Assembly (NCBI GenBank): GCA_021158245.1
Contig: JAGGVB010000058.1
Coordinates: 24,349-88,348 of the forward strand
Length of the DNA stretch: 64,000 nucleotides
Direction of reading: 5' to 3'
Source of the DNA: a bacterium
GTDB taxonomy: Bacteria > Zhuqueibacterota > QNDG01
In this document: positions 1 through 64,000 of the stretch, piece by piece
Position numbering within the stretch: position 1 is the stretch's first letter
How the letters are laid out: every line of letters begins with the position of its first letter
Position numbers and translations under genes: made by a program
The notes under the pieces: model-generated
What the model saw: the letters and a program-made list of their open reading frames with translations, nothing else
Database searches by the model: none
Told to the model about the DNA's origin: nothing

Positions 1-650
1 CCACAGAAGATATGCAGGTATACACTTTTTATTTAATTTCAGTGCTTCCTTAAACCGAATGCGTGCTTCTTTTTCCATGCCTGCCTTTACTGCGTCAAGC
101 CCTGCTTCAACTTTGTATAAAGCAAGAATATTTGGAGTTTTATGTTTATTCCACCGATTAATATTCTGTCTCTGAAAAAATGCCTTGTCCCAGCTTTTAC
201 TTTCCTCATAAAGAGAAAGAAGGATTTCCTGATATTGAGTGTTTTTTTTATCCTGTTTTACAAGCTGCTCTGCCATATCAACAGCTTGTACGAGCAGCCC
301 GGCTTTTTTATAGTCCCTGATTAAAGATGATAAAATTTCTCTTGTTTGAGTTTTTGTAAGGTTGCTTCGTACAAGAAGATTTTTGTGGACTTTAATAGCT
401 TTCTGAGGATTCCCCTGTTCCCGTAAAATATTTCCAAGCAGAACGTATGCCATAATATTTTCAGTATCAGTTTTAACGGCTTTTTTTAGAAGTTCCAAAG
501 CAGTTTCCCTGTCACCCTCAATAAAACAGTGCAGTGCCTCTGTATAAGGGGGAGTAAATCTTTTTTTCTTCTCTTTTGATATGACTGCCGAAGCTGTTAA
601 TATAACTGCAAGTGCTGCTCCGGCTATTAAAATATAATAGATGAGTGTCA
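1..650 (-). CDS. lapB: LapB (YciM)-like TPR protein, partial: N-terminal part only, 3' end beyond window edge
   Basis: Reverse-strand ATG at 648-650 overlaps the upstream gene stop in an ATGA arrangement. My own translation gives MTLIYYILIAGAALAVILTAS (N-terminal TM segment) followed by TPR-like helical repeats (ALYKVEAG...EARIRFKEALKLN). It follows a LapA-like gene, as in lapA-lapB operons. This frame is not in the ORF track because it runs off the window edge. Confidence 0.5.
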
Positions 651-1004
651 TGACTCCTCTTCTCCCTGATCATCAGAAGCCAGCTCCACCTCCTGTGACG
701 GCTCTGCCGGCGGTTCATCATCAATATTAATGTTTCTCAGTTTATTTAGTTCCTCACGAATTTTTGTATTCTGTTTTTCAAGTTTATGTATTGTATTTTT
801 TAATTTCAGCATATTGAGCATTGAAACAAGAACCCATGTAAGTACACCTGCTGCAAAAGAGATATAGAGGATGAAGTATAATGGAAGATTTGATGTTGTC
901 CAGTTCAGAACATGCACAGACACGGTTTGTTCCTGGTTCTGCAGGGCAAAACCAAGGATTATTAGAATTACAAGCGCGGTCAGTATCCATCGAAAGACCC
1001 ACAT
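648..1004 (-). CDS. lapA: LapA-like (DUF1049) inner-membrane protein with C-terminal coiled coil and acidic tail
   Basis: 118 aa with two hydrophobic helices, then a charged coiled coil and a DDEPPAEPSQEVELASDDQGEEES tail. It sits immediately upstream of, and translationally coupled to, the LapB-like gene. Confidence 0.5.
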   Translation of the reverse strand: MWVFRWILTALVILIILGFALQNQEQTVSVHVLNWTTSNLPLYFILYISFAAGVLTWVLVSMLNMLKLKNTIHKLEKQNTKIREELNKLRNINIDDEPPAEPSQEVELASDDQGEEES

Positions 1005-1083
1005 AAACGCCTCCTGTGATTTATTTAGTGTTTAAGTATTATTAAGAATATAGTTTTAAAATTCATAAAGTTCCATAAATTTT

Positions 1084-2430
1084 TTAAACCAGAGCTTCTT
1101 TATACTCTTTTTCCTGAACTCCCCTTAAAGTAATCCCTCTCAGCTCTGTAATAATCAGATCAACAGGCTCGCCTGCCCTGGTATTGTTTTTTGGAAATAC
1201 AACCGGATAATTTCCTGCTGTTTTTCCTATCCATTCCTCGTTTGAATTTTTACTTGTCGTTTCCGGAATAACTTCAACTTTTTTACCCATCATATTTTTT
1301 CTCTTTAAAAGAGAGATATCTCTCTGGAGTGCAATAATAGAATCAAGCCTTTCGTGAATAATGTATTCGGGAATTTTATTTGTCATTTTTGCTGCTTTTG
1401 TTCCTTCACGCGGGGAAAATCTGTATGTAAAAGCGTCGTCAAATTTTATATCCTTCATCGTGTTAAATGTTCCATCAAAATCTTCATCGCTTTCTCCCGG
1501 AAATCCAACAATGATATCAGTTGTTAATGTAAGATCAGGTACAATAGTTTTTGCTTTTTCAACTATATCCATGTAATGGCCGATTGTATACCCACGGTTC
1601 ATAGCTTTAAGTACTCTGTCTGACCCTGCCTGCATGGGAAGGTGAAGATGAGGGCAGATTTTTTCATTTTCAGCCATTACTTTAAGAAGTTCAATAGAAA
1701 TATCTTTGGGATGCGAAGTAAGAAAGCGAACCCTTAAAATCCCAGGTATTCCTGAAGCTTTGCTTAAGAGGCCGGCAAAATTTGTTTCTCCGTCATTATA
1801 CGAGTTTACATTCTGCCCGAGAAGAGTAACATCTTTAGTTCCGCTCTGTGCCATTGAATAGAGCTCTTTAATTATATCTTGTGATGATCTGCTTCGCTCT
1901 CTTCCTCTTGTGTAGGGGACAATACAGTAAGAGCAGAAATTATTACATCCCCTCGCAATAGAGAGCCAGCCTGTTACATCTCCTGTGCGGGTAGGTTCAA
2001 TACCGGAATAGGTCTCTCCTGAATTCAACAGTGTATCAATACATGATCCGTCTGTATGTTCTGAAATCATGTCCGGAAGTTTTCTGTAAGAGTCCGGCCC
2101 TGCAATAAAATCTACATAAGGATAGTTTTTTATGATTTTTTCCGAAGAAACCTGAGCTACACACCCAATTACACCGAGCCTGCGGCCGGATTTCATACTT
2201 TTCCAGTTTTTAAAAACAGTTATCCGTCCCATTGCCCGCTGCTCTGCATGATCCCGTACTGCACATGTGTTTATTATAATAATGTCCGAATCTTCAGGCG
2301 AACCGGTTTCTTCATATCCTGAGTCCTTCAGGATTGTACGAACGAGTTCGGAGTCATATTTATTCATCTGACAGCCGTAAGTTTCAATGTAAAAACTTAC
2401 AGCCTTGTTTTTCAGTTGTTCTGTATTCAT
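1084..2430 (-). CDS. miaB: tRNA-i6A37 methylthiotransferase MiaB (radical SAM MTTase)
   Basis: N-terminal FYIETYGCQMN UPF0004 motif, radical-SAM CSYCIVPYTRG motif and a C-terminal TRAM-like region; 448 aa, typical MiaB length. Confidence 0.9.
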   Translation of the reverse strand: MNTEQLKNKAVSFYIETYGCQMNKYDSELVRTILKDSGYEETGSPEDSDIIIINTCAVRDHAEQRAMGRITVFKNWKSMKSGRRLGVIGCVAQVSSEKIIKNYPYVDFIAGPDSYRKLPDMISEHTDGSCIDTLLNSGETYSGIEPTRTGDVTGWLSIARGCNNFCSYCIVPYTRGRERSRSSQDIIKELYSMAQSGTKDVTLLGQNVNSYNDGETNFAGLLSKASGIPGILRVRFLTSHPKDISIELLKVMAENEKICPHLHLPMQAGSDRVLKAMNRGYTIGHYMDIVEKAKTIVPDLTLTTDIIVGFPGESDEDFDGTFNTMKDIKFDDAFTYRFSPREGTKAAKMTNKIPEYIIHERLDSIIALQRDISLLKRKNMMGKKVEVIPETTSKNSNEEWIGKTAGNYPVVFPKNNTRAGEPVDLIITELRGITLRGVQEKEYKEALV

Positions 2431-2496
2431 AGCACATAAAATTTAGGAGATTAATGGCTGAAATGCAATCTTTTTCTATATGTAACTTTTTTAAAA

Positions 2497-2535
2497 TTTC
2501 CCTTGACAATTAAGAAATTATTGTTTTACTTATGG
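2497..2535 (+). promoter_or_regulatory. Putative sigma-70 promoter of the dcw operon (-35 TTGACA near 2504-2509)
   Basis: cccTTGACAattaag contains a perfect -35 hexamer; a weak -10-like tactta/ttatgg lies 17-19 nt downstream, about 75 bp upstream of mraZ. Confidence 0.35.
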
Positions 2536-2537
2536 TG

Positions 2538-2590
2538 TCCCTAAAATTCCCTAAAAGTTCTTAGGATTTCTTCTTGTAGCCCTAAGTACG
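2538..2590 (+). promoter_or_regulatory. Direct CCCTAA(A) repeats at 10-bp periodicity: candidate MraZ operator
   Basis: tCCCTAAAAt / tCCCTAAAAg / (inverted) cTTAGG / agCCCTAAGt are seen between the putative promoter and the mraZ start. MraZ proteins are known to bind arrays of short direct repeats with about 10-bp spacing in their own promoter region. Confidence 0.35.
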
Positions 2591-2607
2591 TCAATGAGGA
2601 GTCTAAA

Positions 2608-3123
2608 GTGCTCTGTTTCACAGGCAAATTTCCGTATGGTGTTGATTCAAAACGAAGAATCAACATTCCTGCCTCTGCAGTTAATGAGCTTTTCAGAGAG
2701 CATGAAGAGACTGGTAGCACTGATAATAAGAAAGAATTAAAGCAGACAGATATAATTTTTCATATAACCCGAGGGCCGAATGATTGCCTGTTTGTGTACC
2801 CGCGGGATGTTTTTGCGAGAAAAGCGGCACGCCTGAATTCACATTTTGGTTACAGAGGAACCGAAGATGATGAGGAGCGCCGCTATTTTCTTGAAACAGT
2901 CAGCGATGCTCATCCTGTGCGCTGTGACAATCAAGGGCGGATCACTGTTCCGCAGGAACATCTTGATTATGCAAAAATCAAGGATAAGGTTATGGTAATA
3001 GGCGCTATTGATCATCTCGAGCTTTGGAGCCCTGATATTTATAATATGTTTATTGCTCAGAGTTCTGCCACACCAAAAGACAGGGTTAGGCGCTATGGAT
3101 GGGTTGAAAAAGAAGATCAATGA
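2608..3123 (+). CDS. mraZ: Transcriptional regulator MraZ
   Basis: Two MraZ DXXXR motifs (VDSKRRINIP and DNQGRITVP), GTG start, first gene of the dcw cluster. Confidence 0.85.
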   Translation: MLCFTGKFPYGVDSKRRINIPASAVNELFREHEETGSTDNKKELKQTDIIFHITRGPNDCLFVYPRDVFARKAARLNSHFGYRGTEDDEERRYFLETVSDAHPVRCDNQGRITVPQEHLDYAKIKDKVMVIGAIDHLELWSPDIYNMFIAQSSATPKDRVRRYGWVEKEDQ

Positions 3124-4081
3124 CAGGAGCGGTGAATCAGGCTCTTTTCACAATCCTGTAATGGGGAAAGAGAGTGTCTCATTTTTATTAACAGACCTTT
3201 CAGGTATCTATGTTGACTCTACATTGGGAGGAGGAGGGCACGCAGAACTTTTCTTAAGCAAGACAGGCTCCAATGCAAAGTTTATTGGAATTGACAGAGA
3301 CAGAGAAGCCGTTAAATTTGCGGGAAAGCGGTTAGAGGGCTTTGGTAAAAAGTTTACAGCAGTAAAGGGACGTTTTTCAGAGATTGACTACATACTTTCA
3401 GACCTTAAGATTTCAACAGTTGACGGGATATTTTTAGATTTAGGGATTTCTTCTTATCAAATAGACACTCATGAAAGGGGTTTTAGTTATCTGGCAGGAG
3501 GTCCTCTTGACATGCGTATGGATGCTGAACAGGATGAGAGAAGTTCGGATATTATAAATTCTTTTTCGGAGAAAGACCTTGCCGATCTCTTTTATGTTTT
3601 AGGAGAAGAGAGGCTGTCCAGGAGAATTGCAAGAAAAGTAGTGGAGCAGAGGAAAAAACATGCGATCACGACATCTGAAGATTTGGCAGAGATAGTACGT
3701 TCCGTGACACCATACAAGGGAAGAGTAAAGGTTTTGTCACGAATCTGGCAGGCTCTGCGTTTTGCAGTAAATGACGAACTTTCAGATTTGCAGAAAGGCC
3801 TTGAAAAAAGTTATCTGTTTCTGCGTCCGGGAGGAAGAATAGTTGTAATAAGTTATGAATCTTTAATGGACAGAATGGTAAAGAGATTTTTTAAGGGCTA
3901 TTCTCCTGATTTTCACAGGGATAAGGAAAACCTCGGGGAAAGAAAATATTTATTTAAAATTTTGACAAAGAAAGTTGTAAGGCCTTCTATCGAGGAGATG
4001 GAAAAAAACAGCAGAGCAAGAAGTGCTTTGTTGAGGGCTGCTGAAAAGAGGTCTGAAACGGAAGAAACAGGGAGGATTTAA
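3095..4081 (+). CDS. rsmH: 16S rRNA (cytosine1402-N4)-methyltransferase RsmH (MraW)
   Basis: HNPVM...GIYVDSTLGGGGH SAM-binding N-terminus and full-length similarity to MraW. The track ORF starts at 3008 inside mraZ; the biologically plausible start is the ATG at 3095 (29-nt overlap with mraZ), with no other in-frame ATG/GTG before the conserved H. Confidence 0.85.
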   Translation: MDGLKKKINDRSGESGSFHNPVMGKESVSFLLTDLSGIYVDSTLGGGGHAELFLSKTGSNAKFIGIDRDREAVKFAGKRLEGFGKKFTAVKGRFSEIDYILSDLKISTVDGIFLDLGISSYQIDTHERGFSYLAGGPLDMRMDAEQDERSSDIINSFSEKDLADLFYVLGEERLSRRIARKVVEQRKKHAITTSEDLAEIVRSVTPYKGRVKVLSRIWQALRFAVNDELSDLQKGLEKSYLFLRPGGRIVVISYESLMDRMVKRFFKGYSPDFHRDKENLGERKYLFKILTKKVVRPSIEEMEKNSRARSALLRAAEKRSETEETGRI

Positions 4082-4083
4082 AT

Positions 4084-4455
4084 ATGCCGAGGAGAAAAAA
4101 AAGAAATTCCGGATTCGGAGTATTTCTCTTCCTTTTATTCTTTTCAGCGGTACTGGTATTGTATCTGCTGGGCAGTGTTGAAATAAACCTTGCTATTCTT
4201 GAGAATGACAATCTTTTAAAAGAGAAAGAGGATTATGTCCTTAAGGTAAATGATCTCAGGATGCAGATAAACCGGATGAGAAGCTATCAGAGTATTTCAA
4301 CTTTGGCTAAAGCACAGGGGTTAATTTCTGTACCTGCGGTTATGATTGATGAATTAACCGTTGATTTAAATGAGCCGGGAAAGAAATCAATTCACAAGTC
4401 TTTGCAGAAGATGCAGTATGCAGGCATGAGATTGAGCCTTAATGAACAGCGTTGA
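4084..4455 (+). CDS. ftsL: Cell division protein FtsL-like
   Basis: 123 aa with a basic N-terminus, one TM helix and a coiled coil (LLKEKEDYVLKVNDLRMQINRMRS), positioned between rsmH and ftsI. Confidence 0.6.
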   Translation: MPRRKKRNSGFGVFLFLLFFSAVLVLYLLGSVEINLAILENDNLLKEKEDYVLKVNDLRMQINRMRSYQSISTLAKAQGLISVPAVMIDELTVDLNEPGKKSIHKSLQKMQYAGMRLSLNEQR

Positions 4456-4476
4456 ATATTATACGGGAAATAATGA

Positions 4477-6453
4477 TTGATGAGTGAAAAGACACGTTTA
4501 AAATTTGTGGGATTCTTATTTTTTTTCCTGATAGCGGGAGTGCTCGTGCGGACTTTTCATTTTCAGGTTGTTTCACGCGAACCGTGGAGTTCAATGGCTC
4601 CCAGGCAATATCAGGGCAGAGTCAAACTAATGGCCCACAGAGGGATTATCTATGACAGGCATATGAACATTATGGCTATGGATCTTCCCATCTATTCACT
4701 TGCCGTAGATCCGTCTATTATAAAAGATAAACAAAAGGCGGCCTTTTTCCTTTCGAAATCTTTGGGGCTTAACGAGCAGGAGTGCATTGATAAAATGTCT
4801 TCAGATGGAAGTAAGTCCTTTGTTTACATAAAGAAAGATATTTCAGAACAAGAGCAGATAAAATTGAAGAATTCCGGCATGCAGGGGCTGGTTTTTGTCC
4901 GTGAAAGAAAACGTGTGCGGCCTTTTGGAGATCTTGCAATTCAGACTATCGGTATTGTTAACAATAACAGGCAGGGAGTAGGCGGAGTTGAACAGGCTTT
5001 GAACGATTGGCTTGAAGGGCGGGACGGCTGGGCTATACTTCAGAAAGATGCGCGTAATAAAAAATTCACAAGCATTGATTATCCTGCAGAGCAGTCAAAG
5101 GATGGGCATCATGTCGTGCTTACAATTGATCATGCTTTCCAGTCTATTATAGAAGAAGAGATGAAGGCCAGTGTTGAAAAGTACAATGCTAAAAGCGGCA
5201 CAGCGGTTCTTATGGATCCGTTAACCGGTGATATTCTTGCAATATCTTCTGTAGTTGGGAAATACGGCAATGACAAGCCGAAGTTTAATCAGTTTATCAG
5301 AAACAGAGCTATTCAGGACTGTTTTGAGCCGGGGTCCATTTTTAAGGTTATGACTGCATCTGCAGCTTTGCAGACAGGCCAATTTAAAGTAAACACACTT
5401 ATTCATTGTGAAAACGGAGAATATACACTTGCAGGGCATAAGATACACGATCATAATGAGTCCTATGCATGGCTGACTCTTTCGCAGGTACTTGAGAAAT
5501 CATCAAATATCGGAATTGCAAAAGTGGGGCAGAAACTTGGCAGAAAGACACTGTTCAGGTATATCAGAGATTTTGGATTCGGAAACAGAACAGGCGTGGA
5601 TCTTCCCGGCGAAGAGCCCGGAATACTTCATCCAGCTTACGACTGGAATGAATTTGAAGTTGCAACAACCTCCTTCGGACAGGGAATTGCCGGAACAGCT
5701 CTTCAGATTGCAGATGCAGTATCTGCAGTTGCTAACGGAGGCAGACTTTTAAAACCTCTTATCTGGAAAAAAATTCTGGACAGCAGCGGTAAAGAGGTGC
5801 GTACTTCCGAGACAAAGGTGGTCAGGCGTGTTATCTCTGAAGAGACTGCATTTAAAATGAGAAGAATTCTTGAATCTGTTGTAAAGAACGGCAGCGGCCG
5901 TGCAGCTGGAGTGGAAGGAGTCAGAGTTGCAGGTAAAACCGGTACTGCACAGAAATCTTTACCAGGTATGAAAGGTTACGTACAAGGCGCCTATGTGAGC
6001 TCATTTGTAGGATTTTGGCCTGCTGATACACCATTTTTTGTTCTCGTTATTGTTTTTGACGAGCCTAAGGGAAGTTACTGGGGCTCACATACTGCAGCTC
6101 CTGTATTTTCTGCAATAGTATCACGGCTACAGGGAATTGCAGGCCCGGGAAGAATTCCGCGTTTGCCTCAGGAAAAAAATAAGGGCAGAAAGAGGATTGA
6201 TTTTGCATCTTACACAAAAGAGCTTCCTCTGAAGGCTGATAAAATATCACAAAAATCCCGCAAAGCCGTATCAATTCACTACCTGCCTGACCTTACGGGA
6301 TTTACTGTGCGCGATGCTCTCGAAATGCTGATAGACTATAAAATAAAGGTAAAAATAGAGGGTTGTGGTGTTGTATTAAGGCAGATACCAGGGCCGGGCA
6401 ATAAAGTTAAAAAGGGGATGATATGCCGGCTTATTTGCAATACCACTCTGTAA
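4477..6453 (+). CDS. ftsI: Peptidoglycan D,D-transpeptidase FtsI (class B PBP) with C-terminal PASTA domain
   Basis: N-terminal TM, PBP dimerisation domain and a transpeptidase domain (KTGTA motif: AGKTGTAQK). The C-terminal ~60 aa match the PASTA consensus (LPDLTGFTVRDALEMLIDYKIKVKIEG.G.V..Q.P.PG). Confidence 0.85.
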   Translation: MMSEKTRLKFVGFLFFFLIAGVLVRTFHFQVVSREPWSSMAPRQYQGRVKLMAHRGIIYDRHMNIMAMDLPIYSLAVDPSIIKDKQKAAFFLSKSLGLNEQECIDKMSSDGSKSFVYIKKDISEQEQIKLKNSGMQGLVFVRERKRVRPFGDLAIQTIGIVNNNRQGVGGVEQALNDWLEGRDGWAILQKDARNKKFTSIDYPAEQSKDGHHVVLTIDHAFQSIIEEEMKASVEKYNAKSGTAVLMDPLTGDILAISSVVGKYGNDKPKFNQFIRNRAIQDCFEPGSIFKVMTASAALQTGQFKVNTLIHCENGEYTLAGHKIHDHNESYAWLTLSQVLEKSSNIGIAKVGQKLGRKTLFRYIRDFGFGNRTGVDLPGEEPGILHPAYDWNEFEVATTSFGQGIAGTALQIADAVSAVANGGRLLKPLIWKKILDSSGKEVRTSETKVVRRVISEETAFKMRRILESVVKNGSGRAAGVEGVRVAGKTGTAQKSLPGMKGYVQGAYVSSFVGFWPADTPFFVLVIVFDEPKGSYWGSHTAAPVFSAIVSRLQGIAGPGRIPRLPQEKNKGRKRIDFASYTKELPLKADKISQKSRKAVSIHYLPDLTGFTVRDALEMLIDYKIKVKIEGCGVVLRQIPGPGNKVKKGMICRLICNTTL

Positions 6454-6457
6454 TTGT

Positions 6458-7924
6458 ATGATAACAAAAGAGCTGAAAAATCTCTGTATGTCTGCTGATT
6501 TGCCGGCTGAATACGACGGTACAATTGAGATTACCGGTATAAGCTGTGATTCAAGAGAAGTTAAGCCGGGATATCTTTTTGTCGCTGTACGCGGTTTAAA
6601 AACCGACGGACATTTATTTATCAGGAAAGCTGTTGAAAAAGGCGCTGCTGCTGTAATCGCCGAAGAATTTATTGAAAATATTAATGCCCCTCTGGTTCTT
6701 TGTGAAAATTCACGCAGAGTGCTTTCTCTTCTTGCAAAGAATTTTTACGGAGACCCTGCAAACAGCATGAAGCTTATCGGGGTTACAGGCACTAACGGAA
6801 AGACAACTACAACTTATTTTCTTGAATCTCTCTTCAGTGAGGCGGGAGAGAGCGTGGGAGTAATAGGCACATTAAATTACAGGTGGCCGGGGCATGAGGA
6901 AAATGCAGTGCGAACCACTCCTGATGCAGTGGGCCTTTACAGATATCTATATGAAATGAAGAAAAGCGGTGTAACGCTTGCTGTTGTGGAAGTATCTTCC
7001 CATGCTCTTGAGCAGTACAGAGTATTCGGGCTCTCCTTTACTGAAGCTGTATTTACGAATATATCCCACGATCATCTTGATTACCATCACACTATTGATG
7101 CATATGCAGTGGCAAAGGCCAAACTTTTCTCAATGGTAGATTCTGACGGGAAAAGCATAATAAATTATGATGATAAATTTTTTATGGCTATGGAAGCAGC
7201 TTCTTCCGCGGATGTGGCAGGATACGGAAAATCTCCTGAAGCTAAGTATCAAATTTTATCTGTCACTCCGTTTGACAGAGGAACAAGGTTTTCTTTGAAA
7301 ACCCCGGACGGAATTATCAATTTAACAATTTTTGTCTGGGGTATGTTCAATGTTTACAATGCAGCAGCAGCTGCTGCTGCAGGGTTTGAGATGGGATTGT
7401 CAAAAGAAAATGTGATTAAAGGAATAGCTTCCCTTAAAAGAGTTCCCGGCAGAATGGAAGGTATAAGATCAGCCGACGGAAGATTCAGGGTAATCATTGA
7501 TTATGCCCACACTCCGGATGCTCTTCAGAAAGTACTTGAATGTGCCAGAGAATTCACAGATAGAAAGCTTATTGTGGTTTTCGGCTGCGGCGGTGACAGG
7601 GACAGGGAAAAGAGGCCTGAGATGGGAAGGGCGGCTTATGTTTTTGCTGATGAGGTCTTTATAACCACTGATAATCCGCGAACAGAGGACCCTGATGAAA
7701 TTATTAATGAAATTATTGCAGGAGTGGGTAAAAAAAACCCGCAGATACATGTGATTTCTGACAGGGAAGAGGCAATAAAACAGGCAGTTGCATCAGCCGG
7801 AGAGGGAGATACTGTTGTTATTGCAGGTAAGGGGCACGAATCTTATCAGATTATCGGAGCAAAAAAAATTCCTTTCAGCGACAGAAAAATCGCAGAAAAA
7901 TATTTAATGCAAGGGCATAAATAA
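6458..7924 (+). CDS. murE: UDP-MurNAc-L-Ala-D-Glu:meso-DAP ligase MurE
   Basis: GVTGTNGKTTT P-loop and a DNPR motif (TTDNPRTEDP) indicating meso-DAP specificity; Mur ligase domain order. Confidence 0.9.
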   Translation: MITKELKNLCMSADLPAEYDGTIEITGISCDSREVKPGYLFVAVRGLKTDGHLFIRKAVEKGAAAVIAEEFIENINAPLVLCENSRRVLSLLAKNFYGDPANSMKLIGVTGTNGKTTTTYFLESLFSEAGESVGVIGTLNYRWPGHEENAVRTTPDAVGLYRYLYEMKKSGVTLAVVEVSSHALEQYRVFGLSFTEAVFTNISHDHLDYHHTIDAYAVAKAKLFSMVDSDGKSIINYDDKFFMAMEAASSADVAGYGKSPEAKYQILSVTPFDRGTRFSLKTPDGIINLTIFVWGMFNVYNAAAAAAAGFEMGLSKENVIKGIASLKRVPGRMEGIRSADGRFRVIIDYAHTPDALQKVLECAREFTDRKLIVVFGCGGDRDREKRPEMGRAAYVFADEVFITTDNPRTEDPDEIINEIIAGVGKKNPQIHVISDREEAIKQAVASAGEGDTVVIAGKGHESYQIIGAKKIPFSDRKIAEKYLMQGHK

Positions 7925-7925
7925 A

Positions 7926-9311
7926 ATGAAATTAACCCTTGGCGAAACAGCAGACCTTTTTAATGCTGCTCTCTCTTCTAAAGAGAGAGTAAAAAATGTG
8001 GAGTCTGTAGAAACAGACTCAAACAAATGCGGAAAAGGGTCCCTGTTTTTTGCATTAAAGGGTGAACGATTTGACGGCCATGATTTTGTAAATAATGTGA
8101 GAGAAAATGGAGGAATCGGAGCTGTAGTTGAAAGAGATGTGAATATTTCGGAAGAAGGCGGGCCTTTTGCGCTTATATATGTTGATAATACGTTAAAAGC
8201 CCTTCAGTACCTTGCATCTTTTTACAGAAGCAAGTTCAATCTGCCGGTAGCAGGTATAACAGGATCCAACGGAAAGACAACAACAAAGGAGATGACAGCA
8301 TCTGTTCTTTCAAAAAAATACAAGGTTGTAAAAACCTCCGGTAATCTTAACAATCATATCGGTGTTCCCTTGACAATTCTGTCATGGAAGGATGAACCGG
8401 AGTTTGCAGTGCTTGAAATGGGCGCTAATCATATCGGGGAGATCAAGAATCTCTGCAGTATTGCAAAGCCGGAATATGGAGTAATCACAAATATAGGCAG
8501 AGGGCACATAGGTTTTTTCGGATCAATTGACAATATTTTTAAAGCTAAAAGAGAGCTGGCTGATTCTCTTCCGGAAGGGGGAACACTTTTCCTTAACGGT
8601 GATGATGAAAGATTAAACCGGATAAAGCTAAATAATGTGAAAATAATCAGATACGGATTCAGCAGCAAGTGTGATATTAAGGGGAGTAACCCTCGTATAA
8701 ATTCCGGAGGAAATGCAGTGATGGATTTTAACGGAGCTGTAGTTACACTTAATTTGCCCGGCCTCCACAATCTTTACAACGGCCTTGCAGCTGCTGCTGT
8801 GGGAATATATACAGGGGTTTCTCTGCGGGATATTCAGGAATCACTTGAAGAATTCAGAGCTGTTGATAAAAGAACAGATGTTGTATTTACAAATCCCTTT
8901 ATTCTTATAAATGATGCATACAATGCTAACCCTGATTCAATGGAAGCTGCATTTGCTGCTGCAAAAGAGATGGCGGGGCAGGGTACAAATCTCATCGCAG
9001 TGCTCGGAGATATGTTTGAGCTTGGGAAATACAGCAGGAAAGAGCATCAGTCTGCAGGTGAGAAACTGGGATTGTATGGATTTAATACACTCTTCTGTAT
9101 TGGCAGAGACATGGCCTACACAGCCGAGACAGCAGAAAAATCGGGCCTTATACATGTCAGCCATTATTTATCTCAAAAAGATCTGATCCGGAATTTAATT
9201 GGCTATATCTCTCCAAATGATGTTGTGCTTGTAAAGGGGAGCAGAGGAATGCAGATGGAGAAGGTTGTGGATGAACTTAAACAATTAAAATTTCAAAACG
9301 CGGGAGAGTAA
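7926..9311 (+). CDS. murF: UDP-MurNAc-tripeptide:D-Ala-D-Ala ligase MurF
   Basis: GITGSNGKTTTKEM P-loop, Mur ligase middle and C-terminal domains, immediately after murE. Confidence 0.85.
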   Translation: MKLTLGETADLFNAALSSKERVKNVESVETDSNKCGKGSLFFALKGERFDGHDFVNNVRENGGIGAVVERDVNISEEGGPFALIYVDNTLKALQYLASFYRSKFNLPVAGITGSNGKTTTKEMTASVLSKKYKVVKTSGNLNNHIGVPLTILSWKDEPEFAVLEMGANHIGEIKNLCSIAKPEYGVITNIGRGHIGFFGSIDNIFKAKRELADSLPEGGTLFLNGDDERLNRIKLNNVKIIRYGFSSKCDIKGSNPRINSGGNAVMDFNGAVVTLNLPGLHNLYNGLAAAAVGIYTGVSLRDIQESLEEFRAVDKRTDVVFTNPFILINDAYNANPDSMEAAFAAAKEMAGQGTNLIAVLGDMFELGKYSRKEHQSAGEKLGLYGFNTLFCIGRDMAYTAETAEKSGLIHVSHYLSQKDLIRNLIGYISPNDVVLVKGSRGMQMEKVVDELKQLKFQNAGE

Positions 9312-9314
9312 ATT

Positions 9315-10427
9315 ATGCTCTTTCATATTCTTTATCCTCTGAGGGACCAGTTTATAGGTTTTAACCTTCTCGGATATATAACTTTTCGTTCAGCTTCGGC
9401 AGCTGTGACAGCTTTGCTTGTAACTTTTATCATCGGGCCTTTTATTCTCAAGTGGCTGAGGAAGAAACAGTTTAAAGAGATAATCAGAACTGAAACCCCT
9501 GATTCTCACAGACAAAAAGCTGGTACTGTGTCTATGGGCGGTATCATAATTATTATTGCAGTGCTGGTACCTGTACTTCTTTTTGCAAAACTTAACAATA
9601 TGTATACCCAGTTGATGATTATATCTACTCTGTGGATGGGTGCAGTAGGCTTTATGGATGACTATCTTAAAGTCGTAAAGAAGATGCCCAAGGGCCTTAT
9701 AGGAAGGTACAAGCTTTTAGGCCAGGTATTACTTGGGCTCCTGGTTGGCCTTGTTGTAACTTTCTCGCAGGAATATTCCGGTGTTAAACTTGGCGGGCAA
9801 GTTGTTAATGTCAGCTGGTACACAAGTATTCCGTTTTTCAAGAATCTTCTGATTAATTTCGGGTGGTTTTATCTGCCTGTTGTAATCATTGTAATTACAG
9901 GCACTTCCAATGCAGTAAACCTGACAGACGGCCTTGACGGCCTTGCAATCGGACTTGTGGGTATAGCTGCTGCTGCCTGGGCAGGTATGAGCTATGTAAC
10001 AGGCCGTGTGGATTTTAGTGACTACCTCAATGTCCTGTATCTGAAGAATGCGGGTGAACTTACTATTTACTGTTCTGCCCTGATAGGAGCATCTTTGGGA
10101 TTCTTATGGTTTAACAGCCACCCTGCATCAGTATTTATGGGTGACACAGGAGCTCTTGCACTCGGAGGTGCAATGGGTACAATGGCTGTGATTCTGAAGA
10201 AAGAGCTGCTGCTTTTTATAGTAGGAGGTGTTTTTGTAGCAGAAAGCCTTTCAGTGATTCTGCAGGTTGCTTCTTTCCGTCTCAGGGGAAAACGTATTTT
10301 TAAAATGGCTCCAATTCATCACCACTTTGAACTTTTGGGGTGGCCTGAAGAGAAGATAGTTGTCCGATTCTGGATAATAGGAATTTTACTTGCACTATTA
10401 GGCTTGAGTACATTTAAAGTCAGGTAA
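9315..10427 (+). CDS. mraY: Phospho-N-acetylmuramoyl-pentapeptide transferase MraY
   Basis: Polytopic membrane protein with the NAVNLTDGLDGLA and HHHFEL motifs characteristic of MraY. Confidence 0.9.
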   Translation: MLFHILYPLRDQFIGFNLLGYITFRSASAAVTALLVTFIIGPFILKWLRKKQFKEIIRTETPDSHRQKAGTVSMGGIIIIIAVLVPVLLFAKLNNMYTQLMIISTLWMGAVGFMDDYLKVVKKMPKGLIGRYKLLGQVLLGLLVGLVVTFSQEYSGVKLGGQVVNVSWYTSIPFFKNLLINFGWFYLPVVIIVITGTSNAVNLTDGLDGLAIGLVGIAAAAWAGMSYVTGRVDFSDYLNVLYLKNAGELTIYCSALIGASLGFLWFNSHPASVFMGDTGALALGGAMGTMAVILKKELLLFIVGGVFVAESLSVILQVASFRLRGKRIFKMAPIHHHFELLGWPEEKIVVRFWIIGILLALLGLSTFKVR

Positions 10428-10432
10428 AGCCA

Positions 10433-11788
10433 ATGGTTATAGATGTTAAAAATAAACGTGTTACAATTCTCGGAGCCAGCAGAAGCGGCCTCGGTGCGGC
10501 GAAACTTATATCCGGGCATGGGGGACAGGTATTTGTAACGGAACTTGCTTCCGAAGATAAGATGCAGGCTGCTGTCTCTATGCTGAATAAGCTTGGCATT
10601 AAGTATGAGTTTGGAGGGCACAGCAGCAGTATTTATAATTGTGATTTTTGTGTGATAAGCCCGGGTATCTCAATATCAAGCCCGGTTGCGGAAAAATTCA
10701 GAAGTATGAATATCTCTCTATATAGTGAGCTGGAAGTTGCTTCATGGTTCTTTAAGGGGGAAATTATAGCTGTAACCGGATCAAATGGCAAGTCTACAGT
10801 TACTGCTTTGACAGGTGAAATTCTGAAGAGGGCAGGTATAGAGAGTATTACTGCCGGAAATATAGGCACTGCATTTTCAGAAGTTGCAGAGTCTGTAAGC
10901 AGCAGCGGATATGCAGTTGTCGAGGTAAGCAGTTTTCAGCTTGAGGCTGTATCTGATTTCAGGCCGCACATAGGCATTTTTCTGAATCTGACGGCTGATC
11001 ATCTTAACAGACACGGAACAATGGACACATACGGTAAACTGAAAGCAGGGCTTTTTAAAAATCAAACCGAAGAAGATATTGCTGTTTTTAACGGCGATGA
11101 TGAAGGTGTAAAAAATCTATTATCGAATGTTCGCGGTAAAAAGTATGAGTTCGGACTTGAACAGGCAGAAGGAAGAGCAGGGTATGTTAAAAATAACATC
11201 CTGACTGTAATCGGAAATTCCGCTGAATATCAGCTGGCGGATGTGTCTGAAATTGGCATAAAGGGTGTTCACAATGTATTAAACTGCCTTGCAGCTTCAA
11301 TTGCAGGTATCAATGCATCTGTCGATACTGTAATTATCTCTGAGGTGCTTAAAACTTTCAAAGGTCTGCCTCACAGAATGGAGTTTGTGGAGGAGATAGA
11401 CGGAGTAAAGTATTACAATGATTCCAAAGCAACAAATGTGGATTCTGTCCGGTATGCTTTGACAAGCTTCAAAGAGCCTGTAGTCCTGATTGCAGGGGGA
11501 AGAGACAAGGATTCGGATTTCTCCGTACTTGAAACTATGGTAAAGAAACATGTCAGAAAAATGCTTTTAATTGGCGAGGCTGCTGAAAAGATGGAGAAGG
11601 TTTTAGGGCCTGCTGTTGATACTGTGCTGGCGGAAAGCATGGAAGAAGCAGTATATCTTGCCAGTGTTTCTGCAGAAAAAGGTGATGCTGTACTGCTTTC
11701 ACCTGCATGTGCAAGTTTTGATATGTTTAGGAATTTTGAGGACAGAGGTGATAAATTTAAAGATTTGGTGAGGAAACTAAAAAAATGA
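10433..11788 (+). CDS. murD: UDP-MurNAc-L-Ala:D-Glu ligase MurD
   Basis: N-terminal Rossmann-like fold (ILGASRSGLGAAKLI), GSNGKST P-loop and C-terminal Mur ligase domain. Confidence 0.9.
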   Translation: MVIDVKNKRVTILGASRSGLGAAKLISGHGGQVFVTELASEDKMQAAVSMLNKLGIKYEFGGHSSSIYNCDFCVISPGISISSPVAEKFRSMNISLYSELEVASWFFKGEIIAVTGSNGKSTVTALTGEILKRAGIESITAGNIGTAFSEVAESVSSSGYAVVEVSSFQLEAVSDFRPHIGIFLNLTADHLNRHGTMDTYGKLKAGLFKNQTEEDIAVFNGDDEGVKNLLSNVRGKKYEFGLEQAEGRAGYVKNNILTVIGNSAEYQLADVSEIGIKGVHNVLNCLAASIAGINASVDTVIISEVLKTFKGLPHRMEFVEEIDGVKYYNDSKATNVDSVRYALTSFKEPVVLIAGGRDKDSDFSVLETMVKKHVRKMLLIGEAAEKMEKVLGPAVDTVLAESMEEAVYLASVSAEKGDAVLLSPACASFDMFRNFEDRGDKFKDLVRKLKK

Positions 11789-12909
11789 TGAATAGAAAAG
11801 GACAGCCCGACATCATCCTTTTATCAGTAACTGCTATACTTGTTTTGATAGGTATACTTGTAATTTACAGCGCAAGTTCATTCAGGGGGGCTGAAGATTA
11901 CAGTGACGCGTTTCTATTTATAAAGAAACATCTGATCAAAGTAGCACTTGCCTTGTTTTTTATGCTGATTTCATATAAAATTGATTACAGGTTCATAAAA
12001 TATATTACACCCTTCAGTCTGTTGGCTTTTATACTTCTCCTCTTTTTTGTCCTGTCCGGGCCGAAAATAAACGGCAGCAGACGGGCTATTTCTCTTATGG
12101 GAATGGGATTTCAACCCTCGGAGTTTATGAAACTTATATTGATTTGTTATATGGCTGCCCTTTTTTCCAAATCAAAAGGCAGAATTTCCGAGAACAGGGA
12201 GACACTTATAATTCATTATTTCATTTTTTTATCTATTGTTGTACTTGTTTTTATAGAACCTGATCTCGGAACAGCTCTGGTGATGTTTTTTATAGGATTA
12301 ACAATGCTGTTTATCGGCGGTGTACCCGGGAAGAAACTTGCTGTTATGGCAGCGGCACCTGTACCATTTGTGGCCTTGGGTTTTGCAATTTTTCCTTATC
12401 AGATGCAGAGATTAAGAGATTTCTGGAATTCTGTTTTTAACGGCGGGTCAATGAGTTATCAGGTGAAACAGTCCATTATAGGGCTTGCTCACGGCGGCCT
12501 TGCAGGAGTAGGTTACGGAGCGGGAAAACAAAAGCTCTTTTTTCTTCCGGAGCCGTTTTCTGATTTTGTGCTTGCAAGTTATGGCGAAGAGATGGGCTTT
12601 ATAGGTATGCTTTTTCTTTTTCTGCTTCTGGTAATTGTTCTCTGGAGAGGAATACACATAGCAGTGAATTCCCAGGACAGGTATGGTTTTCTTCTTGCAG
12701 GAGGAATTACAGCAATGATTCTTATTAATGCATTAATGAATGCAGGAGTCGTTGTAAATCTTCTGCCTACAACAGGGCTGCCCTTTCCGTTTTTAAGTTA
12801 CGGGGGGTCGTCACTTATAGTTCATATGATAGGTATAGGCATACTTCTAAATATTTCGAAAAGAAACTCACAGATGCAGGTCGGCTCTTTTGAAGGAATC
12901 AGCCTCTGA
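11785..12909 (+). CDS. ftsW: Peptidoglycan glycosyltransferase FtsW (SEDS family)
   Basis: 10-TM SEDS protein (PEPFSDFVLA...SYGGSSL motifs) between murD and murG, with a 4-nt overlap with murD. Confidence 0.85.
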   Translation: MMNRKGQPDIILLSVTAILVLIGILVIYSASSFRGAEDYSDAFLFIKKHLIKVALALFFMLISYKIDYRFIKYITPFSLLAFILLLFFVLSGPKINGSRRAISLMGMGFQPSEFMKLILICYMAALFSKSKGRISENRETLIIHYFIFLSIVVLVFIEPDLGTALVMFFIGLTMLFIGGVPGKKLAVMAAAPVPFVALGFAIFPYQMQRLRDFWNSVFNGGSMSYQVKQSIIGLAHGGLAGVGYGAGKQKLFFLPEPFSDFVLASYGEEMGFIGMLFLFLLLVIVLWRGIHIAVNSQDRYGFLLAGGITAMILINALMNAGVVVNLLPTTGLPFPFLSYGGSSLIVHMIGIGILLNISKRNSQMQVGSFEGISL

Positions 12910-14003
12910 TGAAAGAGTATAGAATAATAATTACAGGCGGAGGTACAGGAGGGCATCTCTATCCCGGGATTGCACTGGCGAATGAGTTTAAGAAAAGTAT
13001 TTCCTGCAAAATTCTTTTTGTCGGTACCAAAAAAGGAGTAGAGGTTTCTGTTGTACCTGCACATGGATATGATCTTAAATTTGTATGGATAAGCGGGATC
13101 AGCAGGGGGCGTGTAGTAAAAAATCTGCTTTTTCCTTTAAAAATGGCAGTATCATTTTTCCAGGCTTTTACAATAATTCGTAAATTCCATCCTGATGCAA
13201 TAATAGGCACAGGCGGGTATGCAAGCTGGCCGGTTCTCAGGGCAGGAGTTATAACAGGCGTTCCGGTATTTATTCAGGAACAGAATATCAGGCCCGGGTT
13301 AGTTACACGTGTTATGGCTCCAAAAGTAAATACTGTTTTTACAAGTTATATAGAGACCGAAAAATATCTTAAAGGGGAAACAAAAAAAGTAGTTGCAGGG
13401 AATCCTACAAGAAACGATTTGGATAAGGCAGACAGGCTGCAGGGCATAAAATTTTTTAATCTTAATAAAGATAAAAAAACAGTTTTTATTTTCGGAGGAA
13501 GCCAGGGGTCTCTTTTTATCAATAATTTAATGGAAAAAGCAGGCCCATTGCTTGCAATCGACCATAAATTACAGATTTTATGGGCAGCAGGCCCGAGATG
13601 GGCGGAGATGATTAAGGGAAAAGTGAATAATCCTGATATTAAGATTTATCCGTATATAGAAAACATGGCTGCAGCATACGGCGTAAGTGACCTGGTTGTG
13701 TGCCGCTCAGGCGCAACTACAATTGCCGAAATTACACGGCTCGGGATTCCTTGTCTTTTCATCCCTTTTGCTGCGGCAGCTAATAATCATCAGGAGAAGA
13801 ATGCGGAGATTCTATGCAAAGCCGGAGCTGGTGAAATGATCAGTGAAAAAGAGGCTGATTCTGAAACTATTATTCGAAAAATTGTATCGATTATAAGTAA
13901 TGAAATAAAATTGAAGAAAATGGCGGCAAATGCGCTGAGTTTCGGTAAACCCGATGCAGCACAATCTATTGTAAAAAGTATTCTTGAAGAGATTGAAATA
14001 TAA
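12909..14003 (+). CDS. murG: UDP-GlcNAc:lipid I GlcNAc transferase MurG
   Basis: N-terminal GGGTGGH motif, GT28 family, C-terminal GGSQGS region. Confidence 0.9.
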   Translation: MKEYRIIITGGGTGGHLYPGIALANEFKKSISCKILFVGTKKGVEVSVVPAHGYDLKFVWISGISRGRVVKNLLFPLKMAVSFFQAFTIIRKFHPDAIIGTGGYASWPVLRAGVITGVPVFIQEQNIRPGLVTRVMAPKVNTVFTSYIETEKYLKGETKKVVAGNPTRNDLDKADRLQGIKFFNLNKDKKTVFIFGGSQGSLFINNLMEKAGPLLAIDHKLQILWAAGPRWAEMIKGKVNNPDIKIYPYIENMAAAYGVSDLVVCRSGATTIAEITRLGIPCLFIPFAAAANNHQEKNAEILCKAGAGEMISEKEADSETIIRKIVSIISNEIKLKKMAANALSFGKPDAAQSIVKSILEEIEI

Positions 14004-14022
14004 CCTTAAAAAGGGGCTATTC

Positions 14023-14397
14023 ATGAAAAAACAGACAAAGATAGTTCTTGCTGAGAGTGAATCAATAATAGCTGAAGATGTAGCAAATCTTGTTAAAACG
14101 TGGGGTTTTGATCTTCTCGGACGTGCGACAACTCAGGATGAGCTGATGAAATTTGTAAAGGACTACAGGCCTGAAGTTATTATTTTTGATACTTTGCTGA
14201 GAGGTAAACGTGATACTTCTCTTATTGCACAGCAGATCTATAAAAAGTACGGCACATCTCTCGTTATTCTCGGGGATAGGACGGATTTGCAGGATGGAAA
14301 ATCGTTAAATAGAAAATTTTCATGGGTTGCAAAGCCGTTTAAAGAGGATGAATTGAAAAAGGCTGTAAAAAAAATGGCCTCAAAACGTGCTGCATAG
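14023..14397 (+). CDS. Stand-alone CheY-like receiver-fold protein with degenerate acidic pocket (pseudo-receiver?) inserted in the dcw cluster
   Basis: (beta-alpha)5 REC pattern: KIVLAESE (beta1, ESE replaces the usual DD), EVIIFDTLL (beta3, D at the phospho-acceptor position), SLVILGD (beta4) and AKPF (conserved Lys). I prefer the start at 14023 (ATG preceded by an AAAGGGG RBS) rather than the track start at 13984 inside murG. Confidence 0.5.
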   Translation: MKKQTKIVLAESESIIAEDVANLVKTWGFDLLGRATTQDELMKFVKDYRPEVIIFDTLLRGKRDTSLIAQQIYKKYGTSLVILGDRTDLQDGKSLNRKFSWVAKPFKEDELKKAVKKMASKRAA

Positions 14398-14430
14398 ATT
14401 AATCTTCCGGTTCATGCCGGATGGAGGTGT

Positions 14431-15813
14431 ATTATCGGTATCTATTTAGGGAGAACGAGATGCGTTCATTTTGTCGGAATAGGCGGAATAGGAATGAGCG
14501 GGATTGCAGAGGTTCTTCTGAATTTGGGATTTAAGGTAACCGGATCGGATCTTCAGTCCAGTTCGGTAACAGAACATCTTCATGAACTCGGTGCATCAAT
14601 ATACCAGGGGCACAGTGCCGGGAATATTTCAGATGCGGATGTTGTTGTTATATCATCTGCTGTACCTGAATCCAATGAAGAAGTTACAGCAGCACACAGG
14701 AAAAAGATACCTGTTATACGAAGGGCAGAGATGCTGGGCGAACTTATGCGCATGAAGCAGGGTGTGGCAGTAGCAGGCACTCACGGGAAAACAACTACTA
14801 CTTCAATGACAGGGTTGGTACTCCAACAGGGCGGTCTTGACCCCACACTTATTGTGGGAGGCAAACTGCGCAGCCTTGACACAAATGCAAAACTCGGAGA
14901 GGGTGAATATGTTGTTGTAGAGGCAGATGAGTATGACCACTCTTTTCTGCAGCTTACACCTGTTATTGCAGTAATAACAAATATCGAAAATGAGCATCTT
15001 GATTGTTACAAGGATCTGGATGATATCAAGCGGACATTTACTCAATTTGCAAATAAAGTCCCGTTTTACGGAGCAGTGATACTCTGCCTTGATGAAGAGC
15101 CTCTTCAGGAGATGGTTACAAAATTGGAACGCAGAATCGTAACTTACGGACTTTTTCCGCAGGCTGAGATAAGAGCGGAATCTGTCACTTTTTCAGAATC
15201 CGGCTCAGAGTACGATGCTTATTACAGAAATAAAAAACTTGGAAGAATAAAATTAAATTTACCCGGAATTTACAATGTGAAGAACTCTCTTGCAGCAATA
15301 GCTGTAGGTTTTGAGCTTGAGATTGATTTTAAGAACATAAAAAAGGCTCTTGAAGGGTTCACAGGCGTGCACAGACGCTTTGAAATCAAAGGCAAAGAGA
15401 AGAACGTCATTATTGTAGATGATTATGCACACCATCCAACAGAGATAAAAGCGAGCCTGAAAGGAGCAAAAGACGGTTATTCAAGGCGGATTATAACAAT
15501 ATTCCAGCCACATCTGTATTCCAGAACAAGAGATTTTTATGAGGACTTCGGTAAGTCATTTTTCAATACGGATATTTTGATTGTAACAGATATTTATCCT
15601 GCAAGGGAAAAACCAATTGAAGGAGTTTCGGGCCGGTTAATTGCAGATGCTGCAGAACTGCGCGGCCACAGAAATGTAAATTACATTCCTGATAAAAACA
15701 AAGTTGCTGATTTTGTCGGGGACATAATAAAACCAGGCGATATGGTGATCACAATGGGTGCAGGCGATATATGGAAGATTGGTGAGGAAATATTAAAGAG
15801 GCTGAAATCCTGA
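14431..15813 (+). CDS. murC: UDP-MurNAc:L-alanine ligase MurC (5' end anomalous, no canonical in-frame start)
   Basis: Conserved MurC N-terminal motif RCVHFVGIGGIGMSGIAE is encoded at 14458-14511 in frame with the rest of the gene, upstream of the first in-frame ATG (14494). No ATG/GTG/TTG occurs in frame between the upstream stop (14395-14397) and this motif. An ATG at 14460 with a good RBS (GGGAG 14449-14453) is in the +1 frame. Confidence 0.8.
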   Translation: MIGIYLGRTRCVHFVGIGGIGMSGIAEVLLNLGFKVTGSDLQSSSVTEHLHELGASIYQGHSAGNISDADVVVISSAVPESNEEVTAAHRKKIPVIRRAEMLGELMRMKQGVAVAGTHGKTTTTSMTGLVLQQGGLDPTLIVGGKLRSLDTNAKLGEGEYVVVEADEYDHSFLQLTPVIAVITNIENEHLDCYKDLDDIKRTFTQFANKVPFYGAVILCLDEEPLQEMVTKLERRIVTYGLFPQAEIRAESVTFSESGSEYDAYYRNKKLGRIKLNLPGIYNVKNSLAAIAVGFELEIDFKNIKKALEGFTGVHRRFEIKGKEKNVIIVDDYAHHPTEIKASLKGAKDGYSRRIITIFQPHLYSRTRDFYEDFGKSFFNTDILIVTDIYPAREKPIEGVSGRLIADAAELRGHRNVNYIPDKNKVADFVGDIIKPGDMVITMGAGDIWKIGEEILKRLKS

Positions 15814-16727
15814 TGAATGAAGGGACCAGAAATCTGAAGAGATTTAAACAGGTTTTCAAAGGGCATGTCATGCTAAATGAGATGCTCAGCTCTCATACTT
15901 CCTTTAAAATCGGGGGGCCTGCAGATTTGTATGTTTTTCCAAAAGATATGGAGGATCTTACAAATCTTGTAACTTATTGCCAGCAGGAGAATTATCCTGT
16001 ATTTGTAATAGGGAACGGTACAAATCTTCTTGTAAGTGATGATGGTTTCAGGGGGGTAGTCATAGACCTTTCCCAGACTTTTCGGCATATTAAAGTAAAA
16101 GGTACGGAATTGACTGTGGGAGCCGGAGTTACACTTTCAGGGCTTCTGTCATTCTGCACTATCAGAGGATTTTCCGGTCTGGAGAAGCTTTCAGGTATAC
16201 CAGGCCAGATAGGGGGCTGTATTTCGCTCAATGCAGGGGCTTTTGGAAGAGAAATCGGCGATGTTGTGGAAGCAGTCAGAATTCTGGACAAGTTCAATAC
16301 CCTTGAAAAGATATCCGGAGATGAAATTAATTTCGGATACAGGCATACGGGCCTGGAGAAAAAGAGTGTTATTGTGGAAGCTGTATTCAACTTAACAGAT
16401 GGAAATCCGAAGGAGATGGAAGCAGTTCAGCGTTCCTATCTTCAAAAGAGAAAAAAAACGCAGCCGCTTTCCCTTCCTTCAGCAGGATCAGTTTTTAAGA
16501 GGCCCAAAGGAGATTTTGCAGGCAGGCTTGTAGAAGACGCCGGGTGTAAAGGGCTTAGAATCGGTGATGCAATGGTTTCCAAAAAACACGCAAATTTTAT
16601 TGTCAACGTAGGAAAAGCAAGAGCTGTGGATGTTGTAAGACTTATTGATGAAGTACGGGAAAGAGTTTTAAAACGGTTTGGTGCCACTCTGGAACCGGAA
16701 ATTCATTTTTTGGGATTTGATTTATGA
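15813..16727 (+). CDS. murB: UDP-N-acetylenolpyruvoylglucosamine reductase MurB
   Basis: FAD-binding domain (FKIGGPADL...VIGNGTNLL) and C-terminal MurB domain (SAGSVFKRP); TGATG overlap with murC. Confidence 0.85.
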   Translation: MNEGTRNLKRFKQVFKGHVMLNEMLSSHTSFKIGGPADLYVFPKDMEDLTNLVTYCQQENYPVFVIGNGTNLLVSDDGFRGVVIDLSQTFRHIKVKGTELTVGAGVTLSGLLSFCTIRGFSGLEKLSGIPGQIGGCISLNAGAFGREIGDVVEAVRILDKFNTLEKISGDEINFGYRHTGLEKKSVIVEAVFNLTDGNPKEMEAVQRSYLQKRKKTQPLSLPSAGSVFKRPKGDFAGRLVEDAGCKGLRIGDAMVSKKHANFIVNVGKARAVDVVRLIDEVRERVLKRFGATLEPEIHFLGFDL

Positions 16728-17497
16728 GCAGGAGTATAATAAAAAAAGATGAGATTCTTGCCAGCCTTGTAAAATTGATATATACAGGCGCTGCACTCTG
16801 TATTATTTACTTTGCAGGCAGAGGTTATTTGCACTGGCTTGATCAGTCTCCTTTATTTAAAATAGAATCAATAAAAATTACAGGATCCAACTATCTTTCC
16901 GATGAAGAAATTTTGAGCCTCAGCGGCCTTGATAAAGCAAAGAAGATATGGGATGCAAGGTTAGAAGATGCGGTTAATTCAATAAAAACATATCCTTTTA
17001 TAGAAGATGTCTCTGTGATCAGAAGGCTTCCTGACAAGATTGAAATAAAGGTAAAAGAGAAGGAACCTATTGCGCTTCTGAATTTTCAGGGGGATCTCTA
17101 TTCAATAGACAGACACGGACTTGTGCTGCCTACAATTCCCGGAAAGATGTATAATCTTCCTGTAATAAGCGGTAATTTTAAAGGGGGGCTGAAGGTCGGC
17201 ATAGAGATAGGAGGCGGCATTGCAAAACAGGGGTTATCAGTAATTACAGCAATAATCAGGCAGAAGCCGTCTCTTTACACCAATATTTCAGAAGTTGTTT
17301 TAAAATCAGGGGGCCAGGTAGTGCTTTTTACACGAAACAGGGGAATACCAGTAAAGATGGGAAGAAAAGAAATATCAAGAAAGATTACATATCTTGATGC
17401 AATCCTTGGCGAATTAAAAAGAGACCGCTCTCTGTCAAAAGTAAATTACATTGACCTGAGGTTCAGAGGACAGGTCGTTGTGGGAATGAGGGTATAA
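16724..17497 (+). CDS. ftsQ: Cell division protein FtsQ/DivIB (POTRA domain)
   Basis: N-terminal TM then a POTRA-like region (IESIKITGSNYLSDEEIL); position between murB and ftsA. Confidence 0.7.
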   Translation: MSRSIIKKDEILASLVKLIYTGAALCIIYFAGRGYLHWLDQSPLFKIESIKITGSNYLSDEEILSLSGLDKAKKIWDARLEDAVNSIKTYPFIEDVSVIRRLPDKIEIKVKEKEPIALLNFQGDLYSIDRHGLVLPTIPGKMYNLPVISGNFKGGLKVGIEIGGGIAKQGLSVITAIIRQKPSLYTNISEVVLKSGGQVVLFTRNRGIPVKMGRKEISRKITYLDAILGELKRDRSLSKVNYIDLRFRGQVVVGMRV

Positions 17498-17500
17498 ACT

Positions 17501-18766
17501 ATGAATCCTTCGAGAGATATATTACGAGGCGACACCAGAAAAATAGTAACAGGTGTTGATATAGGTACCAGTAAAATTGGTGTTGTAATCGGAGAGTTAA
17601 ATGAGGATGGATTAATAAATATTCTCGGAGTAGGTACCAGCCCGTCACAGGGGCTGCGCCAGGGAGTTGTGATTAACCTTGATTTGGCAGTCCAGTCAAT
17701 AAGCAAGGCAGTGCATGAAGCCAAGCTTACAGCGGGTGTTGACGTAAAAGAGGTTATAGTCGGCATTGCCGGCGATCACATACGAAGCGTAAACAGCAGG
17801 GGTGTTGTAGGCGTATCCAGATCAGGGCATGAAATTACACAGCAGGATGTCAACAGAGTTATAGATGCAGCAAAGGCAATTGCACTCCCGATTGACAGAG
17901 AAGTGCTGCATGTACTCCCGCAGGAATTTATTGTAGATAATCAGGGAGGTATTAAAAATCCTGTAGGTATCTCCGGAGTAAGGCTTGAGGCGGAAATACA
18001 TATTGTGACAGGTGCTGTCACATCTGCGCAGAATATAGTACGCAGTGTAACAAGAAGCGGGCTTAAGGTTGCAGGTATTGTTCTGGAGCCGCTTGCTTCA
18101 AGCAGCGCTGTTCTTGATGCAAGTGAAAAAGATCTTGGCGTAGCGTTGATTGATATGGGCGGAGGTACAACAGATGTGGCTCTGTTCTATGGCGGCGCAA
18201 TAAGGCATACTGCTGTAATAGGCCTGGGAGGGCAGATTGTTACAAATGATATTGCACTGGGGCTGCGGACACCCCTTGAACAGGCTGAAGTAATAAAGAG
18301 AAAGTTCGGATATGCAACTGAAAGCATAATAAATAAAGAAGATATGTTTATAGTCCCGGGTATTGGAAACAGGGAATCAAGAGAAGTTCCGATATCTATG
18401 CTTACATCAATAATACAGCCGAGAATGGAGGAGATTTTCGGGCTTGCTGCTAAGGAAATTAAGAGATCGGATTACGGAGATGTCCTTGGTGCGGGTGTGG
18501 TTCTTACAGGAGGAGGATCACTTCTTAAAGGAGCCGAAGTTTTGGCAGAAGAAGTTTTTAGCCTGCCTGCAACTATTGGAATACCAAAAGGCTTTTCCGG
18601 CCTCTATGCAGCAGCTTCAAGCCCTATTTTTGCCACAGGAGTAGGCCTTGTATTTTTCGGGGCAGGACGGGGAGAAGAGGAAGTAAAACACCTTGGTGCG
18701 GATGAAGAGGGGCTTTTTACAAGAATTTATAAATGGATGAAAAAATTCGCAGAAGATTTTATTTAA
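17501..18766 (+). CDS. ftsA: Cell division protein FtsA
   Basis: Actin-like ATPase fold (VGVDIGTSKIGVVIGE, DMGGGTTDVALF). Confidence 0.9.
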   Translation: MNPSRDILRGDTRKIVTGVDIGTSKIGVVIGELNEDGLINILGVGTSPSQGLRQGVVINLDLAVQSISKAVHEAKLTAGVDVKEVIVGIAGDHIRSVNSRGVVGVSRSGHEITQQDVNRVIDAAKAIALPIDREVLHVLPQEFIVDNQGGIKNPVGISGVRLEAEIHIVTGAVTSAQNIVRSVTRSGLKVAGIVLEPLASSSAVLDASEKDLGVALIDMGGGTTDVALFYGGAIRHTAVIGLGGQIVTNDIALGLRTPLEQAEVIKRKFGYATESIINKEDMFIVPGIGNRESREVPISMLTSIIQPRMEEIFGLAAKEIKRSDYGDVLGAGVVLTGGGSLLKGAEVLAEEVFSLPATIGIPKGFSGLYAAASSPIFATGVGLVFFGAGRGEEEVKHLGADEEGLFTRIYKWMKKFAEDFI

Positions 18767-18822
18767 TGCCGGTTTTTTAAAAAGGGAATTAATCACAGTT
18801 TGTACATATCAAGGAGGCCATA

Positions 18823-20016
18823 ATGAGTAACGGAAAAACGCTGGCGTTTGATTTTGCAGATGATGACAATGTCGTTGCAAAAATCAAAGTAATAGGTGTA
18901 GGAGGCGCAGGAGGAAATGCTATAAACCGTATGATTGAGGACGGTCTTACGGGTGTGGAGTTTATAGCAATTAATACTGATAAGCAGGCTCTTGACAACA
19001 ACAAAGCTCCTATGCGCATCCAAATAGGCAAGAATCTCACAAAAGGGCTTGGTGCGGGAGGCAATCCTGAGATGGGCCGAAAGGGGATTGAAGAGAACAA
19101 GGATGCAGTAATTGAGGCTATCTCGTCAACTGACATGGTTTTTATAACCTGCGGTATGGGCGGCGGTACAGGGACCGGAGCCGCACCTGTTGTTGCGGAA
19201 ATAGCAAAAGACCTTGGCGCACTTACTGTTGGAGTTGTTACAAAACCTTTTATGTTTGAAGGGAAAAAGAGGCAGGAGAGAGCTGCTCAGGGTATACAGA
19301 TGCTGAAAGAGAATGTTGATACTCTGATTGTTGTGCCTAACCAGAAACTGATAAGCCTTGTACCGAAACATACTCCTCTCGAACAGGCTTTCAGAGTAGC
19401 CGATGAGATTCTGCTTCATGCGACAAAGGGAATTTCTGATGTTATAAATGTTCCCGGATTGATAAACCTGGATTTTGCAGATGTCAGAACAATAATGAAT
19501 CAGATGGGTGATGCCATAATGGGTTCTTCGGTAGCAAGCGGAGAGAACAGAGCAAAAGAAGCAGCGGAGCAGGCAATATCAAGCCCTCTTATTGATGATG
19601 TATCAATCAGCGGGGCACAGGGAGTGCTTGTTAATATTACAGGCGGAAGCGATTTGAGCCTAAATGATATCAATGAAGCTACATCTGTAATTTATAATGC
19701 AGCAGGTGCTGACGCAAATATTATTTTCGGTGCAGTGATAGATAAAAGCATGAAAGAAGAAGTAAGGGTAACAGTTGTTGCAACCGGATTTCAGAAAAGC
19801 CGTTCAAAAGGCGGATTCAATTTTGGAAACGGACACGAAAAGAGAGATTTGGGCCTTTCGGAAAGTGAAGGAGACATACCGTTAATTAAAAAGTATTCGG
19901 AGGATCCCATTGTAAAAGCCATGGGAGGAGATTCCTTTGGTAATGACGGAGGCTTTTCTTTTGTCAGTAAGGATGATCTTGGAATTCCTGCTTTCATCAG
20001 AAGGAAGTTAGACTGA
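18823..20016 (+). CDS. ftsZ: Cell division GTPase FtsZ
   Basis: Tubulin signature [13 protein letters not shown] and N-terminal [18 protein letters not shown]. Confidence 0.95.
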
Positions 20017-20022
20017 TTTTAT

Positions 20023-21585
20023 ATGACTTTTCGTCAGAATAGTTCAGGATGGACGAGAGAACGTATAATCAGCTTTCACAGCCGGCTTTTAAATCAGGAA
20101 CTCGGGAAAAAAGAGCTAAAAAAAAGTGCTCTTGTGAAGGCAGTAGTCGTATTCCCCAATACCTACGGTGTAGGAATGGCGAATATGGGATTTCATACGG
20201 TTTATCGTTTTTTCAATGAACATCCGGGAATGTCCTGCGAGCGGGCTTTTTTTGATAAAATGTACGAAAGAAAGCAGGTACTGTCGCTTGAATCATCAAA
20301 GCCTCTGAATAATTTTGATCTGATTGGTTTTTCAGTTTCATTTGAGCTGGATATTATTAATATTATACGAATTCTTGTTCTTTCAAAAATTGCGCTTCTC
20401 TCTTCAAATCGTACAAAGCATGATCCTGTGATAATTGCAGGCGGCCCTGTTACAGGATTAAATCCCTCTCCATTACTGCCCTTTGTGGACGGCCTCCTTA
20501 TGGGCGACGGAGAGGAGGTTTTCAGGCTTATCGGCGATGTAATGACTGAAGCTAAAGAAAACCATCTATCACGTGCAGATATCTTGGAGACTCTGAGTAT
20601 GCTGCCGGGGATGTATGTTGAAGGCAGAACAAAGAAGGTTACGCGTCAGGTTCTTTTAAATCTTGACAAGTATCCGACTTATACACCGATAGTGAGTTCA
20701 AGAAGTCATTTTAAAAATATGTTTGTTACCGAATTAAGCAGAGGATGCCCTAGAAAATGTAAATTCTGTGCGGCAAGAGAGATATACAAACCTTTCAGGT
20801 ACAGGAGTCATGAAACTATTATAGGATCCATTAAAGAGTTTAATCCGGGTGCAAAACGGATAGGGCTTGAAGGGTCTGCTGTATCGGATTATCCGAAATT
20901 AACGGACTTATGCGAAAAGATCCTTGATATGGGATATGATATTTCATTTTCGTCTATCCGAGCTGATAAGATAACAGAGGCAATGCAGGATGTAGTAAAA
21001 CGAAGCAGGCTGCGTACTTTTACAATAGCTCCGGAAGCGGGTTCCGAGCGACTGCGATATTTAATTGGGAAAAAGATAGCTGACAGTGAAATACTAAAAG
21101 GAGTTGAAAAACTTGCGTATACGGAAGTCCGAATATTAAAACTTTATTTTATGATAGGCCTTCCTGAAGAAAAAGATGATGATGCAGAGGCAATTGCAGA
21201 TTTGACAAACAGGATTCAAAAAATATTTTCAGGGTCAAATAAGGGGAAACAAGTGCATTTAAGCATTAACACATTTATTCCAAAGCCTTTTACTCCTTTT
21301 GAATCCGAACCTGTTGCAAGAGAGAGAGATTTGGTAAGAAGGCGCAATATTGTTAAAAAAAGGATTGATAAAAAAATACATGTATCTGCAAAAAGTTCAA
21401 AAAGGGATATACTGCAATCAGTACTTGCTTTGGGAAACAGAGAAACCGGTTTGGCATTAATGGATTCAATACAACAAGGTATTACATGGAAAGAGGCCTT
21501 AATAAACAGAGATATTTTTCTTGATGAAATGATATTTACAGGAAGAGATAAAAGTGCAATAAAGGAGTGGGACTTTATTGATTGA
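20023..21585 (+). CDS. B12-binding-like / radical SAM domain protein, function unknown
   Basis: CxxxCxxC cluster (RGCPRKCKFCAA) about 240 aa from the N-terminus, preceded by a Rossmann-like B12-binding-type region. It lies 7 bp after the ftsZ stop on the same strand. Confidence 0.6.
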   Translation: MTFRQNSSGWTRERIISFHSRLLNQELGKKELKKSALVKAVVVFPNTYGVGMANMGFHTVYRFFNEHPGMSCERAFFDKMYERKQVLSLESSKPLNNFDLIGFSVSFELDIINIIRILVLSKIALLSSNRTKHDPVIIAGGPVTGLNPSPLLPFVDGLLMGDGEEVFRLIGDVMTEAKENHLSRADILETLSMLPGMYVEGRTKKVTRQVLLNLDKYPTYTPIVSSRSHFKNMFVTELSRGCPRKCKFCAAREIYKPFRYRSHETIIGSIKEFNPGAKRIGLEGSAVSDYPKLTDLCEKILDMGYDISFSSIRADKITEAMQDVVKRSRLRTFTIAPEAGSERLRYLIGKKIADSEILKGVEKLAYTEVRILKLYFMIGLPEEKDDDAEAIADLTNRIQKIFSGSNKGKQVHLSINTFIPKPFTPFESEPVARERDLVRRRNIVKKRIDKKIHVSAKSSKRDILQSVLALGNRETGLALMDSIQQGITWKEALINRDIFLDEMIFTGRDKSAIKEWDFID

Positions 21586-21952
21586 AAAGATGAGGAGAGG
21601 AGCCGTGATAAAATCAAGTATTTCAAGGAATTCAATGCCCGATATTTTTCTTTACAAAGGACAGATGGTAATTCCGGATTATGAATTGGCAAGTTATTAT
21701 GGCGTTAATACTGATACATTGCGTGATGTTTTTGCAAAGCATGAAAGTTTGTTTCCGGGAAGTATGGTTTTTTCAGTTAAAGGTTCGGAAAAGAAGAAGA
21801 AAAGTACCACGAACAAGGCATCGGGAACATTACTTTTTACAGAGCAGTCTGCAACACTTATTGCAGGGTTGATTAAAGATACTGAAGCACTTAAAGCTAA
21901 TATGAGACTTTTGAGGCTGTTCAGGCTTCTGGATTATATTGTTGCTACGTAA
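21578..21952 (+). CDS. ORF6N (KilA-N-like) domain protein, putative DNA-binding
   Basis: YKGQMVIPDYELASYYGVNTDTLRDVFAKHESLFPGSMVFSV matches the ORF6N domain pattern (RGQ.VMLD.DLA.LYGV....L...V.RN..RFP..F.F.L). It overlaps the radical-SAM gene end by 8 nt. Confidence 0.45.
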   Translation: MIEKMRRGAVIKSSISRNSMPDIFLYKGQMVIPDYELASYYGVNTDTLRDVFAKHESLFPGSMVFSVKGSEKKKKSTTNKASGTLLFTEQSATLIAGLIKDTEALKANMRLLRLFRLLDYIVAT

Positions 21953-22017
21953 TTAGTGCTTTGCCTGATATTTTTATTTTAATAAACAAGATGTTTCTTT
22001 TAATCCTGTTTAATTGA

Positions 22018-22122
22018 GTGGAAAGTTATAAAGTGGAAAGTTATAAAGTTGAAAGTTGTAAAGTGAAAAGTTATAAAGTGGAAAGTTATAAAGTGGAAAG
22101 TTATAAAGTATAAAGCTGTAAA
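22018..22122. repeat. Tandem repeat, 7 x 15 bp (consensus GTGGAAAGTTATAAA)
   Basis: Read directly: gtggaaagttataaa x2, gttgaaagttgtaaa, gtgaaaagttataaa, gtggaaagttataaa x2, gtataaagctgtaaa; intergenic, upstream of pepF. Confidence 0.9.
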
Positions 22123-22367
22123 GCCTTCCGTTGATCCTCTGTCTATACAAAATTTTCATTTTGTTGTATAGGCCTTAAAACCACCATTGCTTTTTCTGAA
22201 GAGCTGTTTTTGTTAATAACTTAAAAAAGAATTCTATAAAATATTTTGTTTTTAACCTTGATTATTGTAATATTAAAGTTCTTAAATTGTTTCCCTGTTA
22301 ATAGAGATCAGGGAGACAAAGCAGTAAAATTAAAGGTTTAATAAAGGTTTTAAGGAGTTTTATTAAT

Positions 22368-24206
22368 ATGAAAACAGGGATTGTCAAATCACAGACACGA
22401 TCAAGACAAGAAGTATCTCAAGAATACAAGTGGAATCTGTCTGATATATTTCAATCGGATGAATCATGGCAAAAAGCAAAAGATGAATTTATAAAAAAGA
22501 TGGATGGGGTTGTCAAATACAAGAGCAGGCTTGCTTCTTCATCAAAGATATTGCTTGAGTGCCTTGAATTTAACAGCTCTCTTGAAAAAGAATTTTCAAG
22601 GCTCTATTCCTATTCCTCAATGAAATCTGATGAAGATACGAGAAATTCAAAGTATTTGGGTTTTCGTCAGGAGATGTCACAGATTGGTACTGAATATAGT
22701 GCAAAAGCTGCTTTTATTGAACCGGAGATTGCAGCAGTAGATAAAGAGGTGATAAATAATTTTCTCAGGAATGAGCAGGGCCTTAGAAAATATGAGATGT
22801 ACCTGAATGATATTTTTCGCCGTAAGGCTCATAAATTATCTGAGAAGGAGGAGAGAATCCTGGCCCTTGCCGGTATGATTACGGACGGCTCATATACAAT
22901 ATATTCAATATTTTCAAATGCAGAGATGCCTTATCCTGAAGTGAAACTGCATGACGGAACTATTGTGAAAATTGACCAGGCTGGTTTTAGCAGGTACCGT
23001 GCTTTGGCAAACAGGGAAGATAGAATTATAGTATTTGAGAAATTCTGGGAAAACTATAAAAAATTTAAATCCACCCTTGGTGCAGGCCTGTATACAAATG
23101 TAAAGAAAGATATGTTCTACGCAAAAAGCAGAGGTTATAAATCATCTCTCGAAGCAGCCCTTGATGTAAACAATATTTCGGTTTCAGTATATATATCTCT
23201 TATCAATAATGTCAATAAAAATATCGAAACGCTGTACAGGTATCTTAAAATAAAAAAAAGGCTTCTCAAAGTCGATACACTCCATTACTATGATCTCTAT
23301 GCACCGGCAGTTAAGAGTGTGGATCTTGAATTCAGTTATGACCAGGCTCGTCAGATTGTGATAGATGCACTTAAACCGCTTGGTGAAGAATATTTGTCAG
23401 TTGTAAATCGGGCATTTATTGAGAAATGGATTGATGTTTATCCTACAACCGGAAAACGTTCCGGTGCTTACAGCAATGACGGCGGATATGATGTTCATCC
23501 GTATATGCTTCTAAATTATAATGGAAAGTACAATGATGTAAGCACTTTGATTCATGAAATGGGACATTCCATGCATACTTATTTATCAAACAAAAATCAG
23601 CCTTTCCCTACGGCAGATTATTCTATTTTTGTTGCAGAGGTTGCATCTACTCTTAATGAGGCCCTTCTTATGAATAAGATGCTTTCCGAAATTGAGGATT
23701 CCGATATTAGATTGTCTCTGCTTATGGAGTATCTTGACGGAGTAAAAGGCACTCTCTTCCGTCAGACACAGTTTGCTGAGTTCGAACTGAAGATTCATGA
23801 AAAAGCTGAAAAGGGAGAGCCTCTTACAGGTGATGCACTGACTGAAATTTATATTGATATGCTGAAGAGATACTACGGCCATGATAAGGGCTTTTGTTTT
23901 ATAGATGATATGGCAGGAGTAGAGTGGGCATATATCCCTCATTTTTATTATAATTTTTATGTATATCAGTATGCGACTTCTTTTACTGCTTCCACAGCCC
24001 TTGCACTGAAGGTGATCAACAAAGAAAAGGGTGCAAAGGAAAAAGTAATTAAATTTTTATCAGCCGGGTGTTCTGAATATCCTATTGATGTCTTGAAAGT
24101 TGCAGGCGTTGATATGAACAGTTTGGAACCTTTTGATTTAACCGTTAAATATGTAAATAATGTTATGGATGAAATTGAAAAAATTTTGGCTGAGAGGGGA
24201 GAATAA
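22368..24206 (+). CDS. pepF: Oligoendopeptidase F (M3B family)
   Basis: 612 aa, HEMGH zinc motif (TLIHEMGHSMHTY), full-length PepF-like architecture. Confidence 0.85.
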   Translation: MKTGIVKSQTRSRQEVSQEYKWNLSDIFQSDESWQKAKDEFIKKMDGVVKYKSRLASSSKILLECLEFNSSLEKEFSRLYSYSSMKSDEDTRNSKYLGFRQEMSQIGTEYSAKAAFIEPEIAAVDKEVINNFLRNEQGLRKYEMYLNDIFRRKAHKLSEKEERILALAGMITDGSYTIYSIFSNAEMPYPEVKLHDGTIVKIDQAGFSRYRALANREDRIIVFEKFWENYKKFKSTLGAGLYTNVKKDMFYAKSRGYKSSLEAALDVNNISVSVYISLINNVNKNIETLYRYLKIKKRLLKVDTLHYYDLYAPAVKSVDLEFSYDQARQIVIDALKPLGEEYLSVVNRAFIEKWIDVYPTTGKRSGAYSNDGGYDVHPYMLLNYNGKYNDVSTLIHEMGHSMHTYLSNKNQPFPTADYSIFVAEVASTLNEALLMNKMLSEIEDSDIRLSLLMEYLDGVKGTLFRQTQFAEFELKIHEKAEKGEPLTGDALTEIYIDMLKRYYGHDKGFCFIDDMAGVEWAYIPHFYYNFYVYQYATSFTASTALALKVINKEKGAKEKVIKFLSAGCSEYPIDVLKVAGVDMNSLEPFDLTVKYVNNVMDEIEKILAERGE

Positions 24207-24281
24207 ATCTATCTGTTTAAAGATTTACAAAGGTCAGTGCCCTTAGATTGTTTCTTAGATTAAGAATGTTTTGCTCGTGAA

Positions 24282-25235
24282 TCAATTGTGCAGTTTCCCT
24301 AATCCTTTAATCAGTTTTACAAAAAAGTTTTCTCTCCTTAAGAATTGGAGGATTAAATCCGATATTTTGGATGTCCTCAAATAACCGAATGATTTATGGT
24401 GATTTTCTCTGTTCTTAAATACATAATCATTATATACTAACTGATCTTTTACTTTTACACCGGATTTATTTTTTCTGTATTTTGAAGCAAGAGTGTATTT
24501 AAGCGGTATTTTGTCCTCCGGATCGTAAAGATTTATCCATTGCCCTTTAATTGATTCCGGTATAGGCAGAGTTTTAACGGAATTTCTCAGCCTATGCTCC
24601 TTTTTTATTTTTTCCATTATAACAGGGATCCCGAGAGGAGAGCCTATGGTGACAAAGGTGTCGATATTCAAAATGTCCTGTTTTTTAAAAAGCACATCGT
24701 AGGCAATAATTGAACCCATTGAGTGGGCAATCAGCATAATTTTCTTTTTACGATTTTTATAAAGAACATCAAACAGACGATTTTGAATTTTTTCCCTGAC
24801 TCCGTTATCATCTGCAGATTCAGGAGAGTAGTACACATTGAGATCTTTAAACAAGTGCTTAATAAGAATGTCAGTAATGTCGGAGAAATTAATTGTGAGG
24901 TCGCTGTTTAAAAAAACTTTGGCAAATTGAGTTTCAAACAGCTCTACAATTTTATTGCTTATATTTTCATGCTCGTCATTATTAAAGCCGATACGAAGAG
25001 AGGGAACATAAGGTTCTGCAAGAAAAAGATGATGTGCAGGGTCTGTTTCAAATGCATCAAGAGGCTCTTTATGAAGAATATCAGCCCAATAAACAAGATA
25101 AAATGGAATCTGTTTCAATTTTCTTTTTTTATTCCATTCCAATCCTTCGATTATTGAATCTTTCCACCATTGTTCGAGAATTTGAACAGAAGGTTTGTTC
25201 TTCAGCCCGTGAATACCAATAATAATTTTTTTCAT
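24282..25235 (-). CDS. Alpha/beta-hydrolase, lipase/esterase-like (GXSXG nucleophile), no signal peptide
   Basis: N-terminal IGIHGL oxyanion-type motif, AHSMGS nucleophile elbow, IGSPLG downstream; resembles DUF676/PGAP1-type serine hydrolases. Confidence 0.5.
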   Translation of the reverse strand: MKKIIIGIHGLKNKPSVQILEQWWKDSIIEGLEWNKKRKLKQIPFYLVYWADILHKEPLDAFETDPAHHLFLAEPYVPSLRIGFNNDEHENISNKIVELFETQFAKVFLNSDLTINFSDITDILIKHLFKDLNVYYSPESADDNGVREKIQNRLFDVLYKNRKKKIMLIAHSMGSIIAYDVLFKKQDILNIDTFVTIGSPLGIPVIMEKIKKEHRLRNSVKTLPIPESIKGQWINLYDPEDKIPLKYTLASKYRKNKSGVKVKDQLVYNDYVFKNRENHHKSFGYLRTSKISDLILQFLRRENFFVKLIKGLGKLHN

Positions 25236-25247
25236 CTATACTCTGAT

Positions 25248-26141
25248 TCAGTCCTTGTCATTGTACCACCATTTTAGGAAGGGAAGTTCAAATTGAGAAA
25301 AAAGTTGTACTTCTCCTGCAATAAACCCGAGAACCAGTCCGGTGCGTGCAAAACCGTATATCTGCTGCCAAACAATATACAGAATGCTTCCAAAGGCTGT
25401 ATCAGGAGGAATAATCTTTATAATAGCAAGATAAATCAGGGTCAGGGCAATTGCTGCCGCAAAAAAAATAAAAAACAGACTGAGAGTTTTAAAAGGGTAA
25501 CGGAAAACAAATCTCCACCCTTCTTTTATTGAAGTTCTCATAACTCTGTTTTTAGTAAAAATTGTTCTTATCTGTGCAAAATCAAATGCTATTTTTACTA
25601 ATACCATGAGAGAACCGATAATAAGTATCTGTATAATAAGCAGAAGAAGTATCAATGATTCCGAATCAGCAGCAATGCTTTTTGCAAGAGCTGACAGAGG
25701 AATATTGAGAAGCAGAACAGGAATCAAAAACAGGATAGAGAAGAGAAAAAGCCTGATGAACCTGAAAAAGTAAAAGGAAGAATCCTTAAAAAATCCTGCA
25801 AAGGTAAATTTGTCCTCTTTTCCCATGAAGAATGATATTATACCGCCTTTAAGGAACATGTAGAAGAAAAGAAAAAAGAACAGCAGCCATATCAGCAGCA
25901 ATCCTGCAAATTGAACTGCTCCCTGGTTATATATATTAAATTCAGTAATGGAAATAGATATTATTCCTCCAGAAAAAATAGAGCCTGCGCTTAAACTCCT
26001 GCCTGCAAAGTCCCTGAATTCAGATGAAAGCGGTATTCCAATAAAAATGCTTAAAATCAGCTGAGATAAAAAGATGAAAAGCCACAATTTTATGTTGCCG
26101 AATACCTTTTTAATTGAGCTGTAAAATATTTTTATAACCAT
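25248..26141 (-). CDS. Polytopic integral membrane protein, unknown function
   Basis: About 8 hydrophobic helices and no recognisable catalytic motif; 12-bp gap to the hydrolase gene and 14-bp gap to the M1 peptidase gene. Confidence 0.4.
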   Translation of the reverse strand: MVIKIFYSSIKKVFGNIKLWLFIFLSQLILSIFIGIPLSSEFRDFAGRSLSAGSIFSGGIISISITEFNIYNQGAVQFAGLLLIWLLFFFLFFYMFLKGGIISFFMGKEDKFTFAGFFKDSSFYFFRFIRLFLFSILFLIPVLLLNIPLSALAKSIAADSESLILLLLIIQILIIGSLMVLVKIAFDFAQIRTIFTKNRVMRTSIKEGWRFVFRYPFKTLSLFFIFFAAAIALTLIYLAIIKIIPPDTAFGSILYIVWQQIYGFARTGLVLGFIAGEVQLFSQFELPFLKWWYNDKD

Positions 26142-26155
26142 GATTCCCTCTGCAG

Positions 26156-28072
26156 TTAAATAATAAGCGTGATTATATGAAATATTGCCTGATAGAATGA
26201 AATTAAATTAGAAGTGAAGTACAGAATGGGCCTGTTTTTTATTTCAGCGGTTTTAGAATTGTTTGTATGATTTGAATCAAGCAGAAGTTTTCCGCCAGGA
26301 TCTACGGCAGCAGAGAGGATTTTGTCAGGTCTTATAAAAGTGTATTTTTTCCATCTGTCTTTACCGTCCCAGGCGAATTTCAATGAATCCCCGCTGTCAA
26401 ATACAATTAGTACATCAACAGGGAGCACAGCTTCTCCTTTTCGGTAAATTTTCACAACAGAGCGGAATAGATTTTTTTTGCTGTTTAATTCTGTTTTTGC
26501 GGAATCTGAGAATATGCCTTTGGGTTTACGTACTTTATGACAGAAGGCAGATTCAACCTTATAATCAAGTTCAAGGGAATTTTTTAAAAATTGATCAAAA
26601 TAAAAATTATAGTCCTTCCCTGTTACTTCATTTACAATTTTTATAAAATCCTCAGAATGGGGGTGTTTAAATTTCCAGCGGTCAAAGTACGTGCGGAATA
26701 TTTTTTTCATATTATCAGTGCCGATAATGTTTTCAAGAGTTCTCAGCATAAGTACAGATTTCTGGTAGGAGAAAAGAGAATAACCTCCGCCTATATAGGT
26801 CCATGACGGCCTCAGTATTCTGTCAAGCCTTGCTTTGCCTATGTACGCGGAGCGGGCATTGGAAATTTCTCCGATTTTTATTCCTGCAAAGTCTATCAGG
26901 GATGTTTCTTGTCCGTAATACTTGTCCATTATTTTAGATTCAAAATAGCTGTTAATTCCTTCATCAAGCCATGCTTCCTCAAATTCGTTGCTCCCTACAA
27001 TGCCGTACCAGAATTGATGGCCGAATTCATGGACAACAACCATCTCTACAAATCTCAGGCCTTTGGGTATATTCCAGATAGTACCGCCTGTAATAAACTG
27101 GGGGTATTCCATTCCGGATGCCCTGAATGCTCCTGTAGGAGGATGCAGTATTGTGATATGGCTGTAAGGATATTTTCCTGCCCATTCTTCAAAGAAATCG
27201 AGGTCATGTCTGATTGCAGTAAAACTGCGTTCTACTGAAGATTCATGGTCTTTTTCATAAATCAGAGAGATTCTGATGCCTTTGTAAGTTATCTCTTTTT
27301 TTAGAAAATGGGGCCATGCTGTCCATGCAAAATCATGAACATCTTCGGCATAAAAAGTCACTTTTTTTGAGCTGTCAATTTGTTTTACATCGGTTTTTAT
27401 TCCTGTTGCTTCAATCTTAAAATTTGAAGGAAGAGTTATGCTTACGTTATACTTTCCATAATCTGAAAAGAATTCACTGTTTCTATGAAATTGATGGCAG
27501 TTCCATTTTCCGTTTTTTTCAAATACACCAACTTTTGGGAACCATTGCCCTGCGAGAAAGAAATTTTTATAAAATCCTGTTCTTGCGTAAATTGGAGGGA
27601 ACTGAGTTGTAAAATTCAGGTTGAGAGTTATTGAGGCTCCGGGGAGTACCGGCCTTTTGAGTTTGAGCAATGCAACTGTCCTGTCATAAGAATTGCTGTC
27701 ATCCGGCTGAACAAAATAAAGATTTCCCGTTAAATCTATTCCCCTGTAATCGGATATATGATTTATCTTAACCCATCCCCATTGATTTTTTTTCTCAAGG
27801 AGTTTTGCCTTTCCGCCTGCTTCTTTAATAAATGTTGAATAGTTATTTTTAAAAGCATTCATGTAGAGATGAAAATATATCTCTTTGGCAGGTTTTGATG
27901 TGATGTTTTTCCAAATAATGGTTTCTTTGCCGGAAATTTGCTTCTTTTGTACATCAAGAGTTACATCAATAGTGTAAGAAGCATTCCTCGGACTTCGCGG
28001 AGCAGATGATTGAGACCAGAGTAGTGAGTGGAGGATGAGGATAAAAATGCATATTCGAAGATGCTGTTTCAT
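26156..28072 (-). CDS. Secreted M1-family zinc metallopeptidase (aminopeptidase N-like)
   Basis: N-terminal signal peptide, gluzincin motif HEFGHQFWYG followed by WLDEGINSY (third zinc-ligand Glu). Confidence 0.8.
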   Translation of the reverse strand: MKQHLRICIFILILHSLLWSQSSAPRSPRNASYTIDVTLDVQKKQISGKETIIWKNITSKPAKEIYFHLYMNAFKNNYSTFIKEAGGKAKLLEKKNQWGWVKINHISDYRGIDLTGNLYFVQPDDSNSYDRTVALLKLKRPVLPGASITLNLNFTTQFPPIYARTGFYKNFFLAGQWFPKVGVFEKNGKWNCHQFHRNSEFFSDYGKYNVSITLPSNFKIEATGIKTDVKQIDSSKKVTFYAEDVHDFAWTAWPHFLKKEITYKGIRISLIYEKDHESSVERSFTAIRHDLDFFEEWAGKYPYSHITILHPPTGAFRASGMEYPQFITGGTIWNIPKGLRFVEMVVVHEFGHQFWYGIVGSNEFEEAWLDEGINSYFESKIMDKYYGQETSLIDFAGIKIGEISNARSAYIGKARLDRILRPSWTYIGGGYSLFSYQKSVLMLRTLENIIGTDNMKKIFRTYFDRWKFKHPHSEDFIKIVNEVTGKDYNFYFDQFLKNSLELDYKVESAFCHKVRKPKGIFSDSAKTELNSKKNLFRSVVKIYRKGEAVLPVDVLIVFDSGDSLKFAWDGKDRWKKYTFIRPDKILSAAVDPGGKLLLDSNHTNNSKTAEIKNRPILYFTSNLISFYQAIFHIITLII

Positions 28073-28122
28073 AGTACCTCTCCCTGAAAAATTGCCCTTT
28101 GTTCATGATTAATATTATGCTG

Positions 28123-29856
28123 TTACGATGATTCCTCCAGCTTTTTTTTAAGCTCGTTAATTTTTTGCGTGTATTTTTCGGTGTCTTCGGGGTATTTCTC
28201 AATTAATATTTCGTAAACCTGAATTGCCTTTTTAAACTGCCCCTGTGCCGAGTATATCTCTCCAAGAGTAGGGCTTACAATTTTAAGAGAGCTTTTTTCC
28301 CCATTGTCTGCATCTTCTTCCGGTTCCGGCTCCGGTTTTGGTTCCGAAATATCATTTTGCTGCTCAGCGGGCTGTTCTGTTATTCCCTGCCCGGTGTCTT
28401 CGTTAATTTCCGATAGAGGTTCGGGAGATTCTTCTTGTACTTTTTTTTCTGCAATTTGTTCGGTTATCTCTGCGTCAGAAACATCGGTAATAGATTCTTC
28501 CTGTTCCTCTGATACTGTATCATCAGCAGGGATCTCTTCAGTTGAATCGGGAATTTCAATTTCCGGCTCCTTATCTTCAGCAGAAACAGTATCCCGGCCT
28601 GAAGAAACTTCGGCATCTTCATCTTTAAACAATTGATCGCTTATTCCGGGTTCGTCGAATTCTTCATCTTTAAAGAAATCAATACTCTCTTCTTCAGAAG
28701 AAGATACAGGTACCTGTTCTGCTGTGTCTTGACTTCCCTGATCTGTAGTTCCTGTTATATTTGAAAGAAAGCCTTCTTCAAAGAATGGTTCGTCAGATGT
28801 ATCTTCCGGTTTAACATCCGTATCTTCATCAGGCAGCAGGATGTCCTTTAAATGTTCATCTTCGGTGTAGAGATTTTCAGTTTCGGATTTTTGATTTATG
28901 GCCTGATTTATATCATTGACTATTTCATCAAGTCCTGTGTCAGGCAGATTTTCGTTAATATCAGGCTCTGAAATATTCTTTTCGGCAAGTTCCGGTTCAT
29001 CCTCCGGAAGAGCCGCACTATTTTTGCCAGCTTCCTTTTCCTCTTCTGTTTCGGATTTATTCTCAGGCTGTTTTTCAAACAGCTTTTCAGCATTGTTAAT
29101 AGTATTTTCAAGTTCTTGGTTTTTATTATCGTTCCCGGAAGAAGCTGAAATATCGTCGAGGTCAAAATCCGAAAGATCCAACTCCCCTGAATAGCTTTCA
29201 TTAGATTTATTGTCAGCAGAATGATCTTCGGATATTTTATTGAGGCCTTCTCCTGATGCGGCAAATTTTTCAAGATCAAATTCGGAAAGATCCAATTCGG
29301 AATTTTTTGAAGATGAAGCCTCGCCTGCCTTGATATTAAGCTCCTGTTTTTTCTGTGAGACCTTTTCACTGCGTTCAAAAATAGGGGGAGTACCGGATAT
29401 CCACTCTTTTTCTTTGGGGCCGGAATATACGTTTTTACCTTCAGGAGGTTTTACTGAAAATGAAAAAGTATCCAGCATCTGTGCTGTCTCTTCGTCAAGA
29501 GGATCTATTTCAAGAATGTCCCTGTAATGAATAGCAGCCTGATTTTCCCATCCGATTCTTGCCATAAGGTCGCCGAGTAGTTTATGGGCATGAAGGAATA
29601 AACGATCATGTGATATGACTTTTTTAAGAGCCTCTTCTGCTTTTTCTCTTAAATTTTTTGCAATGTATGCTTTTGCAAGTACAAAGTGTCCTGTGACATA
29701 AGAAGGGGATGCCTGAATGCCCTGCTCAAGCAGATTTATTGCATCATCAATTCTGCCCTGTTCAAGATAGAGCCCTGCAAGGCGGGCAAACACAAGGGAT
29801 TTAGGGTTATTCTTTATAATATTTTCAAGAGATTGAGTAATGTTTTTATCATTCAT
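28123..29856 (-). CDS. TPR-repeat protein with ~330-aa acidic (D/E/S-rich) low-complexity central region
   Basis: N-terminal TPRs (LVFARLAGLYLEQGRIDDAINLLEQGIQASP...) and a C-terminal TPR (LGEIYSAQGQFKKAIQVYEILIEKYPED). The central region has internal repeats ELDLSEFDLEKF / ELDLSDFDLDDI. Confidence 0.6.
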   Translation of the reverse strand: MNDKNITQSLENIIKNNPKSLVFARLAGLYLEQGRIDDAINLLEQGIQASPSYVTGHFVLAKAYIAKNLREKAEEALKKVISHDRLFLHAHKLLGDLMARIGWENQAAIHYRDILEIDPLDEETAQMLDTFSFSVKPPEGKNVYSGPKEKEWISGTPPIFERSEKVSQKKQELNIKAGEASSSKNSELDLSEFDLEKFAASGEGLNKISEDHSADNKSNESYSGELDLSDFDLDDISASSGNDNKNQELENTINNAEKLFEKQPENKSETEEEKEAGKNSAALPEDEPELAEKNISEPDINENLPDTGLDEIVNDINQAINQKSETENLYTEDEHLKDILLPDEDTDVKPEDTSDEPFFEEGFLSNITGTTDQGSQDTAEQVPVSSSEEESIDFFKDEEFDEPGISDQLFKDEDAEVSSGRDTVSAEDKEPEIEIPDSTEEIPADDTVSEEQEESITDVSDAEITEQIAEKKVQEESPEPLSEINEDTGQGITEQPAEQQNDISEPKPEPEPEEDADNGEKSSLKIVSPTLGEIYSAQGQFKKAIQVYEILIEKYPEDTEKYTQKINELKKKLEESS

Positions 29857-29972
29857 GCTTTGACCTGTTGAATAATTTAAATGTTTTCACCTGGGGGAAT
29901 CTAAAAAATGTATTAATAATTACCTTTAATGACAAGCATTTTTCTCAAATTAATGTATAAATTTTAAGTTTT

Positions 29973-30479
29973 TTACCAACCTGAAACTGTTTTGTTAAGA
30001 ATATCTGTTGTAAGTTTTGATACTGCATCTTTAATTCCCTGATTTCTGTCGCTTTCATATTGGCCCCACTGAGACCAGGTCTCTTCCCAGAATACTTTAC
30101 GCTTTTTCACATCTTCAAAAGATACTTTAATGTTAATTGTAATTCTGTACGATGAAGCGTTTTCATTAGCATCGTACTGTCCTGCCCTGTCTGTAATCTG
30201 AAGTATTGTTCCCTTTAAAATGGAATCTGCATTTCGTGTGTCTGCTATTTTTAAAGTATTGTCTGCGGATATAGCCTCAATTAATGCATCTGTAATCTGC
30301 TGGTCAATGCCGAATTCCGGAGTGTTATTTTCAAAAAGAGGGATTCCTACTGTTTTGATATTAGATGGAATAGTGGATCCGGAAAAAGAGTAGATTCCGC
30401 AGCCTGCAGAAAATCCGAGAAAAGCAAAAATAAAAATAAATAAAATATATTTCAGGATATCCGCAATTTTAATCTTCAA
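29973..30479 (-). CDS. Lipoprotein, LptE-like (LPS-assembly) by pattern
   Basis: Lipobox LGFSAGC, and a small alpha/beta layout loosely resembling LptE (lipobox-C then IKTVGIPLF...[14 protein letters not shown]). 11-nt overlap with the upstream sigma-54 activator gene. The family assignment is tentative. Confidence 0.4.
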
Positions 30480-31626
30480 GATTGTGCTCCTTTATCTTTC
30501 TGTATAGAGTTCTTTCGCCTATTCCAAGGGCCCTTGCTGCTTTTCTTCTGTTGCCCTTAAATTTCCTTAAAGCTTGTTCAATAAGAATTCTTTCCATGTC
30601 TCTGAGGTTGAAATTTGTATCTTCCTGTGCAATCGGCTGATCTATGGGAGTTGCAGGCAGTTCGGAAGAAATCGGATGAGGAATTGGCTTATACGGAGGA
30701 TTATAGTTTTTTCTGATAAAGGTTCTGATATCTTCCACAGCAAGCCTTAAATCCACCAGTGCCCTGTATATCAGCTCACGCTCGGCCTGATCCGGAGACT
30801 TATTTAAAACAACAGGCAGATTTCTGTCATCTTCGGGGATAGTTGTTTTAAGATGTGAAGTAAGAAGGGCTTCATCTATTTTTTCACCTTTTCCAAGGAT
30901 CAAAACCCGTTCTACTACATTTTTTAACTCGCGGATATTTCCGGGCCACGGATTTTGTTCGAGCAGCCGGAACGCATCTGCTGTAAACCCTCTGAACGGA
31001 ATGTTATTTTTTTCACTTAGCTCTCTTGCAAAATACAGAGCAAGCATTCTTATGTCGTCCCTTCTCTTTCTCAATGGGGGGAGTTGTATATTTACTGCGT
31101 TTAGCCGGTAAAAGAGGTCTTTGCGGAATTCACCTTTTGAAACAGCCTGTTCAAGATTTTGGTTTGTCGCTGCAATAACTCTCACATCTGTTCGGATGGA
31201 TGTTGTGCCTCCAACCCTCATAAATTCCTGCGTTTCAAGTACACGAAGCAGCCGCACCTGGGTGGACAGGGGCATTTCTCCGATCTCATCAAGAAAAAGC
31301 GATCCTCTGTCTGCAATTTCAAAATAACCTTTTCGTTTTTCTGTTGCGCCTGTAAATGAGCCTTTTTCATGCCCGAACAGCTCACTCTCCAGCAACCCTT
31401 CGGGAATTGCTCCGCAGTTTACAGTAACTATCGGGTTCTGAGCTCTCGGGCTTAACAAGTGAATTGCCCTTGCTATTTTTTCCTTGCCTGTTCCGCTTTC
31501 TCCTGTAATCAGTACAGTTATCTGCAATGGAGATACCTGCTTAACCGTCTCAAGTACTTTAAGAAACTCGTCAGACTTTCCTATGATACCGAGAGATGAG
31601 ATAATACTGTTTGCTTTTTTTTCCAT
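30469..31626 (-). CDS. Sigma-54-dependent transcriptional activator (bEBP), AAA+ plus Fis-type HTH, no N-terminal regulatory domain (PspF-like architecture)
   Basis: Walker A GESGTGKE at about residue 42, GAFTGA variant [15 protein letters not shown], Walker B/R-finger region and C-terminal HTH ([21 protein letters not shown]). Confidence 0.85.
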
Positions 31627-32370
31627 TCAGATCCTCAAAATATCTCCATCATTGAGTAAAACAACATTCCGGTCGGAATTATCGAATTTTCCGTCCGGAT
31701 TAAAATCCGGCGGGAAATGAGTGAGAGCTATTTTTTTAATATTAAATTTTTCTGCAAATGAAAGAACCGAATCCATTGAAATGTGGGCAGTTTCAGAAAT
31801 AAGAAGGGGAGAGTTAAAAGCATAATCTCTCAGATGGTTTAATGACCGGACATCAGACGAGTAGATTGCCTTTTTATTTCTTTCTGTGATGATAATGCTG
31901 AAACTGTACACATTCTCATTAAATTTTTCCCCTTGCTTTCCGGCATTCAGATGATCATTGCCTGCTGCTGTTAAAGAAAGGCTGCTATTTTTAAAAAAAA
32001 TACCATTTTTCAAAGGCCTGAAAATAAGCCTGAACGGAAGCGTTTCAGGCCTGATTCTCATGTAAGGTAAAAAGGTTCGGAATGCATCGCATAAATATTC
32101 AGGTGCATAGATTATGAAATCATTTTTACGTTCAGTTAGTTTCATCCAGAACAGAAGGCCGAAAATGCCGGCAGAATGATCAATATGAGCATGAGTGATT
32201 ACTCCTGCATCAATTTCTGCCGGATCAATGCCGAATTTTGCAAGCTGACGTGCCGTACCGTCACCTATATCAAGCAGTATTTTTGTACTGTCTGCCTGCA
32301 GAATCAGGCATGAACTTCCCCTGTTTGGAACAGGCATACTGGATGATGTACCGATAGCCTGTAAAATCAT
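31627..32370 (-). CDS. MBL-fold metallo-hydrolase (RNase Z/ElaC-like size)
   Basis: HAHIDHSAG (HxHxDH) motif; 247 aa. Confidence 0.7.
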   Translation of the reverse strand: MILQAIGTSSSMPVPNRGSSCLILQADSTKILLDIGDGTARQLAKFGIDPAEIDAGVITHAHIDHSAGIFGLLFWMKLTERKNDFIIYAPEYLCDAFRTFLPYMRIRPETLPFRLIFRPLKNGIFFKNSSLSLTAAGNDHLNAGKQGEKFNENVYSFSIIITERNKKAIYSSDVRSLNHLRDYAFNSPLLISETAHISMDSVLSFAEKFNIKKIALTHFPPDFNPDGKFDNSDRNVVLLNDGDILRI

Positions 32371-33290
32371 TTTAATTTATTCTTAAAAAAATTAACGGTT
32401 TCTTCTATCCCCTGTTCAAGGCTGCGTGAGGGTTCCCATTCCAGAACTTTTTTTGCTTTGTCGAAACTAATTACACTGCGCTGCTGTTCCCCTGGTTTTG
32501 CAGGGCCGTGCTTTTCTTCGGCATCTGCACCTATTGCTTTGTTTATCATACTGAAAAGTGTATTAACATCTGTCTCAATGCCTGTGCCGACGTTAAAAAT
32601 ATTATTACCGTCTATGTTCAAACCTGCCATGTTGGCTCTGACTACATCCTTTACAAATACATAATCTCTCGTCTGAAGTCCGTCGCCGTTTATTACAGGC
32701 TTTTCTCCTTTGAGAAGTCTTTCTGTGAATATAGCAACAACTCCTGCTTCTCCGTGGGGATTTTGTCTTGGGCCGTAAACATTTGCATATCTGAAGATTG
32801 TATATTTTAGATTGTATTCTCTTGCATAGAAAAACAGGTATTTTTCCACTGCGAGTTTTGTGATGCCATAAGGCGAGACCGGACGGGTAGGGTGTGTTTC
32901 ATCACACGGGAATACATCCTGATCTCCGTAAATCGCTCCGCCTGTAGATGCAAACATAAAACGCTTTACTTTGTATTTAACAGCATTCTGTAAGAGGTTC
33001 AATGTACCTTTGACATTTACATCTGCGTCAAACAGAGGCTCTTTCACAGACCTTCTTACATCCATTTGTGCTGCGTGGTGACAAACAATGTCAAATTTTT
33101 CAATGCTGAATATTTTATCAATTTGTTCGGCTCTTATATCAATAAGATAGAACTTGGCTTTGGGGTTAAGGTTCGCAATGTTCCCTGCCTCAAGGTTGTC
33201 AATTACAACAACATCGTGCCCCTGGTTTATAAAGCCGTCTGTAATGTGTGACCCAATAAAACCTGCACCGCCGGTTACGAGTATCTTCAC
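32367..33290 (-). CDS. NAD-dependent sugar-nucleotide epimerase/dehydratase (SDR extended family)
   Basis: TGGAGFIGSH Rossmann motif and YxxxK catalytic motif (SPYGITKLAVE). Confidence 0.85.
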   Translation of the reverse strand: MKILVTGGAGFIGSHITDGFINQGHDVVVIDNLEAGNIANLNPKAKFYLIDIRAEQIDKIFSIEKFDIVCHHAAQMDVRRSVKEPLFDADVNVKGTLNLLQNAVKYKVKRFMFASTGGAIYGDQDVFPCDETHPTRPVSPYGITKLAVEKYLFFYAREYNLKYTIFRYANVYGPRQNPHGEAGVVAIFTERLLKGEKPVINGDGLQTRDYVFVKDVVRANMAGLNIDGNNIFNVGTGIETDVNTLFSMINKAIGADAEEKHGPAKPGEQQRSVISFDKAKKVLEWEPSRSLEQGIEETVNFFKNKLK

Positions 33291-33454
33291 TAATTCCTCC
33301 TGTTAAATCCGTATGAATTGTATACATGAATTATAGTAATAAGCAGGGAAAAAATCAAGATATTATGTTATATGAAATAATAATTATAATTAACGGCAGG
33401 ATCGTTAGGTTATGAAGATAAAAAAAGGTTGATAAAAAGAATATTTTCACGTAG

Positions 33455-35560
<2,106 letters not shown>

Positions 35561-35579
35561 TCTGAATAAAAAAGATGGT

Positions 35580-36740
35580 ATGATAAATAATACAAATATA
35601 CAGACAGATGAGCTTGAAGTTTACAGCAGGCGGAATCTTGTTATAGTAAGAGGGAGTGGATCCCGTTTATGGGACGAGAATGGCGATGAATACATTGATT
35701 GTGTCGGTGGGATAGGTGTCGCTTCCATAGGACATGCCAATGAGTTTTTAAGATCAGCCTTGTCAGATCAGGCAGGAAGGCTGATCAGCGTGTCTAATCT
35801 TTTTTACAATGATACAAGGATGCTTCTTGCTAAAAAACTCACAGGAATTGCTCCGGAATACTTAAACAGGGTATATCTGTGTAATTCCGGTACTGAAACA
35901 ATGGAAGCTGCAATCAAGTTTGCAAGACTGTCTTCGGGAAAGACGGATTTTGTATGCGCGAAAAGAGGATTTCACGGCAGGACTATGGGCGCTTTGAGCG
36001 CCACATATAAAGAGCAGTATAAAAAACCTTTTGAACCTTTGGTACCGGGTTTTAAGTTTGCAGAGTTTAATGACCTTAATGCTTTTATCAACTCTGTTGA
36101 TACAGACACAGCTGGGATAATTATTGAAATTATCCAGGGTGAAGGAGGAATTTATCCTGCTGATCAGGAATTTGTACAAGGACTGGGCAGGTTCTGCTCT
36201 GAAAATGATATACTCATTATAATTGATGAAGTGCAGACAGGAATAGGGCGTACAGGATCAATGTTTGCTTTTGAGCAGTACGATATTAAGCCTGACATTG
36301 TTACTATTGCAAAGGGCCTTGGCGGAGGAGTCCCAATCGGCGCCGTCCTTGTATCGGATAAAATTCCGAAAATGCCCGGGAAGCACGGATCAACATTCGG
36401 AGGGAATCCTCTGTCATGTTCTGCGGCTCTTGCTGTCATCGAATTTATTGAGAGTAACGCTCTTGTCAGAGAGGCAGGCATAAAAGGGGATTATTTTGTT
36501 TCTCTTATAAAAAGTAAAAGACTGCCTGCTGTAAAAGAGATAAGGCACAGGGGGCTTATGATAGGAATTGAGCTCACTATACCGGTAAAAAGTATTGTGC
36601 TTTTAATGCAGCGCCGAGGTGTTCTTGTACTGACAGCAGGAGAAAACGTGATAAGGCTTTTACCTCCGCTGGTTATTACAAAGGAAGAACTTAAAATAGC
36701 TGCTGATGTTCTGGAAAGCGCACTTGAATCAGTTCAATAA
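35580..36740 (+). CDS. Class III PLP aminotransferase, acetylornithine/succinyl-DAP aminotransferase family (ArgD/DapC-like)
   Basis: DEVQTGIGRTG PLP-lysine region (ATAKGLGGG); start placed at ATG 35580 after the ligA stop (the track ORF starts inside ligA). Confidence 0.8.
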   Translation: MINNTNIQTDELEVYSRRNLVIVRGSGSRLWDENGDEYIDCVGGIGVASIGHANEFLRSALSDQAGRLISVSNLFYNDTRMLLAKKLTGIAPEYLNRVYLCNSGTETMEAAIKFARLSSGKTDFVCAKRGFHGRTMGALSATYKEQYKKPFEPLVPGFKFAEFNDLNAFINSVDTDTAGIIIEIIQGEGGIYPADQEFVQGLGRFCSENDILIIIDEVQTGIGRTGSMFAFEQYDIKPDIVTIAKGLGGGVPIGAVLVSDKIPKMPGKHGSTFGGNPLSCSAALAVIEFIESNALVREAGIKGDYFVSLIKSKRLPAVKEIRHRGLMIGIELTIPVKSIVLLMQRRGVLVLTAGENVIRLLPPLVITKEELKIAADVLESALESVQ

Positions 36741-36773
36741 TTTATATGATACATTAAATGTAATGAGGTATGA

Positions 36774-37865
36774 ATGCTTGATAATCCGGTGTTTACACAG
36801 AAGAGAAGAATAACAAGAGAAGTGTTTGCCGGCAAGGTGGCAATTGGAGGCCAGTCACCTGTGACTGTCCAGTCCATGACAAATACAAAAACAGACGATG
36901 TTGAAAGTACTGTTGAACAGATAAGAGTCCTTTCTGCAGCAGGATGTGATATAATACGAGTTGCAGTACCTGATAAAAAAGCCGGATATGCAATCCCTGC
37001 AATAAAAGAGCAGATCAATATCCCTCTTGTTGCTGACATACATTTTGATTATCGTCTGGCTCTTCTTGCAATTGAAATGGGAGCGGACAAAATCAGAATT
37101 AATCCGGGAAATATCGGGTCTGAAGAGCGTGTGGCAAAGATACTCGAAGCAGCATCTTTAAAAAGTATTTCAATAAGAATAGGAGTAAACAGCGGCTCAC
37201 TTGAAAAAGATATACTCTCAAAGTACGGCCACCCGGGAGCACAGGCTCTTGCGGAGAGCGCTCTGCGCCACATTAAATTTTGTGAGAAACATGGATTTTA
37301 CGATATTGTTGTTTCTGTAAAAGCTTCCGATGTAGGAGTGATGATAGAAGCAAACAGAATTGTATCAAAAGAGACAGATTATCCTGTCCATCTCGGAGTA
37401 ACAGAATCGGGAAGCGTAAAGAGCGGAGTAATTCGTTCGGCAGTCGGAATAGGCACGCTTCTCGCAGAAGGAATAGGAGATACCATACGTGTATCCCTTA
37501 CAGGAGATAATGCTGAGGAGATAAGAGCAGGATTTACAATATTAAATTCTCTCCATCTCAGGAAAAAAGGCGTTACTATAATTTCATGCCCTACATGCGG
37601 ACGTACAGAGACTGATGTAACAAGCATTGTTGAGGAACTTGAAGAGGCTTTAAAGGATATCGATAAACCGGTTGTTGTTGCTGTAATGGGATGTGCTGTA
37701 AACGGTCCCGGCGAGGCTCGGGAAGCAGATATCGGTGTTGCATGCGGAAAAAATGAAGGGCTGCTTTTTAAAAAAGGCGAGGTGATTAAAAAAATTCCCG
37801 AGAAGGATATCGTATCTGTGCTGAAAAAGGAGGTGGATGAGTGGAAGGAGAATAGCGAAAAGTGA
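36774..37865 (+). CDS. ispG: 4-hydroxy-3-methylbut-2-enyl diphosphate synthase IspG (GcpE)
   Basis: TIM-barrel region (VADIHFDYRLAL) and C-terminal 4Fe-4S Cys triad (ISCPTCGRT...MGCAVNGPGE). Confidence 0.9.
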   Translation: MLDNPVFTQKRRITREVFAGKVAIGGQSPVTVQSMTNTKTDDVESTVEQIRVLSAAGCDIIRVAVPDKKAGYAIPAIKEQINIPLVADIHFDYRLALLAIEMGADKIRINPGNIGSEERVAKILEAASLKSISIRIGVNSGSLEKDILSKYGHPGAQALAESALRHIKFCEKHGFYDIVVSVKASDVGVMIEANRIVSKETDYPVHLGVTESGSVKSGVIRSAVGIGTLLAEGIGDTIRVSLTGDNAEEIRAGFTILNSLHLRKKGVTIISCPTCGRTETDVTSIVEELEEALKDIDKPVVVAVMGCAVNGPGEAREADIGVACGKNEGLLFKKGEVIKKIPEKDIVSVLKKEVDEWKENSEK

Positions 37866-37960
37866 ATAGTAAAAAGGGAATAGGGCCTGGGCGTCCGTTT
37901 TTTGACATTTTTTAAAGGGAATTCTCAGATGCCGGCAAAAAAAGGTCAGTTATTGAATCT

Positions 37961-38036
37961 ACAAACTTTATGAACTTTACAAACTTTATGAACTTTATAA
38001 CTTTATGAACTTTATAACTTTATGAACTTTATAATT
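37961..38036. repeat. Tandem repeat, about 8 x 9 bp (AACTTTATG/A), 17-bp higher-order unit AACTTTATGAACTTTATA
   Basis: CTTTAT recurs at 37966, 37975, 37984, 37994, 38001, 38010, 38018 and 38027. The core TTTATAACTTT is the reverse complement of AAAGTTATAAA in the 22018-22122 array. Confidence 0.85.
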
Positions 38037-38066
38037 TCCAACTCTTTCCCGGAAGAACCAATAGTT

Positions 38067-39440
38067 TTAACCTTCAAGCCCTGATTCATTAATAAGCAAT
38101 TGCTCAAGAGATTGGGGCTTTCTGATTATTTTTATTTCTCCTTCTGAAGTAAGCATAAGCTCTGCTGCCTGAAGATAGGAGTTGTAGTTAAACGGTGCAA
38201 GGGATGAGCTGTAAGCCCCTGTGCCGCCTATTATAATATAATCCCCTGTCTCAGGTTTTACCATTGCACGGGGAGCAACTGTACCGTCTTCATTTAAACA
38301 TTGTGAATCGCCTGTTTCACAGCATCTGCCTACAATTACACCTGGAACAGAGCTGTTAGCAGAACTCATATAATCGGACCACAGCAGATTTCCATGTTTT
38401 GCTACAATATAAAATGGATGTCTGGCGCCGTACATAAGCGGGCGCGGATTTGATTCCATTCCTCCGTTCAGAAGAAAGAACCAGAAGGTCTCGTCTTTAT
38501 TTGGTTTTATGTCAATTACTGAAGTTACAAGATAACCGCTGTTTGCAACAGCATATGTACCCGGTTCAATCTCAAGAATTATTTTTCTTCCTGTCTGCCT
38601 GTAAAAATTTATAAATTTCTCTTTTGTATATTCTCCCAGCTCTGTCGTGTCTGCGGCGGTTTCGTCAGGCATGCGTGCAACTTTGAACCCTCCTCCGAGA
38701 TTTATTATTCGGACGTCAGGGAAAAATCTTTCAACAGTGCTCAGAGTTTTGTTAACATTTTTCTTCCAGTCTTCAGGATTGCTTCCTGATCCTATATGCA
38801 CATGGATGCGGGTGAATTTAATATTGTTTTCCTCTGCAAAGGAGAGAACTTTGGGAAGTTCCGACTCCTGTACTCCAAAACTTGCATAATGATCACCTGT
38901 GTTTCTTGTGGCAGATGCTCCTGAACCCTGTCCAGGGTGAATCCTTATGGAAAGATCAATTTTGTTCTTAATTACAAATGATGCGATGTTTTTAAGCTGG
39001 AGAAAAGAGCACACGGTGTATTTAAGCCCTTTTTTCATCATATTTTGAAGAAGGATAAGATCTTCTCCATGCGGGACATCCTGGCTTGTAAGAAGGATTT
39101 TATTAAAAGATATCCCTGCAATACAGGCTCTTGCAGCTTCGTTTAAAGAGCCTGCGTCAAACATCATGCCCTGTTTTTTTATGAGTTCAAGTACAGCCCT
39201 TGACGGATTTGCTTTGATAGCGTATCTCACATTTATTCCAAATGCGTTCGGCATTCCCGTTAATGTACTGCACTGCCTCTCAATCATACTACCATCATAA
39301 AAGTAAAAGGGAGTTTCGCACATTCCTGCCGCGTTAAGAATGTCTCTGCTTGTTATATTTCCTTCAGGAAAGAGTTTATCTTTTGGCAAAAAATCAGTAT
39401 TAATATTTAAATCGGCCACATTAAGCTCCATGTTCCACAT
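38067..39440 (-). CDS. lysA: Diaminopimelate decarboxylase-like (Orn/DAP/Arg decarboxylase family 2)
   Basis: PLP-lysine motif YAIKAN, HPGQGSG, HVHIGSG, GGGF and CCETGD motifs of alanine-racemase-fold decarboxylases; overlaps the upstream aspartokinase gene by 20 nt and follows a lysine riboswitch. Confidence 0.6.
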   Translation of the reverse strand: MWNMELNVADLNINTDFLPKDKLFPEGNITSRDILNAAGMCETPFYFYDGSMIERQCSTLTGMPNAFGINVRYAIKANPSRAVLELIKKQGMMFDAGSLNEAARACIAGISFNKILLTSQDVPHGEDLILLQNMMKKGLKYTVCSFLQLKNIASFVIKNKIDLSIRIHPGQGSGASATRNTGDHYASFGVQESELPKVLSFAEENNIKFTRIHVHIGSGSNPEDWKKNVNKTLSTVERFFPDVRIINLGGGFKVARMPDETAADTTELGEYTKEKFINFYRQTGRKIILEIEPGTYAVANSGYLVTSVIDIKPNKDETFWFFLLNGGMESNPRPLMYGARHPFYIVAKHGNLLWSDYMSSANSSVPGVIVGRCCETGDSQCLNEDGTVAPRAMVKPETGDYIIIGGTGAYSSSLAPFNYNSYLQAAELMLTSEGEIKIIRKPQSLEQLLINESGLEG

Positions 39441-40791
39441 TAATAAACATTTTTGTATTTAACGTACGTTCAAAAAAATATTCATGCAGGGTTGAAACAA
39501 CATGTTTTATATCCTGCTCATCAATTACAAAACTGATATTTATTTCAGAAGCTCCCTGTGAAACCATATGAATAGGTACATCATTGAACAGATGGAATAT
39601 TCTTCCCATTATTGAAGGGTCATTTTTTAAAGTGCTGCCTACCACACAGACAATAGCTTTATTCTGCTGAAATTCAACTTTTGCAAATTCCTTAAGTTCC
39701 ATGATTATCTCATGAAGATGTTCCGTTTTGTAAATTGTAATTGAGACACTTACTTCTGACGTTGTTACAAGGTCTACAGGTGTTTCAAATTTATCAAAAA
39801 CTTTAAATATCGCAGACATAAATCCATAAGCCATCAGCATTCTTGTGGAAGTCACTGTAATTACAGTTATTCCCTCTTTGTAGGCAATTGATTTAACAAG
39901 TCCTGGTTCAGAAGGTACACTTTGGTCAAAGGTTATGAGAGTACCCTGTTCCGACGGATGCATGGAATTAAGAACTACTACCGGGATATTTTTTTCAATG
40001 GCCGGAATAAGCGTTGCAGGATGAAGAACTTTTGCTCCGAAATATGCAAGTTCCGCAGCTTCGTTAAAAGTCATCTGTTTTATCCTTCTTGCCTCGGATA
40101 TAATTGAAGGGTCAGCAGTAAGCACACCGTCAACATCTGACCATATCTCCACTCTGTCTGCTTCGAGAAGCGCACCGAATATAGTTGCTGAGTAGTCAGA
40201 GCCTCCCCGTCCCAGAGTTGTAGTTCTGCCAGAATTGTCACTTCCTACAAATCCCTGAATAACAGGTATTATTCCTTTGTCGGTGAGAGGGATGAGATAC
40301 TTCTTAATTCGTACAAATGAGGATGTCAAGTCAGGTTTTGCACAGCCGAAAGAACTGTCTGTAAGAAGAATATCCCGGGCGTCTGCCATTTGTGAATTTA
40401 TACCGCTTTTCCTCAGATTTGCAGATAGAAGATTTGCAGACAGAAACTCTCCTGTGCTGACAATTGAATCTGATATCTCAGGAGTGCATTGTGCTTCCGA
40501 AGATACTATCTCTTCTAAAAATGAGAAAGCGAATAATAAGCACTCTTCCCATTCAGAATCATGCAAAAACAGAAGCTCTCCTGTCATTATGTGGCGTTTT
40601 TTAATGTCAGATATTATCTCGTTTTTATTAGTATTTTTTTTACATAGCCTTAAAAGATTGTCTGTTACTCCGCTCATTGCAGAAACAACTATTATGGGAT
40701 TTTCCTGTTTCCTTGATTTTATTATGTTTGTTGCTCTCTGGACAGCTTCTGCATCTTTAAGAGAGGTACCTCCGAACTTCATCACTATCAT
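39421..40791 (-). CDS. lysC: Aspartate kinase (ACT-domain regulated)
   Basis: N-terminal MIVMKFGGTSL kinase motif and C-terminal tandem ACT domains. I place the start at 40791 (ATG with AAAGGAAAA SD); the track start at 40845 lies inside a terminator hairpin. Confidence 0.85.
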   Translation of the reverse strand: MIVMKFGGTSLKDAEAVQRATNIIKSRKQENPIIVVSAMSGVTDNLLRLCKKNTNKNEIISDIKKRHIMTGELLFLHDSEWEECLLFAFSFLEEIVSSEAQCTPEISDSIVSTGEFLSANLLSANLRKSGINSQMADARDILLTDSSFGCAKPDLTSSFVRIKKYLIPLTDKGIIPVIQGFVGSDNSGRTTTLGRGGSDYSATIFGALLEADRVEIWSDVDGVLTADPSIISEARRIKQMTFNEAAELAYFGAKVLHPATLIPAIEKNIPVVVLNSMHPSEQGTLITFDQSVPSEPGLVKSIAYKEGITVITVTSTRMLMAYGFMSAIFKVFDKFETPVDLVTTSEVSVSITIYKTEHLHEIIMELKEFAKVEFQQNKAIVCVVGSTLKNDPSIMGRIFHLFNDVPIHMVSQGASEINISFVIDEQDIKHVVSTLHEYFFERTLNTKMFINVEHGA

Positions 40792-40811
40792 ATAATTTTC
40801 CTTTATACAAA

Positions 40812-40850
40812 TAAAAAAGCTGATTGAATCCGCAGAAGTATTCAATCAGC
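40812..40850 (-). terminator. Intrinsic terminator hairpin (riboswitch expression platform) in the lysC leader
   Basis: On the minus strand: GCTGATTGAAT-ACTTCTGCGG-ATTCAATCAGC followed by TTTTTTAT, a perfect 11-bp stem plus U-tract, about 20 nt upstream of the lysC start. Confidence 0.65.
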
Positions 40851-40854
40851 CCTG

Positions 40855-41050
40855 GATATTTTTAAAGTCCCGGAATGATTAAATAGCGCTCCACGGACTG
40901 TTCCGTGACAGACCGGCTGTTGTTCACGAACCGGGCCGACAAACAAACTTGCGGATATTTGTCTGTCTCGGCCTGCTTTCCTTTCTTTTCCGGGAAAATT
41001 GCCTCCGCGGGCATCCCCGAAAGGTACTGATAAAACAGGCACCTCTATCT
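40855..41050 (-). promoter_or_regulatory. Lysine riboswitch (L-box, Rfam RF00168-like) aptamer
   Basis: Minus-strand RNA starts ...UAGAUAGAGGUGCC...AGUA and contains GAAAGG...GCCGAG, CUGUCACGGAAC and GUGGAGCGCUAUUU. These parallel the conserved L-box segments of the B. subtilis lysC leader (GAUAGAGGUGCGAAC...GAGUA, GGCUGUCAAGAAA, UGGAGGGCUAUCU). It lies 5' of lysC-lysA, with a -35 TTGCAT / -10 TATTAT promoter at about complement(41065-41093). Confidence 0.65.
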
Positions 41051-41340
41051 AATCGAATTTGAATATAATAAAGAATGAAATGCATTGATGCAAGCATTTT
41101 CTGTAAAAATTAAAATATTTGTTGTGTTTAAAGGGGAAAATCGTATATTTTTAGTGTAGCATCCGATATCAATGTTTATCCCTTACTTCCCGGATTATAC
41201 TGCTAATGATTTTTAATTATCATCTATAACAGCCCTGAGCTGGAATCTGCTTCGGGCTGTTTTTATAAATTATTGCATAATTTTTTGAGATAATTTAACA
41301 CGATTTGTTTGTTAATAAATTTAATTACACTTCGTAAATT

Positions 41341-41378
41341 GCAAAAGCCCCGATTATTTCTAACCAGGGCTTTTGCGA
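41341..41378 (-). terminator. Hairpin downstream of cspA (possible bidirectional terminator)
   Basis: GCAAAAGCCC-(16 nt loop)-GGGCTTTTGC, a 10-bp stem, 17 bp after the csp stop codon. Confidence 0.4.
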
Positions 41379-41394
41379 ACTCTGTCAGCAAGAT

Positions 41395-41595
41395 TTATAC
41401 TTTTGATACCTTAATAGCCTGTAATCCTTTAGGACCCTGTCCTATCTCAAACATAACCTCGTCGCCTTCGTCCAGTGATTTGTAACCATCACCTTCAATC
41501 GCTTTGTAATGTACAAAAACATCATCCCCTTCTTCTCTGGAGATGAACCCATAGCCCTTAGAGCCATTGAACCATTTGACAGTACCTTTTTCCAT
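41395..41595 (-). CDS. cspA: Cold-shock protein, CspA family
   Basis: 66 aa with [19 protein letters not shown]1 and VFVHY RNP2 motifs; SD GAAGGA; long AT-rich 5' leader. Confidence 0.9.
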
Positions 41596-42278
41596 GAAAA
41601 CTATCCTTCATTTAAATATGTGTTTCGTACGTTTCTGTCTTCTGCAAAAAAAAATCGTGTTAACAGTGCTTGACTGTCATCCACGAATTTATTTTTGGTC
41701 TTATCGATGTTTTTACACGTCCTACAAATAAAACGAAAACAAGAAAACAGCTACGTACTATGAATTATTAAGAATAATATACAAAATGATAATTGATAAT
41801 GCAAGCAATTTCTTTAATTAAAACGATAAAATTTATATAATATGATAGTAAATCCTGTAATTATAGAGAGTTAACTGATAGAGGCTGTGTTTGTACGGGA
41901 AAATGCACAGATATTCATGGCAAAAGCAGCGTTGATTGATGCTATTCATTAAAAATACAATATTGGTACGTTAATTGCCTTAATTGGTTATGTAGTTAGA
42001 TGGTTCTTTGATAAAAATTTATTAACACTTTATATGTGATGATTGATAACTATATATAAATCAATTAGATATGGTTAAGATAAAAAATAATTATTATGTT
42101 AAATAATTAATTAATACTGGAATTAATTTGGCTGTTATAGGGTAAAAAATCACCGGTTACTGTTTAAAATAGTAGTCAGGACGTGCTGCAGAGGCAGTTG
42201 AATATGCAACTATAGGAGGTAAATATGTTCAAGATTGAAAAAAAAGAGTGGGGGTACTAAATTATTTTTAGTGATTTT

Positions 42279-42617
42279 ATGAAGGCTGAAGAGATGCAGA
42301 GGTGGCATGATGAATCAAAACAGAAGCTTCTATCTGCACCGAGTGAGTTTGGTGTTTTTGTGGATATGAGCAATATGAAACCACTCCCTGCAGATGCCCA
42401 GGAAGTTTTAAAAGCAGGACAGAAACTGTACAAAGAGAAGGGGATGGTCAGGTCTGTGGTTATTATAAACAGCACAATATTAAAATTGCAGTTTCGGCGT
42501 CTTGCTAAAGAGACTGGTATTTATGACTGGGAGCGCTATATTGATGCATCCAGTACACCGAACTGGGAAGAAGTAGGGATATCATGGATTAAAGACGGAG
42601 AAGATCCTGATAAATAG
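42279..42617 (+). CDS. Hypothetical protein (112 aa), no recognised domain
   Basis: ORF with terminator-like hairpin downstream (42683-42713). No SD of its own; preceded by an 11-codon mini-ORF with a strong SD. Confidence 0.35.
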   Translation: MKAEEMQRWHDESKQKLLSAPSEFGVFVDMSNMKPLPADAQEVLKAGQKLYKEKGMVRSVVIINSTILKLQFRRLAKETGIYDWERYIDASSTPNWEEVGISWIKDGEDPDK

Positions 42618-42682
42618 TAATATTTATCGATTTCTCTATAATTATAATTATTATTCATTGTAAGATATGTTCTAATTGGAAT

Positions 42683-42716
42683 AAAGAGTGCGGTTTTTGA
42701 ACCGCATTCTTTATAT
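42683..42716 (+). terminator. Intrinsic terminator-like hairpin
   Basis: AAAGAGTGCGGTT-TTTGA-AACCGCATTCTTT then ATATAGTT; 12/13 bp stem. Confidence 0.45.
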
Positions 42717-42750
42717 AGTTATAAATATTTTTTCTATTATAAAAAATATA

Positions 42751-42779
42751 TTGCAATTTTTCCAATTAAATTGTAAATA
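42751..42779 (+). promoter_or_regulatory. Sigma-70-type promoter (-35 TTGCAA, 17-nt spacer, -10 TAAATA)
   Basis: Read directly; about 45 bp upstream of the 42825 ORF. Confidence 0.4.
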
Positions 42780-42824
42780 GTATCAATCGGAGTCTATATT
42801 GAATAAAATGGAGGACGAATAAAG

Positions 42825-43340
42825 ATGAATACTAAAAAGATATTTATTATATTTTTTATAGCATTGTCATTATTATGCATTATTACAACTGTTAATGCCC
42901 AGACTGCAGATAATTTAAAAGGTATGCTAATTGATCTGAAAGGCTGGAATGCAAAAAAAGCTAATGGCATGGCTGTCAGCCTCGGCAGCATGAAAATGGC
43001 AAATGCATACCGCATTTATACGTTGAAAGATAAAAAAATTCATACAACAGTTTTGATAACAAGCAAGGAAGAGGCCTTACAGAAAATGGAGCCTGATATA
43101 AAACATAAGCCCAACTACAAAATTAGTAATTATACAATCAGAGGATTTAAGGTTGTTTCTGTTTATGATAAAAGAAAAAAGCAGGGTACTTTTATTGTTA
43201 CTCTGATAAAAAATAAAAGTAATTCCGGTGCAATATTTGCGTTTAATTACGATGGATTAAAAGAGAGAGAAGGTTTGGGCCTTGTTAAAAAGTTTGACTG
43301 GAAGAAGATGAAAAAAGAGGCAAAAGCTTTTCTTAAGTAA
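42825..43340 (+). CDS. Secreted hypothetical protein (signal peptide ...TVNA-QT), Lys-rich
   Basis: N-terminal hydrophobic signal sequence with an AXA-like cleavage site; no recognised domain. Confidence 0.45.
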   Translation: MNTKKIFIIFFIALSLLCIITTVNAQTADNLKGMLIDLKGWNAKKANGMAVSLGSMKMANAYRIYTLKDKKIHTTVLITSKEEALQKMEPDIKHKPNYKISNYTIRGFKVVSVYDKRKKQGTFIVTLIKNKSNSGAIFAFNYDGLKEREGLGLVKKFDWKKMKKEAKAFLK

Positions 43341-43648
43341 TAAATAGCTATCATTGAGCAAAAAAAATGGGTCATTTCGATTCGGCTTCAGCGGGATATA
43401 AATTTTATCCACGAATTACACGAATGACACTAATAAAAAAGCATAAAAATAAATTTTATTAATTCGTGAAACCCTGTCAGTCCATTGGCGGATTGGCGGG
43501 CAAAGAGGCTGTGGTGTGGGGAGCATTTCCTTTTTTCTCTCCTGCTTCTGAATAATACACTGAAAATATGTCAATTCACAAAAGCACAGTGCCTGATACA
43601 GGCTGTAAATGGAGAATATTCAGCCCGACTTTAGAAGGCTATTTGTAA

Positions 43649-43664
43649 TGGCACGGCTTTTGCC
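43649..43664 (+). promoter_or_regulatory. Sigma-54 (RpoN) promoter, -24/-12 elements TGGCAC-N5-TTGC
   Basis: TGGCACGGCTTTTGCC matches the consensus TGGCACG-N4-TTGCW at 11 of 12 positions with correct GG/GC spacing, about 110 bp upstream of the first che gene. Confidence 0.6.
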
Positions 43665-43775
43665 GAAATACAAAAGTGTCTGGAAAATGTACATATTTTA
43701 GTATATAACATTACTTTTTGAAAAGTTCACTGTTCATTGTGAAAAAAGATCAGCATAAGGTAAGAGGAGGAAAAA

Positions 43776-44150
43776 TTGCCAGGTAAAATCCTTATTATTG
43801 ATGATGATATGGGCATGAGGATGCTTCTTTCAAAATTTCTGCAGCGCCAGGGCTTTGAAACACTCGTTGCCGAGGATGGCCTTGAAGGAGTGGAAATTGC
43901 CAAAAAAACAAACCCTGACCTGATTATAATGGATGTTGTGATGCCTAGAATGGATGGAATTACAGCTGCGCGGCTGATTAAATTCTACAAACCGCTGAGC
44001 AATGTGCCGATAATTTTTCTAACGGCAAAAGATGACAGTAAGGAAATTGAACTTGCTCAGGAAACCCGTGCAGATGTATATATTACGAAACCATTTGATG
44101 TCCACAAAGTGATTGAAGTTGTTGAAGATCTTTTATCAAAAACTCAATAA
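43776..44150 (+). CDS. cheY: CheY-like single-domain response regulator
   Basis: REC domain with DDD acidic pocket, phospho-acceptor D (IIMDVVMP), T (FLTAKDD) and K (ITKPF); TTG start 7 nt after a GGAGG SD. Confidence 0.85.
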   Translation: MPGKILIIDDDMGMRMLLSKFLQRQGFETLVAEDGLEGVEIAKKTNPDLIIMDVVMPRMDGITAARLIKFYKPLSNVPIIFLTAKDDSKEIELAQETRADVYITKPFDVHKVIEVVEDLLSKTQ

Positions 44151-44174
44151 CGGACATGGGAGATTGATTAATAT

Positions 44175-44672
44175 ATGAGTGATAGAGATCAGTATTTGAT
44201 ATTTGTGCTGGATAAAAAAAAGTTTGCAATCAACATAAAATCTGTAAAGAGAATAGCTCTGTCTGTGGAAGTTACAGACCTCCCTGAAGGGCCTGGTATT
44301 GTGATGGGTATAATAAATGTAAAAGGCCAGGTTATTCCTGTTGTAAACATTAGGAAAAGGTTTGGAATGCCGGGAAAAGATATAGACCTGATGGATCATT
44401 TTATAATTACTAAAACTTCAACACGAATAGTAGCTATGGTAGTTGATGATGTTATCGAAATAACAAAGATTGCAAACAATAAGAAGATACTTAAGGATGA
44501 AATACTTCCGGGAATGAAGCATGTAGCAGGTGCATTGAAAATTGCAGGAGACATTGTTCTCATTCATGATATCGAATCTTTCCTCAGCCTCGGAGAGGAA
44601 AGGGAGATTGATAAGGCATTAAAAAAAGTTAACGAAAAAGCAAAAAAGGGAAAGAAAACGAGTAAAAAATGA
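44175..44672 (+). CDS. cheW: CheW-like coupling protein
   Basis: Single CheW domain (LIFVLDKKKFAINIKSVKRIA...PGIVMGIINVKGQVIPVVNI). Confidence 0.85.
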   Translation: MSDRDQYLIFVLDKKKFAINIKSVKRIALSVEVTDLPEGPGIVMGIINVKGQVIPVVNIRKRFGMPGKDIDLMDHFIITKTSTRIVAMVVDDVIEITKIANNKKILKDEILPGMKHVAGALKIAGDIVLIHDIESFLSLGEEREIDKALKKVNEKAKKGKKTSKK

Positions 44673-46138
44673 TATCCCGCGTACCAAATATTCTTCTTGA
44701 CCAGCTAAGCGTATTTATTAACAGCGAAATGGGACTCCATTTTCCAAAGGAGAGGAGATTGGATCTGCTGCGCGGTGTAAGCGAATCTGCAGAAGAATTT
44801 GGATTCACCGATGTAGAAATGTGTATTAACTGGTTACTTTCATCACCTTTAAAAAAACGTCAGATAGAAATACTTGCCCGCCATCTTACAGTTGGCGAGA
44901 CATATTTTTTCCGTGAATCAAGAGTCTTTCAGGCACTTGAAAAAGATATTATTGCAGGTATTATTCAGGCACGGAGAAATGGCACTAAAACTATTTGTAT
45001 ATGGAGTGCAGGATGCTGCAGCGGAGAAGAACCCTATTCAATTGCAATACTTTTAACCAGAATGATACCTGATATTGATTCGTGGAAAATTGTGATTTTC
45101 GGTACTGATATAAATATAGATTTCCTTGAAAAGGCACAAAAAGGAATTTATCGCGAATGGTCATTCAGGAATACTCCTTTCTGGATTAAAGAGAAGTATT
45201 TTACACGTATTGATGACGGAGTTTATGAGATAATTCCAGGGATAAAGCGGCTTGTAAATTTTAGTTATCTTAATCTCGTTAGTGTCGAGAACCCGTCATT
45301 TATTAATTTACAGTCTTTTGATCTTATCCTTTGCCGAAATGTTTTGATGTATTTTTCTCAGGGACAAGTCAGGTCGGTTATTAACAGATTTTATGAAGGG
45401 CTTAATGATAACGGATGGCTGATTGTAGGATCAAGTGAAGCATCCCATATCCTGTTTTCTCAATTTCAGACTGTCAATTTTCCCGGCGCGATTGTTTATC
45501 GTAAAGATACTTCCAAAACGCCTTTTGAATTACCGGAAATTACGCATGATGAACCAGATCTCCCTGAATTACATCCTGTTACTGTTACGGATTTTTCAAA
45601 ATTTATTACCACGGACAATGAAACCGAAGAAGAAGATGATTTTACAGAGGCAATTAACGCATTTGAGGCAGGGAACTATAAACTTGCAACTGAAATCCTG
45701 AAAAAAGTAGTCAATGATCCTGTTTTATCTGAGAATGTACAGGTTTATTTACTTCTGTCCCGCAGTTGTGCAAATCTCGGTAATTTAAAGCATGCACTGA
45801 ACTGGGTTGAAAAGGGCCTTAAACATAATAAACTTGATTTTCAATTATATCAGCTGAAAGCAGAGATTTATCAGGAAATGGGGAAGCTGGATAAGGCTGT
45901 AGAATCTTTGAAAAATGTAATATATTTGGAGCCTGACTCTTTTGTAGCGTATTTTATTCTCGGAAATATTTCGCATCAGCTCGGTAAAGATAAAGAAGCA
46001 AAAAAATGTTTTGAGAATGCTGAAAAGCTGCTCAGATTAAAAGAAAGAGATGATGTGTTGACTGAATTTGACGGAATTACTGCAGGAAGAATGATTCATG
46101 TGATAGAGAGTATGAAAAATACGGAGAATCCCGGATGA
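44669..46138 (+). CDS. cheR: CheR-type MCP methyltransferase with C-terminal TPR repeats (WspC/FrzF-like)
   Basis: CheR N-terminal and SAM-binding domain (IWSAGCCSGEEPYSIAIL), then about 150 aa of TPR (LLSRSCANLGNLKHALNWVEKGLKHNK...). Confidence 0.85.
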   Translation: MISRVPNILLDQLSVFINSEMGLHFPKERRLDLLRGVSESAEEFGFTDVEMCINWLLSSPLKKRQIEILARHLTVGETYFFRESRVFQALEKDIIAGIIQARRNGTKTICIWSAGCCSGEEPYSIAILLTRMIPDIDSWKIVIFGTDINIDFLEKAQKGIYREWSFRNTPFWIKEKYFTRIDDGVYEIIPGIKRLVNFSYLNLVSVENPSFINLQSFDLILCRNVLMYFSQGQVRSVINRFYEGLNDNGWLIVGSSEASHILFSQFQTVNFPGAIVYRKDTSKTPFELPEITHDEPDLPELHPVTVTDFSKFITTDNETEEEDDFTEAINAFEAGNYKLATEILKKVVNDPVLSENVQVYLLLSRSCANLGNLKHALNWVEKGLKHNKLDFQLYQLKAEIYQEMGKLDKAVESLKNVIYLEPDSFVAYFILGNISHQLGKDKEAKKCFENAEKLLRLKERDDVLTEFDGITAGRMIHVIESMKNTENPG

Positions 46139-46713
46139 CCGAGGAAAGTAAAAATTCTACTATTGAAAAAAATAATAGCATGAGTAAAATAATATACATG
46201 CCTGATAAAAAGGCGGTATTAAAAAAACGTGCAGAGGCTCTTGCAAAAGAGATGGCTGATGAATGGCAGGATAAGGATAAGTTCGAAGTTGTCGAGTTTA
46301 TTCTTGCATACGAGTTGTATGGAATTAAATCGTCTTTTGTACAGGAGGTTTACCCTTTAAAAAATTTTACTCCGCTGCCCGGCACGCCACCGTTTTTACT
46401 TGGAATTACGAATATTCGGGGAAGGATTGTTTCCATTGTTGATATTAAAAAGCTTTTTAATCTGCCTGACAGCGGTATTACTGACCTTAACAGAGTGATT
46501 ATAATTGAGAATGGAGAGAGTGAACTCGGTATACTGGCTGATAGAATAATGGGTATAAGAAATATTTCGGATGTTGATTTTAAAGCAAATTTATTGGTCA
46601 CAAGTGATACTATAGGAAATTATATACACGGGATTACCGAGGATAAATTAATTGTCCTTGATGTGGACAAAATATTTGGTGATAAAAGATTAATAATAAA
46701 CTCGGAAGTATAA
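46135..46713 (+). CDS. cheW: Second CheW-like coupling protein
   Basis: CheW domain (ILAYELYGIKSSFVQEV...LLGITNIRGRIVSIVDI) with an about 50-aa N-terminal extension. Confidence 0.8.
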   Translation: MTEESKNSTIEKNNSMSKIIYMPDKKAVLKKRAEALAKEMADEWQDKDKFEVVEFILAYELYGIKSSFVQEVYPLKNFTPLPGTPPFLLGITNIRGRIVSIVDIKKLFNLPDSGITDLNRVIIIENGESELGILADRIMGIRNISDVDFKANLLVTSDTIGNYIHGITEDKLIVLDVDKIFGDKRLIINSEV

Positions 46714-46751
46714 AAATATATTAATAAAATAAACTTTGCACGGAGTACACT

Positions 46752-48356
46752 ATGTTAAGAAATCTGAAATTAAAGACAAAAATCTTTTTCATCCCTTTTC
46801 TTGCAGGAATTATACTGCTTACGATTTTTATTACAGCGGGCTTGATCAAAACCCAAAATGATAAGCTCCTGAATAGTATCCGCACAGAATATCTACCGGT
46901 TCAGGTTTTTAATTCCGAACTTAAATCAATACTTCAGGAAATGAATAGTGTTGTTGAACATGCTGCTTTGACACGAAACAAAGTTTTGGCAAAACAGGCA
47001 GATATCATTCATCAGCAATTCATAGCGGAATTATCAAGGGCAGAATCTGATCCTGTAATTAAACTTAGTCTAATGCCTGATAAAAATGAGTATGATAGTT
47101 TTTCCAGTGCTTTTCTGGATGTTGTTGATAAAATATCATCAGGCAGCAGTAAGAATCTAATTAATAGAAGTTTACAAAAATTAAAACCCATGCATGATAC
47201 ACTCAACTCAATAATTCAAAAAAATATTGTTAGAGAAAAAAGAAACGTTAGTCAGGCATTTTCCAGCATAGGGTCCAAAAACAGATTATTAATTATTTTA
47301 ATAGGATTAATAATTTTTATTGGACTTGCAATGAGTATGGTATTATCAATAGCTGTAATAAAATCAGTAATGGAACCTCTTGACATTGTAGTTAATGTAG
47401 CAGAACAGGTTGCAGACGGCCAATTGACCATTGATATTCCGGAAACCGAAGGAACTGATGAAATGAGCTCACTCCTTAGAACTTTCAGGAGAATGGTTAT
47501 AAGCCTCAGGGAAATGGCTGTACAGATCAAGGAGGCATCTAATGCACTTGCTTCTTCTGCCGGCCAGATTTCTACATCTGTAACTCAGATTGCATCTGCA
47601 GCTGCAGAAACAGCATCTGCTGCTACAGAGACAAATACAACTGTTGAAGAGGTCAGGCAGACTGCAATTGATTCGAACAAAAAAGCAAAGCATGTGTCGG
47701 AAAGTGCTCAAAAGTCTGTAAAAATTTCACAGGCAGGTGAGAAAACCGTTGCGGAAACAATTGAAGAGATGCAGAGGATTGAAGAGCAGATGGAATCTAT
47801 TGCAGAAAGTATTATGCGTTTAAGTGAACATGGACAGGCAATAAGCAGTATTATTACTACTGTTGAGGACGTGGCAGAGCAGTCAAGATTATTGGCTGTT
47901 AATGCTTCAATTGAAGCTGTAAAAGCCGGAGAGCAAGGGAAGGGTTTTGCTGTTGTAGCACAAGAGGTCAGAACACTTGCTGAGCAGTCAAAACAGGCTA
48001 CAAACCGAATAAGAGCAATTCTTGACGAAATTCAGAAATCTACGAGTGAAGCTGTTATGAAGACGGAGCAGGGTACAAAGGCCGTTAAATCCGGAGTGGA
48101 ACAATCGGCAAAATCCGGTGAAACAATTCAAAGACTGGCTAACAGCGTTACTGAAGCAGCACAGGCCACTACCCAGATAGCAGTATCCAGCCAGGAACAG
48201 ACAGTCGGCATGGATCAGGTTGTATCTGCAATGGAATCAATAAAACAGGCCAGTAATCAGAATGTAAGTGCAACAAAACAGGTGGAAGCTGCTGCTCAGG
48301 ATCTTTACAATCTTGGACAGACTTTGATGGATATTGTGAAATTATATAAATTATAG
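46752..48356 (+). CDS. Methyl-accepting chemotaxis protein (2 TM, periplasmic region, HAMP, MA domain)
   Basis: Highly conserved signalling hairpin (RLLAVNASIEAVKAGEQGKGFAVVAQEVRTLAEQS); TM helices at about 10-30 and 170-195. Confidence 0.9.
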   Translation: MLRNLKLKTKIFFIPFLAGIILLTIFITAGLIKTQNDKLLNSIRTEYLPVQVFNSELKSILQEMNSVVEHAALTRNKVLAKQADIIHQQFIAELSRAESDPVIKLSLMPDKNEYDSFSSAFLDVVDKISSGSSKNLINRSLQKLKPMHDTLNSIIQKNIVREKRNVSQAFSSIGSKNRLLIILIGLIIFIGLAMSMVLSIAVIKSVMEPLDIVVNVAEQVADGQLTIDIPETEGTDEMSSLLRTFRRMVISLREMAVQIKEASNALASSAGQISTSVTQIASAAAETASAATETNTTVEEVRQTAIDSNKKAKHVSESAQKSVKISQAGEKTVAETIEEMQRIEEQMESIAESIMRLSEHGQAISSIITTVEDVAEQSRLLAVNASIEAVKAGEQGKGFAVVAQEVRTLAEQSKQATNRIRAILDEIQKSTSEAVMKTEQGTKAVKSGVEQSAKSGETIQRLANSVTEAAQATTQIAVSSQEQTVGMDQVVSAMESIKQASNQNVSATKQVEAAAQDLYNLGQTLMDIVKLYKL

Positions 48357-48392
48357 AGATGTTTTTATTAATCATAACGTGCAGGTGAAATT

Positions 48393-48818
48393 ATGCAGAT
48401 AAGTGATCCGGAGTTTTTTAAGCAGATTCTTGAGATGTTCAGAATGGAAGCGCAGGAGCATCTTGAAACGATATCTTCCGGTGTTTCGAAGCTTAAACAG
48501 GGAGTTACAGGGCTTGAACGCAAGGAAGTTGTGGAAACTATATTCAGAGCAGCCCACAGCCTGAAAGGTGCTGCAAGGACAGTTGGAATAACTGATCTCG
48601 AAGAAATCGGCCAGGAGTTTGAGAAAATATTTTCAATGCTGAAGCAGAAGGAATCCATGCTGACAGATGATACTTTTGAAATTTTTGATATTGCAGAGAA
48701 TCAGCTTGGGCTTCTGATAAAATCTGTTGACAAAGAAGGAAAGGTGCTGGGCGATAAATCAGAGCTTGTCAGGCTTATAAGCCAGATACATGAAAGAATA
48801 TTGCTGCAAAACGCATAG
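48393..48818 (+). CDS. Stand-alone HPt (histidine phosphotransfer) domain protein
   Basis: HPt helix with phospho-His context FRAAHSLKGAARTVGI; 141 aa. Confidence 0.7.
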   Translation: MQISDPEFFKQILEMFRMEAQEHLETISSGVSKLKQGVTGLERKEVVETIFRAAHSLKGAARTVGITDLEEIGQEFEKIFSMLKQKESMLTDDTFEIFDIAENQLGLLIKSVDKEGKVLGDKSELVRLISQIHERILLQNA

Positions 48819-48856
48819 AAAAAAATATAATTGCTAAAGGCTGGTAATTAGGAGAA

Positions 48857-51199
48857 ATGATGAAAAACGATGACGACTTTCTTAAAGAGCTTTTATCTAT
48901 GTTTAAGGTGGAGGCAGAAGAACATCTGAAAATTATATCTTCAGGCCTTATAGATCTTGAGAAAGCATCAGACGGTGACAGACTTGAAATTTTAGAAATA
49001 ATTTACAGGGAAGCGCACAGTTTAAAAGGTGCAGCAAGAGCTGTAAATCTTATCAAAGTAGAACATTTATGCCAGGCTCTTGAAAGTATTTTTGCTTTAT
49101 TTAAAAGCGGGGAACTTAATCCGTCAAGAGAAATATTTGATGTACTGCTTGATGCTGTTGATGTTGTATCAGATGCGGTTGATTCTCCTGATTCTACTGA
49201 TATTAATAATATTTACAACAAACTTGAGCGCATTGAAAACATGAGCGTGAAAACTGTATCAGAAAGTGAAGTCAAAAAAAATATTAAAAAGCAGGCAACA
49301 AATAAAAGGAAACCAGTTACTGTTAAAAAGAAAGAAACCGGTAGTAAAAAAGTAACTGAATCTCATAAAAAAGAAGATGTACCAGAAATAAAAGATGACA
49401 TAAAAAATGTTAAAAGAGTGGATACCAAACCAATTGTCACAGATACAATACGTATCCCCACGTCAAGAATGGATTCTATCCTTCTTCAGGTTGAAGAAAT
49501 GGTTTCTACCAAGCTTGGGACGGAGCAGGTTACAACTGATCTCAAAGAGGTCCTTATTACAATGGACATCTGGAGAAAGGAATGGGAAAAAGTATATTCT
49601 TCAATAAGAAGAGGGCCGTCAGGCAGATTGGAAATTCTAGATAAAAATTCGAGCGAAGCTGAAGCAGAGTTTTTTAATTGGAATTTTCATCAATTGAGAG
49701 ATGTTGATGACAAGCTTAACTATGTTTATAAACTTGCAGAAATAAATTTCCGTCAATTAAGCGGAATGATTGACAATCTTCTCGAAGATATGAAAACCAT
49801 ATTAATGCTGCCGTTTTCAACACTTTTAAAGTTGGTTCCGAAAGTGGTCAGGGATATCAGCCGGGATCAGGATAAGGATGTTGAGCTTGTTATGCGCGGC
49901 AGTACTACGGAAGTTGACAGAAGAATACTTGAAGAGATAAAAGACCCTCTCATCCATCTTTTAAGGAACTGTATTGATCATGGTATTGAAAAACCAGAGG
50001 AAAGAAAAAAAACAGGGAAGCCGGAACAGGGGATAATATCCATATCAATTTCTCAGATTGAAGGCGATAAAATTGAAATAGTGGTGGAAGACGACGGCGC
50101 AGGGATTAATCCTGAAAAAGTTAAGAAAACTGCTGTTCAAAGAGGGATAATAAGTGAGCAGGAAGCCAGGCATCTGAGTGAGAAAGAAGCTATTTCTCTT
50201 ATTTTTGAATCAGATCTCTCTACCAGCCCGATAATTACTGATATCTCAGGAAGAGGCCTCGGGCTTGCGATAGTACGTGAAAAAGTAGAAAAATTGGGCG
50301 GCTTGATTCAATTAGAGACAGAGACTGGTAAAAGGACACGCTTTCGTATTGTGATACCTGTTACACTTGCTACTTTTCGGGGTACCCTGATAGAGGCCGG
50401 AGGGAATAGTTTTGTTGTGCCGACTGTAAATGTGGAACGTGCAATGAGGCTGCCGGTTAAAAAAATAAAAACAGTTGAGAATAAAAGAGTAGTAACAATT
50501 CACAATAAAATGATTTCTTTAATCCACTTGAGCGATGTGCTTGGGTTGAGGCGTGATGTCGGAACTGCAGCACAATCAGATATGCTGCAGTTTGTTATAA
50601 TCAGATCTGCAAATAAAATGGTTGCACTCGGAGTGGATTCAGTAGTCAATGAACAGGAGTTTTTAGTTAAAGGCCTCGGAAAACAGATAATTCGTGTAAA
50701 AAATATTGCAGGAGCAACGATTCTTGGATCGGGAAAGGTGGTGCCTATTCTTAATGTCCCGGATATTATCAAATCCGCAGAAAAAGTAATATCTTCCCCC
50801 CTGCAGGAGGTATCAATGCAAAAAAAACAGGAAGAAAAGAAGTCTATACTTATTGCAGAAGATTCAATAACATCACGAACGCTGCTTAAAAATATTCTTG
50901 AATCAGCAGGATATTCTGTTAAAGCAACTGTTGACGGTGCTGATGCTTTTTCAGCTTTGCGAAGCGGCAGGTATGACCTTGTAGTCTCTGATGTGGAAAT
51001 GCCGAGAATGAACGGTTTTGAACTTGTGTCAAATATCAGGAAAAACAGATCAACAACAGACACTCCTGTGATTCTTGTAACAGGGCTTGAGTCCAAGGAA
51101 GACAGGGAGAGAGGTATTGAAGTAGGAGCTAACGCCTACATTGTAAAAAGAAGTTTTGATCAGAGTAATTTACTTGATGTTATAAGTAAGCTAATTTAG
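48857..51199 (+). CDS. cheA: Hybrid CheA histidine kinase with C-terminal receiver (HPt-P3-HATPase-CheW-REC; WspE/FrzE-like)
   Basis: HPt (YREAHSLKGAARAV), N box LLRNCIDHGIE, G1 DDGAGIN, G2 GRGLGLAIV, CheW-like P5, then a REC domain (ILIAEDS...VVSDVEMPRMNGFEL...LVTG). Confidence 0.9.
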   Translation: MMKNDDDFLKELLSMFKVEAEEHLKIISSGLIDLEKASDGDRLEILEIIYREAHSLKGAARAVNLIKVEHLCQALESIFALFKSGELNPSREIFDVLLDAVDVVSDAVDSPDSTDINNIYNKLERIENMSVKTVSESEVKKNIKKQATNKRKPVTVKKKETGSKKVTESHKKEDVPEIKDDIKNVKRVDTKPIVTDTIRIPTSRMDSILLQVEEMVSTKLGTEQVTTDLKEVLITMDIWRKEWEKVYSSIRRGPSGRLEILDKNSSEAEAEFFNWNFHQLRDVDDKLNYVYKLAEINFRQLSGMIDNLLEDMKTILMLPFSTLLKLVPKVVRDISRDQDKDVELVMRGSTTEVDRRILEEIKDPLIHLLRNCIDHGIEKPEERKKTGKPEQGIISISISQIEGDKIEIVVEDDGAGINPEKVKKTAVQRGIISEQEARHLSEKEAISLIFESDLSTSPIITDISGRGLGLAIVREKVEKLGGLIQLETETGKRTRFRIVIPVTLATFRGTLIEAGGNSFVVPTVNVERAMRLPVKKIKTVENKRVVTIHNKMISLIHLSDVLGLRRDVGTAAQSDMLQFVIIRSANKMVALGVDSVVNEQEFLVKGLGKQIIRVKNIAGATILGSGKVVPILNVPDIIKSAEKVISSPLQEVSMQKKQEEKKSILIAEDSITSRTLLKNILESAGYSVKATVDGADAFSALRSGRYDLVVSDVEMPRMNGFELVSNIRKNRSTTDTPVILVTGLESKEDRERGIEVGANAYIVKRSFDQSNLLDVISKLI

Positions 51200-51214
51200 G
51201 GAAGATAAAAACCT

Positions 51215-52327
51215 ATGATTAAAGTTCTTGTCACAGAAGATTCCTCTGTTATAAGAAGTTATCTCGAACATGTACTCAACAATGATCCTGAACTGACTGT
51301 TGTGGGAACTGCATGTAACGGGCTTGAAGCAGTTGAAAAGGCTGCTGAATTAAAGCCTGATGTTATTACAATGGATATTCACATGCCGGGAATGGACGGA
51401 TTTGAAGCTACAAGAAAAATTATGGAAACAAATCCTGTCCCGATTGTTATATGCAGTGCAAGCTGGGATCCCACTGAAGTTAGTAAAACTTTTCGGTCAA
51501 TGGAAGCGGGAGCAGTTGCAGCCCTGGAAAAACCGAGAGGATTTTCTCATACTGACAGTGACGATTCCCTGCGTCAGCTTATAGATACCGTAAAAGCAAT
51601 GTCAAGTGTCAAAGTCGTAAGGAGATGGGCACGTTTAAGAAAGAAAGAAACGGTTATTACTTCGCATCATGTGCATACAGGGCATAAAAAAAGAAGCGGG
51701 CGGAAAACTTACAAAATAGTTGCCGTGGGATCTTCAACAGGTGGGCCTCTTGCACTTCAGAGTTTGCTTTCAAACATAGACAGAGACTTTCCTGTCCCAA
51801 TAGTAATTGTTCAGCACATTGCACCGGGGTTTCTTACAGGGCTTGCAGACTGGCTTGGAAAGACAACAAAGTACGATGTGAAAATAGCTGAAAATAATGA
51901 AAATATTTTACCTCGGAAAGCATATCTTGCTCCTGACAGATTTCATATGCTGATAACAAAAGATTTTAAAGTAAAGCTGATAAGCGGAGAAAGCAGAGAT
52001 CGGCTTTGCCCGTCAGTAGCTCATTTGTTTAAATCTATAGGAGATGAATTCGGAATGTCAGGTGTAGGTGTTTTATTAACCGGGATGGGTAGAGACGGAG
52101 CTGCAGAATTAAAAGAAATGCATGATAAGGGGGCCCTTACCTTTGCACAGGACGAGGATAGCTGTATTGTATTCGGAATGCCGGGTGAAGCTGTAGCTCT
52201 CGGCGCAGCTGACAAGGTGCTTCCGTGCCCGGATATAGCTGAAGAACTTAATAAAATGTTGATAGATAATGATGCGGAATTCAGGGATAAAGAGAAAAAA
52301 AGAGTTATAACTCATACTAATCAGTGA
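51215..52327 (+). CDS. cheB: Chemotaxis methylesterase CheB (REC + methylesterase)
   Basis: REC (VLVTEDS...ITMDIHMPGMDG) and CheB catalytic domain (VAVGSSTGGP, GMGRDGA, catalytic H in VQHIAPGF). Confidence 0.9.
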   Translation: MIKVLVTEDSSVIRSYLEHVLNNDPELTVVGTACNGLEAVEKAAELKPDVITMDIHMPGMDGFEATRKIMETNPVPIVICSASWDPTEVSKTFRSMEAGAVAALEKPRGFSHTDSDDSLRQLIDTVKAMSSVKVVRRWARLRKKETVITSHHVHTGHKKRSGRKTYKIVAVGSSTGGPLALQSLLSNIDRDFPVPIVIVQHIAPGFLTGLADWLGKTTKYDVKIAENNENILPRKAYLAPDRFHMLITKDFKVKLISGESRDRLCPSVAHLFKSIGDEFGMSGVGVLLTGMGRDGAAELKEMHDKGALTFAQDEDSCIVFGMPGEAVALGAADKVLPCPDIAEELNKMLIDNDAEFRDKEKKRVITHTNQ

Positions 52328-52336
52328 GAAAATATT

Positions 52337-55300
52337 ATGTCAATGCAAGATTTAAGACCAATTGAAGCCGATATTGAAATATTAGTTGTGGAAGACAGTC
52401 CGACTCAGGCAATGCATTTAAAATACATACTTGAGCGGAGAAATTATACGGTACATATGGCAACGAACGGCAAGGATGCCCTTGAAATGATGCGGAAACG
52501 TAAACCGACTATCGTGATAAGTGACATTCTGATGCCTGAAATGGACGGGTACGAATTCTGCCGCCAGATACGTGCCGATGAACAGCTGCAATATGTCCCT
52601 GTAATCTTGTTAACACAACTTTTTGATCCGAGAGATGTGATAAGAGGTCTGCTCAGCGGAGCTGACAATTTTGTTACAAAACCCTACAGTGAACAATTCC
52701 TTGTTTCCAGAATTCAGTACATACTTGCAAATCAGGAACTTAGAAAGAACTCAATTACTGAAATGGGTATAGAAATTATTTTTGCAGGGCAGAAACATTT
52801 TATAACTTCCGACAGAATGCAGATTCTGGATCTTCTGTTTTCAACTTTTGAGAATGCTGTACAGAGAAATCAGGAACTTGAAGAGACTAATAAAGAATTG
52901 AGAAGAGCAATAGAGACAATAGAGACAATCAATGAAGTAACAGGCAAGTTGAACAGGATGCTTATGCCGGAAGATGTTGCACGTGCAATCGGAGACGGTG
53001 TCAAAAAACTCATTGACTATGATGAGTGTATTGTATATTCGATTGATGAAAGTAAAAAATATCTTATCCCGATATTTGCAGGCCAGAGACAGGGAGAGAA
53101 AAACAGCGATAAAGTTAAAAAGTTAAAAATCGGAGAAGGGATTGTGGGCCTTGTCTATTCCCGTGGAAAACCTGAAATGGTGGGGGATATAACAAAGCAC
53201 CCCAAGGCCAGGTATCTGAAGAACAAAAATGTCCCGACATATTCCGTTCTTGCAGTACCTATGCAGTATGAAAACGAGACAATGGGAGTTATAGCACTGC
53301 TTAAAACAGGGCTGCATCAGTTCAGTGAATCCCACATGCGTACTCTTTTAATTCTTGCAGGACAGGCTGGAGTTGCAATGGAGAATGCCCGGCTCCTGCA
53401 GGAAGAGAAGAGGAGGATAAGACAGCTTTCTCTGATTAATGAGATTTCACGAAAAATGGTGTCAACTCTTGACGTGGAAGAACTAAGCGTTTATGTTGTA
53501 GAGTCAATTCAAAATGAATTCAAAGAGGATACAATACTGCTTCTCGTTAAAGATGAAGATGAGAATAAACTGGTAATTGGAGCTCATGCGGGTATTGAAA
53601 GTAAAAAATTCCATGACGGCTGGATTTTGGAAAAAGACTCCTCTGCTGTATGGAAGGCTGCAAAATCCGGTGAAGTTGTTACTGTAAATGATATTAAGAA
53701 AATAAAGGATCTGCAGCCGCTAATTGCAGGTATTCGTTCGGAAATAGCAGCCCCTATTAAGAAAGGGGATAAACTGCTTGGAGTTCTGCACATAATGAGT
53801 AAAAAGAGTGATTCGTTTAATGAAAAGGATTCCGCTTTAATGAAAATGCTTGCGGATCAGATTGCAATGGCACTTGAGAATGCAAGATTATATGAAAGCG
53901 AAAGAAAAACAAGTGAACTTGCACAGCAGGCTAACAGAGCAAAAAGTGAATTTCTTGCCAATATGAGTCATGAGATCAGGACTCCTATGAACAGCATTAT
54001 AGGATTCTCCGATCTGCTGCTTCAGGAGAATCTGCCCGAAGAATTGGTCGATTTCGCAAAGACTATCAAGCTTAACGGTGAAAGCCTTCTGGAAATTATT
54101 AACCAGATTCTTGATCTGGCAAAGGTCGAAACAGGGCGTATGGAAGTGGATGTTGTGGAGTGTAATTTATCCGAACTTGTTGAAAATGTTTCACAGCTGC
54201 TCAGGCCGAGAGTTCTTGACAAAGGGCTTAAGTTTAAAGTTTCGACTGAACCTGAACATCTTCCGTATATTGAAAGCGACAGTCTTAAGATTCGTCAGAT
54301 TATGGTTAATCTCCTCGGCAATTCGGTCAAATTTACTGAAGACGGGGAGATAGGGTTTAGTGTAAATGTACGGAAACAGAAGAATGCCAGAGGTATGCTG
54401 GAAGTACATGTATCAGATACCGGTATTGGAATAGCCCCGAACAAACATCAAGCTATATTTGAATCGTTCACTCAGGCTGATGCGTCAATGACACGCCGGT
54501 TTGGGGGAACAGGCCTTGGCCTATCATTGAGCAAGCAGATGGTTGAACTGTTAGGCGGCAAAATCTGGTTTGAATCTGACCTCGGAAAAGGGACTACATT
54601 CCACTTTAGCGTGCCTGTAAGGATAATTTCGGAAAAAGTCGGAGTTCCTGTTAAAAAAGTGCAGAAGGCACAAATAAAAGCTGTAGGTGCCGGAAAAGGA
54701 AAAACAAAGCAGATAAGTATACAGACAAAAAAGAAGCGTAAAGAGCCGCTTGTGCTTTTAATAGAAGATAACGGCAGTGCAATGGAACTGCTTCAGAGAT
54801 ATCTTAAACGTGACGGCTATGAAGTGCAGTGCAGTACAACAGGTGATGATGGAATTCTTAAGGCAAAATTCTACAGGCCTGATGCTATTATTCTGGAAAT
54901 TTTATTACCTGGAAAGATGGACGGGTGGGAAGTGCTTAGAAATCTTAAATCAAGTACTTTAACCAAAGATATTCCGGTCATAGTATGTTCCGTACTTTCA
55001 AACCAGAAAAAGGCGTACAGCCTTGGTGCAGTGGAGTATATTGAAAAGCCTGCACAGGAGAAGGCCCTTCTTGATACTTTACACAAGTCCATAGGGCTGA
55101 GTGATAAGAAAAATAAGGAAGTCCTTGTTGTAGATGATGACAAATCCGTACACGTGCTTTTCGGCAAACTTCTTAAAAGCATGGGTGTAATTGTGAAGAA
55201 TTTTGAGAATGGGAATGATGTAGTAAAGTATCTTGAAAGCCCGCATCCTATTGCACTTGTAATACTGGATCTTTTAATGCCTGGTGTAGACGGGTTTGAG

Positions 55301-56224
55301 GTTCTTAAAAAGATCAAATCTTCAGAAAAGACAAAAGATATACCAGTTGTTATTTATACAGGTAAAAAACTTACTTCAAGAGACAGATCCCGGCTTAATG
55401 AAAATTATGCACTTCTTTTACAGAAAACAAGTGAAACGCCTGAAACACTGTTAAATCAGCTTAATAATCTTGTTATGCCGTCTCTCAGAGAGGCAATTGA
55501 TAAAGCAATGCAGGAAGAGGAAGAGGCTGTAAGAATTCTTCTTGCAGAGGACGATCCTTCGGGGCAGAAACTAATGCGGCTTCTTTTAAGTCAGTTGGGA
55601 TATGCTGTAGACCTTGCAGGTACAGGCCAGCAGGTTCTTGATATGCTTAAAAAGAAAGATTATGATATTGTGCTTATGGATATGGAAATGCCTGTAATGG
55701 ATGGCTTTACTGCAACGCGCAAGCTTAGAAGTATGGAGAAATACAAGGATATGCCGATAATTGCGCTTACTGCACATGCAATGAAGGAACACAAGAAAAA
55801 GACACTTGAGGCAGGATGTACGGATTATCTGTCAAAACCTATAAATCGCGACAAATTGCAGGATATCCTCAATAAATACCTTGCAGACCCCGGCGTACCG
55901 GAGGAAAAAGAATCAAAAACGGAACAGACAAATTTGATTGCAGATGACCCACTTATGGCTGAACTAAGAGAATTCTTCATTGATGACCTGTCTAAAAAGA
56001 TAAAGAAATTTAATGAGGATATGGAAAAGAAGGATATTGATGAAGTTATAAGATTCGGCCATTCTCTTAAAGGCACAGCAGGATCATACGGATTCCCTGT
56101 TTTTTCCAAACTTGGTGCTCAGATAGAAGATTACGGCCGTGAAGGCAAGTGGGATGAAATAGCATCTCTGCAAATTGCTATTGTAAAAGAGTATAAACTG
56201 CTTGGAGTTAATGATGAAGCCTGA
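52337..56224 (+). CDS. Giant hybrid sensor kinase: REC-coiled coil-GAF-GAF-HisKA-HATPase-REC-REC-REC-HPt
   Basis: REC1 (ILVVEDS...[12 protein letters not shown]); two GAF-like modules; H box [18 protein letters not shown]; G2 box [24 protein letters not shown]. Three further REC domains (LLIEDN...[12 protein letters not shown]; LVVDDD...[11 protein letters not shown]; LLAEDD...[11 protein letters not shown]) and a C-terminal HPt ([14 protein letters not shown]). Confidence 0.85.
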
Positions 56225-57347
56225 GAATATGACTATTTTAACTGTTGATGATACACCGGCCAATATTCGTCTTTTAACTCATTATCTTGAGAAAGAGGGC
56301 TATAATGTACTTACAGCAGAAGACGGATTTGAAGGATTCAAATCTGCTATTAAGTACCATCCCGATCTTGTGCTGCTCGATGTTATGATGCCCGGAACTG
56401 ACGGATACGAAGTTTGCGAGCTTTTAAAAGCCGAAGAGACAACAAAAGATATACCTATTGTTTTTTTAACGGCAAAAACAGATGTTGAAGACAGACTCCA
56501 CGGTTTTGAATTGGGAGCTAAAGATTTTATAACAAAGCCTTTTAATCTTTCCGAAATTTCTACGAGAATAAAGACACAATTAGAACTTACCTATCTTAAA
56601 ATCCAGAATGAGCATTTGTCAGAAGCTCTTTTTTCCTCCCAGAGAGCTGCAGGGTCAGGTTATATTGGTTTAAAACTTTCAACTCAGATAAAATCTTTTT
56701 TGGATATGCTTCACAGCAGGTTAAAGAGAATTCAGGAAAAAGCTGATCCTGACAGCGCAGTTCAACAGGCTGCTTCAATTGCTGTTGAACTTGAGTCACG
56801 TATTAAATTATTAGTGGAAACATGGTATGATTTTGCCGATGAAAAGCCCGAAATTCCCAGAGTTTTTAATCTGGTTCCTCTATTAATAGATATTGTTGAG
56901 CTCATAGAATTCAATGTAGAAGGAATATCTGTCAAGTATTCTGTCCCGGAAGAGCCTGTGATGATTGAAAGCAGGTATTCGTTAATTCAGCAGGCCATGA
57001 TTGCATTACTTGTAAATCTGTCGGCAGAAGTAAAATATCAGGGCGGGATAGAGATTTCGAGCAGTATGGGCCGGCTTCCGAAAAGGTTTGAAAATCAGCT
57101 AAAGGAAAAGCCTGAGAGCGAATATCTGCATATCAGTATCCAGTGTGAATGCAAATGGGGAACTGATGATATACCTTCGGTAGAGTTAGAAAATTTTTAT
57201 TTCTCCAAAAATCATCCTGATGCTGCATTTGGCCTGACTGTGGCATCTGCGTTTGTTACAAGATATCAGGGAATTGCAGCAATTGAGCAGGGCAATAGTA
57301 ATGGAGTTATGATTTCTCTGTACATTCCTGCAAATAGCGCAGCATGA
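56202..57347 (+). CDS. Response-regulator receiver fused to a divergent histidine-kinase-like C-terminal domain
   Basis: Canonical REC (ILTVDDT...[12 protein letters not shown]...FLTAKTD...ITKPF), then about 250 aa with an H-box-like [13 protein letters not shown] and a degenerate HATPase-like tail ([33 protein letters not shown]). 23-nt overlap with the upstream gene; the exact start is uncertain (three Met within 10 codons). Confidence 0.55.
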
Positions 57348-57507
57348 TGAGGGATGGATTTTAATGATGAATAAGTAATGTATTGAGAGGCTGTCACTTC
57401 CGAAGAAGCCTGAATCACAATAACATGATTATTGAATCCATGGAAACAAAATCTCATTATCGTAAGATTTGAATGCAAACATACGAGGCCAGGGAGGAAG
57501 TTTGAGC

Positions 57508-58293
57508 ATGAGTAAGTTGTTAGTATTTGATTTTGACGGAGTTATATGCAACTCATATCACGATTCATTAATGACCTCAATCAATACATACATAGAACTC
57601 GTTTCTGAGCATGACTTACCTGTATCTTCGAAACTATCGGAAAAATCAGTATTTGAGTTTGAAGAAAGGGAAAAAGAATTCTGCAGAATGTTCAGGGAAT
57701 TAATGCCTCTCGGGAATTTTGCTCATGATTATTATGTAATATTAAGGATTGTTGAGCAAAACGTTTTTAACACAATTAAAACCCAGGAAGACTTTGATAA
57801 ATTTAAAAAGTCGTGTTCGCCGGATATAATTGACAGTTATCAAAAAAGATTTTATAAGGTCAGGTACGATATGCAGACAAATGATCCGGAAGCGTGGGTT
57901 GGAATTTTGCCTGCTTTTACAGGCGTGATTCCTGCTGTAACGAAGCTGTCAGAAAAATACACTCTTGCAATAGCAACATCAAAAGATGTCAGGTCTGTAG
58001 AAATTCTGCTGAAAGAGTATGACCTGATAAACTATTTTGAACATGAAAATATCCTTGATAAAGATTATGCCCGTTCAAAAAGGGAACACCTTGTAACATT
58101 TTCAAAGAAGCATGCTGTTGATTTTTCCGATATGAGTTTTATAGACGACAAGGTACTTCATCTTGTTTCAGTAAGAGATCTGGGCGTGAATCTTTTTCTG
58201 GCAACCTGGGGATTTAATACCGAACGGGAGTATGATATTGCCAGGGCAAATGGCTGCCGTTTATTGAAGCTTGATGAGCTGAACACTCTTTAA
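57508..58293 (+). CDS. HAD-superfamily hydrolase
   Basis: Motif I LVFDFDGVI at the N-terminus. Start placed at ATG 57508, 7 nt after a GGGAGG SD (the track start at 57469 lacks an SD). Confidence 0.6.
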   Translation: MSKLLVFDFDGVICNSYHDSLMTSINTYIELVSEHDLPVSSKLSEKSVFEFEEREKEFCRMFRELMPLGNFAHDYYVILRIVEQNVFNTIKTQEDFDKFKKSCSPDIIDSYQKRFYKVRYDMQTNDPEAWVGILPAFTGVIPAVTKLSEKYTLAIATSKDVRSVEILLKEYDLINYFEHENILDKDYARSKREHLVTFSKKHAVDFSDMSFIDDKVLHLVSVRDLGVNLFLATWGFNTEREYDIARANGCRLLKLDELNTL

Positions 58294-58351
58294 TGATAAT
58301 GATTTGTGAATTAACCTTTATTATTCAGGAATAAAACCCCTTCCTCATGTT

Positions 58352-58390
58352 ATTCCCGCATGCTCCTGGCGGGAATCCACCTTTTTCTTG
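58352..58390 (+). terminator. Intrinsic terminator after the HAD gene
   Basis: ATTCCCGC-ATGCTCCTG-GCGGGAAT followed by CCACCTTTTTCTTG. Confidence 0.5.
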
Positions 58391-58443
58391 TACTTTTTAG
58401 ATTTGTGAATAATGCAAGTTAGAATAATAAGTAGAATATTTCT

Positions 58444-60417
58444 TTAAAAATAGATATCTCCCTGAACTCCTATTTTATTAATTTTGTTTCCGTAAATCAT
58501 ATTGTATCCTGATCTTAAATAAGTTCTGCCCGGATAAAATGTAAGCGACCACTTTGCAGACAGTTTGAAAGATTTAAAAGGATTTAATGCAAAAATGATG
58601 TAAATCCTTTCTCCTCTGTTGTAAAGTGGGGTATTTGAAAGTACACCCGGAAGGTCACGCTCAAATTCATAAATGCGTGTATCCCATGATTCGGTGTCAA
58701 ATACTATGGCTCTTAAATTGACAAATGATTTATGAAATGGCTTTATCAGGCCGTCAGCAAAAAAGAGAAAACCATTTTCACCATGCTTTATAGACTCATA
58801 ATAAGAGCCGTTTATCGAGAAACGGACTGCTTCGAACCGCGCCCTGAATCTGATTTTTTTTGACGGAGAATAGCTGATTCCAGAGCGAAATTTATAAAGC
58901 GAAGTAGAAGCAACATGTACTAAAGGCTCTGAAGAATGAGTATCTTTTATTGCTCTTGCCCCTGTTTTTTTGTTAAACCTTAACAAAATTTTCACTTTAT
59001 GTGAGAGTTTTAATTCCCACTGAGAAAAAATATCAGATGAATTAAATGGAACAGGAATAAAGTATGTTCTCCACGGAGTATGGTGAAAGTCTAAATAAAA
59101 GGATGCAGAGATACGCCTGCTGAATTTACGTTTCATGCCGCAATAGATACCTTGCCTGTTTTTTGCAGGAGATATTGACATAAAAGAGCTGTAAGGACTG
59201 TAAAATTTTTTTGAAAAATAGTAGTAAACGAAAGCAAGTTTTAAGAGCCCGATATTTGTTGCTGCCCCTGTAACAATGGCGCATGATCCGGGATCAGATT
59301 CGGATAATTCTCCATATAAATTTACATTCTTTACCTCGATATCCCAATGGGCGCCGTACACAAAAAGTTTCTGCCCCTTAAATTCAAATTGCTTTCTTTC
59401 GTTTATTTCGGGATTTAAAGGAGGCGAAAAACGTGCGTGCATAATTGTAAATCCCGCTGAATTATTTTTATTTATGTACGATGCTGAAAAACAAATATTT
59501 GATTCACAGGCATTGCCCTTTGTTTTGATTTCGTACTCGGTTCTGTGAAGCCCTGATTTTTTAAAGGAGCTGACTGTTGAGTCATTATTTAATGAAGCGT
59601 CCTTGTGTGCTTTTGAATAAAATCCTGTTAATGAGAAATGCCGATTATAAAGAGAAAGCGCAATACCCTGCATGTATCCGAACTCTGTTGATAATGCATA
59701 ACCTGAAATTCCTGATGTACGATTTTTTGCAGCTTTTACGGAATTTGCTCCTTTGTACTGACTGTAAGGCCCCCATAATGTAAGGCCCTGGCCTGTTTCC
59801 GCAATAAAATTGCCTGCAATAATCTTAAGCCCGTGTTTTTTAATGTGCAGCTCTGCATACCCGACAAAATGGTCTGCATAGGACGCTTCACCCGGATCTT
59901 TATGGATAAGTATCTTTGAAGAAAATGGCCCTTTTGATAATGTCATACGATTGTAAGTGTAAACAGGCGGCCCTTTGAATTTATTGGTGCTGAATCCTTT
60001 CTCTTTTTCCAGTTTCCGCATGTATCTGTTCCTGAAAGACACGGATAAAGGAGTGGACTTTTCCATTTTGTCAAATCTAATATATGAAGATATTAATTTT
60101 ACAAAATCAGTATCAAAATGCATGCGGCTTTGAAAATCGCTTAATGATTTAAAATCTCCGTTTTTTTTACGCTCCCTGATAATTTTGCGTGCAGATATGT
60201 TATCAAAAAATGGTATGGCATTAATGGTTTTTTCAGAAGCGGAATTGATGTTTAGAGGATTGGCTTTAATATCTTCGAGGCGTTCCAAAATCATTGTATT
60301 TTTTGTTTTCTGGTCTTCGAGAAGTTTTTCCTGAATATCCTGGCTGAATAATACAACTGCAGGTAAAAAAAGAATGATTATGGAAAAACGTGCAATAAGT
60401 TTGTTTTTTGAGCACAT
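58444..60417 (-). CDS. Predicted outer-membrane protein with N-terminal ComEA-like helix-hairpin-helix motif and C-terminal beta-rich region ending in Phe
   Basis: N-terminal hydrophobic segment, HhH motif (NINSASEKTINAIPFFDNISARKII), then alternating-hydrophobic beta-strand-like sequence to a C-terminal ...GDIYF. Confidence 0.4.
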   Translation of the reverse strand: MCSKNKLIARFSIIILFLPAVVLFSQDIQEKLLEDQKTKNTMILERLEDIKANPLNINSASEKTINAIPFFDNISARKIIRERKKNGDFKSLSDFQSRMHFDTDFVKLISSYIRFDKMEKSTPLSVSFRNRYMRKLEKEKGFSTNKFKGPPVYTYNRMTLSKGPFSSKILIHKDPGEASYADHFVGYAELHIKKHGLKIIAGNFIAETGQGLTLWGPYSQYKGANSVKAAKNRTSGISGYALSTEFGYMQGIALSLYNRHFSLTGFYSKAHKDASLNNDSTVSSFKKSGLHRTEYEIKTKGNACESNICFSASYINKNNSAGFTIMHARFSPPLNPEINERKQFEFKGQKLFVYGAHWDIEVKNVNLYGELSESDPGSCAIVTGAATNIGLLKLAFVYYYFSKKFYSPYSSFMSISPAKNRQGIYCGMKRKFSRRISASFYLDFHHTPWRTYFIPVPFNSSDIFSQWELKLSHKVKILLRFNKKTGARAIKDTHSSEPLVHVASTSLYKFRSGISYSPSKKIRFRARFEAVRFSINGSYYESIKHGENGFLFFADGLIKPFHKSFVNLRAIVFDTESWDTRIYEFERDLPGVLSNTPLYNRGERIYIIFALNPFKSFKLSAKWSLTFYPGRTYLRSGYNMIYGNKINKIGVQGDIYF

Positions 60418-60785
60418 AATTAATAGCTCCCCTGTTTTTTATGGTTAGATTCTAAATTTTTAACATAGAAGAAGTAAAATGAGGGAAAAAAAAGAGCAGC
60501 CGGATTTTTCCAAGTTGAAAAAACGGTCACACATAGGGTCAGGAATAATCGGTTTGTAACCGGGTTATGTGCTCCGGCCTGCCATGTAAAAAAAATAAAC
60601 ATGACAAAAATAGAAAAAGCAGCAACAGTACTTTTTGCCTGCGAGGTTACAGTATAATTGTACATACAGTTAAATGTAATTTAATGTTGTGATGCAGGTG
60701 CTTAGCAGCTCTTATGCATGATGCTATAATATAATAATAAAATTTAAAATGTCAAGATAATATTCGAAAAAATAAGAAATAAATT

Positions 60786-60927
60786 AGGGGCTGTATCAAA
60801 AGTCGATTTGAAGTCATTACAAGAAGCGAAGCGACATAGTAATCTCAGAAATTGAGCCCGAATTGAAGAGACTGCTTCGCAAAAAGACGCTCGCAATGAC
60901 AGGGTTAGGACTTTTGACACAGCCCCT
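60786..60927. mobile_element. MITE-like element / long imperfect hairpin: 142 bp bounded by 19-bp terminal inverted repeats
   Basis: Left AGGGGCTGTATCAAAAGTC (60786-60804) versus the reverse complement of right GACTTTTGACACAGCCCCT (60909-60927) match at 18 of 19 positions. Nested internal complementarity (GTCATTAC/GCAATGAC, GCGAAGCG/CTGCTTCGC). No ORF. Confidence 0.4.
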
Positions 60928-60991
60928 ATAAAGGAAATATCATAACATTAACAAAGATTAAAGTCTTTGTTCCCAGCTTTTGGGTAGTTTA

Positions 60992-63346
60992 TCAAAACAT
61001 CCTTGCCATTCCAAATCCCACATAAAAACCCTTTCTCGTAAGAGGCACGGCAAAATCAATCCTTGCAATGCCGAATAGCCCGTTTATGGAAATACCTGAT
61101 TCGCTGTAGGTATCTGTTATCTGAAGCGGAGTGTAGGTTAACGCCTTTTTACTCATCCATGTTCTGCCTATGGCGCCGAAAACAATTATTCCGAGGCCTT
61201 TTCTTGCAAGGGAGTGAAGGCCGAGCAGTTCAAAGGGAATTGTCCTGAAGTTGTGTTCGGCAAATACAGCAGCATATTTTTCTCCTTCCACCGGCCTGTT
61301 TTTAAGAGTTTTAAACACTCCAAAAGGCATAAATCCTCCGATTGATGTTCCAATATTCCCCATTTTCTGCAATGGCAATGTACCTTTGTAAGTGCCTGCT
61401 GTAAATTGTACATCAATACAGGGCGCAAGCATTCTTCTGCGCAGGAATGTATTGATCCTGAAATTTCCGTTTAACCTGTAGGATGTAAAATTAAAATCAC
61501 TTGAAAATAGATCGGGTGATGAGTGTTCTATTTCAAATGAGATGCGGTTCTGGCTGATAGGAGCAAATGGAATAAGATCATGTCCGAGGGAGAGATTCAG
61601 ATATACTGATCGTAAGTTTCCCGCGTCAATTGCAGGATTTAATCTGCTTATTTTTCCTTTGCCCGTAAGTGTAAATGTGCTGGTTTCTTCGAGGGAAGAG
61701 TGGGTTTCAATGTTGACTCCTATTTTTAAACTGGCAGGGATCTTTGAAACAGAGTATTTAAGAGATGTTCTGAATCGTTTGTTTCTGTAATAATCATTGT
61801 AATCTGTTTCTCCGATTAAACAGGAGTAGGTGTTTATAAATGCCGGATAGTTCAAGGCTGAAAATCTGCTTTGTGCGCCGGAAAAACAGTCTGCTGACAC
61901 AGAAAGATTCTTAAGCTTTGCTGCACCGCGGATTGACCATGCAAACTCTTTAAGCCCTGCATAGTAATCTGTCGATGCAAGTATTTTTACATGTTTCTTT
62001 GAGAGAGAAATACCAATCCCGGGGCCAAAACCTGTAACTCTGTTGTATTGAAACCTTGGATTTATATAGGATAATAATGTTCGTTTTTTCTTTTTTGTGT
62101 CTGCGCTGGTACTGGCACTTCCTGCATCATTTGATGCACTGACAACAACATATTTTGCAAGGAATCCGGTTGGTTTAAATGCTTTGTTTAATGTCATTGT
62201 GCTGTCAAGGTTTTTGTAAGCAGAGGATTCCTCCATTGTTAATGGTACGGGAGTTGTTGTCATTATATTTTTTCTGATTGACAGAGAATCCACAATAATG
62301 TGTTTTTTGGATTTAAATATTGAGTCGGGAAAAGCTGAATTAACGCTGTATTCAGTAAACACTGAAATTTGATTGTAGATAATTTTCGGAAAATTCAGCC
62401 CCACCATACCGATTTTAATTAAGCCGTGCATGCGCATGTCAACGGGAAGCCAGAACAGGCTGCCGAATTTTCTGTACTGCTGCTTATAGTGAATTTCAAA
62501 ATTCTGAAAAGGAGGAGGCAGTATTACTGATTCCGAAGGAACAAGGTCAACATCAATTATGGCGTAGTCCTCATCAACAACGCTGATTCTGCCTTTAAAT
62601 GTCGGCTGTAATTTTGACTTTGGCGATACTTCAATGTCATAAACTGTCTTCCCGTTAAATGATCTGTAATTTGTAAGGGAAAAATTGTAATATTTTAATG
62701 CCTTTGGATTTGTAACTCCTATGACTTTAAAACCTGCTACGTCTATATTGTCATCATAGAGATTCTGAAGATTTGATGCAAATGCGAAGTTCTCCGTATT
62801 TTTAATGTTTGCCGATGTTTTTTTTGAAACAATGACTTCTTTATCTCCTTTGTTTTTATCCCAGTATAATCTGGAATTACTCTCCGCGATATAAACAATA
62901 CTTGTATCATTCTCAAGTGATATCCTGGAATATGCGTCTACTCTGTATCTGCTGAGTGATTTAAGCCATGATTTTTTATGTTTTATTACTTTACGCATGA
63001 TATTTACGGCAGGGTCTTCATCAGATACAGTGATTGGTTTGAGCTGTATTACCGTAGGATTTAGTTTAACTGTAATTGATGAAGGTGAAGATTCTGTTAC
63101 AGTAATTTTTTTTGCAATATACCCGATGTATGTTACATTAAGGGTTGCAGGCAGCTTTTTTATCTCTATCTTAAATTTGCCGTCGCTGTTTGTTATTGTG
63201 CCTTTATAGGTGTTTTCTATCTGTATGTTTGTGTTTGAAAGGGGCTTGCCTGTGCTTGCGTCAATTACATAACCTGAAATCAGTTTTTGGCCAGGGAGAG
63301 GAGAGGCAAATAGCATTATGGCAATAACTGCTGAAAAGGCTTTCAT
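60992..63346 (-). CDS. Outer-membrane beta-barrel protein with N-terminal carboxypeptidase-regulatory-like domain (DUF5686-like)
   Basis: Signal peptide, CarbopepD_reg-like N-terminus (ISGYVIDASTGKPLSNTNIQIENTYKGTITNSDGKFKIEI), a long beta-rich body and an aromatic C-terminus (GFGMARMF). Confidence 0.55.
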   Translation of the reverse strand: MKAFSAVIAIMLFASPLPGQKLISGYVIDASTGKPLSNTNIQIENTYKGTITNSDGKFKIEIKKLPATLNVTYIGYIAKKITVTESSPSSITVKLNPTVIQLKPITVSDEDPAVNIMRKVIKHKKSWLKSLSRYRVDAYSRISLENDTSIVYIAESNSRLYWDKNKGDKEVIVSKKTSANIKNTENFAFASNLQNLYDDNIDVAGFKVIGVTNPKALKYYNFSLTNYRSFNGKTVYDIEVSPKSKLQPTFKGRISVVDEDYAIIDVDLVPSESVILPPPFQNFEIHYKQQYRKFGSLFWLPVDMRMHGLIKIGMVGLNFPKIIYNQISVFTEYSVNSAFPDSIFKSKKHIIVDSLSIRKNIMTTTPVPLTMEESSAYKNLDSTMTLNKAFKPTGFLAKYVVVSASNDAGSASTSADTKKKKRTLLSYINPRFQYNRVTGFGPGIGISLSKKHVKILASTDYYAGLKEFAWSIRGAAKLKNLSVSADCFSGAQSRFSALNYPAFINTYSCLIGETDYNDYYRNKRFRTSLKYSVSKIPASLKIGVNIETHSSLEETSTFTLTGKGKISRLNPAIDAGNLRSVYLNLSLGHDLIPFAPISQNRISFEIEHSSPDLFSSDFNFTSYRLNGNFRINTFLRRRMLAPCIDVQFTAGTYKGTLPLQKMGNIGTSIGGFMPFGVFKTLKNRPVEGEKYAAVFAEHNFRTIPFELLGLHSLARKGLGIIVFGAIGRTWMSKKALTYTPLQITDTYSESGISINGLFGIARIDFAVPLTRKGFYVGFGMARMF

Positions 63347-63453
63347 AAATCCTCCTGAGTCATGAATGTAAAATTAAAGATTTGTAAAAAATAACAATAA
63401 TTATTAACTTATACTATTATTTTCTTTAAAAGTTTCAAAGAAATAGATGTTCA

Positions 63454-63484
63454 GGAACAAGTTTTTTCTTTTTTATACGTCTTA
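63454..63484 (+). promoter_or_regulatory. Possible ECF-sigma-type autoregulatory promoter (GGAAC ... CGTCTTA)
   Basis: -35-like GGAAC (63454-63458) and -10-like CGTC (63478-63481) about 45 bp upstream of an ECF sigma gene; the spacer is 19 nt, slightly longer than the typical 16-17. Confidence 0.3.
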
Positions 63485-63525
63485 ATATAAAGAGCTTAAT
63501 TTATTATGAAAAAATCTGAAGGATT

Positions 63526-64000
63526 ATGGAAGCTAAACTGATAAAATTGTTAAAGACTGGGGATTCTACGGCATTTAAACAATTTGTAGAAGCCAATCAG
63601 GACAGGGTTGTAAGTATTTGTTATGGTTTCCTGAAGAATAAAAGAGATGCGGAAGATACTGCTCAGGAAGTATTTATTGAAGTTTATCGCTCTATAGGTA
63701 AATTCCGCGGAGATTCAAAACTTTCTACCTGGCTTTACAGAATTGCTGTTACAAAGTCCCTGGATTTTTTAAGGAAGAAAAAGAGAAGAGGTAAATTCCA
63801 TCAGCTCACAACGATTTTTTATGAGCATAATTCTGATAATATTGCCGAACCGGCAGATGCATCACGGCCTGATTTTGATCTAATGGAAAATGAGAGAAGA
63901 GAAATTTTAAACAGGGCAATAAACAAACTTTCCGATGATCAGAAAACCTCAATTGTGTTAAATAAACTGCAGGGGTATTCATACAAAGAAGTGGCTGAGA
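63526..64000 (+). CDS. RNA polymerase ECF-type sigma-70 factor, partial (3' end beyond window)
   Basis: Region 2 (DTAQEVFIEVYRSIGKFRGDSKLSTWLYRIAVTKSLDFLRKKK) and the start of region 4 (SDDQKTSIVLNKLQGYSYKEVAE); SD AAGGA 5 nt before the ATG. Confidence 0.85.
   Translation, partial: MEAKLIKLLKTGDSTAFKQFVEANQDRVVSICYGFLKNKRDAEDTAQEVFIEVYRSIGKFRGDSKLSTWLYRIAVTKSLDFLRKKKRRGKFHQLTTIFYEHNSDNIAEPADASRPDFDLMENERREILNRAINKLSDDQKTSIVLNKLQGYSYKEVAE

Follow-up and report, generated by a model that had tools for sequence, protein, structure and literature searches.

Gene order in the dcw cluster is among the most conserved in bacteria, and in the bacterial window studied here (the whole 64,000-nucleotide stretch of DNA that was analyzed) a small gene lies within that cluster, between murG and murC. 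What this gene encodes, and what its product might do at this position, are the questions raised by the locus. The initial annotation had described a degenerate CheY-like receiver (called REC below, gene and protein) that could bring a signalling input to septal peptidoglycan synthesis. The ORF map and Pfam matches, which agree with the Pfam labels of these genes in orthologous loci, delimited a complete dcw cluster in the order mraZ-rsmH-ftsL-like ORF-ftsI-murE-murF-mraY-murD-ftsW-murG-REC-murC-murB-ftsQ-ftsA-ftsZ. All dcw genes in the window were co-oriented and tightly packed; ftsI carried a PASTA domain, and MurC was identified by its Mur_ligase, Mur_ligase_M, and Mur_ligase_C matches. The cluster and the features around REC are as follows.

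2608-20016, forward strand: complete dcw cluster
12909-14003, forward strand: murG, 364 aa, stop codon TAA at 14001-14003, with matches to Glyco_transf_28 (E 1.5e-30) and Glyco_tran_28_C (E 3.5e-40)
14010-14016, forward strand: Shine-Dalgarno-like AAAGGGG, read from the sequence, 6 nt ahead of the REC start codon
14023-14397, forward strand: REC, encoding a single-domain pseudo-receiver of 124 aa, with TAG as stop codon (ORF map, Pfam, NCBIfam, phmmer, AF2)
14398-14433, forward strand: REC-murC spacer, with a strong Shine-Dalgarno sequence (GGAGG, 14423-14427) preceded by a small hairpin, TCCGG...CCGGA, at about 14406-14421
14434-15813, forward strand: murC with revised 5' end, likely start ATC 14434, alternatively ATT 14431

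The longest open reading frame (13984-14397, TTG start, 137 aa) overlaps the end of murG at its 5' end. The 124-aa protein of the initial annotation is real, starting at ATG 14023 behind its own Shine-Dalgarno sequence and stopping at TAG 14395-14397, and its location between murG and murC in the same orientation was confirmed by the ORF map and by the Pfam matches of both flanking genes. The spacing is 19 nt from murG to REC and about 36 nt from REC to the likely murC start. REC thus has the features of a dcw member, namely the same strand, tight spacing, and a junction kept in 12 lineages. No promoter-like or terminator-like signal stood out at the REC junction, nor did any Rfam signal, so that co-transcription of murG, REC, and murC is plausible. 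The dcw genes other than REC stop with TAA or TGA and give no hint of recoding. Read-through of the TAG codon, or a REC-MurC fusion, was considered and rejected: the two frames coincide in the window and in lineage L005, with the TAG between them, and L001 has a TAA stop and a murC frame other than that of REC.

A Pfam search aligned REC end to end with Response_reg (PF00072; profile positions 1-111 of 111, E 5e-5), although its 23.8 bits fall short of the gathering score (30.2). Most members of the REC family carry a precomputed PF00072 match. The NCBIfam PhyR-type receiver model matched at E 3.5e-11 over profile positions 136-250 of 258 (43 bits vs a 240-bit cut-off). An exhaustive phmmer search with REC returned 5546 matches at E < 1e-3, which, among the matches listed, were of receiver length; the best match outside the family had an E value of 5e-16. 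On these sequence comparisons, homology to receivers can be regarded as secure despite the window protein falling below the Pfam gathering score. The AF2 model showed the (beta-alpha)5 fold of the receiver superfamily with five parallel strands, at a pLDDT of 78.9 with 4 sequences and of 88.8 (pTM 0.85) with 26 sequences. Profile alignment, phmmer, and predicted fold all agree with the description of a degenerate CheY-like receiver. Response_reg is the sole Pfam match, and the protein ends a few residues past alpha5 in a basic tail (...KKMASKRAA); a Lys-rich C-terminus with a final Ala-Ala occurs in about half of the family.

The degeneracy is located in the active site, whose key codons are listed here.

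14053-14055, forward strand: E11 (DD1)
14056-14058, forward strand: S12 (DD2 lost)
14188-14190, forward strand: D56 (phospho-acceptor kept)
14272-14274, forward strand: G84 (Thr lost)
14275-14277, forward strand: D85 (T+1)
14332-14334, forward strand: K104 (Lys kept)

The initial annotation had read ESE in place of the DD pair. Ser12 does replace DD2, but Glu11 occupies DD1 and is still acidic, and Glu13 is the DD+1 residue, so only the second acidic residue has been lost. Retention of the phospho-acceptor Asp (D56) and the conserved Lys (K104) was correctly described; a further loss had been missed, the conserved Thr/Ser being replaced by Gly84, with Asp (D85) at T+1. The canonical Asp at the end of beta3 and Lys at the end of beta5 are therefore present in REC, whereas the intact DD pair and the Thr/Ser at the end of beta4 are not. 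In the same alignment, the REC domains of the CheA-REC protein and of the hybrid kinase encoded in the window both read ED...D...T...K (n=2 canonical receivers).

Across 29 family sequences, DD2 was Ser in 24, Asn in three, Lys in one, and Arg in one, and was never acidic. Lys at DD2 renders E. coli CheY unphosphorylatable, and one family member has Lys there. The T position was occupied by Ile (15), Gly (5), Ser (5), Ala (2), or Val (2) and by Thr in none; T+1 was Asp in 23/29, T+2 was Trp in 21/29, and D+4 was Pro in 0/29. The other half of the site was strongly conserved: D56 in 27/29, K104 in 29/29, E11 in 28/29 (the remaining one having Asp), and E13 in 28/29. Nine positions are invariant in the family; W27-G28 in the alpha1-beta2 loop is identical in 29/29 sequences, as are the Lys and Pro of the motif that reads K104-P105-F106 in the window protein. 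I15, D19, and L111 also count among the family-invariant residues. Two members (P0052 and P0170) have Gly at the phospho-acceptor position, and P0052 still lies immediately upstream of murC. These two would qualify as aspartate-less receivers (ALR), and the window protein, having D56, does not. REC fits the definition of a pseudo-receiver, since DD2 and T are missing (PMC12632262). Asp and Lys are retained in roughly 65% of pseudo-receivers at large (PMC12632262), and the conservation of D56, K104, E11, and E13 in the REC family is far above that figure; near-invariance of these four residues indicates that the pocket clearly matters. In receivers, the T+1 residue must be small if the phosphorylation site is to be accessible (PMC12632262). 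The pocket could still take a phosphoryl group with an unusual metal geometry, and the conserved Asp at T+1 might even substitute for the DD2 metal ligand. The never-acidic DD2, the absence of Thr, the bulky Asp at T+1, and the Asp-less subclade together favor reading the protein as a pseudo-receiver.

The family is discrete, comprising about 29 sequence clusters. A profile search placed 26 clusters at E <= 1.7e-30, with the next match at 3.8e-17; this first match beyond the gap (P0177) belongs to a stress-gene neighborhood outside dcw. The order murG-REC-murC was found in the window and in P0003, P0004, P0005, P0008, P0011, P0021, P0102, P0162, and P0172; P0057 and P0052 are on short contigs where only REC-murC is visible. 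REC was directly upstream of murC in 12/12 clusters with readable context, and murG was upstream wherever the contig reached. REC was thus neither absent nor variable among the relatives found, being kept at the junction in every one, down to 27-30% identity. In 12/12 unrelated dcw loci, which served as negative controls from distant phyla (23-39% identity, FtsQ-seeded metagenome scan), murG was followed directly by murC. A genome-contig scan found one GTDB representative matching the close-clade patterns, KSB1 bacterium B43_G9.

Compared with an 81%-identical ortholog (dS 0.9), REC gave a dN/dS of 0.13 (range 0.11-0.19), vs 0.12 for murG and 0.09 for ftsQ; REC is under purifying selection. 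Its protein divergence roughly tracks that of MurG and FtsQ, and it stays at the junction even between lineages that share only 65% identity in FtsZ. The GC content of REC (38%) is like that of the window (39%) and of the neighboring genes and so does not indicate a recent import; together with the divergence tracking MurG and FtsQ, this rules out a recent horizontal insertion. In the history that we envisage, REC would have derived from ordinary two-component receivers, losing DD2 (a direct Mg2+ ligand) and the phosphoryl-contacting Thr/Ser. Fixation at the murG-murC junction may date to the ancestor shared by a group of KSB1-type lineages, and REC would have stayed at that site ever since as an ordinary gene of the dcw operon.

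Comparison with known receivers places the protein more closely. Like CheY it is a single-domain REC protein, and the label "CheY-like" is correct at the fold level; identity to a CheY sequence is 18%, with CheY D13 replaced by Ser and T87 by Gly, and REC lies outside the che cluster of the window (43-57 kb). DivK, a single-domain response regulator of cell division in Caulobacter, has a canonical active site that DivJ and PleC phosphorylate. It is encoded outside the dcw cluster and occurs in Alphaproteobacteria only; at 12% identity to REC it is a functional analog at most and not an ortholog. The best sequence and structure matches were receivers of the PhyR, ANTAR (Rv1626/PdtaR, EutV), and WalR/YycF types, with Rv1626, RT-PhyR, and YycF at the top in phmmer and Foldseek. 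These share the alpha1 signature "AE-E-IIA-D" with REC, but they have full DD/D/T/K sets, and REC has no sigma-like (PhyR), ANTAR, or winged-helix domain that would place it in the PhyR or ANTAR type. The similarity reflects subfamily ancestry and not shared function. Lineage-specific dcw accessory genes offer a further parallel, being, like REC, non-core and conserved within the dcw cluster of a single lineage. A part in division or wall synthesis is suggested for them mainly by where they lie; none is known to encode a REC-fold protein, and the murG-murC junction is normally uninterrupted elsewhere, unlike in the REC lineages. A literature search combining dcw with receiver, CheY-like, or pseudo-receiver found no description of such a context, and a paper on the dcw cluster mentions no inserted genes.

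Pseudo-receivers and atypical response regulators such as FrzS, NblR, BldM/WhiI, ChxR, and GlnR resemble REC in combining a computed REC fold with the loss of one or more of the five catalytic residues (PMC12632262). Loss of DD2 is their commonest defect, shared by REC, which has also lost T, and a T+1 residue that is not small and a D+4 residue that is not Pro are further shared traits (PMC12632262). In most characterized pseudo-receivers the receiver is joined to an output domain, DNA-binding or of another kind, whereas REC is a 124-aa stand-alone protein; it also differs in its near-invariant Asp and Lys, its discrete family, and its fixed position inside the dcw operon. Phosphorylation-independence is the expected behavior of the class (PMC12632262). 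Pseudo-receivers are common, and a 2025 review calls the mode of their activation and inactivation a mystery.

With about even confidence, we propose that REC is a lineage-specific, stand-alone pseudo-receiver that works independently of phosphorylation, by protein contact with MurC, MurG, or the divisome. In this role it would regulate the divisome or the cytoplasmic steps of peptidoglycan-precursor synthesis, or act there as an adaptor or scaffold. Gene order makes its invariant neighbors MurC and MurG the prime candidate partners. The E11/E13/D56/K104 cluster would form a structural charge network or a binding pocket, and the Lys-rich Ala-Ala C-terminus could serve membrane contact, partner contact, or proteolytic turnover. 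The putative link to septal peptidoglycan synthesis comes from gene context only. Such context carries weight here: a non-core gene occupies one dcw junction across deeply diverged lineages, and because dcw order is so highly conserved, its retention there points strongly to an accessory factor of wall synthesis or division that has yet to be described. A fixed genomic partner set (MurG, MurC) also narrows the hunt for binding partners to a few candidates. Because the host organisms have not been cultured, any test would have to use a heterologous system, and the immediate impact is limited accordingly.

At the other extreme, a decaying, functionless passenger, or no real gene at all, could be read from the Pfam score below threshold and the degenerate active site. 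This is effectively refuted by a dN/dS equal to that of murG and ftsQ, by its presence in 12 or more lineages, among which identity falls to 27% and nine positions never vary, and by the confident AF2 fold; the gene also has its own Shine-Dalgarno sequence and compact spacing. A working response regulator of the DivK/CheY type is unlikely. An orphan histidine kinase or Hpt protein encoded elsewhere would phosphorylate D56, and the phospho-form would bind the divisome or a Mur protein, so that division would respond to an environmental or cell-cycle signal. The genome has many kinases and Hpt domains, the window itself encoding a hybrid kinase (4 REC domains + Hpt) and a CheA-REC protein, so that an orphan phosphodonor is possible. 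No kinase or Hpt gene was linked to REC in any of the 12 readable contexts, however, and the family pattern weighs against phosphorylation, with DD2 never acidic, Thr in none of the 29 (Ser in five), mostly bulky Asp and Trp at T+1 and T+2, and Asp absent from two members, the readable one of which still adjoins murC. The two-component "signalling input" of the initial annotation accordingly found no support.

A ligand-sensing pseudo-receiver would bind a nucleotide, a UDP-sugar or peptidoglycan precursor, c-di-GMP, or a quinone in the acidic/Lys pocket or at the Trp27-Gly28 loop and feed back on MurC or MurG. Ligand regulation is documented for pseudo-receivers, including ShkA (c-di-GMP), CikA and KaiA (quinones, alpha1-beta2 region), and JadR1 and RedZ (pathway end products) (PMC12632262), and the invariant loop, the nearly invariant pocket, and the location inside a biosynthetic operon are in keeping with it. 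No ligand-binding motif was identified in REC, however, and canonical relatives, P0017 among them, have W-G in this loop too, so that it may be inherited rather than adaptive; we find this reading very doubtful. There is only a slim chance that REC acts through a canonical regulator or kinase elsewhere, by heterodimerization or competition for a kinase, with the dcw site giving growth-linked expression only. Such models are established (WhiI-BldM) or proposed (the CmrT-CmrR pair) for pseudo-receivers (PMC12632262), and the genome is rich in REC domains. Against this, the REC stop overlaps the murC ATG in three lineages of one clade (L011, L052, L054), which suggests co-translation with MurC, and this overlap, with the junction kept across lineages of such divergent FtsZ, argues for a function tied to the neighboring genes and not to a distant regulator. 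The same translational coupling is consistent with stoichiometric binding of MurC/MurG, and the Lys-rich ...AA C-terminus resembles a ClpX-type degron. An extension of the contact-dependent pseudo-receiver reading, itself quite unlikely, would make REC a dedicated subunit of the peptidoglycan-precursor machinery or divisome, stoichiometric with MurC and/or MurG and adjusted in abundance by C-terminal turnover; with a weak ATH start of murC, this would amount to lineage-specific post-transcriptional control of the first committed Mur ligase step.

The start of murC was revised during this analysis. ATG 14494, chosen by the ORF and gene callers, falls inside the GIGGIGMSG nucleotide-binding loop, and there is no in-frame ATG, GTG, or TTG between the stop at 14397 and 14494. 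The peptide LGRTRxVHFVGIGG upstream of ATG 14494 is conserved with synonymous changes, and in 13 unrelated murC genes an ATG stands at the corresponding site. A frameshift or sequencing error that would make ATG 14460 the murC start was rejected: the +1-frame ATG is absent from L005, L001, and L006, where the Shine-Dalgarno sequence and ATH are kept. The spacer showed no regulatory RNA, attenuator, or terminator (fold z -0.84 vs shuffled sequences, no Rfam match above chance), and one terminator-like match was located inside the murC coding sequence. The Shine-Dalgarno sequence followed by ATH is conserved in at least seven lineages with REC, in which no ATG, GTG, or TTG start is present, and murC apparently initiates at ATH there. 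The revision is of practical use: in these genomes, MurC as annotated automatically appears to lack about 20 residues, and murC would add a rare case in which an ATH start is conserved.

REC, the 124-aa CheY-like pseudo-receiver gene, belongs to a family of stand-alone pseudo-receivers that is set apart by its constant position within the dcw operon; pseudo-receivers themselves are known and common. The observation of a conserved, dcw-embedded REC gene is solid, and its host is uncultured. The features of the locus are:

2608-20016, + strand: dcw cluster, complete and co-oriented (mraZ, rsmH, ftsL-sized ORF, ftsI, murE, murF, mraY, murD, ftsW, murG, REC, murC, murB, ftsQ, ftsA, ftsZ)
12909-14003, + strand: murG, upstream of REC, strong Pfam matches
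14010-14016, + strand: Shine-Dalgarno-like AAAGGGG, read from the sequence
14023-14397, + strand: REC gene, 124 aa, stop TAG 14395-14397
14423-14427, + strand: murC Shine-Dalgarno GGAGG, then TGT ATT ATC
downstream of REC, + strand: murC, strong Pfam matches

The longest listed ORF at the locus (13984-14397, 137 aa) has a TTG start and overlaps the end of murG. ATG 14023, 6 nt downstream of AAAGGGG, is the biologically sensible start and yields the 124-aa protein of the initial annotation. The identical protein has a deposited record, 'hypothetical protein J7K93_03210 [bacterium]', and a Guaymas Basin 'candidate division KSB1 bacterium' encodes a relative with 51% identity. Promoter-like and terminator-like sites within 12800-15000 were no commoner than in shuffled sequence, no credible Rfam match was found around the murG-REC-murC junction, and the REC-murC spacer RNA folded no better than shuffles; a transcript shared with mur and fts genes would be the simplest reading. 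The spacer contains a small hairpin (TCCGG-N6-CCGGA, 14406-14421, before the murC Shine-Dalgarno), with no T-run after it, which is retained with a wobble change in locus L005 and absent in L001.

The REC protein is a receiver by fold and homology. Pfam Response_reg aligned over its full length (1-111 of 111) at 23.8 bits, below the 30.2-bit gathering score, and the NCBIfam PhyR-type receiver model matched at E 3.5e-11. Searching the PDB with phmmer returned 55 chains at E ≤ 1, receiver domains almost without exception, and phmmer run exhaustively over 1.84 billion representatives gave 5546 matches at E < 1e-3, the best outside the family at 5e-16. AF2 predicted a textbook (beta-alpha)5 topology, with pLDDT 78.9 using 4 sequences and 88.8 (pTM 0.85) using 26 family sequences; the best Foldseek matches were the YycF/WalR, Rv1626, PhyR, and ArcA receivers (TM about 0.8). 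Homology and predicted structure agree with the receiver fold pattern noticed earlier.

A word-indexed search turned up no more than four close clusters, and small proteins at greater distance, sharing these degenerate motifs, came from the exhaustive search. An 11-member profile retrieved 26 clusters, all at E ≤ 1.7e-30, and the next match stood sharply apart at 3.8e-17. Members of the window clade are 81% (P0003), 51% (P0004), and 45% (P0005) identical to REC. Genomic context was inspected for every member where readable, including the distant P0011, P0008, P0057, P0021, P0102, P0162, P0172, and P0052. This synteny survey, proposed in the initial annotation to see whether the gene is absent or variable in relatives, found its position kept: REC lay directly 5' of murC in 12 of 12 contexts, with murG upstream wherever the contig reaches. 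P0177, the 3.8e-17 match, has stress genes around it (PhyR-like sigma domain, CsbD) and is not in dcw. As a control, murG was followed directly by murC in all 12 unrelated dcw loci spanning both genes, bearing out the claim that an extra gene here is unusual. Lineages carrying REC are related, yet deeply diverged, with identity to the window falling from 94% to 65% for FtsZ and from 77% to 46% for MurG. Literature searches returned no description of a stand-alone pseudo-receiver family tied to one place in the dcw cluster. In a distant lineage (L014, GCA_963986685.1), an additional 107-aa ORF (9681-10004) lies between murG and REC and overlaps the REC start; its product is hydrophobic, seems to cross the membrane several times, and is listed without a Pfam match.

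Against the 81%-identical ortholog (dS 0.9, unsaturated), dN/dS was 0.13 for REC, 0.12 for murG, 0.09 for ftsQ, and 0.05 for murC. A relic gene is ruled out by the REC value, near that of murG, and recent import by a GC content of 38% matching the window's 39%; by these sequence measures REC is a maintained gene.

Active-site residues were placed by HMMER alignment to solved receivers and by alignment with two canonical receivers of the window and CheY.

Table. Catalytic receiver positions and their offsets in the REC protein and in the family (number of sequences, n = 29).
DD1: E11, kept, acidic; family E in 28, D in 1
DD2: S12, lost; family S in 24, N in 3, K in 1, R in 1
DD+1: family E in 28, D in 1
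D (phospho-acceptor): D56, kept; family D in 27, G in 2
T: G84, lost; family I in 15, G in 5, S in 5, A in 2, V in 2
T+1: D85, bulky, not Ala/Gly; family D in 23, N in 3, A in 2, H in 1
T+2: family W in 21, others in 8
K: K104, kept; family K in 29
K+1: family P in 29
K+2: family F in 28, Y in 1

The alignments upheld retention of the phospho-acceptor Asp and conserved Lys. The description 'ESE instead of DD' was slightly off: the second acidic residue, a direct metal ligand, is replaced, and the first is still acidic. The loss of the conserved Thr had been overlooked. A receiver without any one of the five catalytic residues counts as a pseudo-receiver; the defect seen most often, in about 80% of pseudo-receivers, is loss of DD2, and a small T+1 residue is usually required for phosphorylation-site access (PMC12632262, a 2025 review). 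Lacking DD2 and T in these alignments, the REC protein is a pseudo-receiver under this definition. Positions I15, D19, W27, G28, P50, and L111 are also invariant in the 29 sequences, and Pro at D+4 occurs in none. The two Asp-less members (P0052 and P0170) form a subclade with Gly at the phospho-acceptor site ('VIIGSD'); its only readable context (P0052, L055 61-438) has REC immediately 5' of murC. A Lys/Arg-rich tail followed by Ala-Ala (e.g. SKRAA, KKKKAA) ends 15 of the 29 members, in two separate clades. This ending resembles C-terminal ClpX recognition signals, which include the ssrA-type LAA and the AA end of CtrA, and a tail for binding the membrane or a partner would be an equally good reading. 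The window REC tail region is 14359-14394.

Single-domain receivers can act only via contacts with other macromolecules. There is perhaps an even chance, judged from these patterns, that the family works by phosphorylation-independent protein contacts. Control by Asp phosphorylation is argued against by the universal loss of the metal ligand, the loss of Thr, the bulky T+1 and T+2 residues, the viable Asp-less members that keep their genomic position, and the finding of no kinase or Hpt gene linked to REC in any inspected locus. A genuine phospho-switch is unlikely. Weighing the other way, conservation of D56, K104, E11, and E13 is much stronger than is usual for pseudo-receivers, where D and K are conserved in about 65% (PMC12632262). 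Because of this conservation the pocket evidently has some role, which may be that of a structural charge cluster, as reported in the title of a GlnR study cited in PMC12632262, of a ligand site, or of a seat of residual phosphochemistry. Ligand sensing has precedents among pseudo-receivers in ShkA, CikA, KaiA, and JadR1 (PMC12632262) and is improbable here; REC-REC heterodimers have a similarly slim chance. If the family does work by phosphorylation-independent contacts, MurC or MurG, or a Mur/divisome assembly, would be the candidate partner, since REC invariantly adjoins murG and murC; the overlap of the REC stop codon with the murC ATG in three lineages (L011, L052, and L054) is an added pointer.

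In the window, the murC frame is open from 14398, and no canonical start (ATG, GTG, or TTG) occurs in 14398-14494 upstream of the nucleotide-binding loop (GIGGIGMSG), inside which ATG 14494 lies. Different lineages keep the peptide LGRTRxVHFVGIGG 5' of Met 14494 while its codons change synonymously, which shows that it is translated. ATC 14434 likely marks the murC start, to judge from the layout shared by L005, L001, L006, L012, L014, and L055: a conserved GGAGG Shine-Dalgarno, 3 nt, one variable codon, and ATC, ATT, or ATA (ATH) 6 nt from the Shine-Dalgarno, with no canonical start anywhere in the interval. At least 7 lineages share this layout, and that of L010 is similar. The ATH codon lies 12 codons 5' of the Phe in FVGIGG, and 13 of 13 unrelated murC genes have ATG 11-13 codons 5' of this motif. 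The murC of the other REC clade, with the stop overlap, starts with ATG. Confirmed AUU starts in E. coli are only infC and pcnB, and initiation there from AUA, AUC, and AUU reaches roughly 1-2% of that from AUG (bioRxiv 10.1101/063800). Gene callers shorten MurC to 439-440 aa in the ATH genomes, with about 20 residues lost.

Directly 3' of ftsZ is a radical SAM gene with a Radical_SAM_N2 N-terminal domain (20023-21585), usually followed by an ORF6N-domain gene (21578-21952 in the window); the ftsZ pairing is kept in L001, L005, L006, and L014 and absent in L052 and L054. About 30 kb from dcw, a chemosensory-type cluster (43776-57347), of which two aligned receivers have canonical active sites, includes by Pfam:

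44669-46138: CheR-TPR fusion
46752-48356: MCP
48857-51199: CheA-CheW-REC protein with Hpt
52337-56224: hybrid kinase of 1295 aa (2 GAF, HisKA/HATPase, 4 REC, Hpt)

The dcw-encoded FtsI/PBP (4477-6453) has a C-terminal PASTA domain (E 4e-7), and a LapA-domain gene at 648-1004 suggests that the host has an outer membrane.

Follow-up and report, generated by a model that had tools for sequence, protein, structure and literature searches.

A radical-SAM gene behind ftsZ at the tail of the dcw cluster, followed in one clade by an ORF6N gene

We examined the two genes that follow ftsZ in the window, the whole 64,000-nucleotide stretch of bacterial DNA analysed here. The best overall explanation, to which we give a probability of about 0.6, is a radical-SAM (rSAM) enzyme gene inherited vertically at the tail of the dcw cluster, with an ORF6N-domain gene added behind it later in a single clade. 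Both genes are real and already annotated in GenBank (MCD6116007.1 and MCD6116008.1), both proteins belong to known families, that of the rSAM protein being known but uncharacterised, and the window's own gene pair is ordinary for its phylogenetic neighborhood. The part deserving follow-up is the phylum-spanning ftsZ-rSAM(-pgeF) synteny. The dcw cluster is among the most studied of bacterial gene clusters, mostly in organisms without the short rSAM gene. The synteny has no description in the searchable literature: full-text searches for TIGR03960, DUF2344 or PF19864, or for radical SAM together with ftsZ or dcw, found nothing relevant, and the word "radical" is absent from two papers on dcw evolution.

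Layout of the locus

The window holds a complete dcw cluster on the + strand, running from mraZ (2608–3123; PF02381) and rsmH/mraW to murG, murC, murB, ftsQ, ftsA and ftsZ (18823–20016, +; TIGR00065 at 437.7 bits, with Tubulin and FtsZ_C domains), the last being the conserved upstream neighbor of the rSAM gene. Two genes follow ftsZ on the same strand, as the initial annotation had it, with ORFs at 20023–21585 (+) and ending at 21952 (+). The two junctions need correction. The one between ftsZ and rSAM, given before as 7 bp, reads directly as a 6-nt spacer, TTTTAT (20017–20022, +); in the close relatives L085–L089 this spacer is 7–39 nt. The reported overlap of rSAM with ORF6N holds only for the longest-ORF call, which puts the ORF6N gene at 21578–21952 (+) with a TTG start and 124 aa, overlapping the rSAM stop. 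The start is most likely GTG 21605 (21605–21952, +; 115 aa), because orthologues align only from the residue of this codon, a Shine-Dalgarno-like GAGGAGAGGAG precedes it (21592–21602, +, by direct reading), and the 115-aa GenBank call MCD6116008.1 also begins there. With this start the junction would be a 19-nt gap, the gap being 19 nt in L085 and 17 nt in L087. A sequence scan revealed no terminator-like site between ftsZ and the end of ORF6N, the 20017–20022 spacer included, so co-transcription of ftsZ, rSAM and ORF6N is plausible; rSAM would probably be expressed by read-through from ftsZ.

The radical-SAM protein and its family

The 520-aa product of 20023–21585 (+) carries two Pfam domains, Radical_SAM_N2 (PF19864, 7.8e-41) and Radical_SAM (PF04055, 2.8e-17; 63.8 bits against a cut-off of 29.5), the latter marking the radical-SAM core at aa 237–394 (20731–21204, +). 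Its CX3CX2C [4Fe-4S]/SAM motif, CPRKCKFC (20746–20769, +), contributes C242, C246 and C249, all unchanged across 32 homologues; the sole further invariant cysteine in this set is C72, in the N-terminal domain. The architecture comprises a Rossmann-like, cobalamin-type module (aa 56–199; 20188–20619, +), a radical-SAM barrel and a helical C-terminal domain. Judged by sequence and model, the protein shows the requirements for generating a 5′-deoxyadenosyl radical, together with a class-B-like fold: the three cysteines would hold the cluster for cleavage of SAM to that radical, and the N-terminal module is of the kind that would hold cobalamin, as in class B enzymes. AprD4 has the same fold as this cobalamin-type architecture, and cobalamin use by the window protein is putative. 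The earlier label "B12-binding" survives as an NCBIfam family name and a similarity of fold, from which it stems; the Pfam B12-binding profile (PF02310) did not match the protein at E ≤ 0.01.

The top curated profile is TIGR03960 (rSAM_fuse_unch, 6.1e-96), an uncharacterised "B12-binding radical SAM" family. The protein falls short of membership, scoring 322.3 bits in two stretches against a cut-off of 462.3, and its match stops at profile position 527 of 605, leaving roughly the final 80 positions uncovered. L084, in which rSAM and DUF2344 are fused, reaches 699.9 bits and is also matched by TIGR03936, while dcw-linked relatives score 363–496 bits, on both sides of the cut-off. A tblastn search with the DUF2344 part of L084 found no homologue in the 64-kb window, nor any next to the dcw-linked relatives; the window protein is neither fused nor adjacent to a TIGR03936/DUF2344 partner. 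One deltaproteobacterial MAG contig (L044) encodes both a short rSAM and a fused rSAM+DUF2344 paralogue (309–1955 and 5117–9330), 3 kb apart, with RNase E/G after the fused copy. From the scores that straddle the cut-off and the presence of both types in L044, we infer that the window protein is a member of a shorter, paralogous sister group of TIGR03960 for which no curated model exists. The two types have the same Radical_SAM_N2 and Radical_SAM architecture and the same invariant motifs and can share a genome, but the dcw-linked type lies in an ftsZ/pgeF context rather than beside RNase E/G. The TIGR03960 family is itself functionally uncharacterised.

Profiles for characterised rSAM subfamilies in NCBIfam all scored far under their own cut-offs. 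The earlier remark that the protein has no assignable substrate is upheld by this, since no profile places it in a characterised family, and its best match is the uncharacterised TIGR03960, under cut-off, rather than a well-characterised housekeeping family. An identity as YgiQ/UPF0313, the JGI label on relatives, was rejected: a YgiQ-family model is absent among the 20 NCBIfam matches at E ≤ 0.01, and the JGI name mirrors a broad COG only.

A sequence search of the PDB returned no close relative, the top match being 9ccb at 7e-8. This is MgmA/QCMT, the B12-dependent radical-SAM glutamine C-methyltransferase of methyl-coenzyme M reductase (PMC11796369). MgmA is the nearest solved relative of the window protein, at only 20% identity (TIGR04014, 52 bits vs. 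360), and is archaeal and tied to methanogenesis; methyl transfer by the window protein, like its cobalamin use, is putative. The closest fold match is a protein methylase. Protein C-methylation is the most economical guess because of the MgmA similarity and the lack of a second Fe-S site; that the enzyme modifies a macromolecule, most likely by C-methylating a protein as MgmA does, and that its substrate is needed with division or envelope growth, is a proposal we make with more doubt than confidence.

The similarity of fold extends to RimO and MiaB, and together with the RNase E/G context of the fused paralogue it suggests an RNA or ribosome substrate, the chief alternative to our proposal. 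The rSAM protein might then be a housekeeping RNA- or ribosome-modifying enzyme like these two, whose position behind ftsZ only couples its expression to growth and which takes no direct part in division. We regard this as unlikely, though still to be reckoned with. Its N-terminal domain has one invariant cysteine (C72), not the three of the methylthiotransferase auxiliary cluster; UPF0004 and TRAM were without a match in the profile search; TIGR00089 scores 36 bits vs. 251, and the MiaB/RimO profiles together 36–38 bits against cut-offs of 251–357. The top fold match, a protein methylase, and the linkage to ftsZ and pgeF across phyla (see below) also speak against this alternative. A canonical MiaB/RimO-type methylthiotransferase (UPF0004, Radical_SAM and TRAM) is encoded separately in the window at 1084–2430 (−), divergently from mraZ, so that the dcw cluster has a radical-SAM gene at either end.

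The ftsZ-rSAM neighborhood across bacteria

We scanned distant relatives at one genome per species, listed the best 80 loci (30–37% identity to the rSAM protein), and identified their neighbors by tblastn with the window's own division proteins; closer relatives (L085 onward) were taken individually, in addition to these loci. Of the matches listed, 75 loci extend far enough upstream to be judged; in 36 of them the gene directly before rSAM, and on its strand, is ftsZ, usually with the series murG-murC-murB-ftsQ-ftsA ahead of it. Cultured carriers of the short type in the list include Selenomonas caprae, Megasphaera hexanoica, Thermoanaerobacterium sp. and Desulfobacterium sp. N47. By group, again among the matches listed, the order is found in 10 of 11 Acidobacteriota, 15 of 22 Desulfobacterota, and five of nine loci (seven testable) from other "Deltaproteobacteria" MAGs, and also in Myxococcota, Binatia, Ignavibacteria and Nitrospirota; overall, rSAM comes after ftsZ in at least six phyla. 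Six of the seven closer relatives keep the order (rSAM identity 76%, 59%, 56%, 47%, 47% and 41%), and one, at 39% identity, has lost it. Since ftsZ-rSAM is kept in many phyla as well as in closer relatives, these comparisons mark the arrangement as ancestral and widespread rather than as an insertion. A neighbor-joining tree of the rSAM proteins broadly tracks phyla, with the window protein clustering with an Ignavibacteria sequence and the DUF2344-fused form outside.

The gene found next after rSAM in 26 loci, among the matches listed, is pgeF/ylmD (PF02578). This order occurs in nine of the 10 Negativicutes, all three Nitrospirota and several Chloroflexota listed. The distance from rSAM to pgeF is 19–160 nt in Negativicutes, Nitrospirota and some Chloroflexota, and ~1 kb in Acidobacteriota; in Thermoanaerobacterium (L079) the rSAM-pgeF pair lies ~4 kb past ftsA-ftsZ. 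We take the rSAM gene to be vertically inherited, with the dcw 3′ end, in the order ftsA-ftsZ-rSAM(-pgeF/ylmD), as the ancestral place indicated by synteny and tree.

The short distances between rSAM and pgeF raise the alternative that the conserved partner of rSAM is PgeF/YlmD rather than FtsZ. The two would then act in the chemistry of nucleosides or peptidoglycan precursors, and PgeF might, for instance, remove 5′-deoxyadenosine or MTA made by rSAM. The PgeF homologue FAMIN cleaves 5′-deoxyadenosine, and YfiH turns MTA into adenine (PMC6978800), so PgeF could clear an rSAM by-product, in the relatives only; the editing of UDP-MurNAc-peptides by YfiH (PMC8844914) can be counted for the same partnership. 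Against it, tblastn detected no pgeF homologue in the 64-kb window or at the Desulfobacterota loci. In the Bacillus ylm operon ylmD comes after ftsZ, and ylmD is found after ftsZ also in genomes without the short rSAM; both genes are perhaps just old residents of the cluster tail. We consider a PgeF partnership quite improbable.

Judged by same-strand contiguity across taxa, rSAM belongs to the dcw cluster, and ORF6N does so within one clade only. The synteny supports a link of rSAM to cell division, and neither a two-gene "system" nor an integrated element. Of the division-linked modification system proposed in the initial annotation, the tie of rSAM to the division cluster therefore holds up; the pairing into one system does not, because rSAM lacks ORF6N outside one clade and the slot behind it elsewhere holds unrelated genes. 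The rSAM gene is held directly after ftsZ, often before pgeF, in Acidobacteriota, Desulfobacterota, Myxococcota, Nitrospirota, Ignavibacteria and Negativicutes, and this conserved place makes it a concrete candidate, open to experiment, for a function in division or the envelope that is still missing. A precedent for a radical-SAM enzyme affecting septation is E. coli QueE, which acts as a division inhibitor (PMC4974570). QueE differs in belonging to an unrelated subfamily (its profile scores 17.7 bits on the window protein) and in lying outside the dcw cluster, and its effect on division is moonlighting. The boldest version of our reading, which we think improbable as a whole, is that the short rSAM is an unrecognised but widely conserved division accessory of non-model phyla, performing a radical-mediated (possibly B12-dependent methyl) modification of FtsZ, FtsA or a septal cell-wall precursor, with a domesticated ORF6N protein, in the lineage of the window, tying the operon tail to the chromosome as regulator or nucleoid-linked factor.

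The ORF6N gene and the slot behind rSAM

The 115-aa product of 21605–21952 (+) matches PF10543 at 39.1 bits against a gathering threshold of 27.8, over profile positions 3–82 of 86, which bears out its earlier identification as an ORF6N protein. The predicted model (pLDDT 78) combines a beta-hairpin and helices with a long helix at the C-terminus, and resembles the DNA-binding domains of Dachshund, baculovirus Orf22-N, pSK1 Par, RacA, MerR-type regulators and Mbp1/APSES; the ORF6N profile met no meaningful sequence match in the PDB. By its winged-helix/KilA-N-like modelled fold the protein most likely binds DNA. A search for orthologues with a profile found them only in the window lineage (L001–L004), L085, L086/L093 and L087/L092, a clade of four lineages in which rSAM identity goes down to 56%, and every one sits immediately after the rSAM that follows ftsZ. 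Relatives down to that identity accordingly have the pair beside ftsZ. Outside this narrow clade rSAM is everywhere without ORF6N. As was first remarked, the domain is unusual and unexpected in a dcw operon. When 1.84 billion representatives were searched exhaustively with HMMER, only two 50%-identity clusters came out at 1e-56 or better, below which scores fall to 1e-11, the level of the general ORF6N family (1561 proteins at ≤1e-3).

ORF6N appears from its substitution pattern to be a working gene under purifying selection that diverges in step with its neighbors. Relative to L085, dN/dS is 0.079 for ORF6N, 0.14 for rSAM and 0.034 for FtsZ, and the dN of ORF6N (0.099) is near that of rSAM (0.135); across the four lineages its dN/dS is 0.08–0.19. 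The GC fractions of the rSAM and ORF6N genes (0.386 and 0.362) compare with a window mean of 0.39.

These values bear on the other suggestion of the initial annotation, a small integrated element; the two genes together would then be a mobile element or what is left of a prophage, lodged after ftsZ. ORF6N domains are typical of phage anti-repressors, and phrog_4792 (anti-repressor) matches at 1.2e-5; synteny with relatives breaks 2 nt past the ORF6N stop; and in other lineages HicAB or other small ORFs occupy the same slot. On the other side, at least six phyla have rSAM beside ftsZ, the rSAM tree goes broadly by phylum, GC is ordinary, and ORF6N keeps the same slot in four lineages under purifying selection; moreover, neither a tRNA nor a long inverted repeat that could bound an element was found near rSAM and ORF6N. 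For rSAM the integrated-element reading is largely refuted, and for the pair it is extremely improbable. Neither gene is a recent mobile insertion; ORF6N joined the cluster in a single narrow lineage, which has retained it.

The likeness to phage anti-repressors and other KilA-N/ORF6N N-domains is that of a domain. PF10543 scores above cut-off, PHROG anti-repressor families match the same 95 residues, and the model is like those of APSES/Mbp1 and winged-helix DNA binders. However, the phrog_4792 match covers positions 16–119 of 268, the N-domain region only, and the protein ends with the domain, without a C-terminal ANT/KilA-C-type module, so that it is no Ant-type anti-repressor. Its gene lies on the chromosome, in a fixed place closing a housekeeping operon, and the protein makes up a very small subfamily of its own.

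Profiles of the PADLOC candidate type PDC-S05 also match (5.1e-13, 1.1e-8 and 2e-7), which would allow ORF6N to be a stand-alone anti-phage defence gene that merely happens to lie at the operon end. We find this very unlikely: the 5.1e-13 match spans only positions 15–122 of 177, the common ORF6N domain, and the protein has nothing further; PDC-S05 is a candidate rather than a validated defence system; and defence genes are usually patchy, whereas ORF6N is fixed in one slot among housekeeping genes and diverges at their rate.

Under the explanation that we prefer, a dcw-tail rSAM with a later clade-specific addition, ORF6N would be a KilA-N/winged-helix-like DNA-binding domain standing by itself; it probably stems from a mobile element, and would have entered a variable slot behind rSAM and been retained there. 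Its present role may be that of a small regulator that binds DNA, or of a nucleoid-associated factor, expressed together with the division genes; we put this forward tentatively, at slightly less than even odds. It would thus be a small case of a phage-type DNA-binding domain turned into a fixed, selected part of a core operon. MraZ offers an analogy of arrangement only: both are small (predicted) DNA-binding proteins of the same operon, but MraZ is encoded by the first gene, has another fold (PF02381) and is near-universal, while ORF6N is the last gene and lineage-specific.

Other occupants of the slot are an unrelated but conserved 71–74-aa ORF (HYFDxNGALRSG) in L088 (7587–7802) and L089 (7628–7852), whose rSAMs have 47% identity, and a HicAB toxin-antitoxin pair in a KSB1 genome (L090, 7940–8355). 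The L088/L089 ORFs were considered as diverged ORF6N and rejected (18–23% identity, no Pfam match). Because unrelated genes fill the slot elsewhere, we infer that the dcw operon tail is a variable landing site in which ORF6N became fixed in one clade.

The conserved block ends with ORF6N. The DNA resembles that of L085 (80.8% over 7.9 kb) as far as 21954, 2 nt past the stop and within a spacer of 26% GC (21953–22367), after which the window has pepF where relatives have dapE-lysC-dapB-dapA-dapD. The spacer contains a tandem array (22017–22123) of about 6–7 copies of a 15-bp unit, AGTGGAAAGTTATAA. Neither this array nor a common motif occurs in the orthologous spacers of L085, L086, L087 and L092, so the array was rejected as a conserved ORF6N binding site, and the spacer comparison yielded no conserved candidate DNA site for ORF6N. 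A reading of the array as further MraZ boxes was rejected as well: the repeats that lie 5′ of mraZ are of the CCCTAAAA type instead, and AAAGTGG shows no enrichment in the window (9 found, 10.4 expected). Another AT-rich tandem array lies at 37964–38034 (AACTTTATG / AACTTTAT), and its reverse complement has ATAAAGTT in common with the first. An inversion or element bounded by these arrays (22.0 and 38.0 kb) was rejected, there being no extended inverted repeat.

In the relatives, the interval from ORF6N to the dap genes was examined for a lysine riboswitch, and none was found. The window has one (104 bits) at 40876–41055 (−), ahead of a lysC-like gene (39484–40791, −). In the near-identical assembly L001, pepF is split (12343–13449; a 282-aa call and two tblastn pieces), which may reflect a frameshift or an assembly error. 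At the other end of the cluster, just 5′ of mraZ, CCCTAAAA is repeated at 2520–2580 with a partial inverted copy, CTTAGG; these repeats may be the MraZ operator of the organism. Between murG and murC lies a receiver-domain-like ORF of 124 aa (14023–14397, +; Response_reg at 23.4 bits, under cut-off), which is kept in the same position in L085–L087 and L089.

Follow-up and report, generated by a model that had tools for sequence, protein, structure and literature searches.

What is a 15-bp tandem array doing in the intergenic DNA upstream of pepF, and is it a functional element or a product of the way in which intergenic DNA changes? The question arises from a locus in a 64-kb stretch of bacterial DNA (hereafter the window, in which all coordinates are given unless a contig is named). 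We consider, with a probability of roughly 55%, that this repeat (array 1) is an intergenic minisatellite (VNTR), young and hypervariable, that was made by slippage and belongs to a recurrent repeat class. The evidence for this answer comes from the structure of the array, from its variation between strains and its absence in relatives, and from a second array in the window and a wider class of similar arrays in other genomes.

A repeat search placed array 1 at 22018-22122 on the plus strand, with seven copies at an exact 15-bp spacing, and TRF called the same array at 22017-22109 (period 15, 6.2 copies, 92% matches, score 165), in agreement with the tandem 15-bp repeat of the initial annotation. 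The earlier description of seven perfect to near-perfect copies was slightly generous: the copies of GTGGAAAGTTATAAA that start at 22018, 22033, 22048, 22063, 22078 and 22093 carry 0, 0, 2, 1, 0 and 0 mismatches, respectively, which gives four perfect and two near-perfect copies, and the seventh is degenerate (Table 1). Two subunits, one of 7 bp and one of 8 bp and both with an AAAGT core, make up each unit, and the 12 cores within 22022-22109 alternate at 8/7-bp spacing, just as had been proposed for the AAAGT half-sites. The view that this is not random low complexity also stands, since the repeat is structured and built on a conserved AAAGT core, which is found again at another locus of the window and in many other genomes. 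The repeat search found no inverted repeat at array 1, and neither of the two window arrays has an inverted partner. A CRISPR array was ruled out, as the units of array 1 are contiguous and have no spacers. Because the period is a multiple of 3, array 1 is open in two frames on each strand; a GTG-initiated frame at 22018-22113 (+) would read (VESYK)n over ~31 codons, and a 49-aa ORF covers the array on the minus strand (22010-22159), both without coding support.

Table 1. Features at and around the two arrays of the window.
Feature	Position	Strand	Remark
ORF6N-domain gene, 124 aa	21578..21952	+	Pfam; directly upstream of array 1
Array 1, in-register units GTGGAAAGTTATAAA	22018..22107	+	six 15-bp units
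Array 1, variant unit 4, GTGAAAAGTTATAAA	22063..22077	+	absent from the 6-unit allele (L001/L149)
Array 1, degenerate seventh unit, GTATAAAGCTGTAAA	22108..22122	+	11/15 match the consensus, 4 mismatches
TTGAAA-17 nt-TATAAA, sigma-70-like	22049..22077	+	by eye; inside units 3-4 of array 1
Weak A+U-rich hairpin, no T-run after it	22141..22173	+	19 nt downstream of array 1
Block upstream of pepF kept in relatives	22236..22290	+	array 1 lies outside it
pepF, M3/oligopeptidase F	22368..24206	+	Pfam (Peptidase_M3 + Peptidase_M3_N); gene downstream of array 1
Array 2, ~8 AAAGT-core subunits (ATAAAGTT / CATAAAGTT / TTGTAAAGTT)	37964..38034	-	TRF; period 17

Array 1 is intergenic and upstream of pepF, as had been described: it begins 66 nt past the stop codon of the ORF6N-domain gene and ends 245 nt before the pepF ATG. 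The gene order that leads up to it (ftsA, ftsZ, a radical-SAM gene and the ORF6N gene) is chromosomal and belongs to the dcw cluster. This position bears on one of the two functions that the initial annotation had suggested, an iteron array, which might belong to a plasmid, a phage or a chromosomal replication origin. Array 1 does resemble plasmid and phage iterons in being a cluster of multiple direct repeats in an A+T-rich intergenic region. Iterons, however, are typically 17-22 bp long and helix-phased, and the replicon that has them carries an initiator gene beside them, along with DnaA boxes and an unwinding element; none of these replicon features is found at array 1. With 10.5 bp per turn of B-DNA, the 15-bp period amounts to a non-integral 1.43 helical turns, so that successive units face nearly opposite sides of the helix. 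Across the nine genes that surround the two arrays, Pfam detected neither a Rep nor an RHH family (the neighbours of array 1 encode radical SAM, ORF6N and Peptidase_M3 proteins); DnaA-like boxes occur at chance frequency, with no cluster and none within 21-23 kb of array 1, and the window has no GC-skew switch. In addition, the dcw context is syntenic in relatives that have no array, and a related array lies at an unrelated locus (array 2). The iteron reading thus fails with respect to period, Rep gene, DnaA boxes, skew and context; as far as sequence allows, we reject it, and the probability left to it is negligible.

An exact-protein look-up provided contigs of the same species from several samples (n = 8), in which the copy-number variation that the initial annotation had proposed as a check is indeed present. 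Four contigs (the window, L147, L148 and L150) have a 7-unit allele of array 1, and L001 (= L149) has a 6-unit allele from which unit 4 has been precisely deleted, cleanly and in register. The flanks of these strains differ by no more than 0.1% across 3 kb upstream (ftsZ, the radical-SAM gene and intergenic DNA), and the one-unit indel is among the very few differences between the near-identical strains. Array 1 is therefore a VNTR, because a whole-unit indel distinguishes strains that otherwise differ by at most 0.1%. The same contigs speak to the possibility that array 1 is an assembly artefact, produced by collapse or expansion of a low-complexity region. Three contigs (L151, L152 and L153) break off inside or at array 1, two end at or inside array 2, and L150 is a fold-back chimera downstream of array 1, as might be expected of such an artefact; against this, five independent assemblies (ENA, JGI and the window, from different samples and pipelines) span array 1 with an identical unit order, and the deletion in the 6-unit allele is clean and in register. 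An artefact is thus extremely unlikely.

Three further features of these contigs concern the region downstream of array 1. An apparent structural variant in L150 was rejected as a fold-back assembly chimera, in which 5120-5617 of the contig is the reverse complement of window 22730-22234, joined after 22345, and an apparently truncated pepF in L147 (about 5500-5600) was caused by a scaffold N-gap. In addition, pepF is a divergence hot spot, with 2.7-3.4% substitutions relative to L148 and L001 against no more than 0.1% in ftsZ, the radical-SAM gene and the intergenic DNA, which suggests recombinational import or diversifying selection.

Searching for the core elsewhere, another check that had been proposed, led to a second locus within the window, array 2. 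Its 17-bp period is the sum of ATAAAGTT and CATAAAGTT, its cores are at mixed 8/9-bp spacing, and it has the 13-mer AAAGTTATAAAGT in common with array 1. It lies between the 3' ends of the convergent ispG and lysA genes, on the sense strand of lysA and 33 nt past the lysA stop, and both arrays are thus on the sense strand of their upstream gene, 66 nt (array 1) and 33 nt (array 2) past its stop codon. The AAAGTTNTAAAGT core (at most one mismatch) occurs nine times in the 64-kb window against an expectation of 0.92, with eight of the nine occurrences in arrays 1 and 2, and these two are the only arrays in the 64 kb with a TRF score above 100; a chance origin is excluded on these grounds. The flanks of the two arrays are no more similar than shuffled sequences, and a larger mobile element carrying both arrays was therefore ruled out. 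Three contigs share an identical array 2, and two more (L142 and L143) stop at or within it; L144 departs from the other contigs exactly at the array 2 start (1343-1366, TTTTTACTATTTACTTTCTAATTT) and then ends, which may reflect an alternative allele or a mis-join at the repeat. The sole other near-match to the array core in the window is a AAAGTTAA repeat (x2.4) at 53111-53129, within a 1295-aa ORF (52337-56224), and it is probably due to chance. The 3' end of the lysC-lysA operon abuts array 2, and a lysine riboswitch (RF00168, 104 bits) lies upstream of this operon at 40876-41055 (-).

Both arrays are specific to this species. Upstream of pepF, no array is present in relatives whose PepF is 82% and 74% identical; these keep the genes that follow pepF, have other genes before it, and share with the window only the upstream block 22236-22290, which, from this conservation, is probably the promoter-proximal region of the gene. 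The ORF6N orthologues of two relatives (82% and 60% identity) have no array downstream, and they lie in a matching ftsA-ftsZ-radical SAM-ORF6N context that continues into M20 peptidase-lysC-dapB-dapA. Array 1 is consequently located exactly on a lineage-specific synteny junction (ORF6N/pepF here versus ORF6N/M20-lysC-dapB-dapA in relatives) and is tied to neither neighbour, because both the ORF6N gene and the pepF gene of relatives occur without it. The ispG/lysA arrangement is kept in relatives, which places array 2 at a conserved junction; the ispG-lysA spacer is 158 bp long and has no array in a relative with 90% IspG identity, and it is only 10 bp long in a 74% relative. Judged from these comparisons, both arrays are recent gains of the species, and array 1 is predicted not to be a conserved part of pepF or ORF6N regulation.

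Several features of the relatives are recorded beside this comparison. The upstream neighbours of pepF differ in each relative (junction 21952/22368; L154, L156). The PepF proteins of relatives (L133, L135) are 16 aa longer, with a hydrophobic, signal-peptide-like N-terminus, and the aligned ATG is mutated in the window (22320-22370), where pepF translation must start at 22368. Although the best named PepF matches are Planctomycetota MAGs (62-65% identity), a Por_Secre_tail (type IX secretion sorting) protein in the relative with 90% IspG identity (L162, 1-1368) suggests that the lineage lies in the FCB group.

The recurrence of the core within the window extends to other genomes. A scan of one genome per species with the pattern AAAGTTATAAAGTN{2,4}AAAGTTATAAAGT returned at least 120 loci; among those listed, and with taxa taken from record titles, 44 are from Patescibacteria, 40 from Bacteroidota, 10 from Gammaproteobacteria, 8 from Ignavibacteria/Kapaibacteria, 3 from Nitrospirota and 1 each from Leptospirales and KSB1, with 13 unclassified. 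Several genomes supply 3-7 loci each among the matches listed. At the listed loci, TRF identifies subunits of 7-9 bp that combine an AAAGT(T) core with linkers that vary, and among the matches listed 183 of 192 arrays are intergenic by crude ORF calls. Outside the seeded match, core spacings of 7, 8 and 9 bp are found 122, 119 and 197 times, and 6/10 bp is almost absent, again among the matches listed. Substitutions relative to each array's own consensus affect 4.2% of core and 12.3% of linker positions (77 arrays, p = 9e-12). Single arrays are unbiased in orientation with respect to flanking genes (37 co-oriented, 42 anti-oriented, 15 convergent and 15 divergent among the matches listed). Inverted pairs consist of an AAAGT block followed by an ACTTT block, and the reverse order is never seen (21:0 among the matches listed); in the same set, ACTTT-like motifs are overrepresented in the 3' flank of single arrays (p = 5e-11). 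Inverted pairs occur in all gene-orientation contexts at background frequency, and the complementarity of the arms within a pair does not exceed that with arms of other genomes, for which reason maintenance of a hairpin in convergent pairs was rejected.

The wider class has no constant partner gene and is not confined to one core. Clustering of 240 array-adjacent ORFs revealed no gene family consistently next to arrays, the largest cluster being PF05635 IVS proteins (five near arrays versus two far). At the listed loci, non-seed arrays with a 7-9-bp period occupy 164 regions in 815 kb, of which 41 are AAAGT-type, and many have unrelated cores. Viral contigs gave five matches to the real pattern versus six to its composition-matched, reversed-sequence control, so that there is no enrichment in them. 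The cross-phylum recurrence may partly be convergence among A+T-rich repeats. A metagenome scan with an exact 30-mer of array 1 found two unrelated contigs only (L145 and L146).

These comparisons bear first on pepF. Array 1 is on the strand of this gene and upstream of it, TATAAA occurs in the units of the array, and units 3-4 together give the TTGAAA-17-TATAAA of Table 1; its copy number varies between strains, and pepF is the most divergent gene between them. Array 1 could on these grounds be a promoter, an UP element or a phase-variation switch whose copy number tunes pepF transcription. We nevertheless regard this as very unlikely, given that the array ends 245 nt before the ATG and upstream of the sole conserved promoter-proximal block, that it is absent in the 82% and 74% PepF relatives, that no promoter is needed at the related array 2, which has the 3' end of a gene on either side, and that the class shows no orientation bias towards downstream genes. 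A consensus scan called no promoter in array 1 either, with TTGAAA-17-TATAAA left uncalled because its last -10 position is A. A conserved regulatory role of array 1 at pepF is thus unlikely. The same holds for a phase-variable contingency locus (SSR switch), as array 1 lies neither in the reading frame nor, judged by the conserved block, beside core promoter elements.

The sense-strand position of both window arrays, 66 and 33 nt past a stop codon, raises a second regulatory reading, in which the arrays act at RNA or transcript ends as the 3' UTR of the upstream gene (ORF6N or lysA). They might provide an unstructured A-rich tract for S1, CSD, Hfq or an RNase E-type protein, or a terminator-like A-rich arm that insulates neighbours. 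Several class-level features among the matches listed would fit: read along the AAAGT strand, the arrays have their 5' end next to a gene boundary (median 11-24 nt), ACTTT-like motifs are overrepresented on the 3' side (p = 5e-11, as above), and a convergent pair would amount to an A-rich arm followed by a U-rich arm, like a bidirectional terminator. An analogous proposal exists for the TAACTGA heptamer repeats (PMC4679880). The reading is quite improbable all the same, as single arrays show no bias with respect to transcription (37 co-oriented versus 42 anti-oriented among the matches listed), pairs occur in divergent intergenic regions at background frequency, and the arms of pairs are not kept complementary. 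Array 1 itself has no partner arm, no predicted terminator-like site in the consensus scan and no significant fold, since neither strand gives RNA that folds better than shuffled sequence (z = -0.5 and -0.9). At the Rfam gathering threshold, the lysine riboswitch is the only match in the window and array 1 has none, and Rfam gave no match for the arrays in nine other loci.

Two related candidates were rejected. Array 1 is not an intrinsic (bidirectional) terminator or a REP palindrome, as it has no inverted repeat, terminator-like site or stable fold, and pairs elsewhere were not accepted as terminators because their contexts follow background gene-orientation frequencies, divergent spacers included. 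AAAGT blocks followed by ACTTT blocks in short intergenic spacers do resemble bidirectional terminators and REP-like palindromes, but these pairs have no GC-rich stem, usually have no U-tract, and have arms that are not kept complementary.

The second function that had been suggested from the outset, a protein-binding array, is better served by the class-level data. A DNA-binding protein that recognises the AAAGT core might coat contiguous 7-9-bp subsites; a nucleoid-associated protein, or an RHH (ribbon-helix-helix) type of protein that oligomerises along tandem subsites, would fit, in which case arrays 1 and 2 would represent two sites of a single regulon or architectural system. Substitutions spare the core relative to the linkers, the spacing is confined to 7-9 bp, and the core occurs at two window loci and, in some genomes, at many loci. 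The two arms of a pair behave like separate arrays and not like a palindrome, and arrangements are direct or convergent and never divergent (21 convergent and 0 divergent among the matches listed), as for the heptads of omega/ParB of pSM19035, which bind direct and inverted heptad repeats in arrays whose function depends on contiguity (PMC9499535). The likeness to these RHH arrays lies in the 7-10 contiguous, non-palindromic units of ~7 bp in direct or convergent order. Their register, however, is fixed at 7 bp, and they overlap the promoters of the cognate operon beside the RHH gene (PMC9499535), whereas the AAAGT cores lie at a variable distance of 7 to 9 bp, in arrays that have no RHH gene beside them and lack conservation.

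Other evidence also weighs against a binding array. No candidate binder is encoded near the window arrays, no gene family is consistently adjacent to arrays, and spacings of 7, 8 and 9 bp are mixed within one and the same array, in contrast to known RHH operators with their fixed registers. Close relatives have neither window array, arrays with unrelated cores are present at the listed loci, and the class is spread over phyla without an obvious shared specific factor. ORF6N was excluded as the cognate binder: tblastn against the array-bearing loci (120 listed) found nothing, and the orthologues of two relatives have no downstream array, so that ORF6N homologues occur without arrays and arrays occur elsewhere without ORF6N. 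Binding by a specific factor is therefore a rather unlikely explanation of the arrays.

Part of the same evidence would also suit a templated or mobile repeat-generating process, in which an enzyme adds AAAGT-type units to 3' ends at breaks or junctions, or a trans-acting element spreads arrays. Such a process would explain convergent-only pairs (21:0) whose arms are independent rather than mirror copies, a conserved core with linkers that vary in length within the 7-9-bp unit, and the sudden appearance of arrays at new intergenic sites. Array 1 lies exactly at a lineage-specific synteny junction, both window arrays are species-specific gains, and some genomes carry the family at many loci. 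We know of no enzyme that adds such repeats, however, and none was found nearby; array 2 is at a conserved junction with no breakpoint, many arrays at the listed loci have unrelated cores, and in viral contigs a composition-matched control unit turns up as often as the real one. Slippage that starts from A/T-rich seeds already in place is the simpler account, and we rate a templated origin as highly improbable.

A broader view would treat AAAGT arrays as the footprint of a conserved, undescribed process or factor in several phyla rather than of passive slippage. One possible form is a protein that builds polymers along AAAGT subsites of 7-9 bp, arranged directly or convergently and never divergently; the other is a templated repeat-adding enzyme that extends the G-containing strand at 3' ends, which could give head-to-head AAAGT/ACTTT arrays and of which array 1, on its rearrangement junction, could be one event. 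Recognition of the core by a factor, or its templated generation, is suggested by regularities that neutral slippage does not predict. Within the window, AAAGTTATAAAGT occurs at two independent loci in 64 kb, both on the sense strand 33-66 nt past a stop; in the class, the core is protected, the spacing is 7-9 bp, the pairs are non-mirrored (21:0), and some genomes have many loci. These observations argue against purely neutral slippage, and the broader view nonetheless appears to us a long shot.

The slippage account of array 1, which we prefer, agrees with the class-level data in that, among the matches listed, the arrays are intergenic, unbiased in orientation, found in background contexts and without a constant neighbour. 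According to this account, 7-9-bp AAAGT-core subunits would have become organised into the 15-bp higher-order unit of array 1, and replication slippage or unequal recombination would have produced the array and changed its length. The non-coding DNA of the species would have gained at least two such arrays independently. Array 1 belongs to a recurrent class of short-period, A+T-rich intergenic tandem repeats in many low-GC bacteria, and any effect that it has would be generic, for example as an unstructured A/T-rich spacer. Its tandem units, its whole-unit differences between strains and its absence at orthologous sites, all of which are properties of a VNTR, are observed, as are the lack of replication features and the kinship with the class; the slippage mechanism and the near-neutrality of array 1 are what we infer.

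Two described kinds of repeat invite comparison. Units of ~7 nt are, according to Mrazek et al. 2007 as reported in PMC4679880, the commonest long simple-sequence repeats (LSSRs) in prokaryotes, and polymerase slippage has been blamed for them. The AAAGT arrays resemble LSSR/VNTR loci, as described there, in their head-to-tail non-coding units, unstable copy number and ~7-9-nt unit; they differ in having a conserved 5-nt core with variable linkers of 2-4 nt, higher-order periods of 15 or 17 bp and a core that recurs across loci and phyla, and no link to contingency genes or phase variation was seen for them. The nearest described analogue is the TAACTGA heptamer family, direct repeats in the intergenic DNA of Beggiatoaceae, Cyanobacteria and Bacteroidetes whose function is unexplained (MacGregor 2015, PMC4679880). 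Both are specific short tandem units at many intergenic sites with a patchy spread across phyla. The TAACTGA repeats, however, are mostly forward and within a few nt of a start codon (PMC4679880), whereas AAAGT arrays have no orientation bias and those of the window lie 245 nt from an ATG or between two stops, and core and unit lengths also differ between the two families. Array 1 is an ordinary VNTR, and the AAAGT repeat class to which it belongs seems little described.

For the window, this result removes over-interpretation, as there is neither a hidden replicon nor a pepF operator, and array 1 is usable as a strain marker (VNTR) in an uncultured FCB-group bacterium. More generally, short-period arrays with the AAAGT core occur between the genes of many low-GC lineages, Patescibacteria and Bacteroidota above all. 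If the class were truly factor-bound or made by a dedicated process, it would represent a new genome-architecture element comparable to REP or TAACTGA repeats.

Individual loci of the class have some additional features. Small genes of PF05635, the 23S rRNA intervening-sequence protein of a four-helix-bundle family, are bracketed by convergent AAAGT/ACTTT pairs in L145 (800-1400), L146 (90-950), L120, L091, L022, L080 and L067; both metagenome matches to the 30-mer have this layout, and seven of the nine PF05635 genes in the loci adjoin arrays. On OW818676.1, a 4.2-Mb chromosome (L006, L022, L035, L056, L086 and L109), AAAGT arrays lie within a longer dispersed composite repeat, in which the AAAGT array is followed by a GGAAGTAGG-type purine-rich array and then by a conserved hairpin, TTCCAACAGCGTTAGCTGTTGAATATTGGTAG, and which is tandemly triplicated in L086. 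Patescibacterial loci (L016, L119, L064, L085, L007 and others) contain arrays with the cores GATTTAA, TAGTTGG, AATTAAA, TAGCTTA and others, often as inverted pairs, and tandem arrays of short period appear to be general in patescibacterial intergenic DNA. In one locus from Falkowbacteria (L083, 5773-6297), convergent pairs directly flank two tRNA genes (5867-5948 and 6127-6200).

Follow-up and report, generated by a model that had tools for sequence, protein, structure and literature searches.

Long simple sequence repeats, with units of 5-11 nt, occur sporadically in prokaryotes, and in the portion of the work that is relayed by a later paper heptamers are the commonest of them, most are intergenic, their distribution among lineages is sporadic, and their length is thought to change by polymerase slippage (Mrazek et al., 2007, via PMC4679880). 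The two arrays described here, which lie in one window (the whole stretch of bacterial DNA under analysis, 64 kb in length), are like such repeats, or VNTRs, in being made of short head-to-tail units, in being intergenic, in exceeding chance and in varying in copy number between strains. Unlike them, the repeat in the window is a 15- or 17-nt dimer of unequal 7-9-nt modules with an AAAGT core, and arrays with this core occur in different phyla and keep a fixed polarity at gene ends.

The sole close analogue that emerged from our keyword searches of the literature is the TAACTGA heptamer, which forms direct repeats in Beggiatoaceae, Cyanobacteria and some Bacteroidetes (MacGregor, 2015; PMC4679880). 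Those repeats stand in one orientation right before starts that lack a Shine-Dalgarno sequence, with the reverse orientation seen just after a stop; they are missing in close relatives that have the same gene neighbours, contigs end in them, a link to rearrangement has been suggested, and an RNA-level role with a single-strand-binding protein has been proposed (PMC4679880). The AAAGT arrays are similarly intergenic, built of short units, found in distant phyla including Bacteroidetes and absent in close relatives, and the ACTTT-strand unit ATAACTTT contains TAACT. They differ in having 7-9-nt modules instead of a strict heptamer and in unit sequence, those in the window stand 3' of genes, and the source organism is neither a member of the Beggiatoaceae nor a cyanobacterium. 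No TAACTGA array was found here, and an AACTGAT-class unit is absent from the commonest tandem-repeat units of the other loci that we sampled (below).

Two further systems invite comparison. The STRR heptamers of cyanobacteria, said to have been described by Mazel and colleagues in 1990, are reportedly tandem 7-nt intergenic units present in many copies per genome; they share with the AAAGT arrays the tandem arrangement of short units in intergenic regions and differ in their units (e.g. CCCCAGT) and in lineage, and we know of no rule of gene-end polarity for them. The REP and BIME elements of enterobacteria are imperfect palindromes of ~35 nt, dispersed between genes and mobilized by RAYT transposases. 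The initial annotation of this stretch had suggested a shared, REP-like repeat family, and the first half of that suggestion stands: the same module set forms a large dispersed intergenic family elsewhere, often as inverted neighbours, as REP elements are. The likeness to REP itself does not hold, since the units are tandem and not palindromic and the window arrays have neither significant folding nor a partner arm; no RAYT gene was seen in the 64-kb window. A literature search by exact array sequence returned nothing relevant, and the keyword searches found no description of an AAAGT family. The kind of element is known, being a short-unit tandem repeat; the AAAGT family with its gene-end polarity was not found described in the literature.

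Two arrays built from one module set

The Pfam gene calls give the order ftsZ, a radical-SAM gene, ORF6N, array 1, pepF and, farther along, ligA, an aminotransferase gene, ispG, array 2, lysA and the aspartokinase gene (Table 1), in agreement with the initial annotation, which had the two arrays bracket the segment from pepF to ispG. The source bacterium is uncultured. Identical copies of the ispG protein are recorded in NCBI, JGI, ENA and Logan data, and its closest named homologues, from candidate division KSB1 and Calditrichia, have at most 65% identity; a look-up of the exact pepF product turned up none identical to it. The arrays recur in separate JGI, ENA and Logan assemblies and are therefore not assembly artefacts.

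Table 1. Arrays and neighbouring genes, with positions counted from the first nucleotide of the window
Feature	Position	Strand	Basis and remarks
ORF6N-domain gene	21578-21952	+	Pfam PF10543; stands before array 1
Array 1	22017-22123	+	Tandem Repeats Finder: period 15, consensus AGTGGAAAGTTATAA
pepF, oligoendopeptidase F family (Peptidase_M3)	22368-24206	+	Pfam PF01432/PF08439; downstream of array 1
ispG (GcpE)	36774-37865	+	Pfam PF04551 and homologs; convergent with lysA
Array 2	37964-38034	-	Tandem Repeats Finder: period 17, 4.1 copies, 96% matches, score 126, consensus AACTTTATGAACTTTAT
Array 2, degenerate terminal modules	38035-38044	-	Direct reading of the sequence
lysA, diaminopimelate decarboxylase family	38067-39431	-	Pfam PF02784/PF00278; 454-aa call on 6 contigs
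Aspartokinase gene, beyond lysA		-	Pfam

Array 2, which had been annotated at 37961-38036 and which Tandem Repeats Finder confines to a span inside those limits, has a 17-mer unit in which a 9-nt module is joined to an 8-nt one. On the minus strand it can be read as eight AAAGT-anchored modules, in which GTTCATAAA and GTTATAAA alternate and two modules at the far end are GTTTGTAAA variants. Its outer edge at 38026-38044, which in reverse complement is GAGTTGGAAATTATAAAGT, is similar to the start of array 1, GAGTGGAAAGTTATAAAGT. Array 1 (6.2 copies up to 22109, 92% matches and a score of 165 in Tandem Repeats Finder) has a dimer unit of GTGGAAA (7 nt) and GTTATAAA (8 nt) and comprises about 13 AAAGT-anchored modules, with GTTGAAA, GTTGTAAA and GTGAAAA as variants. 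From the Tandem Repeats Finder output, the units can also be given as ATAACTTT and ATGAACTTT. These two arrays are the only features of the window to which Tandem Repeats Finder gives a score above 100, and a regular expression for at least three modules found two arrays in the window and 0-1 in shuffles of it.

The period of 15 nt leaves one frame of array 1 open, so that translation of 22019-22112 on the plus strand would give (VESYK)n, about 30 aa long, and a 30-aa gene was called there by JGI on contig L023; this is probably no real gene. Array 2 is non-coding, placed as it is between the convergent stop codons of ispG and lysA, and has no sustained reading frame because a period of 17 nt is not divisible by three.

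The claim that array 2 carries the core of array 1 in reverse complement is borne out by word counts. The 11-mer AAAGTTATAAA occurs seven times in the 64 kb, five times on the plus strand in array 1 and twice on the minus strand in array 2, and nowhere else. The longest word common to the two arrays, AAAGTTATAAAGTT, measures 14 nt and appears only when array 2 is reverse-complemented before comparison with array 1; compared directly, the two share words of at most 6 nt. AT-richness and low complexity characterize both arrays, and the initial annotation had named chance sharing of the 11-mer, given such AT-richness, as a possible explanation. Dinucleotide-preserving shuffles, however, lead one to expect 0.18 copies of the 11-mer in place of the seven observed, all of which are in the arrays, and in a composition-matched null (20,000 arrays made from the shuffled 17-nt unit) a shared word of at least 14 nt has P = 1e-4 (2/20,000) and one of at least 11 nt has P = 0.003. 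The modules shared by arrays 1 and 2 exceed chance, and with the same module set present in hundreds of other arrays, a fortuitous likeness between two unrelated repeats has an almost negligible probability.

With respect to the neighbouring genes, array 2 starts 31 nt 3' of the lysA stop, reading AAAGT in the lysA sense, and lies 99 nt 3' of the ispG stop, reading ACTTT in the ispG sense. Array 1 is situated 65 nt 3' of the ORF6N stop, with AAAGT in the sense of that gene, and 245 nt 5' of pepF, upstream of which an AAGGAG Shine-Dalgarno sequence stands; to judge from this sequence, a Shine-Dalgarno site seems to be in use in the source organism. The aspartokinase-lysA operon, which has array 2 at its 3' end, is preceded by a lysine riboswitch (Rfam RF00168, 104 bits, 40876-41055 on the minus strand). 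Searches of 37700-38200 and 21500-22500 for a terminator-like site (a G+C-rich hairpin followed by a T run) found none, and neither a sigma-70-type promoter nor a canonical terminator rose above background at either array. Rfam matched no family to the arrays, RNA folding of the window arrays gave no significant structure (z = -0.83, -0.79 and +0.42), and no partner arm for a hairpin was found nearby, both arrays being unpaired.

Orientation of the 16-kb segment and changes in array length

The initial annotation had considered the two arrays as a possible pair of recombination sites and an inversion of the 16 kb between them as conceivable. The arrays are indeed inverted with respect to each other and have 14 identical nt in common, several contigs break at them, and a synteny breakpoint relative to other genomes coincides with array 1. 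Known invertible segments, such as the Hin/Gin/Fim-type switches and the shufflons, resemble this arrangement in having inverted repeats around a segment; in addition, they are served by a recombinase gene of their own, within the segment or alongside it, have defined crossover sites and occur in populations in both orientations, and none of these features was seen here. No recombinase, integrase or invertase Pfam domain was found in the genes from ftsZ to aspartokinase, and RecA-dependent recombination usually requires a stretch of identity longer than 14 nt.

We aligned to the window all assembled contigs that encode the exact ispG, lysA or FtsZ protein. Array 2 is crossed by eight contigs (L001-L004, L014-L016 and L018) and array 1 by four (L020, L021, L024 and L026), every one of them in reference order, and no inverted junction, which for the annotated segment would be an inverted configuration of 22123-37960, was seen in the assembled contigs of any sample. 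The spanning contigs come from JGI 3300016457 and from ENA ERZ23499350, ERZ23499370 and ERZ23499183, and the Logan contigs stop within the arrays. Eight contigs halt inside an array (L005, L006, L017, L019, L022, L023, L027 and L028), which fits the way in which assemblers break at repeats. Contig L026 folds back at 5121-5617, where window 22730 down to 22234 follows in reverse complement right after 17205-22330; with its join at window 22330/22730, outside array 1, it looks like an assembly or amplification chimera. In the ENA scaffold L020, positions 13698-13799 omit window 22524-23355 within pepF, probably a scaffolding gap and the cause of a truncated 282-aa pepF call.

Comparison with relatives lends the inversion no support either. 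The adjacency of ispG and lysA is kept in relatives that lack the array, and the rearrangement breakpoints relative to them are the ORF6N-pepF spacer and a site upstream of ligA, not array 2. Taken with the spanning contigs, the position of the L026 join, the want of a recombinase domain and the shortness of the identity, this makes a switch that inverts the pepF-to-ispG segment very improbable.

What does vary is the length of the arrays. In sample ERZ23499183, array 2 is shorter by one 17-nt unit in contig L018 and array 1 by one 15-nt unit in contig L024, from a strain whose identity to the window is 98.7% over 6.6 kb. All near-identical assemblies have both arrays, and the next relatives have neither: ispG and lysA are adjacent without an array in a relative with 90% ispG identity (158-nt spacer) and in one with 74% (10-nt spacer), and in the relatives with radical-SAM identities of 76% and 56%, ORF6N is followed by 287 and 520 nt of spacer in which there is no array. 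Overall, about 73 kb of the source genome contains two AAAGT arrays and about 70 kb from relatives contains none. Single-unit changes in both arrays, combined with their absence in the nearest relatives, indicate that these are young, slippage-prone repeats.

In the 90% relative, the ispG-lysA spacer (L007:8577-8734) contains a modular inverted repeat of another kind, GGGAATAGGGATATAGGGGAATA ... TATACCCCTATTCCTATT, and remnants of the GGGAATAG module (Tandem Repeats Finder period 14) are also found in the window, at the end of ispG (37845-37883). Array 1, for its part, sits at a synteny breakpoint (window 21953-22367 compared with L270:11930-12217 and L271:11913-12434). In the 76% and 56% relatives ORF6N is followed by a dapE-like gene, aspartokinase, dapB, dapA and dapD, and in the window what comes next is pepF, the first displaced gene, and a block of ~11 kb that ends upstream of ligA; array 1 may be tied to this rearrangement.

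The gene order of the relatives also bears on the possibility that the arrays are sites in duplex DNA to which a nucleoid protein or a regulator binds, co-ordinating the genes on either side. Sites for cooperative binding are typically tandem short motifs, and the gene that adjoins array 1, ORF6N, encodes a KilA-N-like DNA-binding domain. However, ORF6N stands beside the radical-SAM gene in relatives without an array (L270-L272), and because they retain the gene without it we reject ORF6N as a dedicated binder of array 1. Moreover, the arrays are not conserved in relatives, the 7-, 8- and 9-bp spacing would place successive motifs on different faces of the helix, and array 2 lies between convergent stops, where a promoter is not expected. 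We consider duplex binding improbable.

In our preferred reading, array 2 is probably a young slippage-prone repeat of the long simple sequence repeat or VNTR kind, and a 3'-side member of the AAAGT family that is described below. It would have arisen and changed, as array 1 would have, through replication slippage. At most it may serve as an unstructured tail or spacer at the convergent junction, A-rich in the lysA sense and U-rich in the ispG sense, and it is unlikely to act as a sequence-specific switch.

The AAAGT family and its polarity at gene ends

A scan of genomes, one per species, with the pattern AAAGTTATAAAGTN{2,4}AAAGT gave at least 120 matches, the source genome not being among the matches listed, and at least 120 were likewise obtained from metagenome contigs with a 26-nt pattern. 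When the loci among the matches listed were searched with a regular expression for arrays (at least three AAGT anchors at 7-9-nt spacing), the metagenome loci yielded 219 arrays in 758 kb, compared with 3 in shuffles, and the named-genome loci 212 arrays in 874 kb. By record title, the 120 named loci among the matches listed include ~49 from Patescibacteria and ~40 from Bacteroidota/Ignavibacteria, with Firmicutes nearly absent. Only 7 matches were in viral contigs, mostly giant-virus bins, and the arrays are therefore not a phage feature.

The module of the family can be written GT-N(2-4)-AAA, 7-9 nt long and AAAGT-anchored. The loci were sampled through arrays that contain GTTATAAA, which inflates the share of this module; alongside it the family includes GTTCATAAA, GTTTATAAA, GTTTGTAAA, GTTGAAA and GTAGAAA. 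Every module of the window arrays (GTTCATAAA, GTTATAAA, GTTTGTAAA, GTGGAAA, GTTGAAA, GTTGTAAA and GTGAAAA) occurs in the family, and the arrays are longer than its norm, with 8 and ~13 modules against 3-5. A further 415 arrays of period 7-9 in the sampled loci lack the search pattern, and 42% of these hold AAAGT. Altogether the loci (L030-L269) contain 798 tandem arrays of period 7-9 and 14-17 in 1.6 Mb, with other units such as GACTAGC, GGTGACA and CAATACAA; given these many other short units, AAAGT is one class of a broader habit of short-module repeats.

The arrays of the family have a fixed polarity with respect to genes. Where two arrays lie within 60 nt of each other in the sampled loci, AAAGT is followed by ACTTT in 82 pairs and the reverse order was not observed (0). 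Measured on crude longest-ORF gene calls, the median distance after a stop is 6 nt for AAAGT-sense arrays (70% within 30 nt) and 91 nt for ACTTT-sense arrays (26%), and before a start it is 16 nt for ACTTT-sense arrays (59% within 30 nt) and 97 nt for AAAGT-sense arrays (31%). The tRNA genes, with 13 adjacent cases, served as a check on these distances: of the arrays that precede a tRNA by no more than 40 nt, all eight have ACTTT in the tRNA sense, and of the five on the 3' side of one, four have AAAGT, in agreement with the polarity in 12 of 13 cases. The general rule would be that the sense strand reads ACTTT immediately upstream of a gene and AAAGT immediately downstream.

The window arrays obey the 3'-side AAAGT rule at 31 and 65 nt from the stop, compared with the family median of 6 nt, and both would be unpaired 3'-side arrays, array 2 behind lysA and array 1 behind ORF6N. 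Their opposite orientation, which had suggested an inverted pair of sites, is accounted for by this rule, because each reads AAAGT in the sense of its preceding gene (ORF6N on the plus strand, lysA on the minus strand). Judged by sequence and polarity, arrays 1 and 2 belong to the AAAGT-module family.

On the 5' side, a Shine-Dalgarno-like 4-mer is present in only 2 of 105 spacers between an ACTTT array and a start codon. In the sampled loci (L030-L269) the last ACTTT module before a start often ends in AACTAA, AACTCA or AACTGA, followed after 4-10 nt by ATG, and these module ends recall TAACTGA.

Paired arrays are found immediately downstream of a tmRNA gene and also separate tRNA genes. In a Candidatus Magasanikiibacteriota locus (L066) they are also present as hairpin insertions in the 16S rRNA gene, at 3137-3208 and 3524-3600, one immediately ahead of the GGAGGAAGG region and the other at the tip of the helix that follows CCCGTCACACC, and further pairs in this locus border the 16S gene and a tRNA gene next to it.

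We considered whether the pairs are exact complementary hairpins or inverted duplications and found that their arms pair at -0.657 kcal/nt, compared with -0.685 kcal/nt for unrelated arms (p = 0.89). No hidden hairpin partner was found for single arrays, either in the window or in general. With arms no more complementary than those drawn from different loci and no hidden partner, a pair is best described as two independent arrays. Ordinary terminators were likewise rejected as an explanation for the pairs: 5 are in convergent, 9 in divergent and 49 in tandem spacers, compared with a background of 12%, 12% and 76%, and this background-like spread makes them a poor fit to simple terminators. In tandem contexts, moreover, they leave ~14 nt to the next start, and pairs also occur inside the 16S rRNA gene.

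Repeats, RNA elements and gene boundaries

The main rival to slippage as an explanation is that the arrays are functional RNA elements at the gene ends of lysA and ORF6N, setting transcript ends, processing or stability. Several properties of the family speak for such a role. The polarity is tied to gene ends, those of tRNA genes included; the mixture of 7-9-nt modules in one array suits recognition of a single strand better than phased binding to duplex DNA; pairs follow the tmRNA gene, separate tRNA genes and form hairpin insertions in 16S rRNA; and ACTTT arrays stand in for a Shine-Dalgarno-like sequence before starts, to judge from its scarcity in the spacers noted above. Around both window arrays a canonical terminator is absent, and similar proposals have been made for the TAACTGA repeats (PMC4679880). 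On the other hand, close relatives with the same gene neighbours have no arrays, the window arrays are unpaired and unstructured, their copy number varies, the source apparently makes use of a Shine-Dalgarno site (that before pepF), and a binding protein is only putative. On balance we regard an RNA-element function of the window arrays as unlikely. Were they to act in this way, the modes that can be envisaged are recognition by a Csp-, S1- or Hfq-like single-strand binder or pairing with ACUUU leaders, and these too we consider rather unlikely.

A broader form of this idea would make the AAAGT/ACTTT arrays an undescribed punctuation of gene boundaries that is common to several phyla (Patescibacteria, Bacteroidota and relatives), with the window arrays as working 3'-end elements of lysA and ORF6N. 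U-rich ACUUU repeats would serve as a leader immediately upstream of genes, those for tRNAs among them, and would often replace a Shine-Dalgarno site, and complementary AAAGU repeats would serve as a trailer immediately downstream; neighbouring caps would pair into intercistronic hairpins, which would be present even as expansion segments of a 16S rRNA, and the arrays would be read by a conserved factor that binds single strands or acts in processing. We hold this to be doubtful and put it forward as a speculation. For the locus itself we return to slippage: the arrays themselves are ordinary variable repeats.

For the window, these results remove the idea of an invertible 16-kb segment. They identify arrays 1 and 2 as variable loci, usable as strain markers, at which short-read assemblies break. 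The AAAGT family and its gene-end polarity are an interesting by-product of the analysis, since the same modules recur in hundreds of intergenic arrays of Patescibacteria and Bacteroidota with a strict polarity at gene ends, and several cultured Flavobacteriia carry AAAGT arrays, with Flavobacterium sp. Root901, Flavobacterium sp. JAS, Mariniflexile gromovii KCTC 12570 and Ochrovirga pacifica S85 among the cultured carriers. If the polarity reflects a function, which such strains would make testable, it would bear on how transcripts are delimited or processed, and on how translation starts, in bacteria that make little use of the Shine-Dalgarno sequence.

Follow-up and report, generated by a model that had tools for sequence, protein, structure and literature searches.

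The window analysed here, a stretch of 64,000 nucleotides with 39% G+C, contains a 435-nt intergenic region (43341-43775) that is followed on the + strand by a ten-gene operon encoding a chemosensory pathway and a phosphorelay. A bacterial enhancer-binding protein (bEBP) is encoded 12 kb from this region. For both this protein and the CheR-TPR protein of the operon, the closest relatives with a name carry the label 'candidate division KSB1 bacterium'. The genes, which were assigned on the basis of Pfam domains, overlap or are separated by gaps of at most 38 nt:

43776-57347, + strand: ten-gene chemosensory/phosphorelay operon
43776-44150, + strand: gene 1, CheY-like receiver with a TTG start
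44175-44672, + strand: gene 2, CheW
44669-46138, + strand: gene 3, CheR-TPR fusion
46135-46713, + strand: gene 4, CheW
46752-48356, + strand: gene 5, HAMP-MCP
48393-48818, + strand: gene 6, stand-alone Hpt protein
48857-51199, + strand: gene 7, CheA-REC with a C-terminal receiver
51215-52327, + strand: gene 8, CheB
52337-56224, + strand: gene 9, hybrid kinase of 1295 aa (GAFx2-HisKA-HATPase-RECx4-Hpt)
56202-57347, + strand: gene 10, REC protein of 381 aa

The operon has the set of proteins expected of a Wsp-like or 'alternative cellular functions' (ACF) cluster, namely a CheR-TPR fusion, a CheA-receiver hybrid, two CheW proteins, CheB and an MCP. Both the fusion and the hybrid are characteristic of such clusters, Wsp being one example (PMC3447774), and the operon has in common with them the CheW-CheR(TPR)-CheW core, the CheA with its C-terminal receiver, the CheB and the single MCP. 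Unlike Wsp, it has a stand-alone and highly conserved CheY in first place and an additional Hpt protein, and it ends in the 1295-aa hybrid kinase and a REC protein, not in REC-GGDEF. An output protein of the WspR type is absent, the last gene having no GGDEF match in Pfam or NCBIfam. In this gene (56202-57347), the ca 250 residues after the receiver match nothing in Pfam or NCBIfam, and to the eye the C-terminus has the faint look of a histidine-kinase ATPase. A search for a terminator 3' of position 57347 found none, and the transcript of the operon may therefore extend into the HAD gene at 57469-58293.

The intergenic region in front of the operon contains the following elements:

43649-43664, + strand: -24/-12 motif TGGCACGGCTTTTGCC, an exact TGGCAC-N5-TTGC
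43649-43654, + strand: -24 element TGGCAC, with the GG at 43650-43651
43659-43664, + strand: -12 element TTTGCC, with the GC at 43662-43663
43674-43677, + strand: predicted transcription start, at about 43675 if the C of the GC is taken as -12, as is standard for sigma-54
43709-43748, + strand: leader block CATTACTTTTTGAAAAGTTCACTGTTCATTGTGAAAAAAG, about 40 bp (ca +35 to +74), a candidate regulator-binding site
43765-43770, + strand: Shine-Dalgarno sequence AGGAGG, 5 nt 5' of the TTG start

The preliminary description of this DNA pointed to a sigma-54 motif with exact -24/-12 spacing, and this is borne out at 43649-43664, where GG and GC are 10 nt apart. The exact pattern TGGCAC-N5-TTGC has this single match on both strands of the 64-kb window, compared to an expectation of 0.10 (the mean of 100 dinucleotide-preserving shuffles of the window, nine of which contain it at least once). 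When one mismatch is permitted, one extra site appears, at 41964, versus 2.98 expected. The canonical sigma-54 consensus is TGGCACG-N4-TTGCW, with glnAp2, nifH and pspA as examples of such promoters. When all GG-N10-GC sites of the window are scored against this extended consensus, TGGCACGGCTTTTGCC ranks first with 11 of 12 positions. Within the 435-nt intergenic region, the motif is correctly oriented and precedes the TTG codon of cheY by 113 nt; a search of the + strand of this region gave no sigma-70-like site.

We now turn to the conservation of the motif in orthologous operons. The six near-identical strain contigs obtained from exact-protein look-ups (mean column identity 100%) are uninformative in this respect; identical proteins are encoded on metagenome contigs from JGI 3300016457 and SRR14000037/38, with intergenic DNA essentially equal to that of the window. 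In the loci called L010, L013, L016 and L014, the CheR-TPR protein is 85%, 67%, 48% and 46% identical to that of the window, respectively. L010 and L013 align well with the window from TGGCAC onward, and their DNA 5' of the motif cannot be aligned with it. The equivalent site is TGGCACAAGTTTTGCC in L016 and TGGCACAAGTTTTGTA in L014, the latter having GT in place of GC at -12.

A scan blind to the promoter was also carried out, in which alignment A5 of 30 CheR-TPR proteins was searched against metagenome contigs, yielding 80 loci. The 2.5 kb before cheR was scanned on the + strand in the 62 loci with at least 1100 nt of upstream DNA, including those found previously. All members of the close clade (the window, L010, L013, L014, L016, L021 and L023-L029) have a site matching at least 10 of the 12 positions, located 1011-1150 nt before cheR. 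Three of the remaining 49 loci have a + strand site, none of them at the homologous position, and the minus strand, used as a control, gives no match in the clade and six across all 62 loci. According to tblastn with the Che proteins of the window, the motif-bearing loci are exactly those with a cheY-first operon; in the cheW-first relatives, the motif is absent from the homologous position. A CheR-TPR scan of reference genome contigs gave only two archaeal TPR matches besides one Blastocatellia locus with 43% identity.

The order of the genes in the operon is repeated in L010, L013, L014, L016 and L024-L028. Across the clade (L010-L029), the CheY of the first gene is 71-97% identical, compared to 62-85% for CheW1, CheR and Hpt in the closest distinct relatives (L010, L013 and L025) and 36-51% in the others, which indicates that the receiver is far more constrained than the remainder of the pathway.

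In the aligned promoter and leader, L027 is equal to L026 and L021 to L013, and their removal leaves 11 distinct loci, that is, the window and ten other CheY-first operons with CheR proteins 45-85% identical. Anchored on TGG, the consensus of these loci is AaTGGCAC...tTTTGCC.AaaT. TGGCA is invariant (11/11), the sixth base is C in nine loci, and TTTGCC occurs in all but L014, which has TTTGTA. Four or five bases between the two elements are free to vary at a fixed -24/-12 distance, the 25 nt 5' of the motif show no conservation, and the start codon lies 89-118 nt past the -12 C. The Shine-Dalgarno sequence GGAGG is retained in most of the orthologous loci. The motif is strictly conserved amid neutral divergence of the adjoining DNA, and its co-occurrence with the CheY-first layout is perfect. 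Asymmetric conservation of the columns, AaTGGCAC...tTTTGCC with a free spacer, is the expectation for sigma-54 contacts, and the columns follow the pattern that would be expected from selection on these contacts and on nothing else nearby upstream.

There are also features that count against the sigma-54 reading. The base 3' of the GC is C in ten of the 11 loci, and not the A or T that usually follows the -12 GC in sigma-54 promoters, and L014 has GT at -12. The absence of a conserved upstream enhancer speaks against a classical sigma-54 promoter, for which this would be unusual. Weighing these points together with the conservation, we estimate the probability that 43649-43664 is a functional RpoN (sigma-54) -24/-12 promoter to be about 0.8. 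The earlier interpretation of the motif as such a promoter is supported by its occurrence at the homologous position in every CheY-first orthologous operon found and by the lack of a competing sigma-70-like site on the + strand. To judge from these alignments, TGGCACGGCTTTTGCC is very probably an ordinary, well-supported sigma-54 promoter of the ten-gene chemosensory operon.

One of the orthologous loci, L025, contains at ca 3464-3488 a terminator-like hairpin (CCCGGC-ttaat-GCCGGG followed by a T run) that ends about 2 nt before TGGCA. Its position argues for an independent start point rather than read-through, and leaves no space for a proximal upstream site in that locus.

If the site functions in this way, the sigma-54 holoenzyme would occupy TGGCAC-N5-TTGC as a closed complex, and opening of the DNA would require ATP-driven remodelling by a bEBP. 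A start near 43675 would give a leader of about 100 nt, after which the transcript would cover the ten-gene operon (43776-57347), with cheY first. The pathway so expressed would be a Wsp-like ('alternative cellular function') chemosensory system, coupled to a GAF/multi-receiver/Hpt phosphorelay.

Besides the promoter, the only other conserved cis element is the leader block, as seen from alignments A2 and A4 and from the alignment of 13 loci. Its consensus in the clade is CCTTTTGAAAG-N8-TTCAT-N2-3-TGAAA. The word CCTTTTGAAA(G) is found downstream of the promoter in ten of the 11 loci, versus at most five in shuffles; it emerged from the same k-mer method as was used for the fruitless upstream search described below. 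Among all DNA examined, matches to the regular expression of the block are confined to these che leaders, and the window has the block only once. Internally, it has the dyads CTTT-TG-AAAG and TTCA-N3-TGAA, and two copies of TGAAA 21 nt apart. We considered whether the leader could be a structured RNA, and this was rejected, since there is no Rfam match at E values up to 1, no excess of structure (fold z = -0.28) and no compensatory pairs. An upstream open reading frame was likewise rejected, because in the alignment, read by eye, L023 has a stop codon after four codons. We take the block to be a candidate binding site for a protein, which could act as a downstream enhancer or as an operator.

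Two sets of repeats upstream of the motif had been proposed as activator sites (UAS):

43484-43499, + strand: tandem ATTGGCGG x2, candidate UAS; the repeat is real and the enhancer role unsupported
43410-43468, no strand assigned: inverted repeat CACGAATTA ... TAATTCGTG, candidate UAS; at chance level and unconserved

The direct repeats do exist, being more exactly ATTGGCGG ATTGGCGG. The inverted pair, placed originally at about 43400-43470, is also present but narrower, with the arms CACGAATTA at 43410-43418 and TAATTCGTG at 43460-43468 separated by 41 nt. Simulating the 308-nt upstream stretch 2000 times with a Markov model produced an 8-mer tandem duplication in 12 runs and a 9-nt inverted repeat in 204. 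For its location, the tandem is thus mildly unusual, with ca 1.7 such duplications expected per 64-kb window, and the inverted repeat is at chance level. Further perfect tandem 8-mer duplications are found in the window at 37991/38008 and 53111-53114.

Both the ATTGGCGG tandem and the CACGAATTA inverted repeat are missing from L010 and L013, and the tandem is shared with no orthologous locus among the 11 distinct ones. Searches for other upstream elements gave only A/T-rich words of low complexity above shuffled controls. This was the case for k-mers common to five loci and for motifs of k = 8-10 in the 11 loci, both up to -320, and for pairwise 14-mer islands on both strands up to the end of the upstream gene. 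The assignment of the repeats as enhancers is thus unsupported, as they occur in neither L010 nor L013 and no upstream motif exceeds the shuffles. Given the conservation, regulatory contacts to DNA are more likely made at the leader block (43709-43748) than at the non-conserved upstream repeats.

The bEBP that had been put forward as matching the promoter is encoded 12 kb away:

28123-33290, minus strand: five-gene cluster of epimerase, MBL-fold hydrolase, bEBP, LptE and TPR genes, in the same order as in L017-L020
30469-31626, minus strand: sensor-less bEBP with AAA+ and HTH_8 domains (Pfam) and a GSFTGA loop; link to the promoter unsupported

In this 385-aa protein, the Sigma54_activat domain begins at residue 14 and is followed by an AAA lid and, at the C-terminus, by HTH_8; an N-terminal domain is absent. 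The PF00158 match (E = 4.8e-72) identifies it as an AAA+ activator. Its ORF overlaps that of LptE and abuts that of the MBL-fold protein, and since its ATG directly adjoins the stop codon of this preceding gene, no N-terminal domain has been overlooked. The Walker A motif (GESGTGKE), the Walker B motif and the GSFTGA loop are intact, and this implies use of sigma-54 by the organism. A search for rpoN in the window and in the 10 kb past each end found no such gene, which counts against the sigma-54 reading. The 120 best homologues are all sensor-less proteins of 368-400 aa, with the Walker A motif within approximately the first 60 residues (the first 50 in 117 of them) and with GSFTGA (91) or GAFTGA (29) as the contact loop.

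The preliminary description held that this bEBP is the only one in the window and lacks an N-terminal regulatory domain, and both statements agree with the Pfam and tblastn results, the latter detecting no other sigma-54 activator in the window. No second bEBP is present within 10 kb past either end, which makes it the single one in ca 84 kb. It is important to note that the genome may encode many bEBPs, so the presence of just one in a 64-kb window says little. The PspF-like architecture is correct in that the protein consists of AAA+ plus HTH only, but it is not a PspF orthologue. It falls below every NCBIfam equivalog cut-off, including that for PspF (TIGR02974, 317.8 vs 443.55 bits), and it has no pspA-type neighbour; the likeness to PspF is thus one of architecture only.

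The neighbours of the bEBP gene are instead those of the epimerase, MBL, LptE and TPR proteins, and this order is kept in L017-L020, which represent two distant lineages (58-62% bEBP identity, 54-60% G+C). None of these four loci has a che operon within 6 kb of the cluster. Such a conserved and coupled cluster suggests an envelope-related role for the bEBP, or an MBL-fold partner. There is no sigma-54 motif near the bEBP gene in the window, L017 or L019, and the region 5' of it contains neither a sigma-54 motif nor the leader block. A good sigma-70-type promoter, TTGATT-17 nt-TATAAT, is found at 33330-33358 on the minus strand; the epimerase-MBL-bEBP operon begins with a GTG codon ca 40 nt further on. 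This indicates that the bEBP is probably not under sigma-54 control, and also that the organism appears to use canonical sigma-70 promoters.

In the 12 other promoter-bearing loci, no bEBP is encoded within the DNA examined, and in L014 and L016 the operon is located in another neighbourhood (TrxB-ArsR-Trx, secretin/PilT). The bEBP family is not tied to the che operon, and the 12-kb proximity carries therefore no weight. The proposed match between the bEBP and the promoter is accordingly unsupported, the protein belonging to a widespread, LptE-linked and sensor-less family. We found no literature linking sigma-54 with LptE, nor any linking cheOp3 with RpoN. Most likely, the activator of the promoter is encoded elsewhere in the genome and could, for example, be an NtrC-type response regulator fed by the Hpt domains of the operon. 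The bEBP of the window could also be a general activator that serves this promoter among others.

A number of alternative explanations were considered for the motif itself. The sequence TGGCA-N7-TGCC(A) could be the dyad operator of a dimeric regulator, with the real promoter elsewhere in the region. TGGCA and TGCCA are reverse complements, and the exact TGGCA-N7-TGCCA occurs in five of the 11 distinct loci. The conservation is asymmetric, however, as the TTT before GCC is conserved with no matching AAA after TGGCA, and the last base of the right arm varies between A, G and T. Considering also that no alternative + strand promoter was found in the intergenic region and that 11 of 12 positions of the motif agree with the sigma-54 consensus, we regard such an operator as very unlikely. 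Chemotaxis operons are often sigma-28 dependent, and another option is therefore a motility promoter of the sigma-28 (FliA) type, for which GCCGAAAT at 43662-43669 would provide the -10 element. The resemblance to GCCGATAA is partial, and L016 reads GCCGATAT at this place. A FliA promoter would have a TAAA -35 element and 15 nt to a GCCGATAA -10 element, and this reading was rejected. No locus has a TAAA-like -35 element 15 nt upstream of GCCGAAAT, the region there being unconserved; the invariant TGGCA would occupy a spacer that is supposed to be free; and the G after GCC is A or T in six of the 11 loci. Sigma-28 control is on these grounds highly improbable. The least credible option is a chance match without function. 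Nine of the 100 window shuffles do contain at least one exact match, but the motif is found at the homologous position in all ten other distinct loci, where the flanking DNA is saturated with changes, and this retention effectively refutes it.

As to activation, the upstream ATTGGCGG tandem, the CACGAATTA inverted repeat, or both, could be enhancers bound by the sensor-less bEBP, whose activity would then be controlled by a partner. The repeats are real, the tandem is locally unusual (12/2000 simulations), and they lie ca 150-240 nt 5' of the -24 element, which is a normal distance for enhancers. Moreover, the bEBP has a DNA-binding HTH_8 and no sensor domain, it is the single one within about 84 kb of the genome, and its gene is translationally coupled to that of the MBL-fold protein, a possible partner. 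On the other hand, the repeats are missing in L010 and L013, whose CheR proteins are 85% and 67% identical, and the 11 loci have no upstream motif in common. Members of the bEBP family on distant contigs have the same epimerase-MBL-bEBP-LptE-TPR setting, with che operons absent from the surrounding 6 kb, and in L014 and L016 the promoter is present in a different neighbourhood with no bEBP in the DNA examined. We consider this arrangement decidedly unlikely. Somewhat less so, although still doubtful, is a variant of the sigma-54 reading in which the leader block would be the enhancer of the promoter family. A bEBP would then act from inside the transcribed leader throughout the KSB1-like clade, possibly the sensor-less, lptE-adjacent one as a partner-tuned general activator.

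Turning back to the sigma-54 promoter as the preferred reading, we compare it with known systems. With the canonical promoters it shares GG and GC elements 10 nt apart, the agreement at 11 of 12 positions, the location ca 100 nt 5' of an operon's first gene, and a genome that by implication encodes bEBPs. Unlike these, it has a conserved C after the GC and no conserved upstream activator sequence, and the only conserved neighbouring element is downstream, in the leader.

A possible analogy is provided by the FleQ-dependent flagellar promoters of Pseudomonas aeruginosa, where, according to the title of Jyot et al. 2002 as quoted in PMC3424551, enhancers can lie 3' of the RpoN site. As in those promoters, the operon here may be seen as related to motility or behaviour, and the best candidate for a regulator site is in the transcribed leader. 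No FleQ-type gene is present in the DNA examined. To our knowledge, the leader block has no evident resemblance to published FleQ boxes.

The bEBP of the window can be compared with PspF, HrpR/S and LafK, which have been described as 'type Ic' bEBPs without a signal-recognition domain (Francke et al. 2011, PMC3162934). It has the same architecture, AAA+ plus HTH_8 with no N-terminal sensor, but unlike PspF it adjoins epimerase, MBL, LptE and TPR genes and not pspA. Finally, the Che3 system of Myxococcus xanthus, the output of which is the NtrC-like activator CrdA (PMC3147164), offers an earlier example of a chemosensory pathway that does not serve motility and is linked to sigma-54-dependent transcription. 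The bEBP of Che3 is the pathway's output, and its gene is next to those of the pathway, whereas here sigma-54 would act on the promoter of the operon itself, and no bEBP is encoded at the locus.

These results assign sigma-54 control, with strong comparative support, to a clade of CheY-first Wsp-like operons in an uncultured KSB1-like candidate phylum. They define two cis elements under selection, the -24/-12 promoter and the leader block, and provide a testable handle on when these organisms deploy the chemosensory pathway. They also correct two tempting inferences, namely that the upstream repeats are activator sites and that the nearest bEBP is the activator. In other respects this is routine promoter annotation.

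Some further features of the region can be mentioned. The runner-up sigma-54-like site of the window, TGGTACGTTAATTGCC at 41964-41979 (+), lies in the intergenic region between csp and a 112-aa ORF; it was set aside as a promoter, being absent in L010 and probably due to chance. Beyond the window, two well-placed sigma-54-like sites, which count in favour of the sigma-54 reading, were seen in the same genome, TGGCATTCTTATTGCA at 18968-18983 (-) of L103, ca 75 nt 5' of a gene for a 1223-aa PAS histidine kinase, and TGGTACGGAAACTGCA at 6710-6725 (-) of L101, ca 105 nt 5' of a gene for a TonB-dependent receptor. Within the window, the aspartate kinase gene at 39421-40845 has a lysine riboswitch (Rfam RF00168, 104 bits) in its leader, at 40876-41055 (-), and a dcw (division and cell-wall) cluster extends over 2608-20016 (+). 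In this cluster, MraZ, RsmH, FtsI, MurE, MurF, MraY and MurD are confirmed by Pfam matches in L103 and FtsW by L104, the remaining genes being assigned from ORF size only. Past the right end of the window, L101 (1-9821) carries a gene for an ECF sigma factor together with a partner-switching-like set that consists of a receiver protein, two STAS proteins and an RsbW-like HATPase_c_2 protein.
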